A DNA stretch of 64,000 nucleotides. It comes from Leucoraja ocellata (taxonomy: Eukaryota). The notes below the pieces were generated by a model. That model ran no database searches, had not been told where the DNA came from, and saw nothing but the letters and a program-made list of their open reading frames with translations. Shown piece by piece: positions 1-64,000 of the stretch (positions are counted from its first letter, which is position 1; each line of letters begins with the position of its first letter). The position numbers and the translations under genes were made by a program. The DNA lies in the NCBI GenBank assembly GCA_036785375.1, contig JAWMAR010000265.1, positions 372,001-436,000 on the forward strand, in the 5' to 3' direction.

Positions 1-270
1 ATCCACTTATGCTGCCGCCTTCACTGAGTTATGAACTTGGACTCCAAGATCCCATTACAAATCAATGCAGTTAAGTGTCTTGCCATTAGCTGTATACTCT
101 CCAACTGCCCAGAGTGCAAATCCTCACACTTGCTCAGATTAAATTTAATCTGCCATTTCTCCACCCATTTCTGCATTTGATCGATATCCCCCTGTATTTT
201 CTGACAGCCTTTACTCACTGTCTGCAACACCTCCAATGTTGCTGTCGTCAGTAAACTATCTCACTAACCC
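1..270 (-). mobile_element. Degenerate CR1 LINE RT fragment
   Basis: ORF 21..236 (IQGDIDQMQKWVEKWQIKFNLSKCE) resembles the CR1 RT C-terminal region. Confidence 0.8.
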
Positions 271-1789
271 ATTAACATTTCCCTTTCCAGTTCTACCACC
301 GAATGGGAACGACATATTCTTTCCTTTCTGATTTCCTGCCCAACTCCAGACTCCTATCTTGCCCTTCTGCTATTGATCATCTGGAAAATTCCCTCCCCAA
401 TCCCCTCTCTTCTTTCAGATCTTTGACTAACCCCCAAATGTTCTGACGTCCCTTTCTTTGTCAAAATATCATTCAATGAACCAGCTTGAAACAGTTACTA
501 AAATAATATGCAATATAATTGCAACATGTTGTTTCCGCATACCTGTGATCTAGCATAGTAGAATTGGTCAAGGCATAGGAGAGTGTCAGTAGAGGATAAT
601 TGGCTTAGTGTACAATTAGAGACGGAGGGCTTTATGGCCTTCCAGGTGGGGGATGGAGGTGCAGTGTGCCTGAACATCCATAGTAAAGATGAGGGAACTG
701 GGTCTGAAAAATGGAGTAATTACCCTCATTGAACTTTTGTTTTTTTTCTGAACCAGGTAGCTCCTTAGACACAAGTAGTTCTTTCTCTTTGAAGCCTTGT
801 TTTATGCCTTGTACAATAATATCACTGTATTTCACAATGTGTGCACCTGTGCTCTGTGCAAGACTGCTAGTGGCTGTGTAGGTGTAGCTGTGTATCTGGG
901 CACCACTGGGTTCTCCTTGTTCTGCAAAGAGGGCGGGTAAGTATGTGAATGTATGCTCTATTGTTAATAAATACACAATTATGTATGTGCATGTTGTTTA
1001 GACGAGGATGTTTGTATAACATGTGGAATTCAGACACTACATGGTTTAAAAATACATGCAGGATTTCCAGCTAAATTTTAATTTTCATTAGTCCTAGTAT
1101 ATATTAATCAACTATGAACTAGCAAACTGAGCACAATTGGTTACATCCTTTGCTCCATGTGACAATTTGATCTTTAAATGAATGGGCAACATTGAGTTAT
1201 ACAGCATTGAGTAATCTAAACCTCAAATTCCTACATACAGTATATTATTTTCCATGTCATGTTATTTACAACCCAATCTGTAAAACCATGTGCTCCATTT
1301 TCATTTGCACCTTTCTTTCTTCTTTAAGCTTGCAGACATTCTTTATGCTATAATAGGATGTTTCCATATAATTTTTAGATATTTTCCTTCAAGATTAATT
1401 GACCCTACTACTTTTCGTACATTACTAATGTCCTATAAGTACTGTCCACATTATTGTGTTAATGAGCGCACAAGGCAGAATGTTAAAGTAATCTCTTTAG
1501 TGCCATTTAAATGCTTCACCAAAAAGAGTGGAGCTAACAAAGTGAATGGGAACGGTGACATTTTAAACTTTTGGTACGTGCATGAGGCATATTTAAGTTT
1601 TCTTACAAAAGGCGTTTTAGGAATGGATTATACCTTTTGATTGTCACCAATGAAATTAAATGTTGAAAAGAAATCACCTATTTCAATCCCATACAATTAA
1701 GTTTGAGTCCATCAACAAGAGAAAAATCAAATTTAAGGGATTTTATAATAGTTGCTGACTGCAGTGACCCACATGCAGGGAATAGCATG

Positions 1790-2090
1790 TGTAAGAAGGG
1801 GCTACAGATGCTGGTTTACACCAAAGATAGACCCCACCCTAGTCTTCTTGTATATTTCACCGATTGTAGCCAGTTGTTATCACCTCGTCCCCAGCCAACA
1901 ATAGACCATTGTGGGCTCCACCTTTCCTGAGTCGTCGATGCAGGCTCTGCTTGTTCTGTACCTTCCCCTACCTCTAGTATCCCTCTCCCCGCCTCTCTGA
2001 TGAAGGGTCTAAACCCGAAATGTCACCTGTTCCTTATCTCCAGAGATACTGCCTGACCTGCTGAGTTACTCCAGCACTTTGTGTCTATCC
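1790..2090 (+). mobile_element. Penelope-derived short element with hammerhead-like core (1997-2025)
   Basis: Shares sequence with the 3' end of the element at 2660-3800; CTGATGAAGGGTCTAAACCCGAAATGTCA. Confidence 0.75.
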
Positions 2091-2659
2091 AAAGGGAATA
2101 CAATACTTATATTCACAGAATTGAAATATTCAAATAATATTTGGTACAGAACTCTGCACCCATGGAGCCACTGCAGTTTAATCTCCACCTGCACATCACT
2201 TTACAATGAAGTGAATGCCAATCGCTCTTTCCTACAAAGCGAGGTTTATTGTGGTCACAGAGAGAAGGCATATTCTTTTTGTTTTCTCGGTCTCACAAGA
2301 AGAACTTCCCATGCAAAAAATATTATTACAGCATTTCCCAAAGTACAGTCCTCCTCTCCTGTCTTCAGCTTTTTGTTAAAAATTAAATCCTTATTTCACT
2401 TTTCTTGACATTGTCCATTCCATCTCCAACCTCTGCCCTCAGTACCTGCCAAAATCATGAAAACCTCAATCCAGTTTCCTTTAATCCCTCAATGATATTT
2501 CTGCACTGATGTGAATCAATGCTACAATGTCCTCCTATCTGCATATGACTAAAATAATCGACACCTCCCCATTTTTGCTGACCTTTGATATGTTATCCTT
2601 CAACATCTCTCCAACATTTCGTTCAGACCACAAGGTCTGAAATGACAATAAAGGCTACT

Positions 2660-3800
2660 TTGACTTTGATATCTTCATCACAGAAGATAGACTATCAACC
2701 TCCATCACAGGAGATAGACAATCGACTGACATCTATTACAAAACATACCAACCCCACCAGCTATCTAGACTAAACTTCTTCCCACCCAGTCTCCTGCCAA
2801 GACTATCCCCTGCTCCCAATTCCTCATCTGCGCCCAAGATGAGGTGTATTGTACATCTGAGATGCCCTCATTCGTCAGGGAACGGGGCTTCCCTCTTCCA
2901 TCATTAGTGAGGAAGCCCTCACTCGGTTCTCCTCAGTATCCTGCAGCTCCCCCTCCACTTAGTCGTAACCGGGACAGAGTCCCTCTAGTCCTCGCCTTTC
3001 ACCCCGTCAGCCGTTGTATACAACACATAATCCCCTGACATTTTCGCCACCTCCAACGGGATTCCACCACTAGTCGCATCTTCCAATCTCCACCTCTTTC
3101 CGCTTTCCGCAGAGCCCGTTCCCTCCGCAACTCCCATGTCAATTTGTTCCTTCACACCCAAACCACCCCTTCCCCAGATACTTTCCCTGCGACTGCAGGA
3201 GATGAAACGCCTGTCCTATACCTTCTCCCTCGACTCTGTCCAAGGACCACGACAGTCCTTTCAGGTGAGGCAGAGGTTCACTTGCACCTCCTCCAACCTC
3301 ATCGACTGCATCCACTCTGCTAGGCGTGGACTCCAATTTATCGGCAAGACCAAGCGCACGACCGCAGTCCGCCTTGGCCTACTCGATCTCCTGGTTGCTA
3401 ACTCCCCCTCCCATTCCCACACTAACCTTTCTGTCCTGGGCCTCCTCCATTGTCAGAGTGAGGCCAAATGGGCCTCTTACAACCCAACGGTACGAATATT
3501 GATATTTCTAACTGCGTAACCCTTGTTTTCCCCCTCTCTCTCTGTCTCTCCACCACCCTAGTCAGCCAACGTTTCACTGTCTTCCTGCTTAGTTTCACTG
3601 TTTTTATCCACACATTATCACCTTCTCTACAGCAAACAATGGACCATTGTGGGCTCCACTTTTCCTTGATCATCGGTTCTGGCTGATGTTCTTCTCATAC
3701 ATTTAATTCATTTGTTCTTTGTACCTATCATACCTCTAGTTTCCCTCTCCCCGGCTTTCAGCCTGAAGAAGGATCTCAACCCGAAATGTCACCTATTCCT
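2660..3800 (+). mobile_element. Decayed Penelope-like retroelement (RT C-terminus, GIY-YIG endonuclease, 3' repeat)
   Basis: FQVRQRFTCTSSNLIDCI...QFIGKTKR motif; homologous to 40195-41300. Confidence 0.85.
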
Positions 3801-4407
3801 TCCACCAACCAAACAGTATGGAGACTTATCTCAATATCTTCCATCCCCTTCACATACCCCCACTCCCTAGCCTTCAATTCCAAACCACTTGATCTCAGCT
3901 AGACGTTGCAAAAGCAACAAAAAAAATCCATAAACCCTGGAAATCTGAAATAAAACCAAAGAATGCCAGGGGAATCTCTGCAAACCAGACAGCATATATG
4001 GAGAGAGGAACAGAGTCAATGACCTTTCATCGGAATCGCTATTTATGGCTCAATCACTCGCACACAAAATAAAAAGTCATGGACATGCAACGTTAACTCA
4101 GATATTACACGATTCGTTCAATGGTGGTGACCTTGGTATGATAACTGACCTCAATTTGTGCTTCGGACAGCACCATGTACAATCTCTTTAGATTTCCATT
4201 ACATCACCCAAGCTGAGTTCCACCACGTATGAGAAATGCAGGTATCTGACAGTTATAGGGCTTGAGGTGGTTATCGAGGGATGAGGCGATGAGGGTGTAA
4301 TTTTAAATCAAAGTATTGCTTAAAAGGACTGGAGACTGGAGGCCATAAAGCACCGATGGAATTGGTGAAGAAAACAAATGCAAGTTATAAGGGCAGTTTC
4401 AGTTAAT

Positions 4408-4497
4408 AGACACAAAAAGCTGGAGTAACTCAGTGGGACAGGCAGCATCTCTGGAGAGAAGGAATGGGTGATGCTTCGAGGTCGAGACCCTTCCACA
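4408..4497 (-). mobile_element. Half copy of Penelope-derived terminal repeat
   Basis: agacacaaaaagctggagtaactcag...ggtcgagacccttc arm shared with other copies. Confidence 0.7.
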
Positions 4498-4504
4498 GAC
4501 CACA

Positions 4505-5035
4505 GTTTAGTTTATTATCACGCATATCGAGGTATAGTGAAAAGGTTTTGTTGCAAGCTAACCAATCTGCAGGAAGACAATACATGATTACAATCAATCC
4601 ATTTACAGTGTATAAATGTAGGGGATAACATTTAGTGCAAGCTAAGCCAGCAAAGTTCAATCAAGTATAGTCTGAGGGTCATCAAAGAAGTAGATAGTAG
4701 TTCAGCATTGCTCTCTGGTTGTGGTATGAATGATTCCGTTGCCTGGTAACAGCTGGGAAGAAACGGTCCCCGAATCTGGAGGTGTGCGTTTTCACACTTT
4801 TATACCTTTAATGGGGGAGGGGAGAAGAGGGAGTGGCCAGGGTGAGACACATCCTTGATTATGCTGCTGGCCTTGCCGGGACAGCACGAGGTATAAATGC
4901 AGTCAATGGAAGGGAGGTTGGTTTGTGTGATGGTCTGGGCTGCACTGCAAGTCACTGCAATTTCTTGCGGTCTTGGATGGAGCTGTTCCCAATCCAAGTT
5001 GTGATGCATCCTGTTAACATGCTTTCTGTGATGCA
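4505..5035 (-). mobile_element. Rex1/Babar-like LINE 3' fragment
   Basis: LPSIDCIYTSCCPGKASSIIKDVSHPGHSLFS motif in ORF 4800..5159; taaac-repeat tail. Confidence 0.7.
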
Positions 5036-5345
5036 TATGGTGCAGCAATATTTTGTATGACCTCAAATTTACAAAGGCTAATGCAAGGGAGGCAAGATGG
5101 GAATGCGATTCTGCATGTAACAGAGGCAAAGGATGACTCGCGTGCACAAAATTCCTCATTTGGAGAGAAGCTCATCATAGGTGCTGTGAGGGAGCACTAG
5201 CCGCTAGTTGTACTTTCCTCAAAATATCTGGTTCTACATTGGCAAATATTCAAAAGGAAACAGGCCAAACATAAATGTGGTACTTGTGGTTTTGGATTTC
5301 CCTCAACCAACAAATTACTCGAGGAACTCAACAAAACCAGGCAGC

Positions 5346-5853
5346 ATAGAGTCATAGAGTGATACAGTGTGGAAACAGGCCCTTCGGCCCAACTTGCCCA
5401 CACCAGGCAACAAATCCCAGCTACACTAGTCCCACCTGCCTGCATTTGGTCCATATCCCTCCAAACCCGTCCTATCCATGTACTGGTCTAACTATTTCTT
5501 AAATGTTGGGATAGTCCCTGCCTCAACTACCTCCTCTGGCAGCTTGTTCCATACACCCACCACCCTTTGTGTGGAATAAGTTACCCATTAAACCTATGCC
5601 CTCTTGTCCTCAATTTGCCTACTCTGGGCGGGAGATTCTGTGTATCTATCCGATCCATTCCTCTCATGAATTTATACACCTCTATAAGATCACCCCTCAG
5701 CTTCCTGTTCTCCAAGGAATAGAGTCCCAGCCTGCTCAACCTCCCTCTATAGCTCAGACCCTCTAGACCTGGCAACATCTTCATAACTCTTCTCTGTTCC
5801 CTTTCCAGCTTGATATCTTCTTTCCTATAACATGGTGCCAGAACTGAACACAT
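5346..5853 (-). mobile_element. CR1 LINE 3' fragment with (ctctatga) tail
   Basis: ORF 5581..5853 LSRLGLYSLENRKLRGDLIEVYK...RTRGH. Confidence 0.9.
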
Positions 5854-6021
5854 TCCTCATCCTACGATGAAGTTACGTTCCGATAAACTCATCGTTAATC
5901 GAAAATTTCGCAAGTCGAAATCGTATTTAATACAATGCGATCACATGACCAGAAGTGGCGTGCGGCTCGCTGCCATTGCCGATCGTAAAGTCGAAATATC
6001 GTAAGTCGGGGAGCACCTGTA
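5853..6021. mobile_element. Tc1/mariner (Tigger-like) MITE remnant
   Basis: CpG-rich with repeated (t)cgtaagtcg motifs; ends ...gagcacctg|ta. Confidence 0.55.
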
Positions 6022-6399
6022 CCCTAAATGCAGCTGCACCAACGTCTTATACAAGTGCAACATGGCCTCCCGAGGGTGGAAAGAAATGGACAGTCAATGT
6101 TTCAGAACCCTTCCTCTGCACTAAAACATTCTCTAATTTTCTTCAATGGATGCTGCCTGCCCAGCCGAGCTCCTCCACCAGTTTCATTTTTGCTCCAAAT
6201 TCCAGCATCTATCTTTTTTGCCTCCATGCCTGAAATTGATCTGGTCAACATATACAGTTAAAGTCTACAGAAGTCTCACCTGCTGAACCATACTTTCTTC
6301 TCCATCCTCTCACTGGGCATGAAGCCAGTCTTCCAATGCTTGTATCTAGTGGCGGCAGTGGTGGTGCTATTTTATATTTTACAGATAGTATTGTATAGG

Positions 6400-6628
6400 T
6401 TAGAGATACAGCCCGGTCTTGGGCGCATCAAGTCCAAGCCGAGCAGGAATCCCCGCACACTAACACCATACACACTAGGGACAATATACAAATATACCAA
6501 CCCAATTAACCTACAAACCTGTATGTCTATTGAAACCCACACAGAACACGAGGAGAAGGTACAAACTCCGTATAGACAAGCACCCGTAGTCAGCAACAAA
6601 CCAAGGTTGCAGCTCTACCACTGCACCT
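6400..6628 (-). mobile_element. tRNA-derived V-SINE-like element
   Basis: Homologous to 49190-49465 (cacactagggacaat...ccaattaacctacaaacc...acaaactccgta). Confidence 0.7.
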
Positions 6629-7134
6629 GAATTTATTTAATGAATTTATTTTCTATTTCACAGCCTTACCATGGCTTTCTGGAACTGTTCCAGAAAAGCT
6701 GGCAATGGCTGGCCTTGAGAAACAGATTCAATGGTGCCCAGGTACATCCTCTCAGTCAGTGACCTCCATTCCTCCTCACTGAACTCTACAGTCATAGAAT
6801 TATCACCATGGAAAAGGGCCCATGTTCATACTGTTCATACTGATCCGTTTGTCCACCAACACTAATCCCATTTGCCAGCATTAGCACCGTATCCTTCAGA
6901 GCATTATCTTTAGTCACACTGTCTTCGGGTGCTTCTGTTTTAGCCAATCGCCCGCACTCAAACATATTGGAGAATCCTAGCTCCAGCATTTGACTGAACG
7001 GAACCTACAGATGCTGCATGTCCCAGTATTTCAAACCTGCTGAAATATTGAAGATAAACATTTTAAGATAAAAGCTGGCATTATACTACATTTAGTTTGT
7101 TTGGTTACACAGGTCCACAGACAGAGTTCTATTG

Positions 7135-7920
7135 CAAGGAAACAGGCTCTTTGCACCATCTCATAACTACAAGAATACATTCAAGGCAAGATGCCCCATC
7201 TACACTGGTCCCACCTGTCTGCATTTAGCCCATATTCCTCTAAACCTTTCCTATTCATGTACCTGTCCAAAAGTCATTCACTGTTGGCTTGAACTACTGC
7301 CTCTGGCAGCTCCTTCCAATTACTCACCACACTGTGTTAAAATGTTGACCCTTGGGTTCCTATTAAATCTTTGCCCTCTCACCTCAAACCTATGTCCGCT
7401 GTTGTTGATTTCCGTACTCTGGGTAAAATACTATCTATTCCCCTCATGATCTTATACAGCTGTAGAAGATCAGCCCTCATCCTTATGCACTCCAAGGAAT
7501 GAAAGTCTTAGTCAGCCCAACCTTTCCCTATGACTCAGGCCCTCAAGTCTTGGTAACATCTTTGTTACTCTTCTCTACACGCTTTCCAGCTTAACAACAT
7601 CCTTCCTATAACAGGGTGAACAAAACTGAACATAATAATATGGCCTCACTAACGTCTTGTACAACTGTAATATAACATCTCAACTTCTATTTTCAATATC
7701 TTGACTAATGGGCATTGTACCAAAGGCCTTCTTGAGTACCCTATCTACCTGTGATGGCACTTTCAAGGAACTGTGCACCTGCACTTCTAGATCCCTGCAC
7801 AACGCTCCTAAAGGTCCTGCCATGCACTACAAAGGTCCTGTCCTGAAACACATCACACTTATTAATTTGTACTGAACTCTATTAACAACTCCTCAGACCA
7901 CTTGCCCAACTGATCAAGTT
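7135..7920 (-). mobile_element. Decayed CR1 LINE 3' fragment
   Basis: Nucleotide similarity to the 5346-5853 copy. Confidence 0.75.
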
Positions 7921-8677
7921 CCTAATACATAATACAACATGCATTTAATAACTTACAAATGTGACCTATTTGCCATGTCTTTTGTATAATGACAAGTGAA
8001 ATATAGTTATGATCTTTTGAAAAAAAAACATTACATCTGTTACATTAATAAATGGAGTTGGTTGTTTTCCTGTAAATATCTGCATCTTACCGCGTAACAG
8101 ATATACTAATGTTTGGATTAGACAGCCTGTTTTAGCCTTGTAGTTTCATTGCAACCAGTTAAAGGGAATTCTCATAATGAGTTCACCCATTGCAAGTCAG
8201 TAAACAAAGAATGGCCAAATGTTTGACATCACTGATTAGGACCAAGCTTTTCAAAGCTCGATGCATATTTCTGAAGCCTCACAGAACATTAATTTTTAAT
8301 GATATCACTCTCACTGCTCCATTAAAAGATGGTCGAGAAAAGATTTTAACATAATCAATCACATAGTTAGCTACAAAATATTAACTGGAACAGTGGCCTT
8401 TTGCATAAAACATAACATATAAAACCCTCCAACATAGGACTGCAAGTAATTAAAGTTGAATATGTAATCACTTCTGTTCATGCACTAGAATTTTTTGACA
8501 TGACCAACAAGGTGCAAAATACTTTGCTGGCCTATATATAGATTGTAGACAGAAGACAGATATAGATTATAGAATGAAGCCTGATATTCCTGTCATGCTT
8601 TCATAATAAAAAAAGTGAACAAAATACTTCTTTGTGCCTGTCGATAAAACTAACGTATATGCGTCACAGATGCTTAC

Positions 8678-8841
8678 ATATGTTGCTGTGGAGAACATCC
8701 TCTGCTAATATTCCCATTGGTGTCGAGGTGATCCAGCGAACCATTGAGGTCTTCATGGGCTGCCAGCAGTAAGCCACTGGAGGTGGTGTTTATCAGGTTT
8801 GGGTTACTAAGTAAAGGTAAACTGCTCTCTGCAAGTGCAGC
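8678..8841 (-). CDS. FOXP2: FOXP2 exon 16 ([54 protein letters not shown])
   Basis: 164 nt, ttttggcag| acceptor, AT|gtaagc donor, phase 0-2; terminal exon not found in 1-8677. Confidence 0.96.
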
Positions 8842-10309
8842 CTGCCAAAACAGAAGCACAAAATCATCGATGAGCCCGATTGTTTCATTTTAGAGTTTCA
8901 TAAGGATTGCTTTGTGAAAAGCATTAATGACACATTACTGTAAATATTCACCAAATATTGAAATTTTCATTTGTTATTAAATATTAAAAGTCCCTAAAAT
9001 GAAATTTGATCTAATTTTATTGAAAATCAACCATATTTTACAAATGACATAAATAGGTCAACTTCATAGTTACTTTGCAGAAACAACTCAAGTTTACACC
9101 TCGCAGGTTAAATAGCTGAAAAGCATATTTTGTTGAGAGCTCTTAATACTATTGTAACCAGATTGAAAGAACATCTCGTTTTTAAAAGTAAAATGATCCA
9201 GTACCCATGCTACTTTTCCAATCTTTGTAATCCAACTGCATAATCTTATATCAATAGTTCCAAGTGTAATTCATTCACAAAATTACAGGGCTTTCCATGT
9301 TCTTGCTGATAGCTTTCATCCAGATTTGTATTTAATTGCAATTCATGGTGCTTCAGGTTAAGATAATGTTCTTCATAATGTCAGCTGAGAGATACGAGAA
9401 CTACATTTCCATTTTTTTATAAAGTAACATGAAATTTAGTCAAGTGCCCAATTTATTTAGAAGGATAAAAATCACCCCACCTCTAAACTCAGGATAGATC
9501 CAACACATTTTCTTGCTAAACAATATATTGGAGCACACAAACAAAAACCAAGTTATTGGGTCAAGATTAGAAGCTGCTAGCTTAACATTGTGTTTAGAAT
9601 GTCAGTATGTTATTTAAAAAAACCCACTATTGTTAATCTATCCAATAGCTGGCTCACAATACTCTATGGGTGACAAAAGTTCATTTTTTCCCCCATTTGT
9701 TAAGCTGCATTGACCCTTTCATCCTGATTTTACTTATCTTAAATTTCTCATTTCATAGCTCCGAGTTCATTATTGTCCTTATCGCAGTGGCCCATTCTTT
9801 ATTTCCATTCCTAAGTCACCACATTCATTTATATTGGCACTCCACATCTGTCACATTTACATCCAATTAGAAGGCAAGTTAATGAATCAGAAGGAGCATC
9901 AATGAATTATTTTGGTCTATACCTGTACAACCCTGCTGGGGCAGAGCTGAATGTTTCGATCCGCCTTGGCAGATACCAGCACAATATTGCTATTTATCTC
10001 TTTATTAAAGAACCAATTAGCAATGTCATACATTGGATTGCAGAATGTATACATGAAAACCTGAACATTTCTTAACCATCTTTCACATTAATCCTCCTTT
10101 GGGAATCTTCTATTTGGACAAGAGTGTCTTTGGCACTCCGAGTAATAGAATTTTGGGAAACCTACGAGTTCCTTGCCACATTCACAAGGATATTACCAAT
10201 GTATTTTCAAAATATTTTTAATTATACTTCACTTTATTGTCGATAAATAATGTTTTGATAGACGGAGGTGTTAACACTGATCCTTATAAATATAAGGTGA
10301 ATTAGTATC

Positions 10310-11420
10310 AGGAGTAGGTGAAATCACCTTCAAACCTGCACTGCCATTCGTCATGCTAATCGGCGACTTTCCACCTTATCTCCATGTTTTTGCGCTCCCT
10401 TAATTCCCCAAATGTCCACAAATCTATTAACCACGATTTGGAATAAATTCAACGGCTGCACCACCAGCACCCAACAAGGTCAGGAATTGCTAAGATTCAT
10501 CACCCCCTGAGTGAGGACATTTCTCCTCATCTCAGTGCTGAGTGGGTTACTCCTCACTCTGAGATAGTGACACCTGGCTTCTCTGCCACCAGAATCCTCC
10601 TTCCCACGTCAATTCTGTCAAGAAGTCATCATTCGAAATGTCACTTTTCCATTTCTACCACAGATGCTGCCCGACCTGCTGAGTTACTCCAGCACTTTGT
10701 TTATATTTCTGTGCAAATTTTGTACGTTTCAACAACATCCCTCCTCATTCTTCAAATTCTAGAGCATAGTGGTGCGGGCGATACAATTTCCTCTCACACA
10801 GCAATCTCACTATCCCAGGAACCTGTGTGGTGAATCTTCATTGCAAAACCTCTGTGGATCATGTAGCTAGTCTTGAAGCCTCTATACATTCTCCTCAATT
10901 TTCACAAAACTCTCCACTCAGTTCTGTATCATCATCAAACTTTAAAGTATTACATTGGTTTCACAGTCAGATCATTGACAGAGATGATGAACAGCTGGAG
11001 AATGAGCACTGATCCATGAGATACCCTAGTAGTCTCTAAATGGCAACTTGATAAGGGCACATTAATTCCCCCTCTATACTCTATTTGGTCACCAGCTCCC
11101 TATATAAGCAATTATATTATTCCACCCCCCCCCCCACCCCAATATCATACACTCCTCAATGAGATCTTCTGAAAATCTAAATACACCACCTCCACTGGTT
11201 CTTTATTTTCCGTTCAAATGACCAGAGTCCACAAAGAACTCTATTAAATTAGTCAAATACATTTATTTTATAAATCCATGCTGGCTCTGAATACGATCTA
11301 TTCTTTTCTCATGTTATGTTTTCACATCCTTCATTGTAGATGACTGAATTTTCCCCATTGCTACTGCCCGGTTAACAGGTTAGAAGTTTGCCGTTTCCTT
11401 TCTCCTTATATTCTTAAATA
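10310..11420 (-). mobile_element. Old CR1 fragment interrupted by a Penelope-derived arm (about 10630-10700)
   Basis: gattcatcaccccctgagtgaggacatttctcctcatctc CR1 signature; gatgctgcccgacctgctgagttactccagc arm. Confidence 0.55.
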
Positions 11421-11949
11421 TGCAACCCTTCACCATGTTTAAGCTCAGTTTTAGCCACAGACTTTTAAGGAGCAATGCACTGTGATTGCAATAAGACGTG
11501 GAAAGAGTTGACCAATCACCCATACACTAGATTCAAATGATTCTTGCCACACACCCATCAGCTTCCCAAGGATCCTACCACACTCCTACAATAGGGTCAC
11601 CTTGCAGTTTACAACCTGAATACAATAGAGAAAAGTCCTGGGGGTACATGGAGGAGACCCGTGCGGTGACAGGGTATCAGGCAAGCTCCACACTGACAAT
11701 GCCAGAGGTGAGGATTGATCCTGGATTGTTGGAGCTCTGTTATTGATGTGTATTTTGAGACTTCTGCTGGCTGCACACATGCCACCCCACCTCAAACGTG
11801 TGTGAGATTTGTAACCATTGAGGTTCAACCTTCCATTTATCTGATGAATTTCGATGATGACATATACAAGAGCAAAACTGGTTATTCATATTTTGTCTAA
11901 TAATATATTCAAAATGATAATATGCTAATCAATAAATAATTGATTAGTA

Positions 11950-12082
11950 CAGGTGTCAGGTGTTATAAGAAGAAGGCAGGAGAATGGGGTTAAGAGGGGA
12001 AGATAGATCAGCCATTATTGAATGGTGGAGTAGACTTGATGGGCCGAATGGTCTAATTCTGCTCCTAAACCTATGAACATGA
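11950..12082 (+). mobile_element. CR1 3' UTR/tail fragment
   Basis: gatcagccattattgaatggtggagtagacttgatgggccgaatgg matches the tail of 41715-42868. Confidence 0.75.
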
Positions 12083-14115
12083 AATCTTACATACTTGGCT
12101 AATAAATCATTTTTATCTTTAAACAATTGCAAATCATTTCGAACCAGTTTCCACACAGTATCCTGTCCTGTCAAGGTAACCATCCAAGTTCCTGTAAAGC
12201 AGTCAGTGTGAATTGTCACTCTATGGTCAAATGATGGCAGAATCAAGCTTGCCATTACTTGACCAGAGAGTGACAAATCACACTGACTGTTGCGACACAA
12301 GTCAATCTAAGCTCAGAGCTGGATAGATGTAGGTGTTCACCCTGCCAGCCACATTGGGTGAATTAAGAATTGGATGAAATAACTGACATTGAAACTTTCT
12401 TCCAATCTATATGATGAAGGCAGATATGATTTCAATACTTTTTTTCCCTGCTTCCATTAATACTTTGGCATTTCAAACTCTCGACATTATTGCTTACTTT
12501 TAGATTAATATGCAAGTGAATGGGTACCCTGATTTTATCAGGCTAAAATACTAAATTAATGAATTTGGAAACAAAAATGGATTTTGGGACCAGGATAAAA
12601 TGATTTCTGCTCTTTATGTCAAGATAAATTAATTGAGTTTTTTTATAGTTTTAATTATAAGCCAATTTGTACTATTTTATCAGCATATTTTAAGAACTCA
12701 GGTACACACAAAACATTAATACATTGTCCCCCAAGCATTTCTATATCGCGGTTGATAAATAGCTTTGCAATCTGTATTTCTCAATTATGCATTAAATTAT
12801 TCCCATGATTTACCTAAACTTCTTTAAAATAAACTGGCAAGCAGTGAATTTAAATGATTATTTAATCAGTTGGGCTTATGTTTGTATGTAATCAAAGAAT
12901 TATACATTGGAGCCATTTAAAATTCAAACCATATTTTTGTGACATTTTACTGGTGATCGTACAGTGAGAGACACACATTGTCAAGTGTTAAGCCGTTTTT
13001 ATTCTGTTCTATATGAAAAAAAAATCCTACTCCTCTTATAAATTCCATCAAATCCTGCTATCAATTTTTTCTCCGTCTGAAGGCTTCATCCTGTGGATCT
13101 CTCCATGGAAGCCATCAATACCAATCTTTTTGACCCACCATGAGCCAAATCTGACCAGTGAATAGAAAGCTATTTCCAATTAGCCTTCTCTTCTTTTTCC
13201 AGATACGGGACTAAAACTAGTTGTACGGTTGAATATTAGTCAAGGCATAGGTTCTAAAATTCACATCTGAATTACCAACATCATTACAGCACAAGTTTTA
13301 GAGACATTTTCATCTCAATTTACATTAAAAATGGAAATATGGTGCGCTAAAATGTTACCAATTTAATGAGTAATGATATCAATAGTACGACTATTGATAT
13401 GCATGAGATGAACAGTTTAAAATCGTAGCTTTGTTTTATCTGTAAGGGTTGGTGTAATGGGTTACTGAACACCTATAATGAGAAGAGAAAAGTGAACATT
13501 AGCAGCTGCTCTTTGAATACAAGGTTTGACTAGCAGCAGAAGCAAGTTCGAAATGCAAACCAATTTGTTTCCACTTCTAAGCTGGGCTTGTGCTGAATGG
13601 TTTAACCCCAGTGGCAATTCCCTGCTGACTGTTCTTTAACTCCAAAGATCCTGATTCATGTTCTAACAAAGCATCTCCTTGACTTTAAAGAATGACCAAA
13701 ACTTTACCTCGAAATAAAAGTCATGACATTTTGCCTCTTGTGCATAAAAATTATATATTGTAATTAAACTTTAAAATTTTTGCCATGAGCGCCTCATTCC
13801 CTGGCCCTATGATGTGAAATCATTTATGACAGCTTAGATAAATATTAATGCATATCCACATGCATTTGCAGAGGCTGTCATCAATCTAGCATTTGATACA
13901 AAAGTGATATTCCAAACTATGCCACAGGGTGTCTCTCTTGCTTTCCAACCACTTCAGAAATATGTTAAATCTCAATTTATAATTTAAAAGAAAAGATTAA
14001 AAGTATGAAAAAAATCAAGGTTAAAACACAGAAATTAGGATACATACAAAAATATCATTATTGTCAAGGCATTTGACAGCCACAGTACACATTTCATTGA
14101 AAACGGGGCAACCTA

Positions 14116-14280
<165 letters not shown>

Positions 14281-15301
14281 TTAGACTGACTACAAGACAC
14301 TGCTATTTTTCCCAAATGTAAAGTGAAACCAAGAGGTCATATTGATACGCAGAAATATTTCCAGCACATTTCAGCTCCTGATACAAAACATAGGACCGAG
14401 AAATACCAAATACTAAATTCCTTCTCATTTGTTTTTCCCATCTTTCATAGATGTTTTCCCTTCTTTCAAATTAGTTGGCTAAAGATGCTCTGAATGAGCT
14501 TTCAAGCATGTTTTATTAGTGATAATTACTCGAGCAAGTGCTGAATAAATGCAAAATATAAACCCCAAAGTACATCATCATCAAGATGAATGGGCCAGTT
14601 GCCTAACTAAGCGGTTTCTCCACAAAGAAGTGTTTTGCTTCTCTTAATACACCTGTGGCCTCTTTATATTATTATACAAGGCTATTAATTATACAGAACA
14701 AGGAGAAAGAAATATTAACCAACCCAATCATTCTGATGGAGAATTAATTTGCAAAGCAGTGAAATAAGCAAGCAGGAGGTCTCAGTGCAAGAAATGCTCA
14801 TCAATACCCTCATCAGGCAAATATTTCTGAGGTCAGTCTCTGAGTGCAGTGCCACTATTAAATTCCTCCCCATCGACAAGCCCATGGATCTAAACTCACT
14901 TTACATTGTAATACAGTACTGCAATGATTAGTGCAAATCAGTGGAAAGGACAGGCAGGTATATAAACAATAGCCAAGCAGAGACCAGAGGAACCAAATGG
15001 GCAGAATAAAAAAGGATATGTGTATGATTTAAAAGAGAAGTAATGAATTTTTAAAAGCACACACATCCATAACAGCAGGTTTTGATTTCAGATATCACAC
15101 AAGTAATTTGACGTAGATTTTTCGGAAAAGAAATGAGGAGCCAGATGCAGGAAAACAGCCAGTGATCCTTTACCTATCAAAGTGCACGGAATGTAGGATC
15201 ACCAAAGTGCACCCCTCTACCTATGATGTTCACCCTGCAGCATTCACGGCTCTTGTGAAAGGTTGCAGCTGGAACAGGAGGAATGGTGCAACCACGAGTT
15301 A

Positions 15302-15454
<153 letters not shown>

Positions 15455-16794
15455 CTAAAGTAAACAAAGAGGGGAAAAGAGCATTCCAACTTTTGTAAAA
15501 TAAAACCAAGGAGCAAATGAACAGCAATGTGACAAGAAACATGCTGAAATCAAATCCCTTTCGTCTTTAACTCTTTATATCTCAGTTTGACAAGCGATTC
15601 CTGCTACTAACCTACAAATTTGTCAATTATCTTTTTGTAACTTATCAAGCATTTTGTTTTTAATTACAGAAAAATGAGATTTTCAATGGGCATACTAAGA
15701 AACACTGGCAATTATAGTTCCGTTTTTAAAGTATTTTAAAATTTATCTACATTGTTCAGAAATTATACATTTTAAACATTAGAAAACCCAATGCCATTAA
15801 TATACATATTAGTTCTCCTTTTGAGCTGGCTGTAGGCTATGTACGTTGAACAGCAGCGTGAATAGCAAAACTGTACACCAATATCTGCCATTTGAACTGT
15901 CTATGATAACAAAGCTCTCAAAGCTATTTTAATAATAGCAATGTCAGAACCTTCTTTGCCTGCTGCCGGTCTAAATTGCAATATCTGTACAAATTACAGT
16001 ATCTTTGAAAATGCCAGTACAATTAGGTCGGGTCTGTTGTGTCCCTGATCAGCTCTTTGGGAAGGAGGGGGTGGCAGTTGGGGTAGTTAGGAATGATTGT
16101 GCAGTCCACTGAAATGACTGAACAGACCATCTTCTACATATAGTGTGAAAGGCAAGCAAATCAACTTGCAGTGCTAGTGCCACATATGTTACGGTCAAAC
16201 AAAGCCTAATGCAAATAAGCTTAAAAATCTCACTCTCTCTTCAAAACTAGAATAAGCAAACGATAAAGTTTGTTTGTGGTCTGCCAAGTTAACTGACATT
16301 TTACAAGAATGCCATACAGTTCAATGCAAATGCAATAGGTTCAAATAATATGATAATTAAACCACCTATTGTTAATTATTGCTTTTTGGCTGAATTTGGT
16401 ATAAAAAAAATATTCTCGCTGAATTGTTGATTTACAGCCACCAAATGTATTTACTGCTGAAATGTCTATAAATCTTACATATCGCCCAAGATCGCCCATA
16501 TGGGCTCAGTGGGAACATGATAAAATAGTAATTATTTGTCAACACACATTTTATTATTTCCATTAAATTTGATGTAATTGCTAATGTCCAATTTTTTACA
16601 AGATAATGAAAAATCTAAGCAGGAGACTTGATCATGAATGCTATTCTAATGCTACAATTAATAACTTGGGACAAATATGATCAGACTATTAAGATGCTCT
16701 ATAATATTTTCTACTTTTGTTTCTATGTATTGGGTTTGCTTTGAGAAAAGGATCCTGTAAAAAGAGAAGCATAAGCGGATCTTGCATCTGACCT

Positions 16795-16934
16795 NNNNNN
16801 NNNNNNNNNNNNNNNNNNNNNNNNNNNNNNNNNNNNNNNNNNNNNNNNNNNNNNNNNNNNNNNNNNNNNNNNNNNNNNNNNNNNNNNNNNNNNNNNNNNN
16901 NNNNNNNNNNNNNNNNNNNNNNNNNNNNNNNNNN
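16795..16934. other. N run (140 nt)
   Basis: Seen directly. Confidence 1.
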
Positions 16935-17691
16935 TCCCGAGCTGCAGTGATGAGACCAAGCTGAGATATTAAATCATCTTTCATTTCTGCATTTTCCCCC
17001 CAGTAAACCAGAGGACAAAACAATCAGAAAGTGTTACGATAATGAGTAATATATTGAACTGGAAATAAATGGTATTGAACATTTTAAAGTCTATATTTCA
17101 ATCATTTTGGATTGTTTCTCTACATCTAATTTAAAATTTACTCCACATTTGCAGTAATCGTATTCAGTTAAAAACCCATGAAATAACTAATAATTAAAAA
17201 ACAAAATACGCAGCATAATTTGGAAATTGGACGTGCTATTAGTCTTTTGCAGACATCCAGGTCTCTGATGGTCTCAGAATAATCTGCATTCCAAATCCAA
17301 ATTAATTCAGTTCAGTAAATCTGGTACTCAAATGTTTAATATGCTGATGAGCACAGCAAAAATGCTTGTAATGTAGATATGGTTTTGCCACATCTATTCT
17401 TCCCCACTACAAACATTTCCACTGATTATGCCAAATGACTTGTGGCTAACTGCTGTTTCATTCAGTTTTAAAATGAAAATTTGAAGTGCTTTTGCGATGT
17501 ACTGCCTGTCTTTATCTGTTGAACTACTCCCTTTCTGAGAGAAAAATACAGGGGGGAAAGGATACTGAGAGCACCCAATTTTGCTTCTTGTAAGTGCAAG
17601 ATAATGGATTTGTTTAGACAGGGATATGAATGAATTCTTTATCTCAGTAAATAAACTGTGTTTCTGTTCTGACAGGATAATATTCACTTAC

Positions 17692-17746
17692 TTTCCTTTA
17701 GTTCCAGCTGAGTGACCACAGCCCCGACTCCTGTGGCAGCTTCAGT
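17692..17746 (-). other. FOXP2: Candidate 55-nt frameshifting (poison) cassette exon in FOXP2 intron 13
   Basis: cacacag|ACTGAAGCT...AAAGGAAA|gtaagt; open in the exon 13 frame (TEAATGVGAVVTQLELKE), then PTC at 15438-15440. Confidence 0.65.
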
Positions 17747-18163
17747 CTGTGTGATGAGGTATGATGTGTACAAAAGGCACAGACCAAGACAAAACCTACA
17801 GCCTCCATTTGTTGCACAAGGCAAACAGCCATTTTTCAAACTAATTAGCCAATAATATGTGAAAGTAAAAAGTAATACGAAGCTACTAACAAAGGTGTTG
17901 ATGATTGAGTGCTCACACTGTAATTAGTGTGTCAGGCACTCACATCTCCACCAAGGCAAACCTATTAATTGCACTAAATTAGAAAACGATATCAGAGGCA
18001 AAATTATTCTTTCCACTTGTCATTTTGAGAAAGGGAATTCATTCTATTCAACAGCCAATTTGAAAAAGAGGGAAGTCTGATACTAATCTGTTTGTGTCAA
18101 GTAAATAAATGTCTTCAGTGCTATCTCCCAATACTGTGCCATGCTTCTGTAAAGTGGAGGTTA

Positions 18164-18295
<132 letters not shown>

Positions 18296-18392
18296 TCACA
18301 TTAAATAATTGTTTGGTAACTAAATAGAATGACACTTTTGCTGGAAACATTATTGAGGTAGTAATTAATTTTAAGCAGGCAGTACGTATTCA

Positions 18393-18503
<111 letters not shown>

Positions 18504-18912
18504 TCAAGTAAGCAGGGCAATGTCCTGATGTAGAAGGATTGACAATTCACAATCAGTGCAAATTATTTATTTTGACGTTGTTTATTTTAGCATAACTTTG
18601 CCAGTAGTAAATTAAACAAAAAACAACACCTTGTCCCCCTTTCTACCCTTCCCATCTACTTAGTCCTTCCATGTGGCTTAGAAGCTGTTCTGGAGCAAGC
18701 ATCCTTTTAATAACAGCTAGGGGGGTGCACAGACTTCTCTATAGACACCAAAACTGGCATGTGAATTATCCAAACACAGACAGGATCACTCCAGGTCACT
18801 CTCCCCTCCACCACTTGGGGAGTGATATTGGCCTAGAAATGAGACAATGCCAAATCAGGGTGCAATCAGTTGCATTGACCACCATAAACTATCCTGCATT
18901 AATGTAGAGTTA

Positions 18913-19126
18913 TGCCCGTCCCACTTAGGAAACCTGAACGGAAACCTCTGAAAACGTTGCGCCCCACCCAAGGTTTCCGTGCAGTTCCCGGAGCTTGCAG
19001 GTGGTTGCAGGTGGTGGAAGCAGGTAGGGAGACTGACAAAAACATCCGGGATCCGTGTGGAAAACTTGGGTGGGGCGCAAAGTCTCCAGTGGTTTCCGTT
19101 CAGGTTTCCTAAGTGGGACAGGGGTA
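18913..19126. mobile_element. MITE with about 65-bp terminal inverted repeats (PIF/Harbinger-like ends)
   Basis: gtcccacttaggaaacctgaacggaaacc...ccccacccaag is mirrored at 19055-19120. Confidence 0.85.
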
Positions 19127-19354
19127 TTATAAGCATCAGCCAGATGCCAGTTAGAGTTGGGTGGCAAGTATGACTGGCTGCAACTGGATGGAAAGGGGCA
19201 ACTCAGGACAATACAGGCACAAGAAAGGGAGAGGGGGTTTTGAGGATCATCAGCAGATGTAACAGAAATCCAGGATAGTGCCTGCTCCACCCGCCTCTGC
19301 GGAAGACAAATATAAATAATTACCGGTGGTGAATTATTTTGAGTATTGCTGGTC

Positions 19355-19858
19355 ATTCCATTACAGGAAAGACGTGAAGGCTTTGGAGAGGGTGTAGAGA
19401 AGGTTTACCAGAATGCTGCCCATATTAGAAGGTTTCAACTGCAGGGAGAGGTTGGATAGACTTGGATTGTTTTCTCTGGAAAGTCGAGGTTGAGGGGAAA
19501 CATGATAGTTATATTAAATGATGAGAGGCATAGATAGGTTAGACAGTTGGAACCTTTTTTCTAGGGTGGAAATGTCCAACACAAGAAGGCATAGCTATAA
19601 AACGAGAAGGGGAAAGTTGAATGGAGATATGCGGGCCAAGTTTGTTTTTACACAGAAGGTGGTGGAGCCTGGAACATTGCACGGGTGGTAGCAGAGGCAG
19701 GTAGGATAGTGGAGTTTAAGAGGCTTTTAGATAGGCATGTGGAAATGCTGGGAATATAGGGATTTGGATCACGTACAGGCAAGTGTGATCAGTTTAACTT
19801 AGCATCATGTTCGCTCAACCATTGTGTGCTTAAGGGTCCATTCCTGTGCTATACTGTT
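19355..19858 (+). mobile_element. CR1 LINE 3' fragment
   Basis: ggattgttttctctggaaagtcgaggttgaggggaaacatgatag, then CR1-type tail. Confidence 0.8.
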
Positions 19859-20254
19859 TAATGAAAAGAATCAGGCTCTTTAAGGATTGGTGTTACAGCA
19901 ACACTGAAAATGTGTTCCTGCCACATGCCGAGTCAATCGTGAACACGTGTAATGAAACTATACAAAACTGGCCTCAAACAGCCATGATGCCTCATTCTCC
20001 TTCTTCAGGCAGGACCACAGACGAGCTTTAAACATTATAGGAAACGGCACACCTCCACTCTGAAACCAGCATACAAATCGCATGCCATATTAGATCCACA
20101 GGCAGCTGCATTATGCCTGTAAATTGGGACTAGTAACATCACATTTCTAGGCCATTGTAAAATCTCTCTCTCTCTCTCTATGCCTCTCACTGGAGCAGCT
20201 CAACTGAAAACTAATGAAACAAAACTAACTGATGCAGGTGGTTTCAAGTGTCAA

Positions 20255-20322
20255 GCAGTGCTGGGATTTGAACTCTCAGCCATCTGGATGGGAGCCAAGT
20301 GCTCAGCCACTTAAGCTACTGA
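20255..20322 (-). mobile_element. Degenerate tRNA-derived SINE head
   Basis: Minus strand TAGCTTAAGTGG (A-box-like) and GAGTTCAAATCC (B-box-like) at tRNA spacing. Confidence 0.5.
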
Positions 20323-20876
20323 ACTGAAAATATTTTTCAGTCTATGCAAAAAATATTGACAAAATGCTTATTGCATGGTTCTTTACAATTATCCTGTTAC
20401 CATTCATGATGTGTTAAAAATTGGGATCCAAGAATACAATTTCTGTTGAAAGCACAGGGCAGGATAATGTCATTTTTAAACTGAGTTGAACTGAAATTTT
20501 ATGTTACTAAATCATCAACATATGCAGATTTTTAAAAATCTGTTTGATGTCCGGTTTGAAATCATTTTTATTTAATGTACATTATATGCAATTTCTTCAA
20601 GAAGTATTCAAATGGCAATATCATTCTACCCTTTCTTACTCTCTCACACACACCCCAAATATCGGAAAGCAGTTTTCAAATAAAGGTGTTCCATATAATT
20701 TGATCTGTGGGCAATGGTTTTAACCTGGTTTAAGTTCAATCTACTTCTGGCAACAAAGGGGATATTATCTCTTTATCCAATATTCAAAACATATTGAGTA
20801 CTTCAATTAAATGAAAAAATATTAAAGCTCTTTGTAAGACAAATACTCATTCTGCTACTGGTGCTTAGAATCCTAC

Positions 20877-21078
20877 CTGATGAAATGGGAATGTTGTACT
20901 TATCACCATGTCTTCTTCGAATTGGTCCCACATTGTGCACGTTGGCTGGAGTGATTACGGAGGGTCCTTGCGTGACAGGGGTGACTGGGGCTGTTGGTGT
21001 GGTGGGAGTCTGAGGTAAACTCTGTGGGGATGTCTCTGAAATGTTCTTAGACATTGTGACACTCGACACCAGATTCAG
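20877..21078 (-). CDS. FOXP2: FOXP2 exon 11 ([19 protein letters not shown]...[14 protein letters not shown]); completes PLNLV CtBP-binding motif
   Basis: 202 nt, long pyrimidine tract then ctcag|, G|gtagga donor, phase 0-1. Confidence 0.97.
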
Positions 21079-23088
21079 CTGAGGAGGCCCAAGAGGAGGA
21101 GTGGGGAAAAGCAGAGACAGGAGAAAGAAGGCTTTAACAGGTTTGACAAACGAGAGTGGTTTCACTTCTACAGCTGTGTTGCCACTAATAAGCAGCAAAG
21201 GAAGCAGCCAATCTCAGCTAATTACAGGATGAAATTGTATCATAAGAACTCTAATTAGAGGATGCTGTTAGAGATTATCTAATGATCTGATCCAACATTA
21301 CTCAGGCCCAACTCATTCTAGTTTATCCCAACTGTCTCTCCCTAATAAAAGCGGCTACCAAAGTTCCAGGCTTGTGGCTGTCTATTCATAAGGGCTGAAA
21401 AACAAAGCAGATTATCAAAGGATCCAGTTACTGCAAAGGGGACTGGAAATAGTTGCTGCTACTCCACTACTGCTGCTGCAGTTCTTGCATCGTCCCAAAT
21501 CTCAGCTGAGAAGCTGCAGCCAGCTGGAAAATGTTACACTGACCTTTGCTCTCACTGCTAATTTGGTGGAATGGTAATGACATTACTACATATTCAAACA
21601 AAATTGTCTTAATTGCAAATTAGCCAGAGGAGGCTGAAATTTTTCAAATTAAATATGATTGTAGATGGCGAGTGGAATGAAATTTCTTCACTAACAATCA
21701 TTTGTGGCATGTGTTAGCAAATATAATGAAATGTCAAGTTTGCCAATTCCTCTGGAAGTATCATTTTCAATTTATGATTACAGTGTCAGTTATTGCTGAT
21801 GTACCCTGGAATATGGGTGTCAGGGAAGAAAAAGGAAAAGAAGGAAAAAATGATGCACATTATTTAACAGTGTGTCCTTCACCTACTTCTACCAATAAAA
21901 TTCCATATCCATTAATGAAAAAAAATTAATGTCACCTCTTTTATATTTACCACACATCCATTGTCATAAAGAGCATCTAATTAAGAAAATTTACACTCAC
22001 CCACTGTGAAAAGATTTCTGCCAAATTATTAAGTGATGCTCTTAATGGCTAATTTGTAGTCATTTTCAATCTATTCTGGAGGATAATTTCTCGATTTGGG
22101 AAAACTGTAATGTTATCTTGTCATTGCACAAAACTAGAAAATCAGGAATTGTGCAGGAAATTGCCACTGACTAAAGTAATTCAGGCACAGCTGTTGTTCC
22201 AAATATTATGTATTCATCTATAGAAAAACACCTTTTTCATTTGGTGTAGATTATGCATTTAACATTGATTGATCTTACTTTGAGGATTTGTTTTACATGT
22301 TTAGAGAGTAGAAAAATTTGTTAAAGAAACAAAAATTAACATATGCCAGCTAATTGTTCTGCATTCTTGGGTAGGAGCCAGGAGAAGCTCACTGGCAGTC
22401 TAATAACAGCGCCTGGCACCCCTGAAGGCAATCCCTAGTGCATCTGTTCCCAATAAACCACAAACTGTTTTATTCTACTGCTACCCACAGCTTGCAGCCT
22501 GACGTGTGAAATCCACTTATGTTTATATATAAATTTCACGGTGACTCAAATACTGTAACTATCCTAATAAATAAACAAGACCGTGTTAAAAAATTATAAA
22601 AAAATCATACCACTTTACAATTCATTTACATATTGCATTCAAGGAAACATTTTACAAAGCTTCAACGCATTCATGTAATAAAAAAACTAATAATTTTCTT
22701 ATTTGAAATTTGATTGTAAGTCTACTTGCTTAATGGGTTTCTGGATAAATCAGCTATTTGATTAGGATTTTTTTTTTAAATTTAAATCTCAAATTAACTA
22801 GCTTGTGAAAATTACATAAATACTGTTCAAAATAATATTCACAATTCTGTACACCAAGATCATTTTCAATTATAAAAGTTCATAAAATCACCATCATTAA
22901 AAAAAATGCAGTGACTTATCTACTGTAGCTGATTATGTTTACAGGGTTATGATAATTTATTTTATCTTAGAGTAATAACAAGCAGAACATGTTTCTGGAT
23001 GGCACTCATGTTCTGATAAAATAGAATTTATTAAAGCTAAATAAGGAAAAGCATGTAAAAGCTGGGATGAGCACTTAGCTACCTCAAC

Positions 23089-23252
23089 NNNNNNNNNNNN
23101 NNNNNNNNNNNNNNNNNNNNNNNNNNNNNNNNNNNNNNNNNNNNNNNNNNNNNNNNNNNNNNNNNNNNNNNNNNNNNNNNNNNNNNNNNNNNNNNNNNNN
23201 NNNNNNNNNNNNNNNNNNNNNNNNNNNNNNNNNNNNNNNNNNNNNNNNNNNN
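23089..23252. other. N run (164 nt)
   Basis: Seen directly. Confidence 1.
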
Positions 23253-24329
23253 TGTTCATGTGCTGATAGCTGTTAAGGGTGTAGTGATGAACCAACAGAG
23301 CTCATTTTGCCTTGGTAATAAATTCATACTATTAATATTTATCAAATGTGTGGGCTGTCTCAACTGAGCCACTGCATATGAGGACATAAATCAGTACTAT
23401 CATATCAATTATGGAGCTCTTTTTGTGCAGTATATAAATTTTAGAGTTCTTTTTGTATACTGGTCCCCTTTTCAACCATTCAAAGGCTAACAGTGCCATG
23501 TAATACATTGTAGAGAGCACAAGTGTCCAGTGGGAAGAGGAAAAGACTGGTTTCAATTCGACTTGCTCATCTAAGGATTCCCTATTAATTACCCATCATC
23601 AAATGCAATTAGACATTCTTTCATGTGTGGTTTATGTAATGTAATACTTGAGTTACATTATTCAAGTTCAGTTTTAGAATATAAGCTGAAGATCCTTTAT
23701 TAGTGCAGATCTTACCACACTGTTGGACTTTTACAAATTTACTAATTGAATAATTTATTTATAAAGAATGAGCTGCAGATTCCTGATGGATTTACTCAAT
23801 AAGAATTTTATCTTTAAACTTTATGTACTGGTGAATGCAATATGGAATAAGAAGTGATCAGAGTATTATTCATTTAAAATAAATGAATAAAGCAGTGTAT
23901 TAAACCAAGTTGTCTTTCAACAACATTGCTCCTCCCCCATTTTAATTAAGCTGCAACAAAATTCTTAATACAAATTAGAAATTGGGGCTATTAATTTCCC
24001 AAGTAATTTGTCTGTCTGGGGATTCGAACTCACAACCAGAAGGTCACGAGTTGGATTTCCTAAGGTGTTCGTCACCTGAATACAATTTCCTTAGTCGAGG
24101 TGTTATCAGTTTTCAGTTGAGCTAAATGATGCTGTAGTGCAGAGAGCAATGTATGTGATATCAGTCAGAAGGGGGTCAGCACTGCCTAGTTGCATCTCCT
24201 GTTAGTCAATAACAAAGCACTACTTGTCATCGTCATGAGAAAGCTCTTGCTCTCGACTATCCCTATCCTCACATGCTCACGGACTTGTTAGCAACAAGCA
24301 TTCTCCAAGGGATAAGGGGAAAAGACATA

Positions 24330-24627
24330 TATGTGTGTGTGTGTGCGTGTACGTGTACGTGTGTGGGCGTGTGGGCCTGTGCATATGTGTGGGCCTGTGT
24401 GTGTGTGCGCGTGCGTGTGTGCACGTGTGTGTGTGTGCGTGTGTGGCCTGTGTGGGTGAGGGCCTGTGTGTGTGCGCCTGTGTGTGCGCATATGTGCGCA
24501 CGTGCGTGAGTGTGTGTGTGCGCATGTGTGCGTGTGTGCGCGTGCCGTGTGTGCGTGCGCGTGTGTGTGGGCCTGTGTGTGTGCGCTCGTGTGTGTGTGT
24601 GTGGGCCCGTGCGTGTGTGCGCGTGTA
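24330..24627. repeat. Imperfect (GT/GC)n microsatellite, about 300 bp
   Basis: Alternating purine-pyrimidine tract with recurring gtgggcct interruptions; source of four spurious ORFs. Confidence 0.95.
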
Positions 24628-25095
24628 TAAAACAGTTCAGTTTGGCAGAACAAGTGCAGTTTTGATTACAGGAATTGAAACAATATTATGTGTGTTTCTC
24701 CCCTAATTGTCCAACACAGACTTGCAGTGGAATGAGCGACCCTTCTCACCAAGCCAATTTTACCATATAGTGTTTAACTGATGCTGAACTTCTTTAGGCA
24801 AGGTTGGGAGTGGTGGAGGAGTTTAAATTGACACTTGAACATCTCTGAAAGTAACAAAGCATTTTCAAAGTTTAAAGATCAAAGAATCATGTTTTGCATC
24901 CAATCTAACTTATACTAAACTAACATACTAAAGGCACAAAATTCATCATGATGGTTTTAATTTTATTTCATTTATCAAGCAAGGTATTCACAACAAGAAC
25001 TTTCATTTTGACAGTTCATACCGGGTATGCTTTAAAATAAAATGCTTTAGATACTATTTCGGCAGGCAGTAAATTCTAGTACTTCACCTTTAAGT

Positions 25096-25164
25096 AACTC
25101 CATTCAATGTCTTTCCAGTAATGACATAAGAACTCCATTCAATGCTTTGCCAGTAATGACATAG
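25096..25164. repeat. Tandem duplication, about 35 bp x2
   Basis: aactccattcaatgtctttccagtaatgacata / aactccattcaatgctttgccagtaatgacata. Confidence 0.9.
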
Positions 25165-25504
25165 CTATATAGCAGTGCAATTGATGCCCAATAAAATTCT
25201 CTTCGCTAGCAAAGTGTATTTGTAAATCCATCAAAATAAAATGTTCTAACAATTCAGCAGTCATCTCAAGTCAGTTATTTGTCACAAGTGAAGTATATTA
25301 CTTTGTCAAAGTAGAATGTAGCATGTCTATTTTATTTCAACAAAAAGCTATCTACTAACATTGTTCATAACCACACGTAATGCTTAAGTTTTGGTATAAC
25401 CATTCTATATGGAAACTGTTGAGACAATTGTTTATTTTTATGGTATGTAATATTTATTATATGCTGTGATCTCTGTTCAATGAATTGTTGAATATTAAAC
25501 TTAC

Positions 25505-25588
25505 AGGTTTCGGACATGGCTTAGGATCAGAAGGTCTCATATGGAGGTGGGTCATCATTGCCTGAAGACGTTCACGTTCTTTAGAAAG
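25505..25588 (-). CDS. FOXP2: FOXP2 exon 10 ([28 protein letters not shown]), leucine zipper
   Basis: 84 nt, aacag| acceptor, CCT|gtaagt donor, phase 0-0. Confidence 0.97.
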
Positions 25589-26870
25589 CTGTTATTGAAC
25601 AAACAGAAACTAAATCACTTGCAAAATACTTTTAAAATGTTTGTGATGGCATGAATCTTATTTCTCTAAGTTTGTTCTAAAGAAATAGACAACTTCATAT
25701 GAAGCACTCATCGTTTAAGCTTCCCTTGTGTTAAAAGGTCACAGAAAAACAAATAACACTTCATCTTTTTGTCAATAGAAGAATTTAGGTCATATATGTA
25801 GTGACAGTAACAAGTTACCAAGAAGACAAATAAGTAGGCCCTTGGTGTTCTGTTAAACTCCCGTGGACACTGTGAGGAATGGAACAAAGCCAGCAGCTGG
25901 AAAAAAGTGAAGGGTTCTCAAAACACTGTGCCTGCCAAAATCATCTGCATGCTTCATCCTTTCCCTCTGAGGTCCAGTTACTGCCCCCTACAATCTGCCA
26001 TCATCAATCTAATTCAATAGAGTGACAGAGACCTGGCAGAGTCTTGCCCTTATCTCCGTCACAGAGTCTGGGTCCACATTGCACTGGGTCTCATTACAAA
26101 CAACGGACTTTATACCAAGCGATTGTTTCTATACTCGGCGAGAAGGAAACTTATTAACTGGCCACCTAGAATGCAGGATCATTGAGAGAAGATTGTTTCC
26201 TTGTGTTTTAAAATTATATATTGCTCAGTCAGCTAAAATTATAGCTAAGATCTTATTTCTTCAAATCGCAAATAAAACCATGAAATTTAAGGAGAGGAAT
26301 AAACAATATATAAAACAAAGGTCAGTTTTACTGAAAATAGAAAGCCCTTTCATTCCTGGCAAACATTATATGGAGGTGTACTAAGATACTAGCTGGAAGA
26401 GGTACCTGTATATAATATGAAAGAGGAGCTTGTACATGGTTTAGAAAGGGGGAATGGAAAGTGATTACCCAATATTGGTTTCTGATATATTCACACTGTT
26501 AGGTGGAGTCTGGAAAAAAGGTTTTGTGGACACTTTCTTGGCAATTAAATAATCCATTCTTCAGAAGATTTGAACAGGTTAGGATTTTATTGAAGTGACT
26601 CGGTGGTGGTAGTGGGTGTGGGAAGGGGGAATGTAGAGTTACTTTAAAGTAATCTTTTATTACATTATGATTTATGGTCTAACCAAGCTATTAATCCACA
26701 ATTGAATCTGAAATCCCAGCAATTAATTTCCCTACATTTTCATGAAAAATATTATTGTTTATTAAATGTAGCACGGGAATACATAAACCAGGAAAGATTG
26801 AAGAAAGACAGAAAACAGATAGATGGAAGTGGTATTGTTAAATGCTTAGTGTGTTCAACCTACTGTATCA

Positions 26871-26990
<120 letters not shown>

Positions 26991-28613
26991 TCAGGCTGTT
27001 TGTTTGGTACACCACAATTGTTATTTATGTAACTCTGTAAGGCATCGTAATAAGCGTTGTTACGGTCAAATGATACAGCATATGACATTACACAAAACTG
27101 TCAATCAGCTTTCATGCGATCAGCTTTAACATTGTATGGGCATCTTTGTGACTTTTAGGTCCATTAACTAGACTTCAAAAGGAAAAGGATGATGTTGGCT
27201 GCAACCAAAAAAGGGAGGAGTAATAAAAATCTAAAATTATTTTGTCAAATTTTAGCCTAACAGCAGCAAACATAAGATATCATGACACAGAATGAAGCTT
27301 TTCAAAACAGCTAGGTAATCAGTTGCCGTCACTCTTCACTTTACCTAGAGCACTGCAATGTTTTACCTTTGAGTTTCACAGTGTTATGCCTGGCAAGAAT
27401 TATAATGAAGGCTGATGTACATTTGCACTACTTTTAAGGTGGGTAAGCATTAGTGATTCATACATGCAGTGAGGGATGGGATACAGAGGATATTGTGGGA
27501 AATCACAGGAGCACAGCTGTACTACCTTATCCAATAATGTTAATGGGCAGAAAATCACAGGCATATGCTCTGTAATTTCATACAATGGGCTTCCCAATAT
27601 AATGACAGCGGCAAATCAACCTAAATTTCAGTGTAAACACTTTACGAGGGCACAAGAGACTGCAGATGCATGAATCTGGAGCGGAAAAAAAAAAAAGACT
27701 GCTTGACGAGACACAAGGAATCTTGAATCTTGGGCAATAGACAAAGTGCTGGAGAAACTCAACTGGTCGAGAAACATTTGTGGTGGAAAGGAATTGCCAA
27801 CATTTTAGGCTGGGATTGTCCCGAGTCTAGACTGGACACATAGACAATTCCCTTCCCTCACAGTGACTTCTCAACCTGCTGAGTTCACTGCAATCTTCTT
27901 TTAGCGAAACATTTTATGACATGGCCAGCACATGCAAACCCTTGATTCCAACTCAAGCAGAACTTTTTGAAGAGACTAAAGAAACAGAATTATTTCAGCC
28001 AAAGTTAATTCATTTATATTTTCTTATTTGTATTTTATCTACAATTAGTTTCCATGTTCAGATTCTTGTTTTTAATGAAATAATACCATTAATATTTGGG
28101 CTTATTTTGATGACAATCGAAAGATTGTGAGGATTTGTTTTCATGTTTGAATATGCAGTTTTAAGAGCAAAGTTGCAGTAATGATTTTAGGACCATTATT
28201 TTACCTTTGGCAAATAGCTATTAACATACTGTGCTTCCATTTGTCTAATCCTAGCAGTTGTTATTGCCAGGGTGGAACTAATTTAGACAATAATGATCTT
28301 CATGGATATAATTCCATCTAAGTCTCAGTAACAGTTTTAAACCTTCCCTTAGATTATTGATTTGCATTGAGCACCATGTACAGAGCATTTAATTAAGACA
28401 CAAGTGACAACTCGAGCTGCAAATTACTATGTAATATTCACTAGACCTCAAGTTTCATTTAAAATATTGAATCATGAAGTCCCAGTGAACTTTATACAAA
28501 TCACCAGAAACAGTCATTTAGGCCAATGTTGTTCTTTGTCCTCCACTTGAAATGCAAATTCTATTCGCAATCAGACAGGGTAACAGTTTAAAATGAGCAA
28601 AACTAGTTCACAA

Positions 28614-28844
28614 AAGATAGACACGAAAAACTGAGGGACCTCAGCGGGTCAGGCAGCATATCTGGAGAAAAGGAATAGGCCTTCTTCAGAAGGGTCTCGA
28701 CCCAAAATGTCAACTATTCCTTTTCTCCAGAGATGCTGCCTGACCCGCTGAGTTACTCCAGCGTTTTGTGTCTATCTTTTGTGAACTAGTTTTGGTCATT
28801 TTAAGATGCTCAGTTTAAACCAGCATCTGCTGTTCCTTCCTACA
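28614..28844. mobile_element. Palindromic Penelope-derived element with 16-bp target-site duplication
   Basis: About 65-bp inverted arms; caaaactagttcacaa at 28598-28613 and 28845-28860. Confidence 0.85.
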
Positions 28845-31800
28845 CAAAACTAGTTCACAATCCTTCGTAGTAATATAATGGCCTTATAATTAGTTTGTAA
28901 AAAAATAACATCAGTGTGAACTGCAAAATTATATTTCAAGTCTACATTTAAATTTTTACTTTCCTTATGTCATTTTCTGAGGAGATTAATTAAAAATAAA
29001 TGCCTACCCCATGCTCATGCTAGAATTGAAAAGTAATCAATGCTTATCCTTATGCTTCTCTGGAAAGATTTTGAATGCTTTTGGATGAAAAGTGATGAGA
29101 AGACATATACTAAAAATACATGTGGTAATGCAAATGAAAATAAGGTGATTACGGAGTTTACATAAATATATTATTTTTTTAAATTAAGCTACACTGAAGC
29201 TAAAGACTCATTAACTGCATCAGCATTTTGAATGCCTTAACCAGTGTTAATACAGTGCGTACAAAAACATGGGCTTAAACCCTTAGTGGACAATGGCACT
29301 GATTGGAGATAAATGAAGAAGAAGATGTGCTAACTATTAATTTGTAAGTGGTACTACGCATGGGTTTGGGAAACTTGGATTCTGTAAAAGAAAATATGAC
29401 TCTTGGCATTGAGAATATTTTCTCTTCAAATGGAGACATGTGGATTATGAGCAGGCCAACAAGTGTTTGGTCTTGCCTTCAGGTTTGGCACAGACATTAT
29501 ATGTCTATGGGCCTCTTCCTGTGTTGTACTCATCTATGGTCTATGTCCTATTCCTGCATGATGAGCACTTAGCATGCTGAACATCCAGCTAAATGCAACT
29601 AAAAACCAATGCCAATGCAAAACAAAAAGAGTTGTTTCCAAATAAAGCCCTCAAATTACCCAATCCCCTATGTATAATGTCAGCTTAGTGGGGAAAGGCT
29701 TTCATTTAAAAAAAAGACAAAAATGTTTGATAGAAAAAGATAACTTTGGTAACAAAAACAGCAAGAACAAGCAGGTAAAACATGTTGGAATGAAAGAGCA
29801 AAGAATTTGAGAAGACGTCCATCTCAAAATCTAGGAAGAAAATGCACATGGTAGAATTTTTTTTTAACTAAAACTAAAATGCATTCTTTAAAGAGAGTGT
29901 TATTGGAATTTTCTCGCGCCTCCTTGCAGAGATTCAGACACTTCATCTCTTGCTTTTATACACAGTGCTTTCAAGCACTCATATTAAACTTCATATGTTG
30001 TAGCGCATTTCAAGGTGTATTTATACTTAAATGACAAGGGTCCCCAGTGGTTCAGTGAATGTAACTAGCAAGTACCCGAGCCATACAGACTAGAAAGGTC
30101 CAGGTCAATCCTTTATCTGTAGCATATGACCTGATTTCTGGCCAAGATTAACATTGAACCTAAGTTATGGAGCATAAAATCAGCCAGATTTCCCTCTTCC
30201 AATACAATACCTATTTCTGAAGATGAGTATTTGTCTACGCCTAATGAGGAAAAGACTGGACTTCCAAATTCCAATATACCAACACCCAGTCGTAAGATGC
30301 ACACATTAATAATTGTCATCTATATTTAAGTCCAGCAAAAAAATAAGCAGAATGAATATAAACAGCCGTAGTTTGTTAAATTAGGCAAATCTTTAGATAA
30401 TATGCAGCCTTCACATTTTCTATATATGTGAATCTTAATGAATAATTAAAATATAATAAAACACGAATGCCCTTCAACTACACTGCAGCAGTTGTAGAAA
30501 ACTGCAGTTAGCTAAGCCATTACTGCTCTGCAACAACTGTAAGCATGAAAATAGTTATCGGCATTGCCCGTCAAACTTAGACTATATAACATTGACATCT
30601 GCTCACGTTTGTTAACATCACTACAAAGAACAAAGCTGAAAATAGTGGCAATGCTATACCACAGATTCAATTTGGTTCAATTTTCAATGGAAATCAAAAG
30701 ATTTAAATTCCAATACAAGCCTTCGTTGCGTTAAATGAAAGCAAAAAAAGGAAGGTCTTTGCAAAGTTATGTGAGGCAATGCCTCTCTGTCGAAATGATT
30801 ATTGATGACAAATTCACAAAGCACCCTTAAAATGACATAGAATTTGGAAATGCCAAAGCTGCCACTTTCCTTTCTGTAATTATAGGCTAGCTTGCAGGCC
30901 TCTTATTATTTAAAGTATAAACTCTGTCAGATCAATGAACATGCAATATTCCATGCTTTTTTTTTGCTACATCTGCTGTCTCTTTTCCTTGCTATTGTTT
31001 ACCAGCTATGAGCAAAATAATGTCTATTCATTCTCGTATTTAATTATGTCAATCATTGCTGCGAAATTGGACACTGGCAAAGAAAAGGTAGGAATAAACC
31101 TCCACAATAATACATCAAGAGATCGTTCATAGGTTTAAATTATTAACCTATTTATTTATGATTATTTTATACAGAAATGATGACTCTCTTTCATGCTTTA
31201 GTAACCACTTCAGGTCAGACATATTGCTCCTCACAAATTCTCTATGATTTATATAACAAGAATGAGATAAGCTGAAAAATGATAGGATTGGTGGATTTTT
31301 TTTCAGCCTGTGCTTAATTGCTGTTTCAAAATGCATATGCAAAGGGACATTTCATTAATCATTTAATCACATCCCTAGCAGGAAGTTGGACCTAATGTTG
31401 CAAATACCCTTTTCATTTCAATACTCCATAATGCTATCGTATGCACTTGATATATTGCATATGTCATAAATTATAGCTGCTTCAAAACGACCAAGTGGAT
31501 TGTTATCCCCATAGATGCTTGTTACAAAACCTTTATTAAGTTTTCTACTTATTGCCAGTTCTATTTCACAGCTTCATTCCGGTCTCCAATAACAGCTATT
31601 TCCAATGTCAAAGGTCTATAAATTACCCATGCAATCTCTAACACCATTTCACAGACCCGTTCTACTTCTACTGGTCTGCTAACAAGCCGATTACACACAA
31701 ATTACTGAATACCTATGAAATATTTAAGTGCATCCTACTTTGCTATGCATTAATAAGAGGAAAGCAGTCTCTGGAATGCTGCTTGGCTGAAGTCCCTAAT

Positions 31801-34800
31801 GTCCCCTAATGAGGCTTTTACAGTGACTCTAGTTCAAATATAGAGGTGAAGGAAAAATGCAAAGGGTGCCTTCAAAAAGCCAGCACTGTGCAAACATTCC
31901 ATGAGCTAGCTCTAATTTATGGGTCACTTTATAGATATATTGATTTTTGTTTTCAAAACGGAATAAATGATGTGGTTGTCTACCATTCAGTAAAGGAGTA
32001 TGAAAGCCTTTTGGTAGATGGCCGATTCAGCCAGACCTCATGCTTAAGTCTGAAACTTGAATATCATTAGCATACCAACTTATTCACATTATTAATTAAA
32101 ACATTTTTGAAGCAACGCGGTAAAGCGAAAAAAACCCAACCTGAATTTTTATGACTGTCTTTTAAAACTATTATAGGTCTCGATAAACAGAATCCATAGA
32201 AAGTTGTGATTGATTAATACTGCAACTGGAATATCTCAGAAAATGAATTTTACCATTTAATGCAAGAAACTGTGAACGGCTTTGGAGTTTTATCATATTT
32301 TCTATTTTTTCCACAATTTTCATTCTGTATATTCCCTATTCACATGAGAGAATTAACTTTATTTTTATCTATAGGTCAAACTGCTTCTAATTCCCTTGGA
32401 AGGTATCTTCATTGAAAATACTGAATGAAATCGAATTATTATCTGACTCAGTAATTCTGAAGTACATTTGGTCAAAAGAAGATGAGGAGTGCATTTTTAG
32501 TTTCTTCAACACCAATCAGTTTGCTTCAGTCTGATTTAAAGCATTCTAATGGCAAACAAGAACCTCACAAAACTAACAGAACATTCAGTAATAGCATGCA
32601 TTCTAATTCAAAGTAGTTGGACACCTAGCATTTCACCACACTAGCTGAAAGTCTGACAAATGCACAAAAGTTAACAAACAAAATGTTATTAGTAGATCCA
32701 TTGCGCACATTCTTACAAAGTAAATATTTTCAGTTACAACATTTCTCATGAAAATTTATTTCTACAAAGTTTAAACAGGATTACAGTGCAGTCACTTTCT
32801 GCATCAGATTTTACATCACTGGAGATATTAGGTGTTTGACTTTCCACCAAGCACTGTTAAACCTGGTGATAAATATTTAAGCATATTTGCTAAATATTTT
32901 GAGTATTTCTCTGAATATAACTATTTATTTTCCTTTGGATCATTCGAACTATTATTTTGAAATATGTCCAAATTATTGAATTTTCCAGGCGCTGCAATAC
33001 TAGTGTAACAAATGTTTATACAAAATAAATCAAACACAAAGAATAGAAATTGACTCTATTCCAATTCTAATTTATATTGCTAGGTTTATAATATCATGAA
33101 TTATGGTCAGTCTTGGCTGATGAAGATGTCATGATATGCTCGAACATCTTCAAAGGAAAGTTCTTCTTTATATTTATCCAATGATGTTCGCACTGGTACA
33201 TCTCCTTTGACACAAAAGGCTTCTTCAAATGCGGACAATGTTATAAGAGTAAAAGACTATCATTCTTTGTATGTTGGCAGCCTGCTACATATGGGTCAGA
33301 ACGTAGAAAAATCTTAACTGGTTTCTTTACAGCATGCCTTTCTGGAAAATCTGTCTGATCCAGCATTTAAAACATGTACATACAATTTACTAATCAACCA
33401 TCGGAATAGGTTACTGACTAAATATACCAATCTTCCAAACTTTTCAAGTCCTGCCATTGAACTGATCATCTTATCTCATTAGTCAGTTCTGAAAATGTAC
33501 TGTTAAATTTGTCAATGGCAAAATGGTTAACTCCTGTCATCATCACTTAAGGCAAAGAATGTAAAACGTGCACCAACAAGTCTTCGGCAATGTTTCAGTG
33601 GCCCAAATGTTTATTATTTAAATGTTTACATACATTTCTTCTTGTGACTCTTTTATAAATAGAGTAAAATAAATTATTCTGAGCCTTCAACGCGAGGGCT
33701 TGCTGTCTCCTTTAACAATTATATATTTTTGGAGCCATGAAATGATCTTGTCATACAAGGGGGCAGGCAGTGAAATGCTCCAGTCCCAAACCTCCAGCCA
33801 GCATAAAGTATCTTATATCCAAAATGTTACATAAAATCAGAGCCTATTTAATAATGTTGTTTATTTAAAAATGTGTTGAACATTTACACACATTAGACAT
33901 TATAGAGTCAAATTACTCTATGACATTATTAAACTGAAAACAGGATGAAACTAAATTCCTTAGTTCTGTGATTGAGTCAGTTTATATCATACTTCAACGC
34001 TAGCCACCAAATACACTACCTCAGCAATGTATAGATAAAAATGCATTCAATTCCTCAGATGTTATTCTTCACTTCACCCAAAATCCATTCGATTATCAGA
34101 AAAGCAAGGCAGCAGCAATGTGTTTTCTACTGTAATCCCCTTTCCAAGTGCTTTTGTGTAACTGTCTTTTAAAAGAAAAACTGTAAACTGCTTCTTACTT
34201 AGGAGAAGTTCCACTTCAGCACCCAGACAAGATTCCCTTAGAAATTTCCATCAGTCAACTATGTGAATCCACAACATTGGCCTGGATCGTTTTTTTATTC
34301 CAACAGTAAGCATGCTTTATTAATTTTTCATCGTAGTACTATATACTTGCATTAACTCTATTGTAAACCAGTAGTGAGCTCTTTCCTTCCTTTTATGAGG
34401 ATATGCGTTTAGATTAGGAATGCTCTAAGGCCCAACCACCTTAATGGCTTAACTGCTATTTGGAGTTACATATGACATGCTTGGGAGGCTGCAGGCTTTA
34501 ATTCTGTTTTTCACTATAAAGTTAATGGATTGGAAAACAGTGTATCTCTTAACTAAGAAGTATTTAATAGAAATCTAAATCGATTTTAAAGAAAAAAAAG
34601 TAATTGTCAATAACCTATATTGTGCATTTGAGTTAGTGTTATGTCTGTGAGAAATGGGTCACCACCTGAAGATCAAAGCATCCATTTTTAGTACAACCGT
34701 ATATCTGAATTGTATGCTGGAGTCTATTTACAATTATAAAACAGAGTGCTCCAAGGATAATACACTTTTGTAAATATACATAGCTGTACAGTACAGATGG

Positions 34801-35948
34801 ATCAGAAATGTGAACACACTATTTTAGATACTGATTATTGATGTTTAAGTTTTGTTTATAACATTAGCTGATTTTTTGAACCTTCTAGTGATAATATTAA
34901 ATATTGATTTAATTGTATTATTATTTTCTATTGTTATAATTTCTATTCTTCTCAAAAGTAAATTAGTCAAATTTTAGAATGTTAAACCAAGAAAGCTGGA
35001 TTACATTTGTAAAACCCTGCACTTTGTGGTTTTATGGTGTTTAGCATGTTCACAGATAGTAATCATATACCACAGTATAGTCCAAGTCTTAACCCTTTGC
35101 TGATATATTAGGTTTTGGCAACAATTTACTCAACAATGTGCCAATTTTTTCTAAATTGTTGGCTAGGCTAACATTGTAATCTGAATTCTATATCACAAAC
35201 ATAATCTAATATAATTCACAACAAGTATGAATCTAACACATCTTATTTTTTTCTTGCCTATTCTATTTGAATCTTAGTTTGAGATCAATGCATCTTCTGG
35301 TGTTTCTGAATGCTGATCTGCTTTGCAATACCCTGTAGTCTACAGTACTGTAAACACATCGTCTTTGATGTCCCTGCTAACATCCTGGCAACAAAGCAAT
35401 GCAATTACAAATGAGCTAATTAACTAAATTGTTGATGGAGCATGAACAGTTCATTCACCCTGTTAGTTGCACCATGACAACAAGGGATTCTCAAATTGTG
35501 AAGTTACTCGTCTATACAAACTGCCTACAAACCACACCAGAGAGAAAGAGAAGCAGAATAAACAATAAGAAGTCTCTGTCACCAAGCTGTTGAAGTTGTA
35601 CGTTGATTTTAATTGCACTGTCCATTTTCAGAACAGTGGGCACATTTAAATTTGCACCTTCGCTTATGCACTTCCATTATTAAAGTTTGCTGGACGAATT
35701 GATTTTATTTATGAATCTGCAAATCAGGTGGATAAATTATTAAATTTCAGAGAAATATTTTTTTTTTCAGAAATCCAATTCTGGACAAGTTGAATGTTTA
35801 AAACTGACGAGACGACACACGGAACATTTTGAATATTGTTTACTAGAACACCACTGGAACATTAGCAATGTTAAGATTTTCTTGGCACGTGGGACAACTA
35901 TTGCGAACTTCAAATGCAGAAATGATTGGAATGACTGTGGTAAACTTA

Positions 35949-36080
<132 letters not shown>

Positions 36081-36145
36081 TTAATCTCAAAAGCCATAAT
36101 CGTTGGAGGCTGCTAGCGCCTGTCAGGTTGCGATCAGTGACAAAT

Positions 36146-36161
36146 AGGTCAAAACAGGTCA
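36146..36161 (+). promoter_or_regulatory. Perfect DR4 nuclear-receptor motif
   Basis: AGGTCA aaac AGGTCA in non-repetitive DNA, about 90 nt from the exon 8 acceptor; function untested. Confidence 0.45.
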
Positions 36162-37421
36162 ATTGAGCTCAGAACAGTCAGGAAAAATTAATCATTCTAT
36201 TGAATAGTACAACTGCCAAGGCTGTATGATGTTCCAATTAGGACAGAAAGAGAGCCAAAGATGGCTGTTAATAAAGAGTGAAAGAAAATGGGATGACTGC
36301 ATAACACTGCCTGATTATTTAGCCAGGTGACACTGATGTAAGATTTTTCACATCAAAATGCTGAATACAGTCATCACAGCAGAAACACAATAATTTTAAC
36401 CTTCACTCTACATAAATTCAACTCTGGGAATACGATAAGTAGTATATTCACTTGATAAGGCTATTTTTGGAAGCCATGATATGTTAAATTGTATGTGTTA
36501 ATAATGCAAAAACAGTAACTGAGCAGAACTTAAAATTATATTTTATTTCTTCATATAACCTCATAGCTGAAATGTATGTGTTGGCAAATGCAGCAAAGAA
36601 ATTATTTTCACAAGTGTTTAACTAGCAGACATTGTGTTAAGCTATTTCCTTTATCGTGTGAATATAAACGGCTACTGAAGAGCAATCAAACATATTTTTG
36701 TGACCGGGCATTCTATTGTTTTGTGCGCAGAGAGGACACTTCAGTGGTTAATTAGGAATGTCACAATCTAAACATTTATAAATAAAAACCTTACATTTGC
36801 CTTAAATTCTCCCTGATCAACACAGACCGTTATTAAAATATTCAATTTATAACCTATTTTCCTCAACGGAATATGCCTGTGATTTTGCTCTATTGGGTAT
36901 TCACATCAGCTGTTCCATTTATAAAAGTCTTTTTTTTTCCTGTTTATGAAGTATAAGAAAATGAATTTGCTATAATTATGAAGCGTATGTGACATATCAA
37001 TGGTATTTTAAATGATGGTTAATGATATCTGTACAGAATATAAAGGCAGCCATGGATGATCAACTTTTCCCAACATGTTTAAGATTTGCAAAACAGCAGC
37101 TTTTGTTGAAATCCCAATTTACTTTTTAAAGCATTCAGATTTCTCACACCTGAGAAATCATAAAAAAGACTTTCCATTGTTTCAATATCATAGTTTCCAT
37201 TGTTCCACATCAATGTTGAGGTGTAAATCAGTTTACTAGAGAGCACACAGCAGACTGAGGAGATGGTTGAATGGCTGACAAAAGACCTGTAAAAATGAAA
37301 GATTTTCATTAACTCTTTCTACACTTATTGACAAGTTGTGTTTTTTGGGTGCGACTGGGTGGGCACAAGGCATGATTATCAAATATCCATTGTACTCCGT
37401 TACTTGATTCTAAACTATGAC

Positions 37422-37930
37422 TAGGGTTGCCAACTTTCTCACTCCAAAATAAGGGACAACAGGTCAAAATAAGGGACAAATTCCTGACGGCAACTAGTTG
37501 ACTGACTTGGCCGTGACTGGGTGAATGATGAGTTGGCCCGGGTGCTGGACTGCACACAAAGCCCAGCCGGCGGGGCAGCAGAGGAGTTTTAACCTGGGTG
37601 CGCTTAACGTCACACGCAAAGTCCGGCGCCCCGTCCAATTCATGAACCGATGATTGGCCATGAGAAGGAGAGGTGGTGGTGTCGGCGGTAAGTGAAGGTC
37701 CGAAGGTCGGACAGCTGGCTGAGCTGCCAATCAACATGGCCACAGGTGAAGTGCTGCTGCTGCACTCCATGGGCTGCACTACGCCTGGACGGGTGAGGTG
37801 GGGCCGGACCCAACAGTCCCCTCGACCCGAGTAGTAGCAGTCAAATACGGGACAAGGGAGGTCCCGTATGGGACAAACCAATTTTGCCCAATATACGGGA
37901 TGTCCCGGCTAATACACGACAGTTGGCAAC
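37422..37930. mobile_element. Non-autonomous hAT (Blackjack-like) DNA transposon
   Basis: TAGGGTTGCCAACT ... AGTTGGCAAC termini (right end clipped), subterminal gggac repeats, GC-rich interior. Confidence 0.75.
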
Positions 37931-38159
37931 AAGGTCCAAAGTTGTGTATAAATGTTTAAATCTCTTGGCCCAGGCTAAATGAACGTGACATTCACAGGAA
38001 GTTTCAGGCAATGGAAGGGAGTTTATTTGTTAATTTAGACACTGTAGACACTGCAAGCACTCAAGTAGCTATTTCTGATATGTTTTAAGATATTTAAAAC
38101 AAAGCTAATGAGTATGGCTGTGGTGACAGATCTAGGAGATTGTCCAGGGAAACAAAATA

Positions 38160-38352
38160 TGTGGTAAGGAACTGCAGATGCTGATTTACACCAAAGATAG
38201 GCACACTATGCTGGAGTAACTCAGCGGGACAGGCCACATCTCTGCATAGAAGAATGTTTCAGGGATCTGATGAAGGGTCTTGACCCGAAACCCCACAATT
38301 CCTTCTATCCAGAGATGCTGCCTGAGTTACTCCAGCATTTTGTGTCTATCTT
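38160..38352 (+). mobile_element. Palindromic Penelope-derived element
   Basis: Inverted arms around CTGATGAAGGGTCTTGACCCGAAA; flanked by cagggaaa(c/g)aaaat at 38145-38158 and 38353-38366. Confidence 0.8.
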
Positions 38353-38600
38353 CAGGGAAAGAAAATGATAGAATTAAAATAAATGTATAATTGTCATGAT
38401 AATTACAGTTAGCTTTAATATTATAATAAATTTACCCCAAATATTAACTTGTTAAAAGAAAGCTGTAAAGCATATCTAATGTTGTTAGTATGAATTTCAA
38501 AGTAATATGCAACTTTGGCAAAAATCCTATACAATTCAGTTTTCAGCTGTATAACAATCTAAAGTCTGCATCTCTGAATTCCCAATGATGTTTGAAATTT

Positions 38601-38810
38601 AGGAAGGAACTGCAGATGCTGGTTTAAACTGAAGATAGACTCAAAATGCTGGAGTAACTCAGCGGGTCAGGCAGCATCTCTGGAGAGAAGACTCTAATCA
38701 GACTGATCAGATATCAGACTGAAGATGGGTCTTGATCCGAAACGTCACTCATTCCTTCTCTTCAGAGATGCTGCTTGTCCCACTGAATTATTCCACATTT
38801 TGTGTCTATC
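38601..38810 (+). mobile_element. Palindromic Penelope-derived element
   Basis: Inverted arms around CTGAAGATGGGTCTTGATCCGAAACGTCA (38719-38747); imperfect tgatgttt flanking repeat. Confidence 0.8.
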
Positions 38811-39389
38811 TGATGTTTTAGATTTGTTCAGTGGAAGTTTGTTTGTGACCTGAAATGGGAAGGAGAGATAATTGACAACTGCTGTTTAGTGTACAGGAGA
38901 AGAATGTGATGACTTCTGATTCCATCAGAAATCTGTTGTCATTGATGGGGGTTGCTATTCAATAGTGATTGGTTCCTATATTAATATAAATGTTATTTGT
39001 CAAAAGAACGTTCTGGTTGAGAGTTAGCTTGAGAGTTTTGTTCCTTCAAGTTTACTGCATATATGCAGATTATTTGAGCTGAAAAGAAGCTGATGAATGA
39101 TTTGTTTATGTATTTTGTGTGAAATCCTATACTGAAGGATCATATATATTGTTTCAATCCAAGAAATCCATGCCAACTGTAAAAGGAATCTATTTCTTGG
39201 ACTGTAATTTTAGGTTTAGACACTGTAGCAAAAAAAGGCCAGAAGATATATATTTTACTTTTCACAATCAAAGATCTTTCCAGTGCTTTATAAACAATTG
39301 TGTATGAATGCAACTACTGTGTAATGTATGAATTGCTCTAACCAACATGTACTAATCAAATTTACTACAAATGACTATTAGCTACATAA

Positions 39390-39630
39390 TGGCCATCAAT
39401 TGATTCTGGTCAGGACACTGAAGGGACTCTTTAGCCTCCTGTGGTGGGTGCACTGGGATCTTTAACATCCACTTCAGAGGGCAGTGGTGCTTAGGATAGA
39501 CATTGCTTCCAAAAGGGCAATATTCCCTCAGTATTACAGAAGAGTCAAGCGAGGTTCTGCACCCAGATTTGCCAGTTACAGCTTGAACATGCAACATCCT
39601 TCATGGCAAAAATACTACCACTAAGCCATA
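39390..39630 (-). mobile_element. Ancient DeuSINE-like remnant
   Basis: gggatctttaacatccacttcagagggcag...tccctcagtattaca resembles the reverse-complemented Deu core as recalled. Confidence 0.55.
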
Positions 39631-40194
39631 GATGATACTTTATTTATACATAAATTCACCAGAAATGTTTCAAATTATTTAAAACTGTAAGCAACTTGGA
39701 TTTGTTAAACAATTAATATCAATATCCTCCATATATCTGTATGTAGGTTACCAGAATCAGGCTTACTCATTGAGCCAAGACAGAATGCAAAGACTTAGAT
39801 TTTAGATTCATCTATGTGAGATTAAAAAACGTTGTATGCGCCTTGGACCAAATACCTGCTCTTCAAAGGCTCGAGAAGCAGCAAAGGATTTATATTGGTG
39901 TATTAAATGCGGTTACATCGTACTCTGACTATGGATACTGGAATTAGGAGTAACAGAGATTTCTCTTACCCTTGAAAAGACACAAAGTGTTGGAGTAACT
40001 CAGTGAGTCGGGCAGTATCCCTGGAGAATATGCACTGGTGATGTTTCAGGTCAGGACTACTTTCAATCACCATACTCCCTTCCCCAAATGGACTGGTGAA
40101 CATCAATGAAAGAACCTTCAAGTACTGTGGTACATCACTGCATCCATAGATAATTGTTCCCCAGTAAAGGTACTGCATGGCAGGCAGATTTTGT

Positions 40195-41300
40195 GCATGT
40201 TTAAAAAAGAACTGCAGATGCTGGTAAAATCGAAGGTAGACACAAAATGCTGGAGTAACTCAGCGGGTGAGGCAGCATCTATGGAGAGAAGGAATTGGCG
40301 ATGTTTCAGATCGAGACCTTTCTTCAGACTGATGTCAGGGGAGGGACAAAGATCGAATGTAGGCGGAGACCGTAAGACTGCTGCGAGAACTGGGAAGGGG
40401 GAGGGGATGGAGAGAGAAAGCAACGGCTGTCGAAAGTTAGAGAAGTCAATGTTCATACCGCTGGGGTGTAAACTGCCCAAGCGCAACATGAGGTACTGTT
40501 CCTCCATTTTGCGCTGGGCCTTACTCTGACAATGGAGGAGAACCAGGACATACAGGTCAGATTGAGAATGGGAGGCTGAGCCACCAGAAGATCGGGTAGG
40601 TTAAGACAAACTGAGTGGAGGTGTTCAGCGAAACGATCGCCGAGCCTGCACTTGGTCTCGCCGATGTACAGAAGTTGACACCTGGAACAGCGGATGCAGT
40701 AGATGAGGTTGGAGGAGGTGCAAGTGAACCTCTGCATCACCTGGATAAACTGTTTGGGCCCCTGGATGGAGTCGAGGGGGGAGGTATAGGGACAGGTGTT
40801 GCATCTCCTGCGGTTGCGGGGAAAGTACCTGGGGAGGGGGTGGCTTGGGTAGGAAATGGATGAGTTGACAGGGCATTTTGGAGGGAGCGGTCTCTGTGGA
40901 ATGCAGAAAGGGGCGGAGATGGGAAGATGTGGCCAGTAGTGGGATCCCGTTGGAGGTGGCAAAAATGTTGGAAGATTATATGCTGTATGCGATGACTGAT
41001 GGGGTGGAAGGTGAGGACAAGGGGGACTCTGTCTTTGTTAGAAATGGGGGGAAGGGGGAGCAAAAGCAGAGCTGTGGGATATTGAGGAGACCCTAGTGAG
41101 AGCTTCATCTATAATGGAAGAGGAGAACCCCCGTTCCCTAAAGAATGAGGACATCACCGAAGCCCTGGTATGGAACACCTCATCCTGGGCACAGATGCAG
41201 TGTAGACGGAGGAATTGGGAGTAGGGGATAGAGTCTTTCCAGGAAGCATGGTGGGAAGAAGTGTAGTCAAGATAGCTGTGGGAGTCAGTAGGTTTGTAAT
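40195..41300 (-). mobile_element. Penelope-like retroelement fragment with GIY-YIG endonuclease
   Basis: CNTCPY...FTCTSSNLIYCIRCSRCQLLYIGETKCRLGDRFAEH in ORF 40453..40962; frameshifted. Confidence 0.92.
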
Positions 41301-41394
41301 AGATGGTGCGGTGGTAATCTTATTAGTTGGGAAGATAATGTATTGGTGTGGAAAAAGCTACAATAAATGAAGACATTTCCTCAGCTGGGAAACA

Positions 41395-43340
41395 ATCACA
41401 CATTAACCACCACGCCATCTTTAAATTTGCAGATGAAACACCATTGTTGCCATTAAGAATGTTGCATGATGAGTCGGGGTACAGAAGAGAGATTGAGAAC
41501 ATGATGAACTGGTCCCAGAAACTACAAGCTCACTCTCTATGTGGGCAAAGAGCCGATTGTTACTGTAGGAAGGGAAGACCGAGGAAGCAATGAATCTGTC
41601 TTCATTGATGAGAAGATGACTACAGCTTTAAGTCCTGGGCTTGGCACATTTATGCAATGGCAAATAAAGCTGATTAAAGCCACTACATCCTTAGAGGTGT
41701 ATAATAGAGAGCATAGTATACAAACTTAAAGCACAAGGCATTGGGGGTTCAGTATTGATGTGGATAGAGAACTGGCTGGCAAACAAGAAGCAAAGAGTAG
41801 GAGTAAACGGGTCCTTTTCACAATGGCAGGCAGTGACTAGTGGGGTACTGCAAGGCTCAGTGCTGGGACCCCAGCTATTTACAATATATATTAATGATCT
41901 GGATGAGGGAATTGAAGGCAATATCTCCAAGTTTGCGGATGACACTAAGCTGGGGGGCAGTGTTAGCTGTGAGGAGGATGCTAGGAGACTGCAAGGTGAC
42001 TTGGATAGGCTGGGTGAGTGGGCAAATGTTTGGCAGATGCAGTATAATGTGGATAAATGTGAGGTTATCCATTTTGGTGGCAAAAAAGGGAAAGCAGACT
42101 ATTATCTAAATGGTGGCCGATTGGGAAAGGGGGAGATGCAGCGAGACCTGGGTGTCATGGTACACCAGTCATTGAAGGTAGGCATGCAGGTGCAGCAGGC
42201 AGTAAAGAAAGCGAATGGTATGTTAGCTTTCATTGCAAAAGGATTTGAGTATAGGAGCAGGGAGGTCTACTGCAGTTGTACAGGGTCTTGGTGAGACCAC
42301 ACCTGGAGTATTGCGTACAGTTTTGGTCTCCAAATCTGAGGAAGGACATTATTGCCATAGAGGGAGTGCAGAGACGGTTCACCAGACTGATTCCTGGGAT
42401 GTCAGGACTGTCTTATGAAGAAAGACTGGATAGACTTGGTTTATACTCTCTAGAATTTAGGAGATTGAGAGGGGATCTTATAGAAACTTACAAAATTCTT
42501 AAGGTGTTGGACAGGCTAGATGCAGGAAGATTGTTCCCGATGTTAGGGAAGTCCAGGACAAGGGGTCACAGCTTAAGGATAAGGGGGAAATCCTTTAAAA
42601 CCGAGATGAGAAGAACTTTTTTCACACAGAGAGTGGTGAATCTCTGGAACTCTCTGCCACAGAGGGTAGTTGAGGCCAGTTCAATGGCTATATTTAAGAG
42701 GGACTTAGAAGTGGCCCTTGTGGCTAAGGGGATCAGGGGGTATGGAGAGAAGGCAGGTATGGGATACTGAGTTGGATGATCAGCCATGATCATATTGAAT
42801 GGCGGTGCAGGCTCGAAGGGCCGAATGGCCTACTCCTGCACCTAACTTCTATGTTTCTATGTTTCTATATTGACTGGATGCATCATGGCCTGATTCTATA
42901 ACCTGAATACCCAGGAACAAAGGAGGTTTCAGAAAGTGATAAGCATTGCCCTATCGAGCACCAGTATTGACGTCCCCACCATTGAAGAGACCTACAGAAA
43001 GTACAGCTTCCAAAAGGCCATGAATATCATCAAAGACCCTCTCCACCCTGGCCATGCTCTCATCTCGCTGCTACCATTTGGAAGAAGGTACAGGAGCCTG
43101 AGAACCATGACCTATAGATTCAAGAACAGCATTGAACCACACTGCACAACCCTAACGACAACATTACCTCAGCAACGATCTACTGTGGACTTTAGTTTGC
43201 TTGCGCTATGTATTTCAGCTTTTCATTCTTCTGAGCTGGTTACCCGGTAAGTTATTGTATTATTTATTATGTTATTGCATTAATGTGCCTGGAAAGTTGC
43301 AGCAAGAAAGAATTTCATTCACCCCTTCCCAGTACAAATG
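41395..43340 (+). mobile_element. Decayed Rex1/Babar-like LINE, split by a younger CR1 at 41715-42868
   Basis: IFKFADET..YRREIENMMNW on the left, IIKDPLHPGHALISLLPFGRRYRSLRT on the right. Confidence 0.7.
41715..42868 (+). mobile_element. Young 5'-truncated CR1 LINE (RT domain, one frameshift near 42270)
   Basis: SGVLQGSVLGP, KFADDTKL, RPHLEYCVQFWSP; (tttctatg)n tail. Confidence 0.96.
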
Positions 43341-43569
43341 ATAATTAAACACACTTGACAATATCATTGATGGAATATTCAAGAGAGAGTTTTATTTAGC
43401 TCTTAGGGCTAAGGGAATCAAGGGATATGGGGAAAAAACTGGAACTGATTATGAATGATCAGCCATGATCATATTGGATGGCGGTGCTGGCTCAAAGGGC
43501 CAAATGGCCTACTCCTGCACCTATGTCTATGTTTCTATGTTTCTATGGAATCATCCCAAATTCCCAACT

Positions 43570-45005
43570 TAGGTGCAGTTCTGGTTGCCTGATTACAGGA
43601 AGGATGTGGAGTCTTAGTATGGGTGCAGCAGAGGTTTACAAGTATGATGCGTCAACTCTGGGGTGTTAGCTACAGGGAAAGGTTGGGCAGAAGTGGATTG
43701 TTTTCTCTGGAACACCAAATGTTTCAGGGAGACCAAATAAAACTAAGTTAAATTATGAGGCATAGATAGGGTAGACAGTCATAATCATTTTCCCAGGATG
43801 GATAAAACAAATACTGGAGGACATTGCTTTAAGGTGAAAGGGGTAAATTTTAAAGGAGACTAGACCAACTGGGACCCATTGGTTCCGTGTCACACGGGTG
43901 ACCTGGTCCCCCAACGCAACCCGTTCCCCAACGCAATATTGCACCACGGGAAGCGTGGTCCCCCAACTCAACCCGTTGCATAAGATTCCAGCACTCCTCT
44001 GCCTCCCTCAGCACTGGACTCACCTGCCTCCCTAAGCAGTGGACTTAAAAGAAAATTCCAATTGCACTTCCCCTGCCCACCAATTGCAATACCAATTTGC
44101 CCTCCCCCTCCTGTTGAAGCTCTTTGCTTTGATATCCCATTGAGGTGAAAGGTTCAGAGTATTCCTGTCTTGCAACTTTGTATTGAAGTGTGTTGGAGGC
44201 TGGCAGGAGGGTTTTAACAGTAAAAATCATGTTAAATTTAGCTTTTTTAAAGCTTTAATCATCAATAAAGTGAAATATAGCATCAAATCTTAAATGGACG
44301 ATTATGGCATGGAGATCAAAAATGTCAGAATGTGTAAAATTGTAAGTGCTAGCGGGTAGCGTTTTGAGGAAGATACAAAACATGCAGACAGACACACATA
44401 CAAAATGAGACTGTTATACATATACTAGACCAAGTGCAGACTGGGTCTGCTCCCCCAATGGTGTGATCTCCCAACCCAATATTCCACCATGCACCCGTCT
44501 CCTCCAACAGAACTGAAGCCGTTCCCAAATGTAAGATTCCAGCACTCCCCTGCCTCCCTCAGCAGTGGATTTATAAAATATTCCAATTGCACCTCCCCTG
44601 CCTGCTGCAGCAGTGAAAAGTTCAGAGTGTTCCTGTCTTGTAACTTTGTTTTGAAGTGTGTTGGAAGCTGATAGGAAAGAGCAGCCGTCAACGAATCAAA
44701 AGACAGAAAAGCAGCCGGACGCCGGACGGCAGGCGGCAGCCACACAGTTTTAATATATAATAGATAGATAGATGGATAGATGTGTGAGGCAAGTTTTTTA
44801 CTCAGTATGTGGTGAATGCCCGAAACCCGCTGCCAGGGTTGGTGGTTGAAACAGAAACATCAGTGGCATTCATTGGCATGCATTGGCATACGGCTATGCA
44901 GGGGATGGAGGGATATGGGTTATCTGCAGGTAGATAAGTGATGGTCTTGCATTCTGTTTAATGCAGACAGTGTGGGCCGAAGGGCCTGTTCTTGCGCTGT
45001 ACTGT
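43570..45005 (+). mobile_element. Old CR1 fragment interrupted by a Helitron at 43860-44780
   Basis: ...ttttaaaggaga | tgtgtgaggcaagttttttactcag rejoins as continuous CR1 sequence. Confidence 0.75.
43860..44780 (-). mobile_element. Two tandem or nested non-autonomous Helitron-like units (second begins at 44425)
   Basis: Minus strand 5'-TC...hairpin-CTAG-3', inserted between A and T with no TSD; shared internal sequence. Confidence 0.8.
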
Positions 45006-45799
45006 GTTAATCCATCTCTCCATACCTACATGCCATTTGACACCACTGTCTTTCCCAAAAGTTAAACACATAGTCTATGATATGGTAATATTGATAACAT
45101 TATTGTATCATTCAACCAAATTGGATTAGTTAGACAATTAACATGGGTATCCTCCATATTTCAGTATGTAGGTTACCAGACCCATGCTTATTAGTTGAGC
45201 TTGGACAGAAAACTGAAAGGATATGAACAAATTTTATATGCAGGATGGAACAAAGGTGGTCAAAGTAGCGAGAATGAGCAGGGTCACAGTAACTGTAAAG
45301 GTGGCTTGGTGGCAGAATGGACTAAAAACATGAATTAATACAGCAGTTACCAATTTGAAGAAGTCTAATATAATGGAAAGAACATTAAATTGGTGATTTA
45401 AATTGTGTTGGTTCAATAAGAAACAAATACCACATATTAAAATACTATTTAAACTTATTGTGGAGCTTGAATCCATGGACATCTATCCTCATGTTGTTGT
45501 AGAATAGTGCTAAAGATGTTTAGCGGACAAAGAAAATAGGAAACAAATTAATAGGGCTGAATTAATTGTTGCAATGGTTGCACAACTATTAGCATTTGCC
45601 ATCTCTGCAACATGACTTTATGATTTCTCTGCATTGTAGACATGGCCTTTTGTAATCAGTTACTTAGTGTTTCACAGAGGAGGATCTACATTAGAATTTT
45701 TAAAAAATCAGAGAATTGGTGTAATGCTAATCTATTTATCAACTAATTTTATTAGAAGATTCCCTAAAAATCTTTAGTTTTATGGCAAGTTTATGTCTA

Positions 45800-45990
45800 T
45801 AAGTGATAGGAGCAGAATTAGGCCATTCTGCCCATCAAGTCTACTCCGCCATTCAATCATGGCTGATTTAACTCTTAAACCCATTCTCCTGTCCTCTCCC
45901 CATAATCCCTGACACCCGTACTAATGAAGAATATATCTGTCTCTGCATTAAAATATCCATTGACTTGGCCTCCATAACCTTCTGTGACAT
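45800..45990 (-). mobile_element. CR1 3' tail fragment
   Basis: ggagcagaattaggccattc...ccattcaatcatggctgat is the reverse complement of the CR1 tail. Confidence 0.75.
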
Positions 45991-46579
45991 CCATATGGCA
46001 TTTTAAGGTATACTGATCCATAACTGTTAGTTAGCAAACTCATATGATCTATAATTCCATCAGACAAGTAGTTCAAATTTTTATTTATTTTAAAATTAAA
46101 TATATTTTTTCTAAAAACACTCTATTTGCATTTCACCTACTTTAATTTTATGGCCACAATTTCCATTTCAGTTTGGTGCTCTATAAATATTTAATATGCC
46201 AGCTTCAAAATAGTGTTTATTTCCTTTCTGATTTGTTGTGTGTGAAAATGTTTGCATGCTGATAGATGCAAGGCATAATATGCATCAAGGCTTCATTATG
46301 TCTGTCAATAACTTGCAGTGGAAAGGCTGAAAGCAGCACCGCGTTGTCATTGGATTTCAAGGTATGTGTTCCTTTCAGGAGTCACAGCCCATAATGCAAC
46401 AATGCATAATAGGCACTGGAAAATATCTGAAGAATCTATAATTCTCCAATGAAACTTTACCTTACAAACTTACATACTGAATGTAAAATAAAATGAAAAT
46501 AATTTAACTATCCGGAGGTTGAGGGGAGACCTGATAGAAGTATACAAAATGATGAGAGTTCCTATGTTGTACCTTCCGA

Positions 46580-47055
46580 GAGAAGATAGACACAAAAAGT
46601 TGGAGTAACTCAGTGGTCAGAGTGAGTAAGACAGTATCTCTGGAGAAAATGAATAGGTAACGTTTGGATCGAGATGCTTCTTCAGGCTGAGTGTTGGGGG
46701 ATAGGGGAATGAGAGATATAGATGGTGATATAGAGAGATATACAACTATTAAATGTAATATATGCCAAAAAGTGACGCTGATAAAGGAAACAGGCCATTG
46801 TTAGCTGTGGGCTAGGTGAGAACGAGTTACAGGCAATGAGACTCAACAAGATGACTTTGAAACTGGGTGGAGGAGGGTCGGAGAGAGAGGGGATGCAAGG
46901 GTTACTTGAATTCAGAGAGATCAATGTTCATACCGCTGGGTTGTAAGCTGCCCAAGCGAAATATGAGGTGCTGTTCTTCCAATTTGCATTTGGTCTCACT
47001 CTGACAACGGAGGAGGCCCAGGACAGAAAGGTCAGTGTGGTAATAGGAAGGAGAA
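46580..47055 (-). mobile_element. Penelope-like 3' fragment
   Basis: tcaatgttcataccgctgggttgtaagctgcccaagcg matches 40446-40485. Confidence 0.85.
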
Positions 47056-48108
47056 TTATGTTGTACCTTTGTGTTGTACCGTTCTATTTTCTATGTCCCA
47101 GTGTTTTGATATAACCTTAATTTAAAATATGTTGATATTCCTCATTACATTCATTAGATGCTTGTCAGTTCTCTTCACTTGTCAACGTCCTGAAAATATC
47201 CAAGCAATAAACTATCGGCAAACAGCAGATCCATGAAGCTATGGTGGGGCTCATTCAGGTCACCTGATAAAAAAATGCGGCAAATGTGCTTCCATGCAAT
47301 TGATGTCATTGATCTATTGATGTGCAAACAAATTCATAAGATTTTTCAAATGTTCTGTGATGATATAATGTATTTAAAAAATCTTGGTGCTTGCTCTTGG
47401 AAAGACACAGAGAATGAAAACAGGCTCTTCAGCCCACTTTCTCCACCAAATTGGCAGACTGGGCGAAGCAAATTTGCCTGTGTTTGACCCATAGTCCTCG
47501 AAACTTACTCTACCTTTCCAAATATCTGACCAAATTTATTTTACGTCATTATTATATCTGCTTTTTTAGCTTCCTCTTCAGCACATTCCAAATAAAGAGA
47601 AAAAATTTGCCCGTGAGATTCCTTTAAACATCTCCCTCCTCTCACTCTCACTGACTGTAGAATCTTCTACCCTTTCCCACCACTGACACCAGGTTCACTG
47701 ACCTACTGTCCCCTGGCGTGTCCTAGCTACCCTTCTTATGTAAGTTCCAGTACAACATTAGCCACCCTCCAGTCTTCAGGAACTTCATCTGTGGCTGAAG
47801 ATGATGAAACTGTCTCTGCAAATGTCTTTATAGTTTCCTCCCTGGCTTCCCACAAGCTCCGAAAATATTATTGAATTGTTTGTTAATTTCATTTGGACAA
47901 ATAGGCAAGTTACGGACATTGTAATCCGAGCAGATTTTTTTTTAAATAAGGAGGAATTAATAGGATAAGTGCAAAAGCAAGGTTTGTCAAAGATTATTAT
48001 GGACTGGAAAACAGTTATACATACAAGCATTCAAGATCACCAGGTCATGAACAAGTCAAGCAAATGACTGTAAATGTGTTTACAAGCTGGGCCTGGTATG
48101 TAGCTTAC

Positions 48109-48319
48109 CTGTCTCTTCTTGTGGTGAGGACTGAAGTCTGTCCATTCATTAATGAATGGTGAGTTATTGGTGGCGATGCTTTGGAAGTGGTAGTGGAGGT
48201 AGTAGAGGACAAATTATTGGCAGAGAGATCCAGCCCGCCATGCTTCAAAATGCCGTCTTCCATGTTGTGCACCCCGGTCACTTCTTTCCAGAGCTGCTGA
48301 ATCTCCGCAGGGCTTAAGC
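48109..48319 (-). CDS. FOXP2: FOXP2 exon 7 ([23 protein letters not shown]...SVLTTRRD)
   Basis: 211 nt, ttttccag|GC acceptor, GACAG|gtaagc donor, phase 1-2; lies within ORF 48105..48395. Confidence 0.96.
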
Positions 48320-49189
48320 CTGGAAAATTATGGCACAGATATATCTCAGAACTGAAAGGATAAGGACCACGGTGATGAAATGCATTTTGATTCAAGTCAA
48401 ACCTCTACCAGTTTATATTTTGACAAACAATAAATAAATATTCACTTGACTATACATTGCTCTGTAAATGCTATTCAATAAGGCCGTGTGATTAGTTGAC
48501 AATTCAATACACACTTCATGTTTAAAAATCTGACACACTCTGCATCAAATGGACAAAGTCCCAAGCAAAGCAAATTATGAAACGGCACATTGTCCCCTTG
48601 CATGTCCCTACAATGGTGATGCAAATCGATTTGATCACTGCTTTCTTTCAGCCAAATGTTACATATTTCAAAAATGTAAGATTATGAGGAATAACAGTGC
48701 AAGAGCTGGGATGGTCACAACTTCTACTGAGCTGCTGGTACTGTGGGATGTTACACTTCGGCAAACATAAGGAATTGGTTTGGTAACTGAATTGCTTGCA
48801 GTATTATTGCACATCCAATTCTATTTATTGATTTTGCTTTCTCTTTCAAAATTTTCTTTAGCCAGGACATAAAATCAGAAAATGAACCAATTTCTTTCTG
48901 ATGGATCACTGTACGCTTTTAATATGCTATTTTATATTGTCGGCAAATCATTTGCTGAATGAGCATTCATTTGTACAGGTGTCAGTTTTCTTGCTAATCA
49001 AATAATTTCCGGACTCCTGAAAGTTGGAAGTAACATGTTTAATGAATGGAAGAATAGTGACTGGGACAATATTAATCGGAGTTCTGTGATAAACTGAAAT
49101 GTTTCCTTGTAGAAATTGTCACAAACTGTCACAATGGAAAGGAATAAAATATCATTACAAATATTTGTTTTAGTTAAGTAAACTAAAGT

Positions 49190-49465
49190 AAAGATACAGC
49201 ACAGAAACGGGCTCTTCAGCCAACCAAGTCCACACTGACCAGTGATCCCCACACAGTAGCATTACCCTACACACACTAGGGACAATTTTAATTTATACCA
49301 ATCATATTAACCTACAAACCTGTACTTCTTTGGAGTGTGGGAGGAAACCAAAGATCTCAACGAAAACCCACGCAGGTCACGGGGAGAACATACAAACTCC
49401 GTACAGACAGCACCCGTTGCCGGGTCTCTGGCGCTGTAAGTGTTGCAACTCCACCGCGCTGCCCT
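49190..49465 (-). mobile_element. tRNA-derived V-SINE-like element with CR1-type tail
   Basis: tgtacggagtttgtatgttctccccgtgacctgcgtgggtttt core on the minus strand. Confidence 0.75.
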
Positions 49466-49643
49466 GTTTTGAACTTTTTGATAACATCTTACTATTAAAT
49501 ATTGCACCAAATTTGCTGCAATTTCATTGCATGCTACAGTTTCAATAATTAAAAATTAACTTCTATGCTTTTGTATACATTCAATGAATAATAGTCTTGT
49601 AATAAATGCTCTGCTGTGTAACTTCTTATGCTTTTGTTTGTAC

Positions 49644-49797
49644 CTTGTGGCAGAGATTGGACTGAAAGGGTCGGCTGTCCAGGCTGGATGGTAATGAGTC
49701 CCTGACGTTGTAGGTTCATCAAATGCTGTTGCTGCTGGATTTGTTGCATTTGGAGTAGCTGCTGTTGGAAGACTATCTGCTGGGCTGCCAACTGCTG
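49644..49797 (-). CDS. FOXP2: FOXP2 exon 6 ([51 protein letters not shown])
   Basis: 154 nt from the first of three tandem CAG acceptors; CAAG|gtacaa donor; phase 0-1. Confidence 0.94.
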
Positions 49798-50004
49798 CTG
49801 TACAAGATATACATCCAATCATAAGATATAAAGCACAGACTAAACCCACAGACAGCTAATTGTAACTGGTATATCTATTCACATCAGCAAGAGCCTCTTT
49901 TCATAATTCATGCCGTTCATGGCTTACAGGCAAAATTACGTTTTATTTTTCTCCATTACTTGTCTTTACTAAAATATAAATCCTTCTTAACTCAATCAGC
50001 TCTC

Positions 50005-50540
50005 CCCTTTTCCTAATTTGAGGAAGGACATCCTTGTGATTGAGGCAGTGCAGCGTAGGTTCACAAGATTGATCCCTGGGATGGCGGGATTGTCATATGA
50101 GGAAAGATTGTAAAGACTAGGCTTGTATTCACTGGAGGTTAGAAGGATGAGGGGGAATCTTATAGAAACATATAAAATTATAAAAGGACTGGACAAGCAA
50201 GCTGCAGGAAATATGTTCCCAATGTTGGGCGAGTCCAGAACCAGGGACCACAGTCTTAGAATAAAGGGGCCATTTAAGACTGAGGTGAGAAAAAACCATT
50301 TCACCCAGAGAGTTGTGAATTTATGGAATTCCCTGCCACAGAGGGCAGTGGAGGCCAAGTCACTGAATGGATTTGAGAGAGAGTTAGATGGAGCTCTAGG
50401 GGCTAGTGGAATCAAGGGATATGGGGAGAAGGGTTATTGATAGGGGACAATCAGCCATGATCACAAGCAATGGTGGTGCTGGCTCGAAGGGCCGAATGGC
50501 CTCCTCCTGCACCTATTTTCTATGTTTCTATGTTTCTATG
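50005..50540 (+). mobile_element. CR1 LINE 3' fragment
   Basis: ORF 50123..50440 RRMRGNLIETYKI...FTQRVVNLWNSLP; (tttctatg)n tail. Confidence 0.92.
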
Positions 50541-53099
50541 TGTCAATCACCGAACAGGTTCCGTCGGAACTTTCTGGTGGTCAACCCTCTCCTCCATTCC
50601 CCGACCAAGCTCTGCCTTCAATCTGAATTCCAGGCGGCACAAATGAAGATGTGCAACAGTTGTCCACTTGTGACCCAGGTGCCCTACAGCAGCTCTAATC
50701 TAGGATGCATAAGAATGTAATGGCCAACGGCAGAGAAATGCAGCCTGAGTCACTCAGAATGAACACACCATTTATCAACAGTTGCATGGCGTATCCCACT
50801 TTCTAAATTCATTTCTAAGAATTTCAATGGAACTAACTTTCTTTCAGAGTGAAACACACAGCCTGTTTTACATTATGGGCACTACCAACAAAGAGCACAT
50901 TTCTAAGCAAGAATGTTTTAATGATGAACAGAGTATTGGCGGGCGGGCGGGGGGTGGGGAGGGGGTACTGGATTGCCTTGCCACCACTAATCACACCCAA
51001 GAGAACTGGCCGCCGCTTGACCTCACCTCTCACCCATTCAATTTCATTGGCTTCAATGAAACTAAATTTGCAGTAGTGAGTGTAAACTGGCAACAGATAC
51101 CACCGCAACCAAAGACACATTTTTCCCCATATGCTTTACACACCAAGCAACTTTGATGCGGTTCGACACAAGCTGAATTGCCAGATGACTTTTAAAATTT
51201 GCTTTCAATGTGTCACTGGAGTGCAGTGAATTGTTGGGAAAAGAATAACTGTAAAGAAAAAAGGGGCAGACTTTCTCTGCATCCTTACTGCAACCCAATT
51301 ACACATTGTTCATCATTGAAACATTTTAAGGTGCAGTATATTACAGAATACAACAGTGCAGTCTGTTCATTATAATACTAATTTCTTGGAGCACAGTATA
51401 AACTGAGAGGAGCAATTAAGTGCAAAGACACAAATCTTGTTCAATTGAGCTTGACTTACTGTCCTATTCATGTGGCTGATCTACTAAAAGGAAAATCAGG
51501 TATTTAGGATTTCTCATAATTTAAAGTGGCATTGCTTTTATTAAAGAGTTGCCAATTTTTCTTCTTTTGAAGAGGGTGAGATGCAGAAGGGTTTGATACT
51601 ATTTTGTTGTGCCTATACTGTACCCAAATGACATAGACAGTGTTTCAGCATTTCTGCTATTAATACGTGTATTAATACATGCATCTATTAATAAGCTAAA
51701 AACAAAACCTTTGCCAAATGATGTTCATGAATATGTCACAATTACATGTCAAGCACTAATATGTTAAGGCTAGACAGCTGTATCCTGATCACAAATATAT
51801 GAGCCTTTATATTTAGATTTAGTCCAAATATTCTCATTTTGTCAAAATTAGGACAGTTAATTTCAGTTAGCAAAAACTCATTCACATGCTAAGGTCACCT
51901 ATAACATTAAATTTATCCATGCCTATTGTATAAAATTTTCACAGCAGTAGATCTTTCGAGGCAATGCTGCTTTTGCAGCTGAATAAGTTTGGTCCTCAGT
52001 GGCCCATGAATGTAGTCTCCAGTGATCTATTAGTAAACTGGGATGTAGCCTTCGTAGCATTGCCCTGTTAGCTTTCTTTTCTTCTCTTGTCGGAATACAT
52101 TAAAACTGGGAATACATTCAGGGCAGAGAAGTGCCCCATTACAGGAAAGAGCCGAACTTCCAATTTTTTGAGGCATTACAAGACAAACTGGAGTACTTGA
52201 GACTCAGGAGGATATGAGAAGGCAGTCACACTTCACAGGAAGACAAGCTGCTGTGGAAGACCTTTTGCTTCAGTTTGGGGAAAAGCAAAACTTCTGATGC
52301 ACTCACTGGAAAACAGACTGCATAATGGAGCAAGTCATGTGGATGGCCCAAAGCCTCGGGAGAAATAAGGGAGCAATTTCTATTCCATATTTGATGGCTG
52401 CATGAAATTCTGTTCAGAAATCCAAACAGAAACAATGCCTCGGGAGGTCAGTGCTGCTTCCTGTACGCCTGCATAATGTGTTTCTTGAAGATAATGTCCA
52501 CGATACCTGCTGATCAATTTAACTGCTTCAACATGTTTTGTTTGCATTATGTTTATATTTGATACAGTTTGCTGACAAGAGCTAGGTAGGCCAGGGAAAC
52601 CGGCCTGTCACGTTGATTTATGAGCACATCAAACTGTAACTTTCTGCTCACCAGTCCAAACCTACAGTAGCAGTTCATTAATCAGGGACCTGTGACTTTG
52701 AAGTCTATACTCAACCTGGGTTTTTAACAGTAGGCTAAATTTGCAAGCTCTCTGAGCTGTACCTCTGAGGGAAAACTGAGGCTCCCTCACCAACTCGGAA
52801 TCTCTGTGACTACAAGATAATCAGTACTTTGTCCATCACACAGCTTGCTCTTTGTACACTGAGATTCATTAACGCACATTAAAAGACAGCAGCTTTGGAT
52901 TATAACTCTCGAGTTCCACACCACAAAGAAAGGAGCAGGAGAGAACGACTGTCATTGTTACCAGACTCAGCAAAATCAGGATAATGTACTTTTGACAAGC
53001 AGAACCTTGTTACAGAAAATTGTGATCCTGTTCTTGCCTCTCTCGCACCTCCTCTCACCCTGAACTATTATGTAGGCAGCCTAGTTACTCAGTGCTTAC

Positions 53100-53294
53100 C
53101 TCTTTTGANNNNNNNNNNNNNNNNNNNNNNNNNNNNNNNNNNNNNNNNNNNNNNNNNNNNNNNNNNNNNNNNNNNNNNNNNNNNNNNNNNNNNNNNNNNN
53201 NNNNNNNNNNNNNNNNNNNNNNNNNNNNNNNNNNNNNNNNNNNNNNNNNNNNCAACTGTTCCTGCTGCTTCTTGTAGAATTCTTGAAGCTGTTG
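53100..53294 (-). CDS. FOXP2: FOXP2 exon 5 (QQLQEFYKKQQEQL-[N run]-SKE), long polyQ exon
   Basis: tttttcag|CAA acceptor, GAG|gtaagc donor; interior 53109-53252 is N; 195 nt overall keeps the frame. Confidence 0.93.
53109..53252. other. N run (144 nt) inside exon 5
   Basis: Seen directly. Confidence 1.
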
Positions 53295-53310
53295 CTGAAA
53301 AATCATAAAC

Positions 53311-53602
53311 ATAGTCATAGAGTGATACAGTGTGGAAATAAGCCCTTTGGCCCAACTTGCCCACACCGGCCAACATGTCCCAGCTGCACTAGTCCCACCT
53401 GCCTGCACTTGGTCCATATCCCTCCAAACATGTCCTATCCATGCACCTGTCTAACTGTTTCATAAACGTTGGGATAGTCCCAGCCTCACACACCCACCAC
53501 CCTTTGAATGAAAAAGTTACTCTTCAGATTCCTATTAAATCTATTTCCCTTCACCTCGAACCTGTGTCCTCTGGTCCTCGATTCCCCTACTCTGGGCAAA
53601 AG
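53311..53602 (-). mobile_element. CR1 3' fragment ending about 16 nt upstream of the exon 5 acceptor
   Basis: Near-identical to the tail of the 5346-5853 copy; LLPRVGESRTRGHRFEV. Confidence 0.9.
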
Positions 53603-54255
53603 TACTGGTGTACAAATTGTGCCAACATTTGTGTTCGTAAAAGAAACAAAGCAAATTTCATTGCCTTTTTCAGACACATCCTACAGTTAACCTCATTGTA
53701 GAAAGTTAATGAATCTGTCAGTCCGTTCAGCTGAATGACACAGGTGGGCATTTTCAAGTGATGCAGATCTTGAATATGGCTATGCTCGATTTTAATACAA
53801 GGAACAGGTTTTCTTGCTCTCACTTTTGTAGTGTTATCTGTAGCTAATATCTTCAGCGTTACTTAATAGAATAAACAAAAATCATAAATTATAAAGCAAA
53901 GACTTAGGTAATGTAATGGTGACATCATTACAAGAAATTACCTGTCACAGTTCTACATCAGAAACACAATAAATTACAAAATAGAAATTCATAAGAATTT
54001 GTGTTTCTCACATTTTCATTGGTATTTTAATGTATTTGATTGTCTACTTGGTAATTACCATGCATATTTTACTTCAAAGTTACACAATGGTTAAATAAAA
54101 GTTTTTAAAATTGTGAATAAGTTTAGTAAAGTATCTGTTCACGAACATTAAAATGTGTTGTAATAAAGTAGCAATGCAATGTAAAACTGGGACTGATGAA
54201 GCATTCTCCATTGTATGTGTAGCTTGCCATAGCAGGTGTGCTGTGTGTGTTCTCA

Positions 54256-54423
<168 letters not shown>

Positions 54424-55580
54424 TCAAGCCAGGCTACCATTCTGCAACATGGTGTTTGTTTCTCCTCTTCTTGCACCACTTGATGAAAGGGTAACATTTT
54501 CAGAACGGTCTGATGCCCAGAATCAAGGTTTACTTCTGACCTGTGCACGACATGCTCCTACTAGGTTCCCTGTGGCAATTATATTGTTTCCTCGGGTGCT
54601 GTCGCACTCCAGGAGCAACACCTTGCACCAAGACATACAGTAACGCAATGAGCAGCTTTTTGAGTTTTGAAGGCATTGCTTGTACTAACCAGCTCATAAT
54701 CTGAAAAGCTTGTCAACCTGCCAAGTTATTCAACCTTTGAAAAAAAGCAATTACTTTTTTCCTCAACAGAGGCAAATACCTTCTAATATAAATTAAAAAA
54801 AACAATGTAAACATTTAAATTTTAATATTTTCTTCAAGCCCATTAAGAAAACGGCACAACAAATTTCATAAATTGCTTACTCAATTACACGTGGTTTAAT
54901 CAGATACAAATTAATAACTTATTCAATTTAAAGATTAGCATTCCATGATAATTTGTCAATGGAGATAATTTTCAGTACCATGAAAATAAACCAACTTTTG
55001 CAAACAGAACCTGATATTCAGCACGAGATCTATCAGCATTTTCTCAAGATTATTAGCAATGCAATTATTATGGTTGGCTTTGCCCAGGAACAATACAGGG
55101 TGTGTGAAGCTGACAAGTTACAACAAAGGATATGTGTTATATGCAACTACGCTTTAAATGAATTAAAACATTTTCTCTAAACAATTAGAATGCAACCAAC
55201 TGAAGAAAATGTAACATCAAAATAAATCACCGCATACAATAATTAGTTGCTCTGTGACATGTAAGAATTGTATGGTTAGAAAATTAAAGCACTTTTAAAC
55301 AGTATTGATTGCATCGTTGCTAATGTTTAGTCGCGTCATTGTGTGTTTTTTTTAAATTATTAGCTAATAATTCAAGACAAATATTACAGAATATTGTAGA
55401 TGACATGCATATAACACAGTGCCAAAACATACTCTCGGCAGAAAAATAGGGTGGGTGTGCATTTATACTCTCTGGGTGGTGACCTGTGGAACAGCTCATT
55501 CACCTTTTATCTCATCTGGTTTTCATTGCATTATAATAAATAGAATGATAATTAAGGTGATCCTATTTTAAAATAGGAAT

Positions 55581-55713
55581 GTGTAGGAAGGAACTGTAGA
55601 TGCTGGTTTAAACCGAAGATTGACACAAAATGCTGGAGTAACTCAGCGGGACAGACAGCATGTCTGGAGAGAAGGAATGAGTGATGTTTTGGGTCGAGAC
55701 CCTTCTTTGGACC
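55581..55713 (-). mobile_element. Penelope-derived single-arm insertion with 12-bp TSD
   Basis: taaaataggaat at 55569-55580 and 55714-55725. Confidence 0.8.
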
Positions 55714-57737
55714 TAAAATAGGAATAATGGATTCTGCTTAGATAATAAAAACAGAATTCTAAATATTCACTGCTGCAATCAATTAGTTAACTAAATTGTC
55801 CTTATTAAGTTCTAAGTTTCTTTCTTTCTGCAGCTTAGACACGGAACTTTCAATTGGCTGCTAAACACCCAGGTTTGGGAAGAAAATATGTTAGGCCTTT
55901 TCCATCTGATCTTAGATTCGCAAATAGTCTTTGCTAAAGCAACAAGGAACATGTTCAGTTGGGGGATTGGTGCCTGGTGTTTGGTGAGAGCAGGAATGAG
56001 CGGAAGGTATCCATAGCATCATGCTCCATGTGGAGGCAATGTCTTTAGGAGACAAACACTAGAAGATCATCAATGAAGAACCAAAAACAGAAAGAAAAGA
56101 CCAAAGTGCCCAGGCGTAAGTGATATTTTACAATTCTCATGCAATTCCCCTACAGAAAAGGAACATTCATTCGTTTTAAAATGCTGCATTATTTCTAAAC
56201 GTCACTTTGTAAGCTAGTGGGGGAAAACAGTTACATACGTGCACTGGCCACATTTTTTAATTCTCTCAGTCAGAGATTATGTTCATGCATTAAGGTAGGT
56301 GTGCTAGGAACCAATGGATGTAAGACTCCTAGTGTAATTGTTCTTCTTATCAGCTAAATAAACATAGCCCCAAAAACAAGATTCATTAAACTAAAATGGG
56401 CAATAGCAGGAATGAAAAATCAAAAAGGGCTTGTATTATGTTTTAAATTATTCATTTCTACCTACTGCAACCCCCCAAAAGAAAGAGTATAATATAGGAC
56501 AGATTTGCTTGTATATAAAAGAGATGATCTGACACTTCACAAGAAATAGTGGCAGCAGTGTTATGCCCCTGTTTTTACATTATCACTGGTGACACTATGG
56601 ACATCATTTAAAATAAATTCCAAAAGTTAACAAGTACATGGCAGGTAATTAAGATGGCAATTTAGCTTTAAGGCTCAGATAACGGTTATATTTCACCTGA
56701 GGTTTGTTCTCGGCTTTATGAATCAAAACTCCATAATTTTGCAAACCACTTTATTTTCTGTACAGTTCTTTGGAAAGGGTAGAGAATCCTTGCAGCCAAT
56801 TAAACCAAAAGCTTGTAGTGTATGCACATGGAAGACAGTGAGGTTTTGCATCATAATTCAAAGGTAGAATGTTATTATCTGAATGAGCTCCGAATTTGAA
56901 CAGATTTTTGCAAGATGTCGCAGCTAGGAGTTAATTTCCTGGCTGTAAGGACAGGAAAAGTCCAGGGAGGTGTAGTGTAAGTGTTGCGGCCCTGAACTGG
57001 AGCAGGGAATTAGCAAACCTGCATGAATATTCACTGATTTACAAGTAAATGATGGGGAAGAGGTAGTGTGGTAGTGCGGGGAGAGATGAAATAGTAGGAG
57101 AGGTGCACTGTGTTCGAAGCTGCAACTATCCTTGTGGGACCCAAAAGACTGTTCCCCCTGTCCCACAGAACAAACTGTTGCAATTTAACTAAATGGCCTC
57201 CTCTTCCCAAATAGCTACTTCTGCCTACAGGTAAAGACATAGTGAATTCCCTTCTCAGGCTCCAGACAAATTGCACAGCGATCCTGTTGATATAATATGA
57301 CACTGATTTGAATGAATCTGTGAAGATCTTGCTCACTTGTTATGGGCACTACACAGACCTGCAACCCTCGCAGTTTTGATTCAGAAATTGTTAAGATCAG
57401 AGTCGAAAAGGAATCTGCTCATTTTTAACAGCTCACTTGTCAGGTTTCCACCAGGTGGCTTGGATTAAAATCAAACCCCACATGTTATATTATGATAACA
57501 AATACTTTTTCCTAATTCCATGAAATAACCAAGAAATGACAGGTCTCTTTAGTGGCTTTGAACAATTTGTGTATTAGATCATCTTAAAGCCATTTCCACC
57601 TGAAATAAATAAGCTATTCATCCAATCTTAGTTTCAATGCAGTTTATGCAATATAAAATGCTATGCAAAACATTAAGAGGCCATACCAGAACTTCAAAAC
57701 CCTCTCTTGCTAATAAAGCTGCCCAGATTATTTTACA

Positions 57738-57942
57738 NNNNNNNNNNNNNNNNNNNNNNNNNNNNNNNNNNNNNNNNNNNNNNNNNNNNNNNNNNNNNNN
57801 NNNNNNNNNNNNNNNNNNNNNNNNNNNNNNNNNNNNNNNNNNNNNNNNNNNNNNNNNNNNNNNNNNNNNNNNNNNNNNNNNNNNNNNNNNNNNNNNNNNN
57901 NNNNNNNNNNNNNNNNNNNNNNNNNNNNNNNNNNNNNNNNNN
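57738..57942. other. N run (205 nt)
   Basis: Seen directly. Confidence 1.
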
Positions 57943-59871
57943 GCACATTCGTATTCAAACAAATCTACACCATTGTTCATGGAGTCCTAAAACTTGGTGA
58001 ATTAAAGGCAGCACATTTTTGATCAGACCATTTAAACCTTAGCCCTTGTGTGAAATGTAAAATGTAAAATTTCCGACACATTTACTGAACTGGCAAATGC
58101 TCATGGTTTAGCATTTGCATTGTGGCATCAAAAGTGCTTAAAATAAATGAATAAATTAATTAGTACATTTGGGATTCAAACACAAACACTGTGGATACAG
58201 TTTCAGTGATGAGAGTTGCTTTAGACAAGTAAACTCAAGACAAAATGCGGTGCCCAGATCCTATCTGTGAATTTGTTTTAATCTACTTTAATTATTGAAC
58301 ATTATTGATACAGCTAGCTGCAAATATTAATATTCTAGTTCACATTGCTATCTTTGCTCCATTTTCTAAATGCTTGGCATCACTCATTTCAGTTTCTCTG
58401 GAAAATGCATTTCTCAATCGCTTGCAAAAGAACACACAAATTGTTCTAAATAATCCCATTTTAACAAAATGTAAAACTGTCGCAATAAAGCTGACACCCT
58501 GTGAAAGCCAAGTACTGTAAATATCGAATTTAAGCTTCTTTTGTTCTTTCACTGTCTTTCAGTAGATTGATGGATGATAATCATCTTAATTTCACTTGCT
58601 CTTCAAAACAAAAGCTACAGAAGGCAACACAAGACACCAGCCCATTCATTTTAAGACCCGCATAATGCTAATTCCAGCATTTATCTGCATGGTTTTCTGC
58701 CTGATGTATCAGAGCTAGGGAGATGAAAGCAGATAAGTAATTGCTCTCCTGGTTCTTATTCTTCACTGACAACCCATAAATTTAATTTTACACACACATT
58801 CATTTACATTTTCAAGTATATGACATGATAATTGCTAGAATATAACACCTCCATTCCTGTAGGTGCAGCATTGAGCTGACTGACAAGTGTAGTGAATAGG
58901 GGGGAATAGAGGTTGAATTGCAGTAAAATGTTACTTCTAAATATGATGCTATAAAGGGCTAACAGTAATAAGCATTTTGGAAACAATCATACTGAAAACA
59001 TTCACACATAAAGAGGAAAGCACTGCAACAACGATCACATTTTTGGTGTCTCGCCTTTATTTCTGTTCGTTGCTGAAATACTGTATTGAAATAATCTGGT
59101 AATTGATGCTAAACTTTCTGTCAGATTTTAGGAAATTAATATCTACTGGAAAGTGAAAATATATATTGTTCTAAATGTGTCTTATTTGTGGAATTGCCTT
59201 TGTTAATGGGCATTAGAATGTTTAGCAATGTACCATTTTTTAAAACAGCAGTCGCAGTAAATAATTTTCTCAAATACTGCATTTTCTGCTCAATGTTTCC
59301 TGCTAGAGTGTATTTAGCTTCCCAACAAAAGACTACAAGCTGACTTACTGTAGATATTCTGTGGTTCCAAAGACAAGTTCAAGAATGGAACAAAGCGCTC
59401 CAAATTGGATCCTGATGAGAAAACATCACCAACTTCTCTGAAGAATTTCAGATCATTAAGATGCTCTTGCTGCAGTTGGAGTCACTGATGAGGCACTCTA
59501 ACTGACAGAGGTCAACTTCAATGGAGGCAGACAGGAAGAAAAGGGAAAACGGAGGTAGATTTACTGTGAACCTTGTACCAAGAGGCTCGGCAATTACTCT
59601 GTCTGAATACCGACGGCTAATAACCATGGATCAAAGATTGGATTGCTATCTCACAAGCCCTCTAGTCTGCTTGCTTGCATGTTTTTTTTCTACATGCAGT
59701 TCTGTTTTTTTCACATGCAGTTCAGTTTGGAAAAACATCAGAAAGACAATACGTCACAGTCAGAAACACCACAACCCAGCCAGTCTCCACAGAGCTATAC
59801 AGCACGGAAACAGGCCCTTCAGCCCACTTTGGTTGGCAAACTCTTTGGTTGGCAATTTCTGAGATAGCATT

Positions 59872-60230
59872 CCAAAGCAAGCGCTGTCTGCGGAGGGCGC
59901 TCAGCATCGCCAAGGACTGCTCTCACCCCAACCATGGACTGTTTACCCTCCTACCATCCGGGAGGCGCTACAGGTCTCTCCGTTGCCGAACAAGCAGGTC
60001 GAGGAACAGCTTCTTTCCGGCGGCTGTCACTCTACTAAACAACGTACCTCGGTGACTGCCAATCACCCCCCCCCCCCCCCCCCCCCGGACACTTATTATT
60101 TATTTTTTATTCAAATCGTTTGCTATGTCGCTCTTCAAGGGAGATGCTAAATGCATTTCGTTGTCTCTGTACTGTACACTGACAATGACAATTAAAATTG
60201 AATCTGAATTGAATCTGAATCTGAATCTGA
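59872..60230 (+). mobile_element. Young Rex1/Babar-like LINE 3' fragment
   Basis: RRALSIAKDCSHPNHGLFTLLPSGRRYRSLRCRTSRSRNSFFP; poly-C tract; (aatctg)n tail. Confidence 0.85.
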
Positions 60231-63200
60231 AACCAGTTCATCCCATTTATCTGTATTTGACCCAGAGCCCTCTAAACCCAAGTATAAACCTTATAATTTC
60301 AACAAAAACAATAAATAAAGCAATAACAGAATTTGATAATCCAACTACTCTGTACAAACCGTACATAAAGTGATCTTTCCAGTGTTTCAGCGTGTGATAA
60401 TGCCAGGGCGATCAATGGATTGGGTGACTTTACAGTCTCTATGTGGAAGAGAGCAAATGAAGACCACCAATAACCAGTCATCTTCCAACTACACGAAAGT
60501 CAGGGTCGTTAGTCAACTATAGCTCGTTTTCAAGTTTGGCTTTTCTAAACATTTGCTAAACATCTAAGAGCAAATTAACCTGGGTCAGAATTGGTCAAAT
60601 TGCAGACATTGGGCATGCATTAGCTGGTTCCTAAACTGAACCATACACTATTATATCCATCAGTTAGTTTACAAACTGAAGCTTCAACCAAACCATTTTT
60701 TTTTGTTTGAGGGCATGAATAATAGATATCTCATAACTAATACAAAACCTGACAAACATCATCGACTTCCTATAAAATATCTGGGTGCTTGTTTACTGAA
60801 CAAATTATTTATGGCATTTTAGTACACGTACTGCAAACAAACAGTGGTCATTACATTAAACATTAAATCTCTTAAAAAGTTCACAATTTGAAATAGTAAT
60901 TCAGCCAATGAATAATAAAGCAAAACTTACAAAAAGGATCGAATTTTATCTTTTCACAACACTGTGTGAATCAAATTTGTTTTGTTTACATTTTTGTGAT
61001 CGGTGATTGCAGTTTGCAGTACATTTTATGAGTTTTTACCTCTTCTTATGAAGTTTCCCTGAAGGCAGATAATGAGTTCAAGCAGACTCACTCACACCAT
61101 CATTTATTAGTGAAAAACATGGGAAATGCAATTCAGCTCAATATGGCAGGTTCTCACATATCTCACTGTCTTTCACTATCACTTTCCAGCAGCGAGTTTC
61201 ACTCAGAGGTTTGTGATACTACAGGTAATGTGAAGTCCATTAGGTCCTCCTCTTCATAGTGTGACATGCGGTAAATTACAAGTGCTTCAAGCAGCTCAGT
61301 GAATTACAGTTCATCACTTTCAAAAGGTTTTCCACTACAAAGCTAGATATATCAGATCTGGCAGTTAGAATCCAATTAACACTCTGGTCACAGTAATCAG
61401 ATTCTACATGTAGAACTAGTATAATTCAGTTATTGCTCCCGTACATTTATACAGGTACATTTTGTTACAGTTACTCCTGCATCTAACATAGTCAATTTAC
61501 TGTAGGTTATAATTGATCTTACATTGGACAACTCAAATGAAAACTCTGTTTCAACAATTCACATTACGTATAGGTAAAGCTATCTGGAAAGTGGTTTGTT
61601 TTCCTGAGATTTACTTCCACTTGACGCCAGATAGATGCTATTAGATGTCTGTGGGAAAAGAATCTCACGCAATTTGAACACCATGTCTTCTATTTACAAG
61701 AAACCGAGTTTTTCCGTAACCAGCGACTGATTATAGGGGTTTCCAAAGAAAATCATCAGATTCAGACTTGTGCAATGTAACTGACATATTAAATGACATT
61801 TACTTGCTTACAGCAAGTACTTGTCAAAGCAAACCACTTACTGCAGCACTGTTTGTGATATCCAAGACAGCATTCAGTGGCATTTAAGATTTCTTGGTGC
61901 ATACGTCTTCCATTAAAATAGGAAGATATGAAACTGCTGTTGACAATACAGCCCATTGGGAATGGATCATAGCATGATGAATTCAAAACAAAATCTGTCA
62001 TTGTAATGTTTAAACCTAATACCAACAAACAAATGAGGCTGTTGTCGAAAACTGATCAAAAACTTTGTTTGAACCGGAGGTAAACCTTCAGCGGGGAAAC
62101 ATTACAAATAAGCTTTAACTGGGAATGGTGACTAATTAATGCGGCCCTTTCATCTTCAACTGCCAGGCAGGAAACAAATGGGTGGGGTGAAAATATGTGG
62201 AGGAACAGACAAACAGGGCAAGTGACAGGTCCAGCTCTTTACGACTTTAACCTAAAGCAGGTGGAGTATTTATTTTAAATCCATAGATACAGAGAAAATA
62301 GGTGCAGGTGTAGGCCATTAGGCTCTTTGAGCCAGCACTGCCATTCAATATGATCATGACTGATCATCCCATTCCTGCCTTCTCCCCATATCCCTTGCAT
62401 TATCATCTTGCTTCAAAGTCATCTTCAGACCATACTGGAATCTCTCCTCCTCCAGTCAGCAGAGGCCATTGTACTATCTCCACCATGTTATGGGAGTAGG
62501 AAGGAGACTCAGTACAAGAAACCATTCAAGGGCAACTTTTCTTTATTCACCTTGCAGGCCAGAAGGGGTGAGATTGCTTCTCCAGGTCACAGGATGATAA
62601 TTGAACCCTTCCTTGCACCAGTCTCCTCCTGCTGCTTCCTTATTGTATTTGTGAATGAAAATGCCAACAAGCTGAAATTTAACCATTAGCTGAACGTAAT
62701 TTTTAGTACATTTAGAAAATACATAATTCCAGTCTCCATCCGTTACACATATAAACTTGAAAAAAGGCTTTGTTGAAATGCTGAATTTCATTATATGGTT
62801 TCACAAAAGAGCAGTAAATGTTACGTTAAAACTTTATACTAACTAAGGGAACTTGAGGCTGATTTTTATTTTGTTCTATACAGTCACTACCCTGATCCTG
62901 CAAAAAATGAATATCAGTTGTTTTTGATCAGACTACGACAATCTCTGATGGCAGAACAGAAAATGTAGCTCTTACACTCAGAAAAGCACCTCCTGTTCTA
63001 TTACATAACATTGATGATCATAACCCATCCAATTTATCAGTCAAAGGAAAAAGTACATCACTAAAAGGCGTTGGTGCCAAGAATCCTATGCTTATGAATC
63101 ATATTTTCCCCAAATATTTCCAAATATTGTAGTTTTAAAATATTGAGAAAATATATTCCCAAAAATGTTTTAATAATTCAGTTCCCATTTTAAAACCTAT

Positions 63201-63477
63201 ATACTTTTAATTTTATTTCCAAAATCTGAAATTTATGAAATATTAGCTAAAACATTGTCTTTATCTTTGCGAATTCTTCAATATGACTGGCTGACCAGCC
63301 AGCTTCATGGCATTAATTCTACTGTGAGCAAGGAATCCTTTTGAATTAACACTTGACAGCAGCCAACATTGTAAATGGGCAATTTAATGCCACAGACATG
63401 GCCAGATCTTGTCAAGGTTAGAGGTGAACGCCATCTTATTGTTGATGAGTACGATATCTTGGCCATTAAAAGATCAT

Positions 63478-63800
63478 AAGGCCATGTGTAAGGAGCAGAA
63501 TTAGGCCATTCGGCCCTTCAAGTCCACTCCACAATTCAATCATGTCTGCTCTATCTCTCCCTTCTAACCCCATTCTCCTGCTTTCTCCCCATAACCCCTG
63601 ACACCCGTACTTATCAAGAACCTATCGATCGCTGCTTTAAAAATATCCATTAACTTGGCCTCCACAGCCTTCTGTGGCAAAGAATTTGACAGATTCACCA
63701 GTCGGACTAAAGAATTTCCTCCTTATCACCTTCCCAAAGGTGTCCTTTAATTCTGAGGCTGTGACCTCTAGTCCTAGACTCTCCCACTGGCAGAAACATT
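63478..63800 (-). mobile_element. CR1 3' fragment
   Basis: ggagcagaattaggccattcggccc...ctctagtcctagactctcccac. Confidence 0.8.
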
Positions 63801-63857
63801 ATGAATATTTAAATGCAATTCTAGTCCATTCCAGATAAAATTACATTTTAGAAAGAA

Positions 63858-64000
63858 CTAGAACAAGTGGGACCTGTTGGGCCCCGTTGCCCCAACGCAA
63901 TATTCCACCACTCACCCATAGCCCCCAACTGACGGCACGTCTGACAGGTTCCCATTGTGACACGAGTCATGGCAACCCTCCCCTAACTGCGGCACACCAT
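63858..64000 (-). mobile_element. Helitron-like element 3' end (runs out of the window)
   Basis: a|ctagaacaagtgggacctgttgggcccc; ccccaacgcaatatt shared with the 43860 unit. Confidence 0.7.

Follow-up and report, generated by a model that had tools for sequence, protein, structure and literature searches.

A predicted minimal hammerhead ribozyme in the terminal repeats of a putative Neptune-type Penelope-like element, and hairpins that are probably its very short insertions, around FOXP2 in a cartilaginous fish

Results

The locus and its repeat copies

The 64-kb stretch of DNA analyzed here (the window) carries on its minus strand the coding exons of FOXP2, with coordinates descending from about 54400 to 8677. 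Among these exons, the one at 20875-21087 has its closest counterpart in Callorhinchus milii FOXP2 (90% identity), which points to a cartilaginous fish as the host. This mapping did not find the last coding exon, and intronic status is limited to repeats above 8677.

The first-pass annotation had flagged nine places in which a hammerhead-like motif recurs. According to our comparison within the window, all nine belong to one repeat family, but two of the three copies listed as partial (4460-4492 and 55681-55706) lie on the minus strand, and most copies are broken. The cores start at 1997, 3763, 38267, 38719 and 28684 on the plus strand and at 40327, 46685, 4498 and 55710 on the minus strand; another three sense copies, all decayed, start at 10615 (plus), 27824 (minus) and about 40067 (minus). 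The density of the family is about one insertion per 5-6 kb. Its copies, which derive from the terminal repeat (pLTR) of a Penelope-like element (PLE), are given below on a ruler in which C3 of the hammerhead is +1 and the predicted cut lies between +28 and +29.

1788..2089, plus strand: PLE insertion; inverted tail piece 1788-1832 (+87 to +131), then a 5'-truncated pLTR 1833-2089 ending at +93, core 1997-2024; 8-bp target duplication 1777-1784 / 2093-2100 (3.4% of controls as good)
2711..3802, plus strand: decayed PLE 3' part; remnants coding for thumb and GIY-YIG at 2711-3503 (tblastn), pyrimidine-rich spacer, core 3763-3790, ends at +40
4406..4500, minus strand: solo short copy spanning -2 to +92; core damaged, target duplication at background
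10614..10706, plus strand: old and decayed, with about 82% likeness to the majority sequence of the window copies
27736..27890: old head-to-head hairpin; sense arm 27736-27827 on the minus strand, inverted arm 27823-27888 on the plus strand; no tail, no significant duplication; the inverted arm crosses the predicted cut site
28614..28846: hairpin insertion; inverted arm 28614-28690 (+95 to -1, lacking +11 to +29), sense arm 28684-28778, inverted copy of about 26 left-flank bases, then tail 28810-28846; perfect 16-bp duplication 28598-28613 / 28845-28860
38160..38352: hairpin insertion; inverted arm and tail 38160-38263 (lacking +26 to +32), sense arm 38266-38353 with core 38267, which has no GUC; 14-bp duplication 38145-38158 / 38353-38366 with 1 mismatch
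38600..38810: hairpin insertion; inverted arm and tail 38600-38690, the arm starting at +37; sense arm with the best-kept core, 38719-38746; repeated pieces of the -6 to +4 palindrome at the junction; 15-bp duplication 38586-38600 / 38811-38825 with 2 mismatches
39978..40064, minus strand: old decayed short copy
40198..41307, minus strand: longest PLE remnant; 41307-40439 holds what is left of the thumb, a Cys-rich linker and GIY-YIG; a pyrimidine tract and CAG precede the CpG-decayed core 40327-40300; tail 40233-40198
46583..47058, minus strand: PLE copy truncated on its 5' side; 47057-46914 is where the GIY-YIG frame ends, followed by a spacer and a damaged core at 46685; ends at +96; 11-bp duplication 46565-46575 / 47059-47069
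55581..55713, minus strand: solo short copy spanning -2 to +131 with tail; core damaged; perfect 12-bp duplication 55569-55580 / 55714-55725, which fixes the 5' end
8677..54405, minus strand: FOXP2 coding exons; repeats above 8677 are intronic

The analysis covers 12 sense copies and five inverted arms, all within the window. A profile built from 14 window pieces, which match it by construction, gave 18 matches at E<0.01 and none in the reversed window: the 12 sense arms, four inverted arms and two weak matches that were omitted. The fifth inverted piece (1788-1832) and the separate tail at 28810-28846 were found outside the profile search. The two weak matches (6138-6184 and 3974-4033) and four more above the threshold are excluded from every count. 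The weakly matching stretches 6081-6184 (E=7e-5) and 3974-4033 (E=0.007) may be more diverged relatives of the pLTR, perhaps from an older subfamily.

The hammerhead motif

The majority sequence of the window copies reads CUGANGA at +1 to +7, followed by one extra base, a 4-bp stem II with a 4-base loop (+9 to +20) and GAAA; at +24 to +28 stands a self-complementary ACGU ending in a GUC triplet. Judged by these letters, the motif is a predicted minimal type-I hammerhead in the pLTR of a Neptune-type PLE, and the minimal core named in the first-pass annotation is present in the majority, with its 4-bp stem II and ACGU palindrome, and in the three copies with all core letters. The annotation had the motif end the GIY-YIG-bearing elements; instead, it stands 65-100 bases upstream of the element's 3' end. 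A generic minimal-hammerhead pattern matched three times (1997, 3763 and 38719) against 0.06 expected, and at least three matches were reached in 0/100 shuffles; as members of one repeat family, the three count as about one independent event. Stronger support comes from the pairing of stem II, from ACGU as a palindrome and from the place of the motif in the PLE end, as published.

Core letters are kept in 3/12 copies and the whole ribozyme in none of the 12. The copy at 38267 has lost its GUC triplet, that at 46685 one core purine, and those at 28684 and 55710 both CUGA and G12; even the best-kept copy (38719) has lost the first pair of stem I. The CpG of ACGU is mutated in 10/12 copies and intact in two, and CpG sites as a whole are changed in 36 of 109 cells. 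Outside CpG, mismatches number 8/113 in the core against 70/669 in the rest (p=0.31), a comparison with little power in neutrally decaying copies, and conservation of the core above the rest of the element, which the first-pass annotation had named as a test, is not seen.

Stem II is the sole helix predicted by RNAalifold, with 83% of cells paired. Stem I in the majority has two pairs and a mismatch, with 57% of cells paired over three positions, and does not reach the published 4-5 bp, in keeping with the caveat first raised about its shortness. The suggested check of stem II covariation gave no signal above shuffles: its score was reached by 132/500 shuffles and the percentage paired by 48/500 in these window copies, whose neutral decay leaves low power. 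Nor was any Rfam hammerhead model, another proposed check, among the 13, 3 and 1 matches at E up to 10 for the window and the two best copies. In silico, the hammerhead dimer has -12.7 kcal/mol (stem I uncounted) against -21.1 kcal/mol for the best alternative dimer. The inverted arm of a hairpin was also considered as a long stem I and rejected, as spacers or lost core letters break the geometry in 4/4 hairpins.

One hairpin gave sub-threshold Rfam matches to microRNAs. Such matches were also obtained for a 90-bp inverted repeat at 12200-12289 that is unrelated to the PLE family.

The parent element

In three copies the end of a GIY-YIG frame lies about 110, 230 and 260 bp upstream of the core, as expected of the Penelope origin proposed at the outset, and a fourth long copy has a spacer in common with these three. 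With the proteins P0002-P0014 as tblastn queries, the window remnants match, in the same order, the thumb and GIY-YIG regions of homologs in which RVT_1 is followed by GIY-YIG. The Pfam GIY-YIG match on the window piece (the 40198..41307 remnant) has E=0.0027, below the curated cut-off. In the homologs the order is reverse transcriptase (RT), CX4CxxC, GIY-YIG, and the Cys motif stands upstream of GIY-YIG in 5/8 homologs examined (P0003, P0006, P0008, P0009 and P0014); P0002 has lost one Cys, the Cys stretch is absent from P0004 and P0013, and in the window copies the motif is partly decayed. A CX2-5CxxC motif before a C-terminal GIY-YIG is described as a mark of Neptune and Nematis among PLEs with a C-terminal endonuclease (PMC8557442). 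It is this motif, not a tree, that suggests the assignment to Neptune. No full-length element, RT core or 5' pLTR was found within the 64-kb window.

A pyrimidine tract and a CAG ending at -2 occur in 3/4 long copies. The majority sequence of the window copies has a sole ATG, at +50, in a frame that ends inside the tail. The spacers between the GIY-YIG stop and the ribozyme (3494-3761, 46687-46906 and 40329-40420) are variable in length and sequence and pyrimidine-rich, with CAG ends at -2; in two of the three, a donor-like word stands at the GIY-YIG stop codon, and a retained pLTR intron is possible. The longest PLE remnant has, about 400 bp from its 5' end, a neighbor of another kind: the remnant of a LINE-type reverse transcriptase (RVT_1, E=3e-13; 41695-42770, plus strand), presumably CR1-like.

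Ends and target duplications

The 3' ends of the sense arms fall at +90 to +96 in 9/12 copies and at +131 in 2/12; the remaining copy is cut at +40. There are two discrete classes of 3' end, +90 to +96 or +127 to +131, and the approximately 35 bases between them constitute the PLE tail, which has been tied to two internal RT start sites (PMC11167929). At the other side, 8/12 sense arms are short, and six of these eight start at -6 to -1. This 5' edge of the ribozyme coincides with a small palindrome, TCAG-N-CTGA, and, in 3/4 long copies, with the pyrimidine tract and CAG. A spliced template is one candidate cause of the 5' cluster, but the letters before -1 in the short copies mismatch the sequence before the candidate donor at the GIY-YIG stop; no clean spliced joint occurs among 15 listed contig joints. 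The two solo short copies (55713 and 4501) have G at -3 where the long copies have A, possibly an untemplated or cap-derived base (n=2).

Target duplications exceed 386 random controls in 6/12 units, with lengths of 8, 11, 12, 14, 15 and 16 bp, and are at background in the other six by the same controls. Their AT content is 71%, against 61% in the window. The fixed-length duplications of a transposase are not seen; the variable 8-16 bp agree with target-primed reverse transcription, in line with the proposed mobilization by the Penelope RT and GIY-YIG.

Head-to-head hairpins

Four head-to-head hairpins of 155-233 bp, with arms of 57-77 aligned positions, lie in the window, and the 1788 insertion has a like design with a longer sense part. 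The free-standing hairpins described in the first-pass annotation therefore exist at about the sizes given, and duplications above background flank 3/4 of them, but the one at 27736 has no significant duplication. Their centres differ in 4/4 cases. A tail is present at one end only in 4/5 two-armed insertions and at both ends in none of the five. Hairpin 38160 and the longer copy at 1788 have three letters in common (+5, +96 and +100). All 12 sense arms carry sequence upstream of the predicted cut, and their template was therefore an uncut RNA.

Two insertions bear on how the second arm was made. In that at 28614, positions 28779-28804 repeat about 26 left-flank bases in inverted orientation, target duplication included, which looks like fold-back synthesis of the cDNA past its own priming site. 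In hairpin 38600 the arms have 1 and 6 differences from the majority over 57 positions. The copied flank favors snap-back, and the unequal arms favor two templates.

In 3/5 inverted arms the sequence picks up again shortly 3' of the predicted cut, at +30, +33 and +37, whereas 0/12 sense arms start there (p=0.015 for a contrast chosen after the data had been seen).

Contigs of sequencing runs

The 300-bp piece 40181-40480 was compared with contigs of four out of 23 listed public runs of related organisms, and all figures are taken from the listed rows. Contigs on the piece number 169078 (X1), 148013 (X3) and 157509 (X5), and 13996 in a fourth run, guessed to be RNA; because contig coverage of the 300-bp piece varies with similarity to one diverged copy, it was not used as a truncation gradient. 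Contig majorities in X1 restore letters that the window copy has lost (80% at +9, 82% at +18, 56% at +20 and 51% at +26), and the consensus of listed contigs behind +33 has the same core as the window majority. Among the listed variants, loop II changes while the stem is kept, with one side of one pair alone altered; a second listed variant (behind +41) has a core-breaking A at core position 12 in X1, X3 and X5 and is intact only in X15.

Mixed A-rich letters occur at +84 and +91 to +96 among the listed loose ends, and tail-bearing ends at +101; both classes of 3' end recur in the contigs. Among the listed back-going joints the 3' ends are fixed (+90 to +96) and the starts variable, as expected of partial tandems. 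There is no pile-up at the cut among the listed contig ends, and contigs cannot show RNA ends; likewise, the listed joints hold no countable set of head-to-head junctions. Contigs in three or four runs join the tail end, 40198 to 40233-40248, to an opposite-strand copy starting at +95, +91 or +80. This tail-to-tail arrangement is absent from the window copies.

A 20-base piece gave 4, 10 and 2 loci in metagenome, viral and prokaryote collections; the 14 inspected match over those 20 bases only, and the matches were set aside as chance. Thirteen of the metagenome and viral loci (L002-L014) have nearly identical flanks and represent one unrelated microbial or phage sequence, not the PLE repeat.

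Discussion

Comparison with known elements

Cervera and de la Pena (2014, PMC4209133) described minimal hammerheads in metazoan PLEs, where they lie in the pLTR; the elements include Xena, Poseidon and Neptune from fishes, among which we noted no cartilaginous fish by name. The present motif has the same type-I core, extra base between positions 9 and 10.1, G10.1-C11.1 pair, palindromic 15.2-16.2 without loop 3 and pLTR location, and the same occurrence mostly as scattered single truncated copies. It differs in its stems, with 4 bp in stem II and 2-3 bp in stem I against 7-8 and 4-5 bp in the Schistosoma motifs; a 2-bp helix I is, however, reported for D. virilis in the same work. In the Penelope of Drosophila virilis, the end of the pLTR intron abuts the 5' end of helix I (PMC2377424; PMC4209133); similarly, the pyrimidine tract and CAG ending at -2 in 3/4 long copies here would mark a candidate intron.

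The insertions likewise follow those described for canonical endonuclease-bearing (EN+) PLEs (PMC3846280, PMC8557442, PMC8969392): 5' truncation, an adjacent inverted 5'-truncated pLTR, solo pLTRs, a tail of 30-40 bp at one end, palindromes at the inverted junction and, in Neptune, CX2-5CxxC before the C-terminal GIY-YIG (PMC8557442). Against the 8-10 bp reported for canonical elements, the duplications here reach 16 bp; the truncation is extreme, the whole insert being a hairpin of 155-233 bp, and one insert has copied about 26 flank bases in inverted orientation. The Poseidon element PAc of Anolis carolinensis, as described in PMC11167929, is alike in that a tail separates its two 3' ends, a hammerhead lies just upstream of them, the targets are AT-rich and the template is an uncut RNA, but it belongs to a different clade, and its ORF starts at stem II, whereas the sole majority ATG is at +50 here. 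With non-LTR retrozymes (PMC7229834; bioRxiv 10.64898/2026.07.22.740005) the hairpins have in common a non-coding nature, a type-I hammerhead, a relation to the pLTR and long duplications. Retrozymes, in contrast, are described as head-to-tail tandems in which every unit has its ribozyme, as a rule a canonical and efficient one, and as makers of circular RNA; here each insert is solo or head-to-head, and its single ribozyme is minimal and in most cases broken.

Origin of the hairpins and short copies

We consider it likely that the hairpins are independent, very short but otherwise ordinary PLE insertions, and that the family is the pLTR of an abundant Neptune-type PLE. They are read as independent insertions because their centres differ and because diagnostic letters are common to a hairpin and a longer PLE copy; in PLEs, an inverted pLTR with 5' truncation typically lies alongside, the tail is on one side and the junction has palindromes (PMC3846280, PMC8557442). 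This reading is based on the 12 sense and five inverted arms of one window. By such a route, the element's GIY-YIG would nick both strands of AT-rich DNA 8-16 bp apart, and the RT would begin within the RNA, near +95 or +131, as has been demonstrated in vitro with the anole PLE. Many cDNAs would stop or jump at the 5' edge of the ribozyme (-6 to -1), giving solo copies of 95-135 bp. Where both nicks prime, or the cDNA snaps back, the ends may join at palindromes (TCAG-N-CTGA at -5 to +4, stem II or ACGU), leaving a hairpin with the ribozyme in its loop. The ribozyme itself would probably act only in the transcript of the source element, as a dimer and perhaps with the element's protein.

The first-pass annotation had instead taken the hairpins for a separate, ribozyme-processed and retrozyme-like family, a view that is not supported, given the uncut templates, the differing centres, the lack of tandem units in the window and the published PLE pattern. 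A related possibility, to which we give a rather low probability, is a short non-autonomous family (SINE- or retrozyme-like, about 135 bases from -2 to +131) with source loci of its own, served in trans by the Neptune RT and GIY-YIG, the hairpins being double-primed insertions. The clustering of short sense arms with starts at -6 to -1 would be natural for such a source, as would the exact bounding of 55581-55713 by a 12-bp duplication and a tail variant that three short copies have and all long copies lack; the letters -5 to +2, moreover, resemble an initiator. The 2026 preprint (bioRxiv 10.64898/2026.07.22.740005) also argues for a descent of retrozymes from pLTRs and records them in one chondrichthyan. 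Yet internal RT initiation near the 5' end of an ordinary PLE mRNA would yield like short products, the sense arms contain the uncut site, and the hairpin that groups by three letters with a longer copy speaks against a short family, as do the differing centres. In the window, 0/10 tandem-repeat rows cover a core, and the nearest same-strand cores are in separate insertions. That the hairpins are MITEs moved by a DNA transposase is most improbable: a size of 155-233 bp and long inverted arms would suit a MITE, but the duplications of 14, 15 and 16 bp, the unequal ends and one-sided tail would not, and the arms are the same in kind as the PLE end. At 18915-19122 the window does contain what is probably a true MITE, of a different family: it is 208 bp long, its long terminal inverted repeats have arms of 73% identity, and the pLTR profile does not match it.

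Does the ribozyme cut?

A question apart from the origin of the hairpins, and compatible with their being independent short PLE insertions, is that of activity. The motif may be hammerhead-shaped but non-cutting here, kept as a protein-binding RNA structure or merely vestigial; we hold this to be unlikely. It agrees with the two pairs and mismatch of stem I, with the more stable alternative dimer in silico, with covariation that does not exceed shuffles and with the lack of an end pile-up among the listed contig ends; moreover, the anole PLE is reported to insert without cleavage, no reads ending at the site (PMC11167929), and 8/9 Xenopus dimers to have failed to cut in vitro (bioRxiv 10.64898/2026.07.22.740005). 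On the other hand, all core letters, the extra base and the 15.2-16.2 palindrome fit the published PLE motif (PMC4209133), the contig majorities restore letters lost by the window copy, loop II varies among the listed variants with the stem kept, and the anole ribozyme did cut after its protein was added (PMC11167929). At the opposite pole, the inverted arms that resume just beyond the predicted site might record cleavage in vivo, one RNA of a two-RNA insertion complex being cut at +28/+29 and serving as template for the inverted arm, which would stop or jump there, and its uncut partner serving for the sense arm as far as the 5' edge of the ribozyme. We think this improbable, since deletions near the centre of a palindrome are expected anyway, the inverted arm of one old hairpin (27736) crosses the cut site, and two of the three arms in question carry sequence upstream of the cut. 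If true, it would make the role of the PLE hammerhead testable from DNA alone, with >100,000 contigs per run on the repeat.

Copies within FOXP2

With FOXP2 mapped on the minus strand, the minus-strand copies above 8677 are indeed in the sense of its pre-mRNA, as first annotated. Cutting of this pre-mRNA by them is unlikely because 0/6 minus-strand copies keep both core and triplet, and we regard the copies as decaying passengers. Depletion of intact cores on the sense strand, a further check that had been suggested, is not significant (0/6 sense against 3/6 antisense, p=0.18; inside the gene 0/5 against 1/4, p=0.44).

Conclusions

As it stands, our analysis adds a very abundant repeat of cartilaginous fish to those with this motif and this insertion pattern, both of them already known. 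We found no paper on this repeat family in a literature search that left out subscription journals and Repbase/Dfam; the supplements of PMC4209133 and of the 2026 preprint may include it. One practical consequence is that PLE hairpins can be misfiled as MITEs or as microRNA precursors. The role of the PLE hammerhead in vivo and the origin of the inverted pLTR with its tail are treated as open in PMC4209133, PMC11167929 and PMC3846280. The insertions of this family are dense in the window, many of them being short and readable from end to end between their target duplications, and the counting of their junctions could settle both questions.

Follow-up and report, generated by a model that had tools for sequence, protein, structure and literature searches.

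The closest described systems for the 55-nt stretch treated here are the conserved cryptic poison exons of human, which make up 73% of the 394 conserved intronic cryptic exons in the account of Margasyuk 2024 (PMC11632617), and exon 20N of SCN1A (PMC7790302). With both the candidate shares the form of a short frame-shifting cassette that lies in a conserved part of an intron, in a gene sensitive to dosage, and that brings in a stop over 50 nt ahead of a junction; null alleles of FOXP2 are believed to act via haploinsufficiency (PMC5126810). It differs from them in that it is lost in the teleost examined, has a donor-less paralogue in FOXP1 and is known here from sequence alone. The non-coding elements duplicated with FOXP1 and FOXP2 (PMC3595034, PMC2781166) resemble it in their collinear similarity between equivalent introns and in motifs of transcription-factor type; however, the candidate block contains an exon-shaped module, and by human coordinates none of the seven FOXP2 rows in the paralogous-element table of PMC3595034 is known to fall in this intron. 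The stretch is part of a real, deeply conserved element and is probably a new candidate poison exon, in a prominent gene that is sensitive to dosage, with an enhancer as a serious rival explanation.

A further point of comparison is the FOXP1 exon of isoform B, which we take to be the one named 18b. Its alternative splicing takes place where the forkhead domain is split (Santos 2011, PMC3002244), as that of the candidate would, but, as described there, 18b is a downstream duplicate of a coding exon, whereas the candidate lies upstream, is unrelated in sequence and shifts the frame. At FOXP1 loci (L003:2086-2255, L006, L007) an alternative second forkhead exon lies about 460 nt downstream of the ordinary one; an exon duplicate of isoform B type was found at two FOXP1 loci only, with none in FOXP2 or FOXP4 of this genome, and the candidate falls outside that class. 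FOXP2.10+ (PMC5826274) and Drosophila FoxP-I3 (PMC6372147) are alike in that their products keep the dimerisation domains without DNA reading. According to these sources, FOXP2.10+ stops before the forkhead domain and FoxP-I3 arises by intron retention, whereas the candidate is a cassette with a downstream stop whose transcript is predicted to be degraded.

The window, that is, the whole 64-kb stretch of DNA that was analysed, contains a FOXP2 gene on the minus strand. By tblastn its exons match FOXP2 of Callorhinchus and of rodents, the nearest named FOXP2 proteins for the upstream forkhead exon are those of Callorhinchus (97%, among the best 120 of 3417 matches) and the best solved structure is human FOXP2, so that the gene identity given in the initial annotation stands and the animal is most likely a cartilaginous fish. 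The exons of importance here are the following:

18405..18481, minus strand: FOXP2 coding exon of 77 nt, equivalent of human exon 12, equal in length to FOXP2 row chr7:114659356-114659432
18173..18274, minus strand: FOXP2 coding exon of 102 nt, the last codon of which is the K549 equivalent, within the forkhead domain (best match FOXP2 chain 2a07_F)
15333..15454, minus strand: FOXP2 coding exon of 122 nt, beginning at the N550 equivalent, with the recognition-helix contacts (tblastn; residue roles from PMC3002244)

The intron between the last two splits the recognition helix, with its junction between the equivalents of K549 and N550, a placement given by the 166 residues beyond the junction in full-length proteins; the main isoform of FOXP2 has 715 residues (PMC5126810), and the DNA-contact residues named in Santos 2011 are N550, R553, H554, S557 and W573 (PMC3002244). 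The FOXP2 locus is present twice on one contig (about 372-436 kb and 776-782 kb), inverted and 99.4% identical over 3 kb, and FOXP1 was found on two contigs of the same genome; therefore, both haplotypes have probably been retained in the assembly, true duplication being the alternative. The two FOXP2 copies differ at 17 positions over 2.9 kb, none of which lies inside 18301-17497, and this difference-free stretch may be taken as weak support for constraint.

Within this intron, the initial annotation had proposed an exon bounded by AG and GTAAGT, and its coordinates all check out on the minus strand:

17749..17795, minus strand: AG-free pyrimidine-rich zone of 47 nt ahead of the acceptor
17692..17746, minus strand: candidate 55-nt frame-shifting cassette exon (CAG before, GTAAGT after, 3n+1 length)
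17686..17691, minus strand: donor GTAAGT

Inclusion of the 55 nt gives 18 new codons, a frameshift and then a TAA at 15440-15438, 105 nt ahead of the next junction, exactly as had been claimed; from the position of this stop, more than 50 nt before the junction, the transcript is predicted to be an NMD substrate, in agreement with the earlier reading. That reading had overlooked a second GT 4 nt past the first donor (after 17688), which gives a 59-nt exon with a stop 73 nt before the junction. Each of the three candidate donors (exons of 55, 59 and 73 nt) yields a stop 73-132 nt before the junction, and read-through of the GTAAGT donor gives 20 codons and then TGA at 17686-17684. Three features that characterize poison exons were found, namely canonical AG and GT within the intron of a coding gene, a stop over 50 nt ahead of the junction and conservation in distant vertebrates. 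The candidate also forms the GC-richer island noticed at the outset, with a G+C content of 54.5% against 34.9% for the intron; its value is equalled or exceeded in 65 of 2470 intron windows of 55 nt, which fall in two clusters, the candidate's own and one near 16100. The run without AG before the acceptor, first put at about 50 nt, was measured at 47 nt. Pyrimidines make up 64% of the 50 nt preceding the acceptor and only 60% of the last 20 nt, compared with 70-90% over the last 20 nt at three neighbouring coding exons; therefore, the candidate acceptor is weak in comparison with those of its neighbours.

Judged as a pair of signals, the candidate is unexceptional. Over 45.7 kb of sense strand, with thresholds set post hoc so that the candidate just qualifies, one of seven exact GTAAGT donors was paired with a qualifying acceptor, against one of eight on the antisense strand; with looser donors the counts were 6/37 and 6/40, so that the splice signals by themselves are no stronger than in the antisense control. 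The folding of the RNA was not distinctive (z 0.8, with 161 of 200 shuffles folding equally well), and no Rfam family matched the candidate region. Twenty-four sequencing runs of related animals matched, 17 of them RNA or probable RNA, with shares of 0.06-0.12, close to what would be expected from the two coding exons by themselves. The real evidence is the conservation of the candidate, which goes far beyond chance, rather than its signals.

In mammals, the stretch came to light in a Pteropus alecto gene model, ELK13937.1 (P0037), which has a 20-residue insert (residues 313-332) directly behind the upstream forkhead exon and was the one protein with it among the best 120 of 3417 matches to that exon. 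This insert is identical at 18 of 20 positions to the translation of 17746-17687, without indel (E 1e-8), and it begins at the candidate's first codon, which implies that the bat genome retains the acceptor AG. Its last three residues span the GTAAGT donor of this fish and would fit a retained GAAA/GTAAG in the bat DNA. The insert is 60 nt long and in frame with the next exon, not 3n+1, and the gene finder thus used a splice site at 60 nt that is lacking in this window; the model is also without other FOXP2 exons and should be taken to reflect bat genomic DNA rather than expression. When unconstrained substitution was simulated at 90% base identity, 19% of the trials reached 18/20 residues, and at 85% only 3% did so; the match would imply roughly at least 90% base identity without indels. 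Since both bat differences alter the amino acid, no sign of protein-level constraint on the candidate is apparent.

Among 280 FoxP proteins examined, the insert was present in the bat model alone, and it is missing from a RefSeq model for P. alecto (P0080). A search focused on the insert ranked, among 815 matches, the bat record alone above ordinary FOXP2, and two cluster look-ups found no further insert among the members listed (20 clusters, at most 15 members each). With the junction region of the bat model as query, a HMMER scan over 1.84 billion representatives returned one match, an unrelated repeat protein, and a protein search with the candidate's own frame returned 16 candidates, none at E<=10; the latter was a weak search, which missed the bat record too. 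The truncated mammalian FOXP2 tail mentioned in the initial annotation found no counterpart in these 280 FoxP proteins; this is what one would expect were such transcripts catalogued as non-coding, but it does not confirm the tail. Two other models, from Gekko (P0009) and Callorhinchus (P0013), diverge right at the same junction into unrelated tails, which are probably annotation artefacts.

A pattern scan of metagenome contigs gave six loci, of which four have introns of 71-120 nt, one gives only 332 nt without a match, and one (L010) offers 1307 nt of intron behind an exon like that of named teleost FOXP2 proteins. At two foxp2-like loci of the set the intron measures 107 or 109 nt, and therefore the element is missing there. 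In L010, the conservation is distributed over these blocks:

17819..18025, minus strand: upstream conserved non-coding block (164/228 by blastn, E 3e-27; 163/207 window bases, 79%, identical in global alignment)
17647..17691, minus strand: donor-side conserved block, ending in the second forkhead-type motif (17653-17647), retained by L010 and FOXP1 in shuffle comparisons
17282..17325, minus strand: another conserved non-coding block, more distal in the intron (37/44 identical, E 3e-8)

The best-kept part in the teleost is the upstream block, not the exon. The region 17640-17746 scored 53 against L010, which was reached by none of 2000 shuffles, and the exon body alone was 58% identical, a score reached by 537 of 2000 shuffles and thus not significant. 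The acceptor AG is lost together with the exon body, and both flanks remain. A GTGAG donor is present, and an ungapped alignment pairs its GT with the second GT here, not with the first. Two other AGs would give exons of 102 or 95 nt that both stop early, as do most pseudo-exons. The flanking blocks were retained in every long intron seen. No single species was seen with both exon and flanks kept, the exon being present in the bat model and the flanks in the teleost. The conservation from cartilaginous fishes to mammals supposed in the initial annotation thus survives in part: the bat, with 18/20 residues and the same first codon, speaks for it, and the teleost, without acceptor and exon body, against it, so that conservation appears to hold for two lineages (this fish and the bat) and not for all vertebrates. 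Likewise, of the orthologue of 3n+1 length asked for there, the acceptor is implied in the bat, but the model gives 60 nt in frame. The case for conservation is made up of a single bat model, a single contig from a teleost and a single paralogue.

The paralogue lies in the equivalent FOXP1 intron of the same genome, where a collinear element is found in both FOXP1 copies (L016:5073-5200, G000:C27; L018). A DNA search of the genome with the candidate element returned the two FOXP2 copies only, and the FOXP1 element required a targeted comparison. The two introns have in common:

17817..17848, minus strand: core shared by FOXP2 and FOXP1 introns (27/32 positions match in each FOXP1 copy, E 2e-4)

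From this core, the similarity extends through the exon and the donor side: the score of 17640-17815 was reached by none of 1000 shuffles and that of 17640-17700 (35) by two of 1000, and the score of the exon alone was reached by 207 of 1000. The FOXP1 element has an AG behind a 44-nt AG-free zone with 62% pyrimidines, and a second AG, 12 nt further, aligns with the FOXP2 candidate acceptor. An in-frame stop follows after 16 codons (range 16-20), and then an AATAAA and a U/G-rich run; the AATAAA aligns with a variant, ACTAAA, in FOXP2 both here and in the teleost. No donor with at least six U1 matches lies within 400 nt of the FOXP1 element, which may possibly be a forkhead-truncating last exon of FOXP1. 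Two TRTTTRY motifs (17827-17821 and 17653-17647) and a TAAT are common to the FOXP2, teleost and FOXP1 sequences; we take the former to be of forkhead type and the latter of homeobox type, and the TAAT within the core is also a branch-point-like CTAAT. Non-coding similarity is thereby retained in both orthologue and paralogue, as in a dCNE. The equivalent intron of FOXP4 (17 kb) holds no trace of the element, and two short matches in the FOXP4 region were rejected as chance, being outside that intron. The module is therefore older than the split of FOXP1 and FOXP2, and the candidate sits in a larger, older block shared with FOXP1, with forkhead and homeobox motifs, that the initial annotation had overlooked.

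Our preferred reading, to which we would give somewhat less than an even chance, is that the 55-nt stretch is a weakly spliced conserved FOXP2 poison exon inside an older non-coding module shared with FOXP1. The weak acceptor and the strong donor would set a low, regulated rate of inclusion, the inclusion transcript would be destroyed by NMD and the FOXP2 dose would be lowered; any escaping protein would keep the zinc finger and the leucine zipper and lose all five DNA-contact residues. The flanking blocks would have a second, probably DNA-level role, and because of it they would survive where the exon is lost. The joint loss of acceptor and body in the teleost, together with the near-invariance between this fish and the bat, fits constraint as an exon, and the whole pattern fits two overlapping functions, DNA-level flanks and an exon body constrained as an exon; the scarcity in protein databases (1/280) fits a transcript that yields no protein. 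Against the poison exon stand its only mammalian record, an in-frame 60-nt gene model that lacks other exons, the signals that match the antisense control, the FOXP1 counterpart without a donor, and the motifs common to all three sequences, which are of forkhead and homeobox type. The published record does not favour it either, as it is missing from the lists of NMD events examined and Santos 2011 found the forkhead region of FoxP2 free of alternative splicing (PMC3002244). The main rival explanation is that the block 18025-17647 is a developmental enhancer duplicated with FOXP1 and FOXP2, its splice letters being incidental or noise by which the bat gene finder was misled. That the paralogue has no donor, that two TRTTTRY and one TAAT are kept in all three sequences and that exon-like pairs arise at the antisense rate all speak for it; moreover, 95 conserved non-coding elements, 7 of them duplicated, are tabulated for the FOXP2 region (PMC2781166 Table 1), and paralogous FOXP1/FOXP2 elements act as enhancers (PMC3595034); of the seven FOXP2 rows given there three were reporter-positive and three negative. 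An enhancer does not readily account for an exon body near-identical from fish to bat yet gone in the teleost along with the acceptor, nor for the AG-free pyrimidine zone and AG retained in FOXP1, and the common 7-mer motifs are short, U-rich and equally possible as RNA signals. We regard the enhancer alone as a doubtful but serious explanation.

The FOXP1 element suggests another outcome of the same acceptor, namely a last exon that is used alternatively and polyadenylated within the intron. The product would be a stable FOXP2 that is truncated in the forkhead domain, dimerises and does not read DNA, much as FOXP2.10+. Isoforms without a forkhead domain occur in human, finch and fly (PMC5826274, PMC6372147), the read-through would supply 20 codons and the stop at 17686-17684, and both FOXP1 copies have acceptor, 16 codons, stop, AATAAA and U/G-rich run in order and no donor. 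At the aligned place the hexamer is the ACTAAA variant, here and in the teleost, but it lies ahead of the stop, only variant hexamers are found near the FOXP2 stop, and AATAAA occurs 7-8 times per 5.4 kb in the FOXP1 intron. ACTAAA is a weak polyadenylation signal, and a perfect GTAAGT would suppress cleavage by the established U1 effect, which counts against a last exon. A coding terminal exon should also appear in protein databases, where none of the 280 FoxP proteins had it, and we consider this explanation unlikely. About equally unlikely is the most far-reaching reading, an ancestral off-switch predating the FOXP1/FOXP2 duplication, whose acceptor would cut just before the DNA-reading residues and would survive in FOXP2 as a poison cassette and in FOXP1 as a last exon with polyadenylation. 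Through the flanking forkhead sites FoxP proteins could tune the splicing of their own transcripts; the whole would correspond in vertebrates to fly FoxP-I3, and splice-switching directed at it would be a means to raise the FOXP2 dose. A strong donor paired with a weak acceptor would also suit a decoy exon, the sites of which bind U1 and U2AF without being joined and slow the removal of the intron (a detained or retained intron), in parallel with fly FoxP-I3, which keeps intron 6 and so truncates the forkhead domain (PMC6372147); intron 6 of fly FoxP would be the equivalent of the candidate's intron. A decoy would not require precise conservation of the exon body as far as the bat, and we hold it to be quite improbable. 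That the bat record (P0037 / ELK13937.1) is right, and that the exon in mammals is a 60-nt coding exon that adds 20 residues to the recognition helix, seems very unlikely to us: it is found in one of 280 proteins and not in P0080, no 60-nt donor is present in this window and the insert would fall between K549 and N550.

If the poison exon is real, FOXP2 dose would become directly accessible through it: deep-intronic variants could be sought there in cases of speech disorder without an explanation, and antisense skipping could be aimed at it, nothing of this kind being in the FOXP2 list of Lim 2020; if the block is only an enhancer, it would still be an apparently unlisted element duplicated in FOXP1 and FOXP2, of modest interest. 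None of the seven FOXP2 NMD events listed in Lim 2020 lies in this intron, the last being a 77-nt exon two upstream of it. The supplements of PMC13078869, PMC8091538, PMC11632617 and PMC11188260 have no FOXP2 row under that gene name, and the tables may use other identifiers; PMC11188260 does list a 170-nt Foxp1 NMD cassette. FOXP2 is absent from the main text of a bioRxiv NMD resource. No title or abstract among the literature matches examined describes the exon, and it may already be listed in GENCODE, the RefSeq non-coding models or VastDB.

Elsewhere in the window, a long TG/CA-rich simple repeat occupies 24240-24700 in an upstream FOXP2 intron. Broken reading frames were seen at 41695-42770, with similar fragments near 5580-5860 and 50110-50440; they resemble what we take to be the ends of LINE-type reverse transcriptases.
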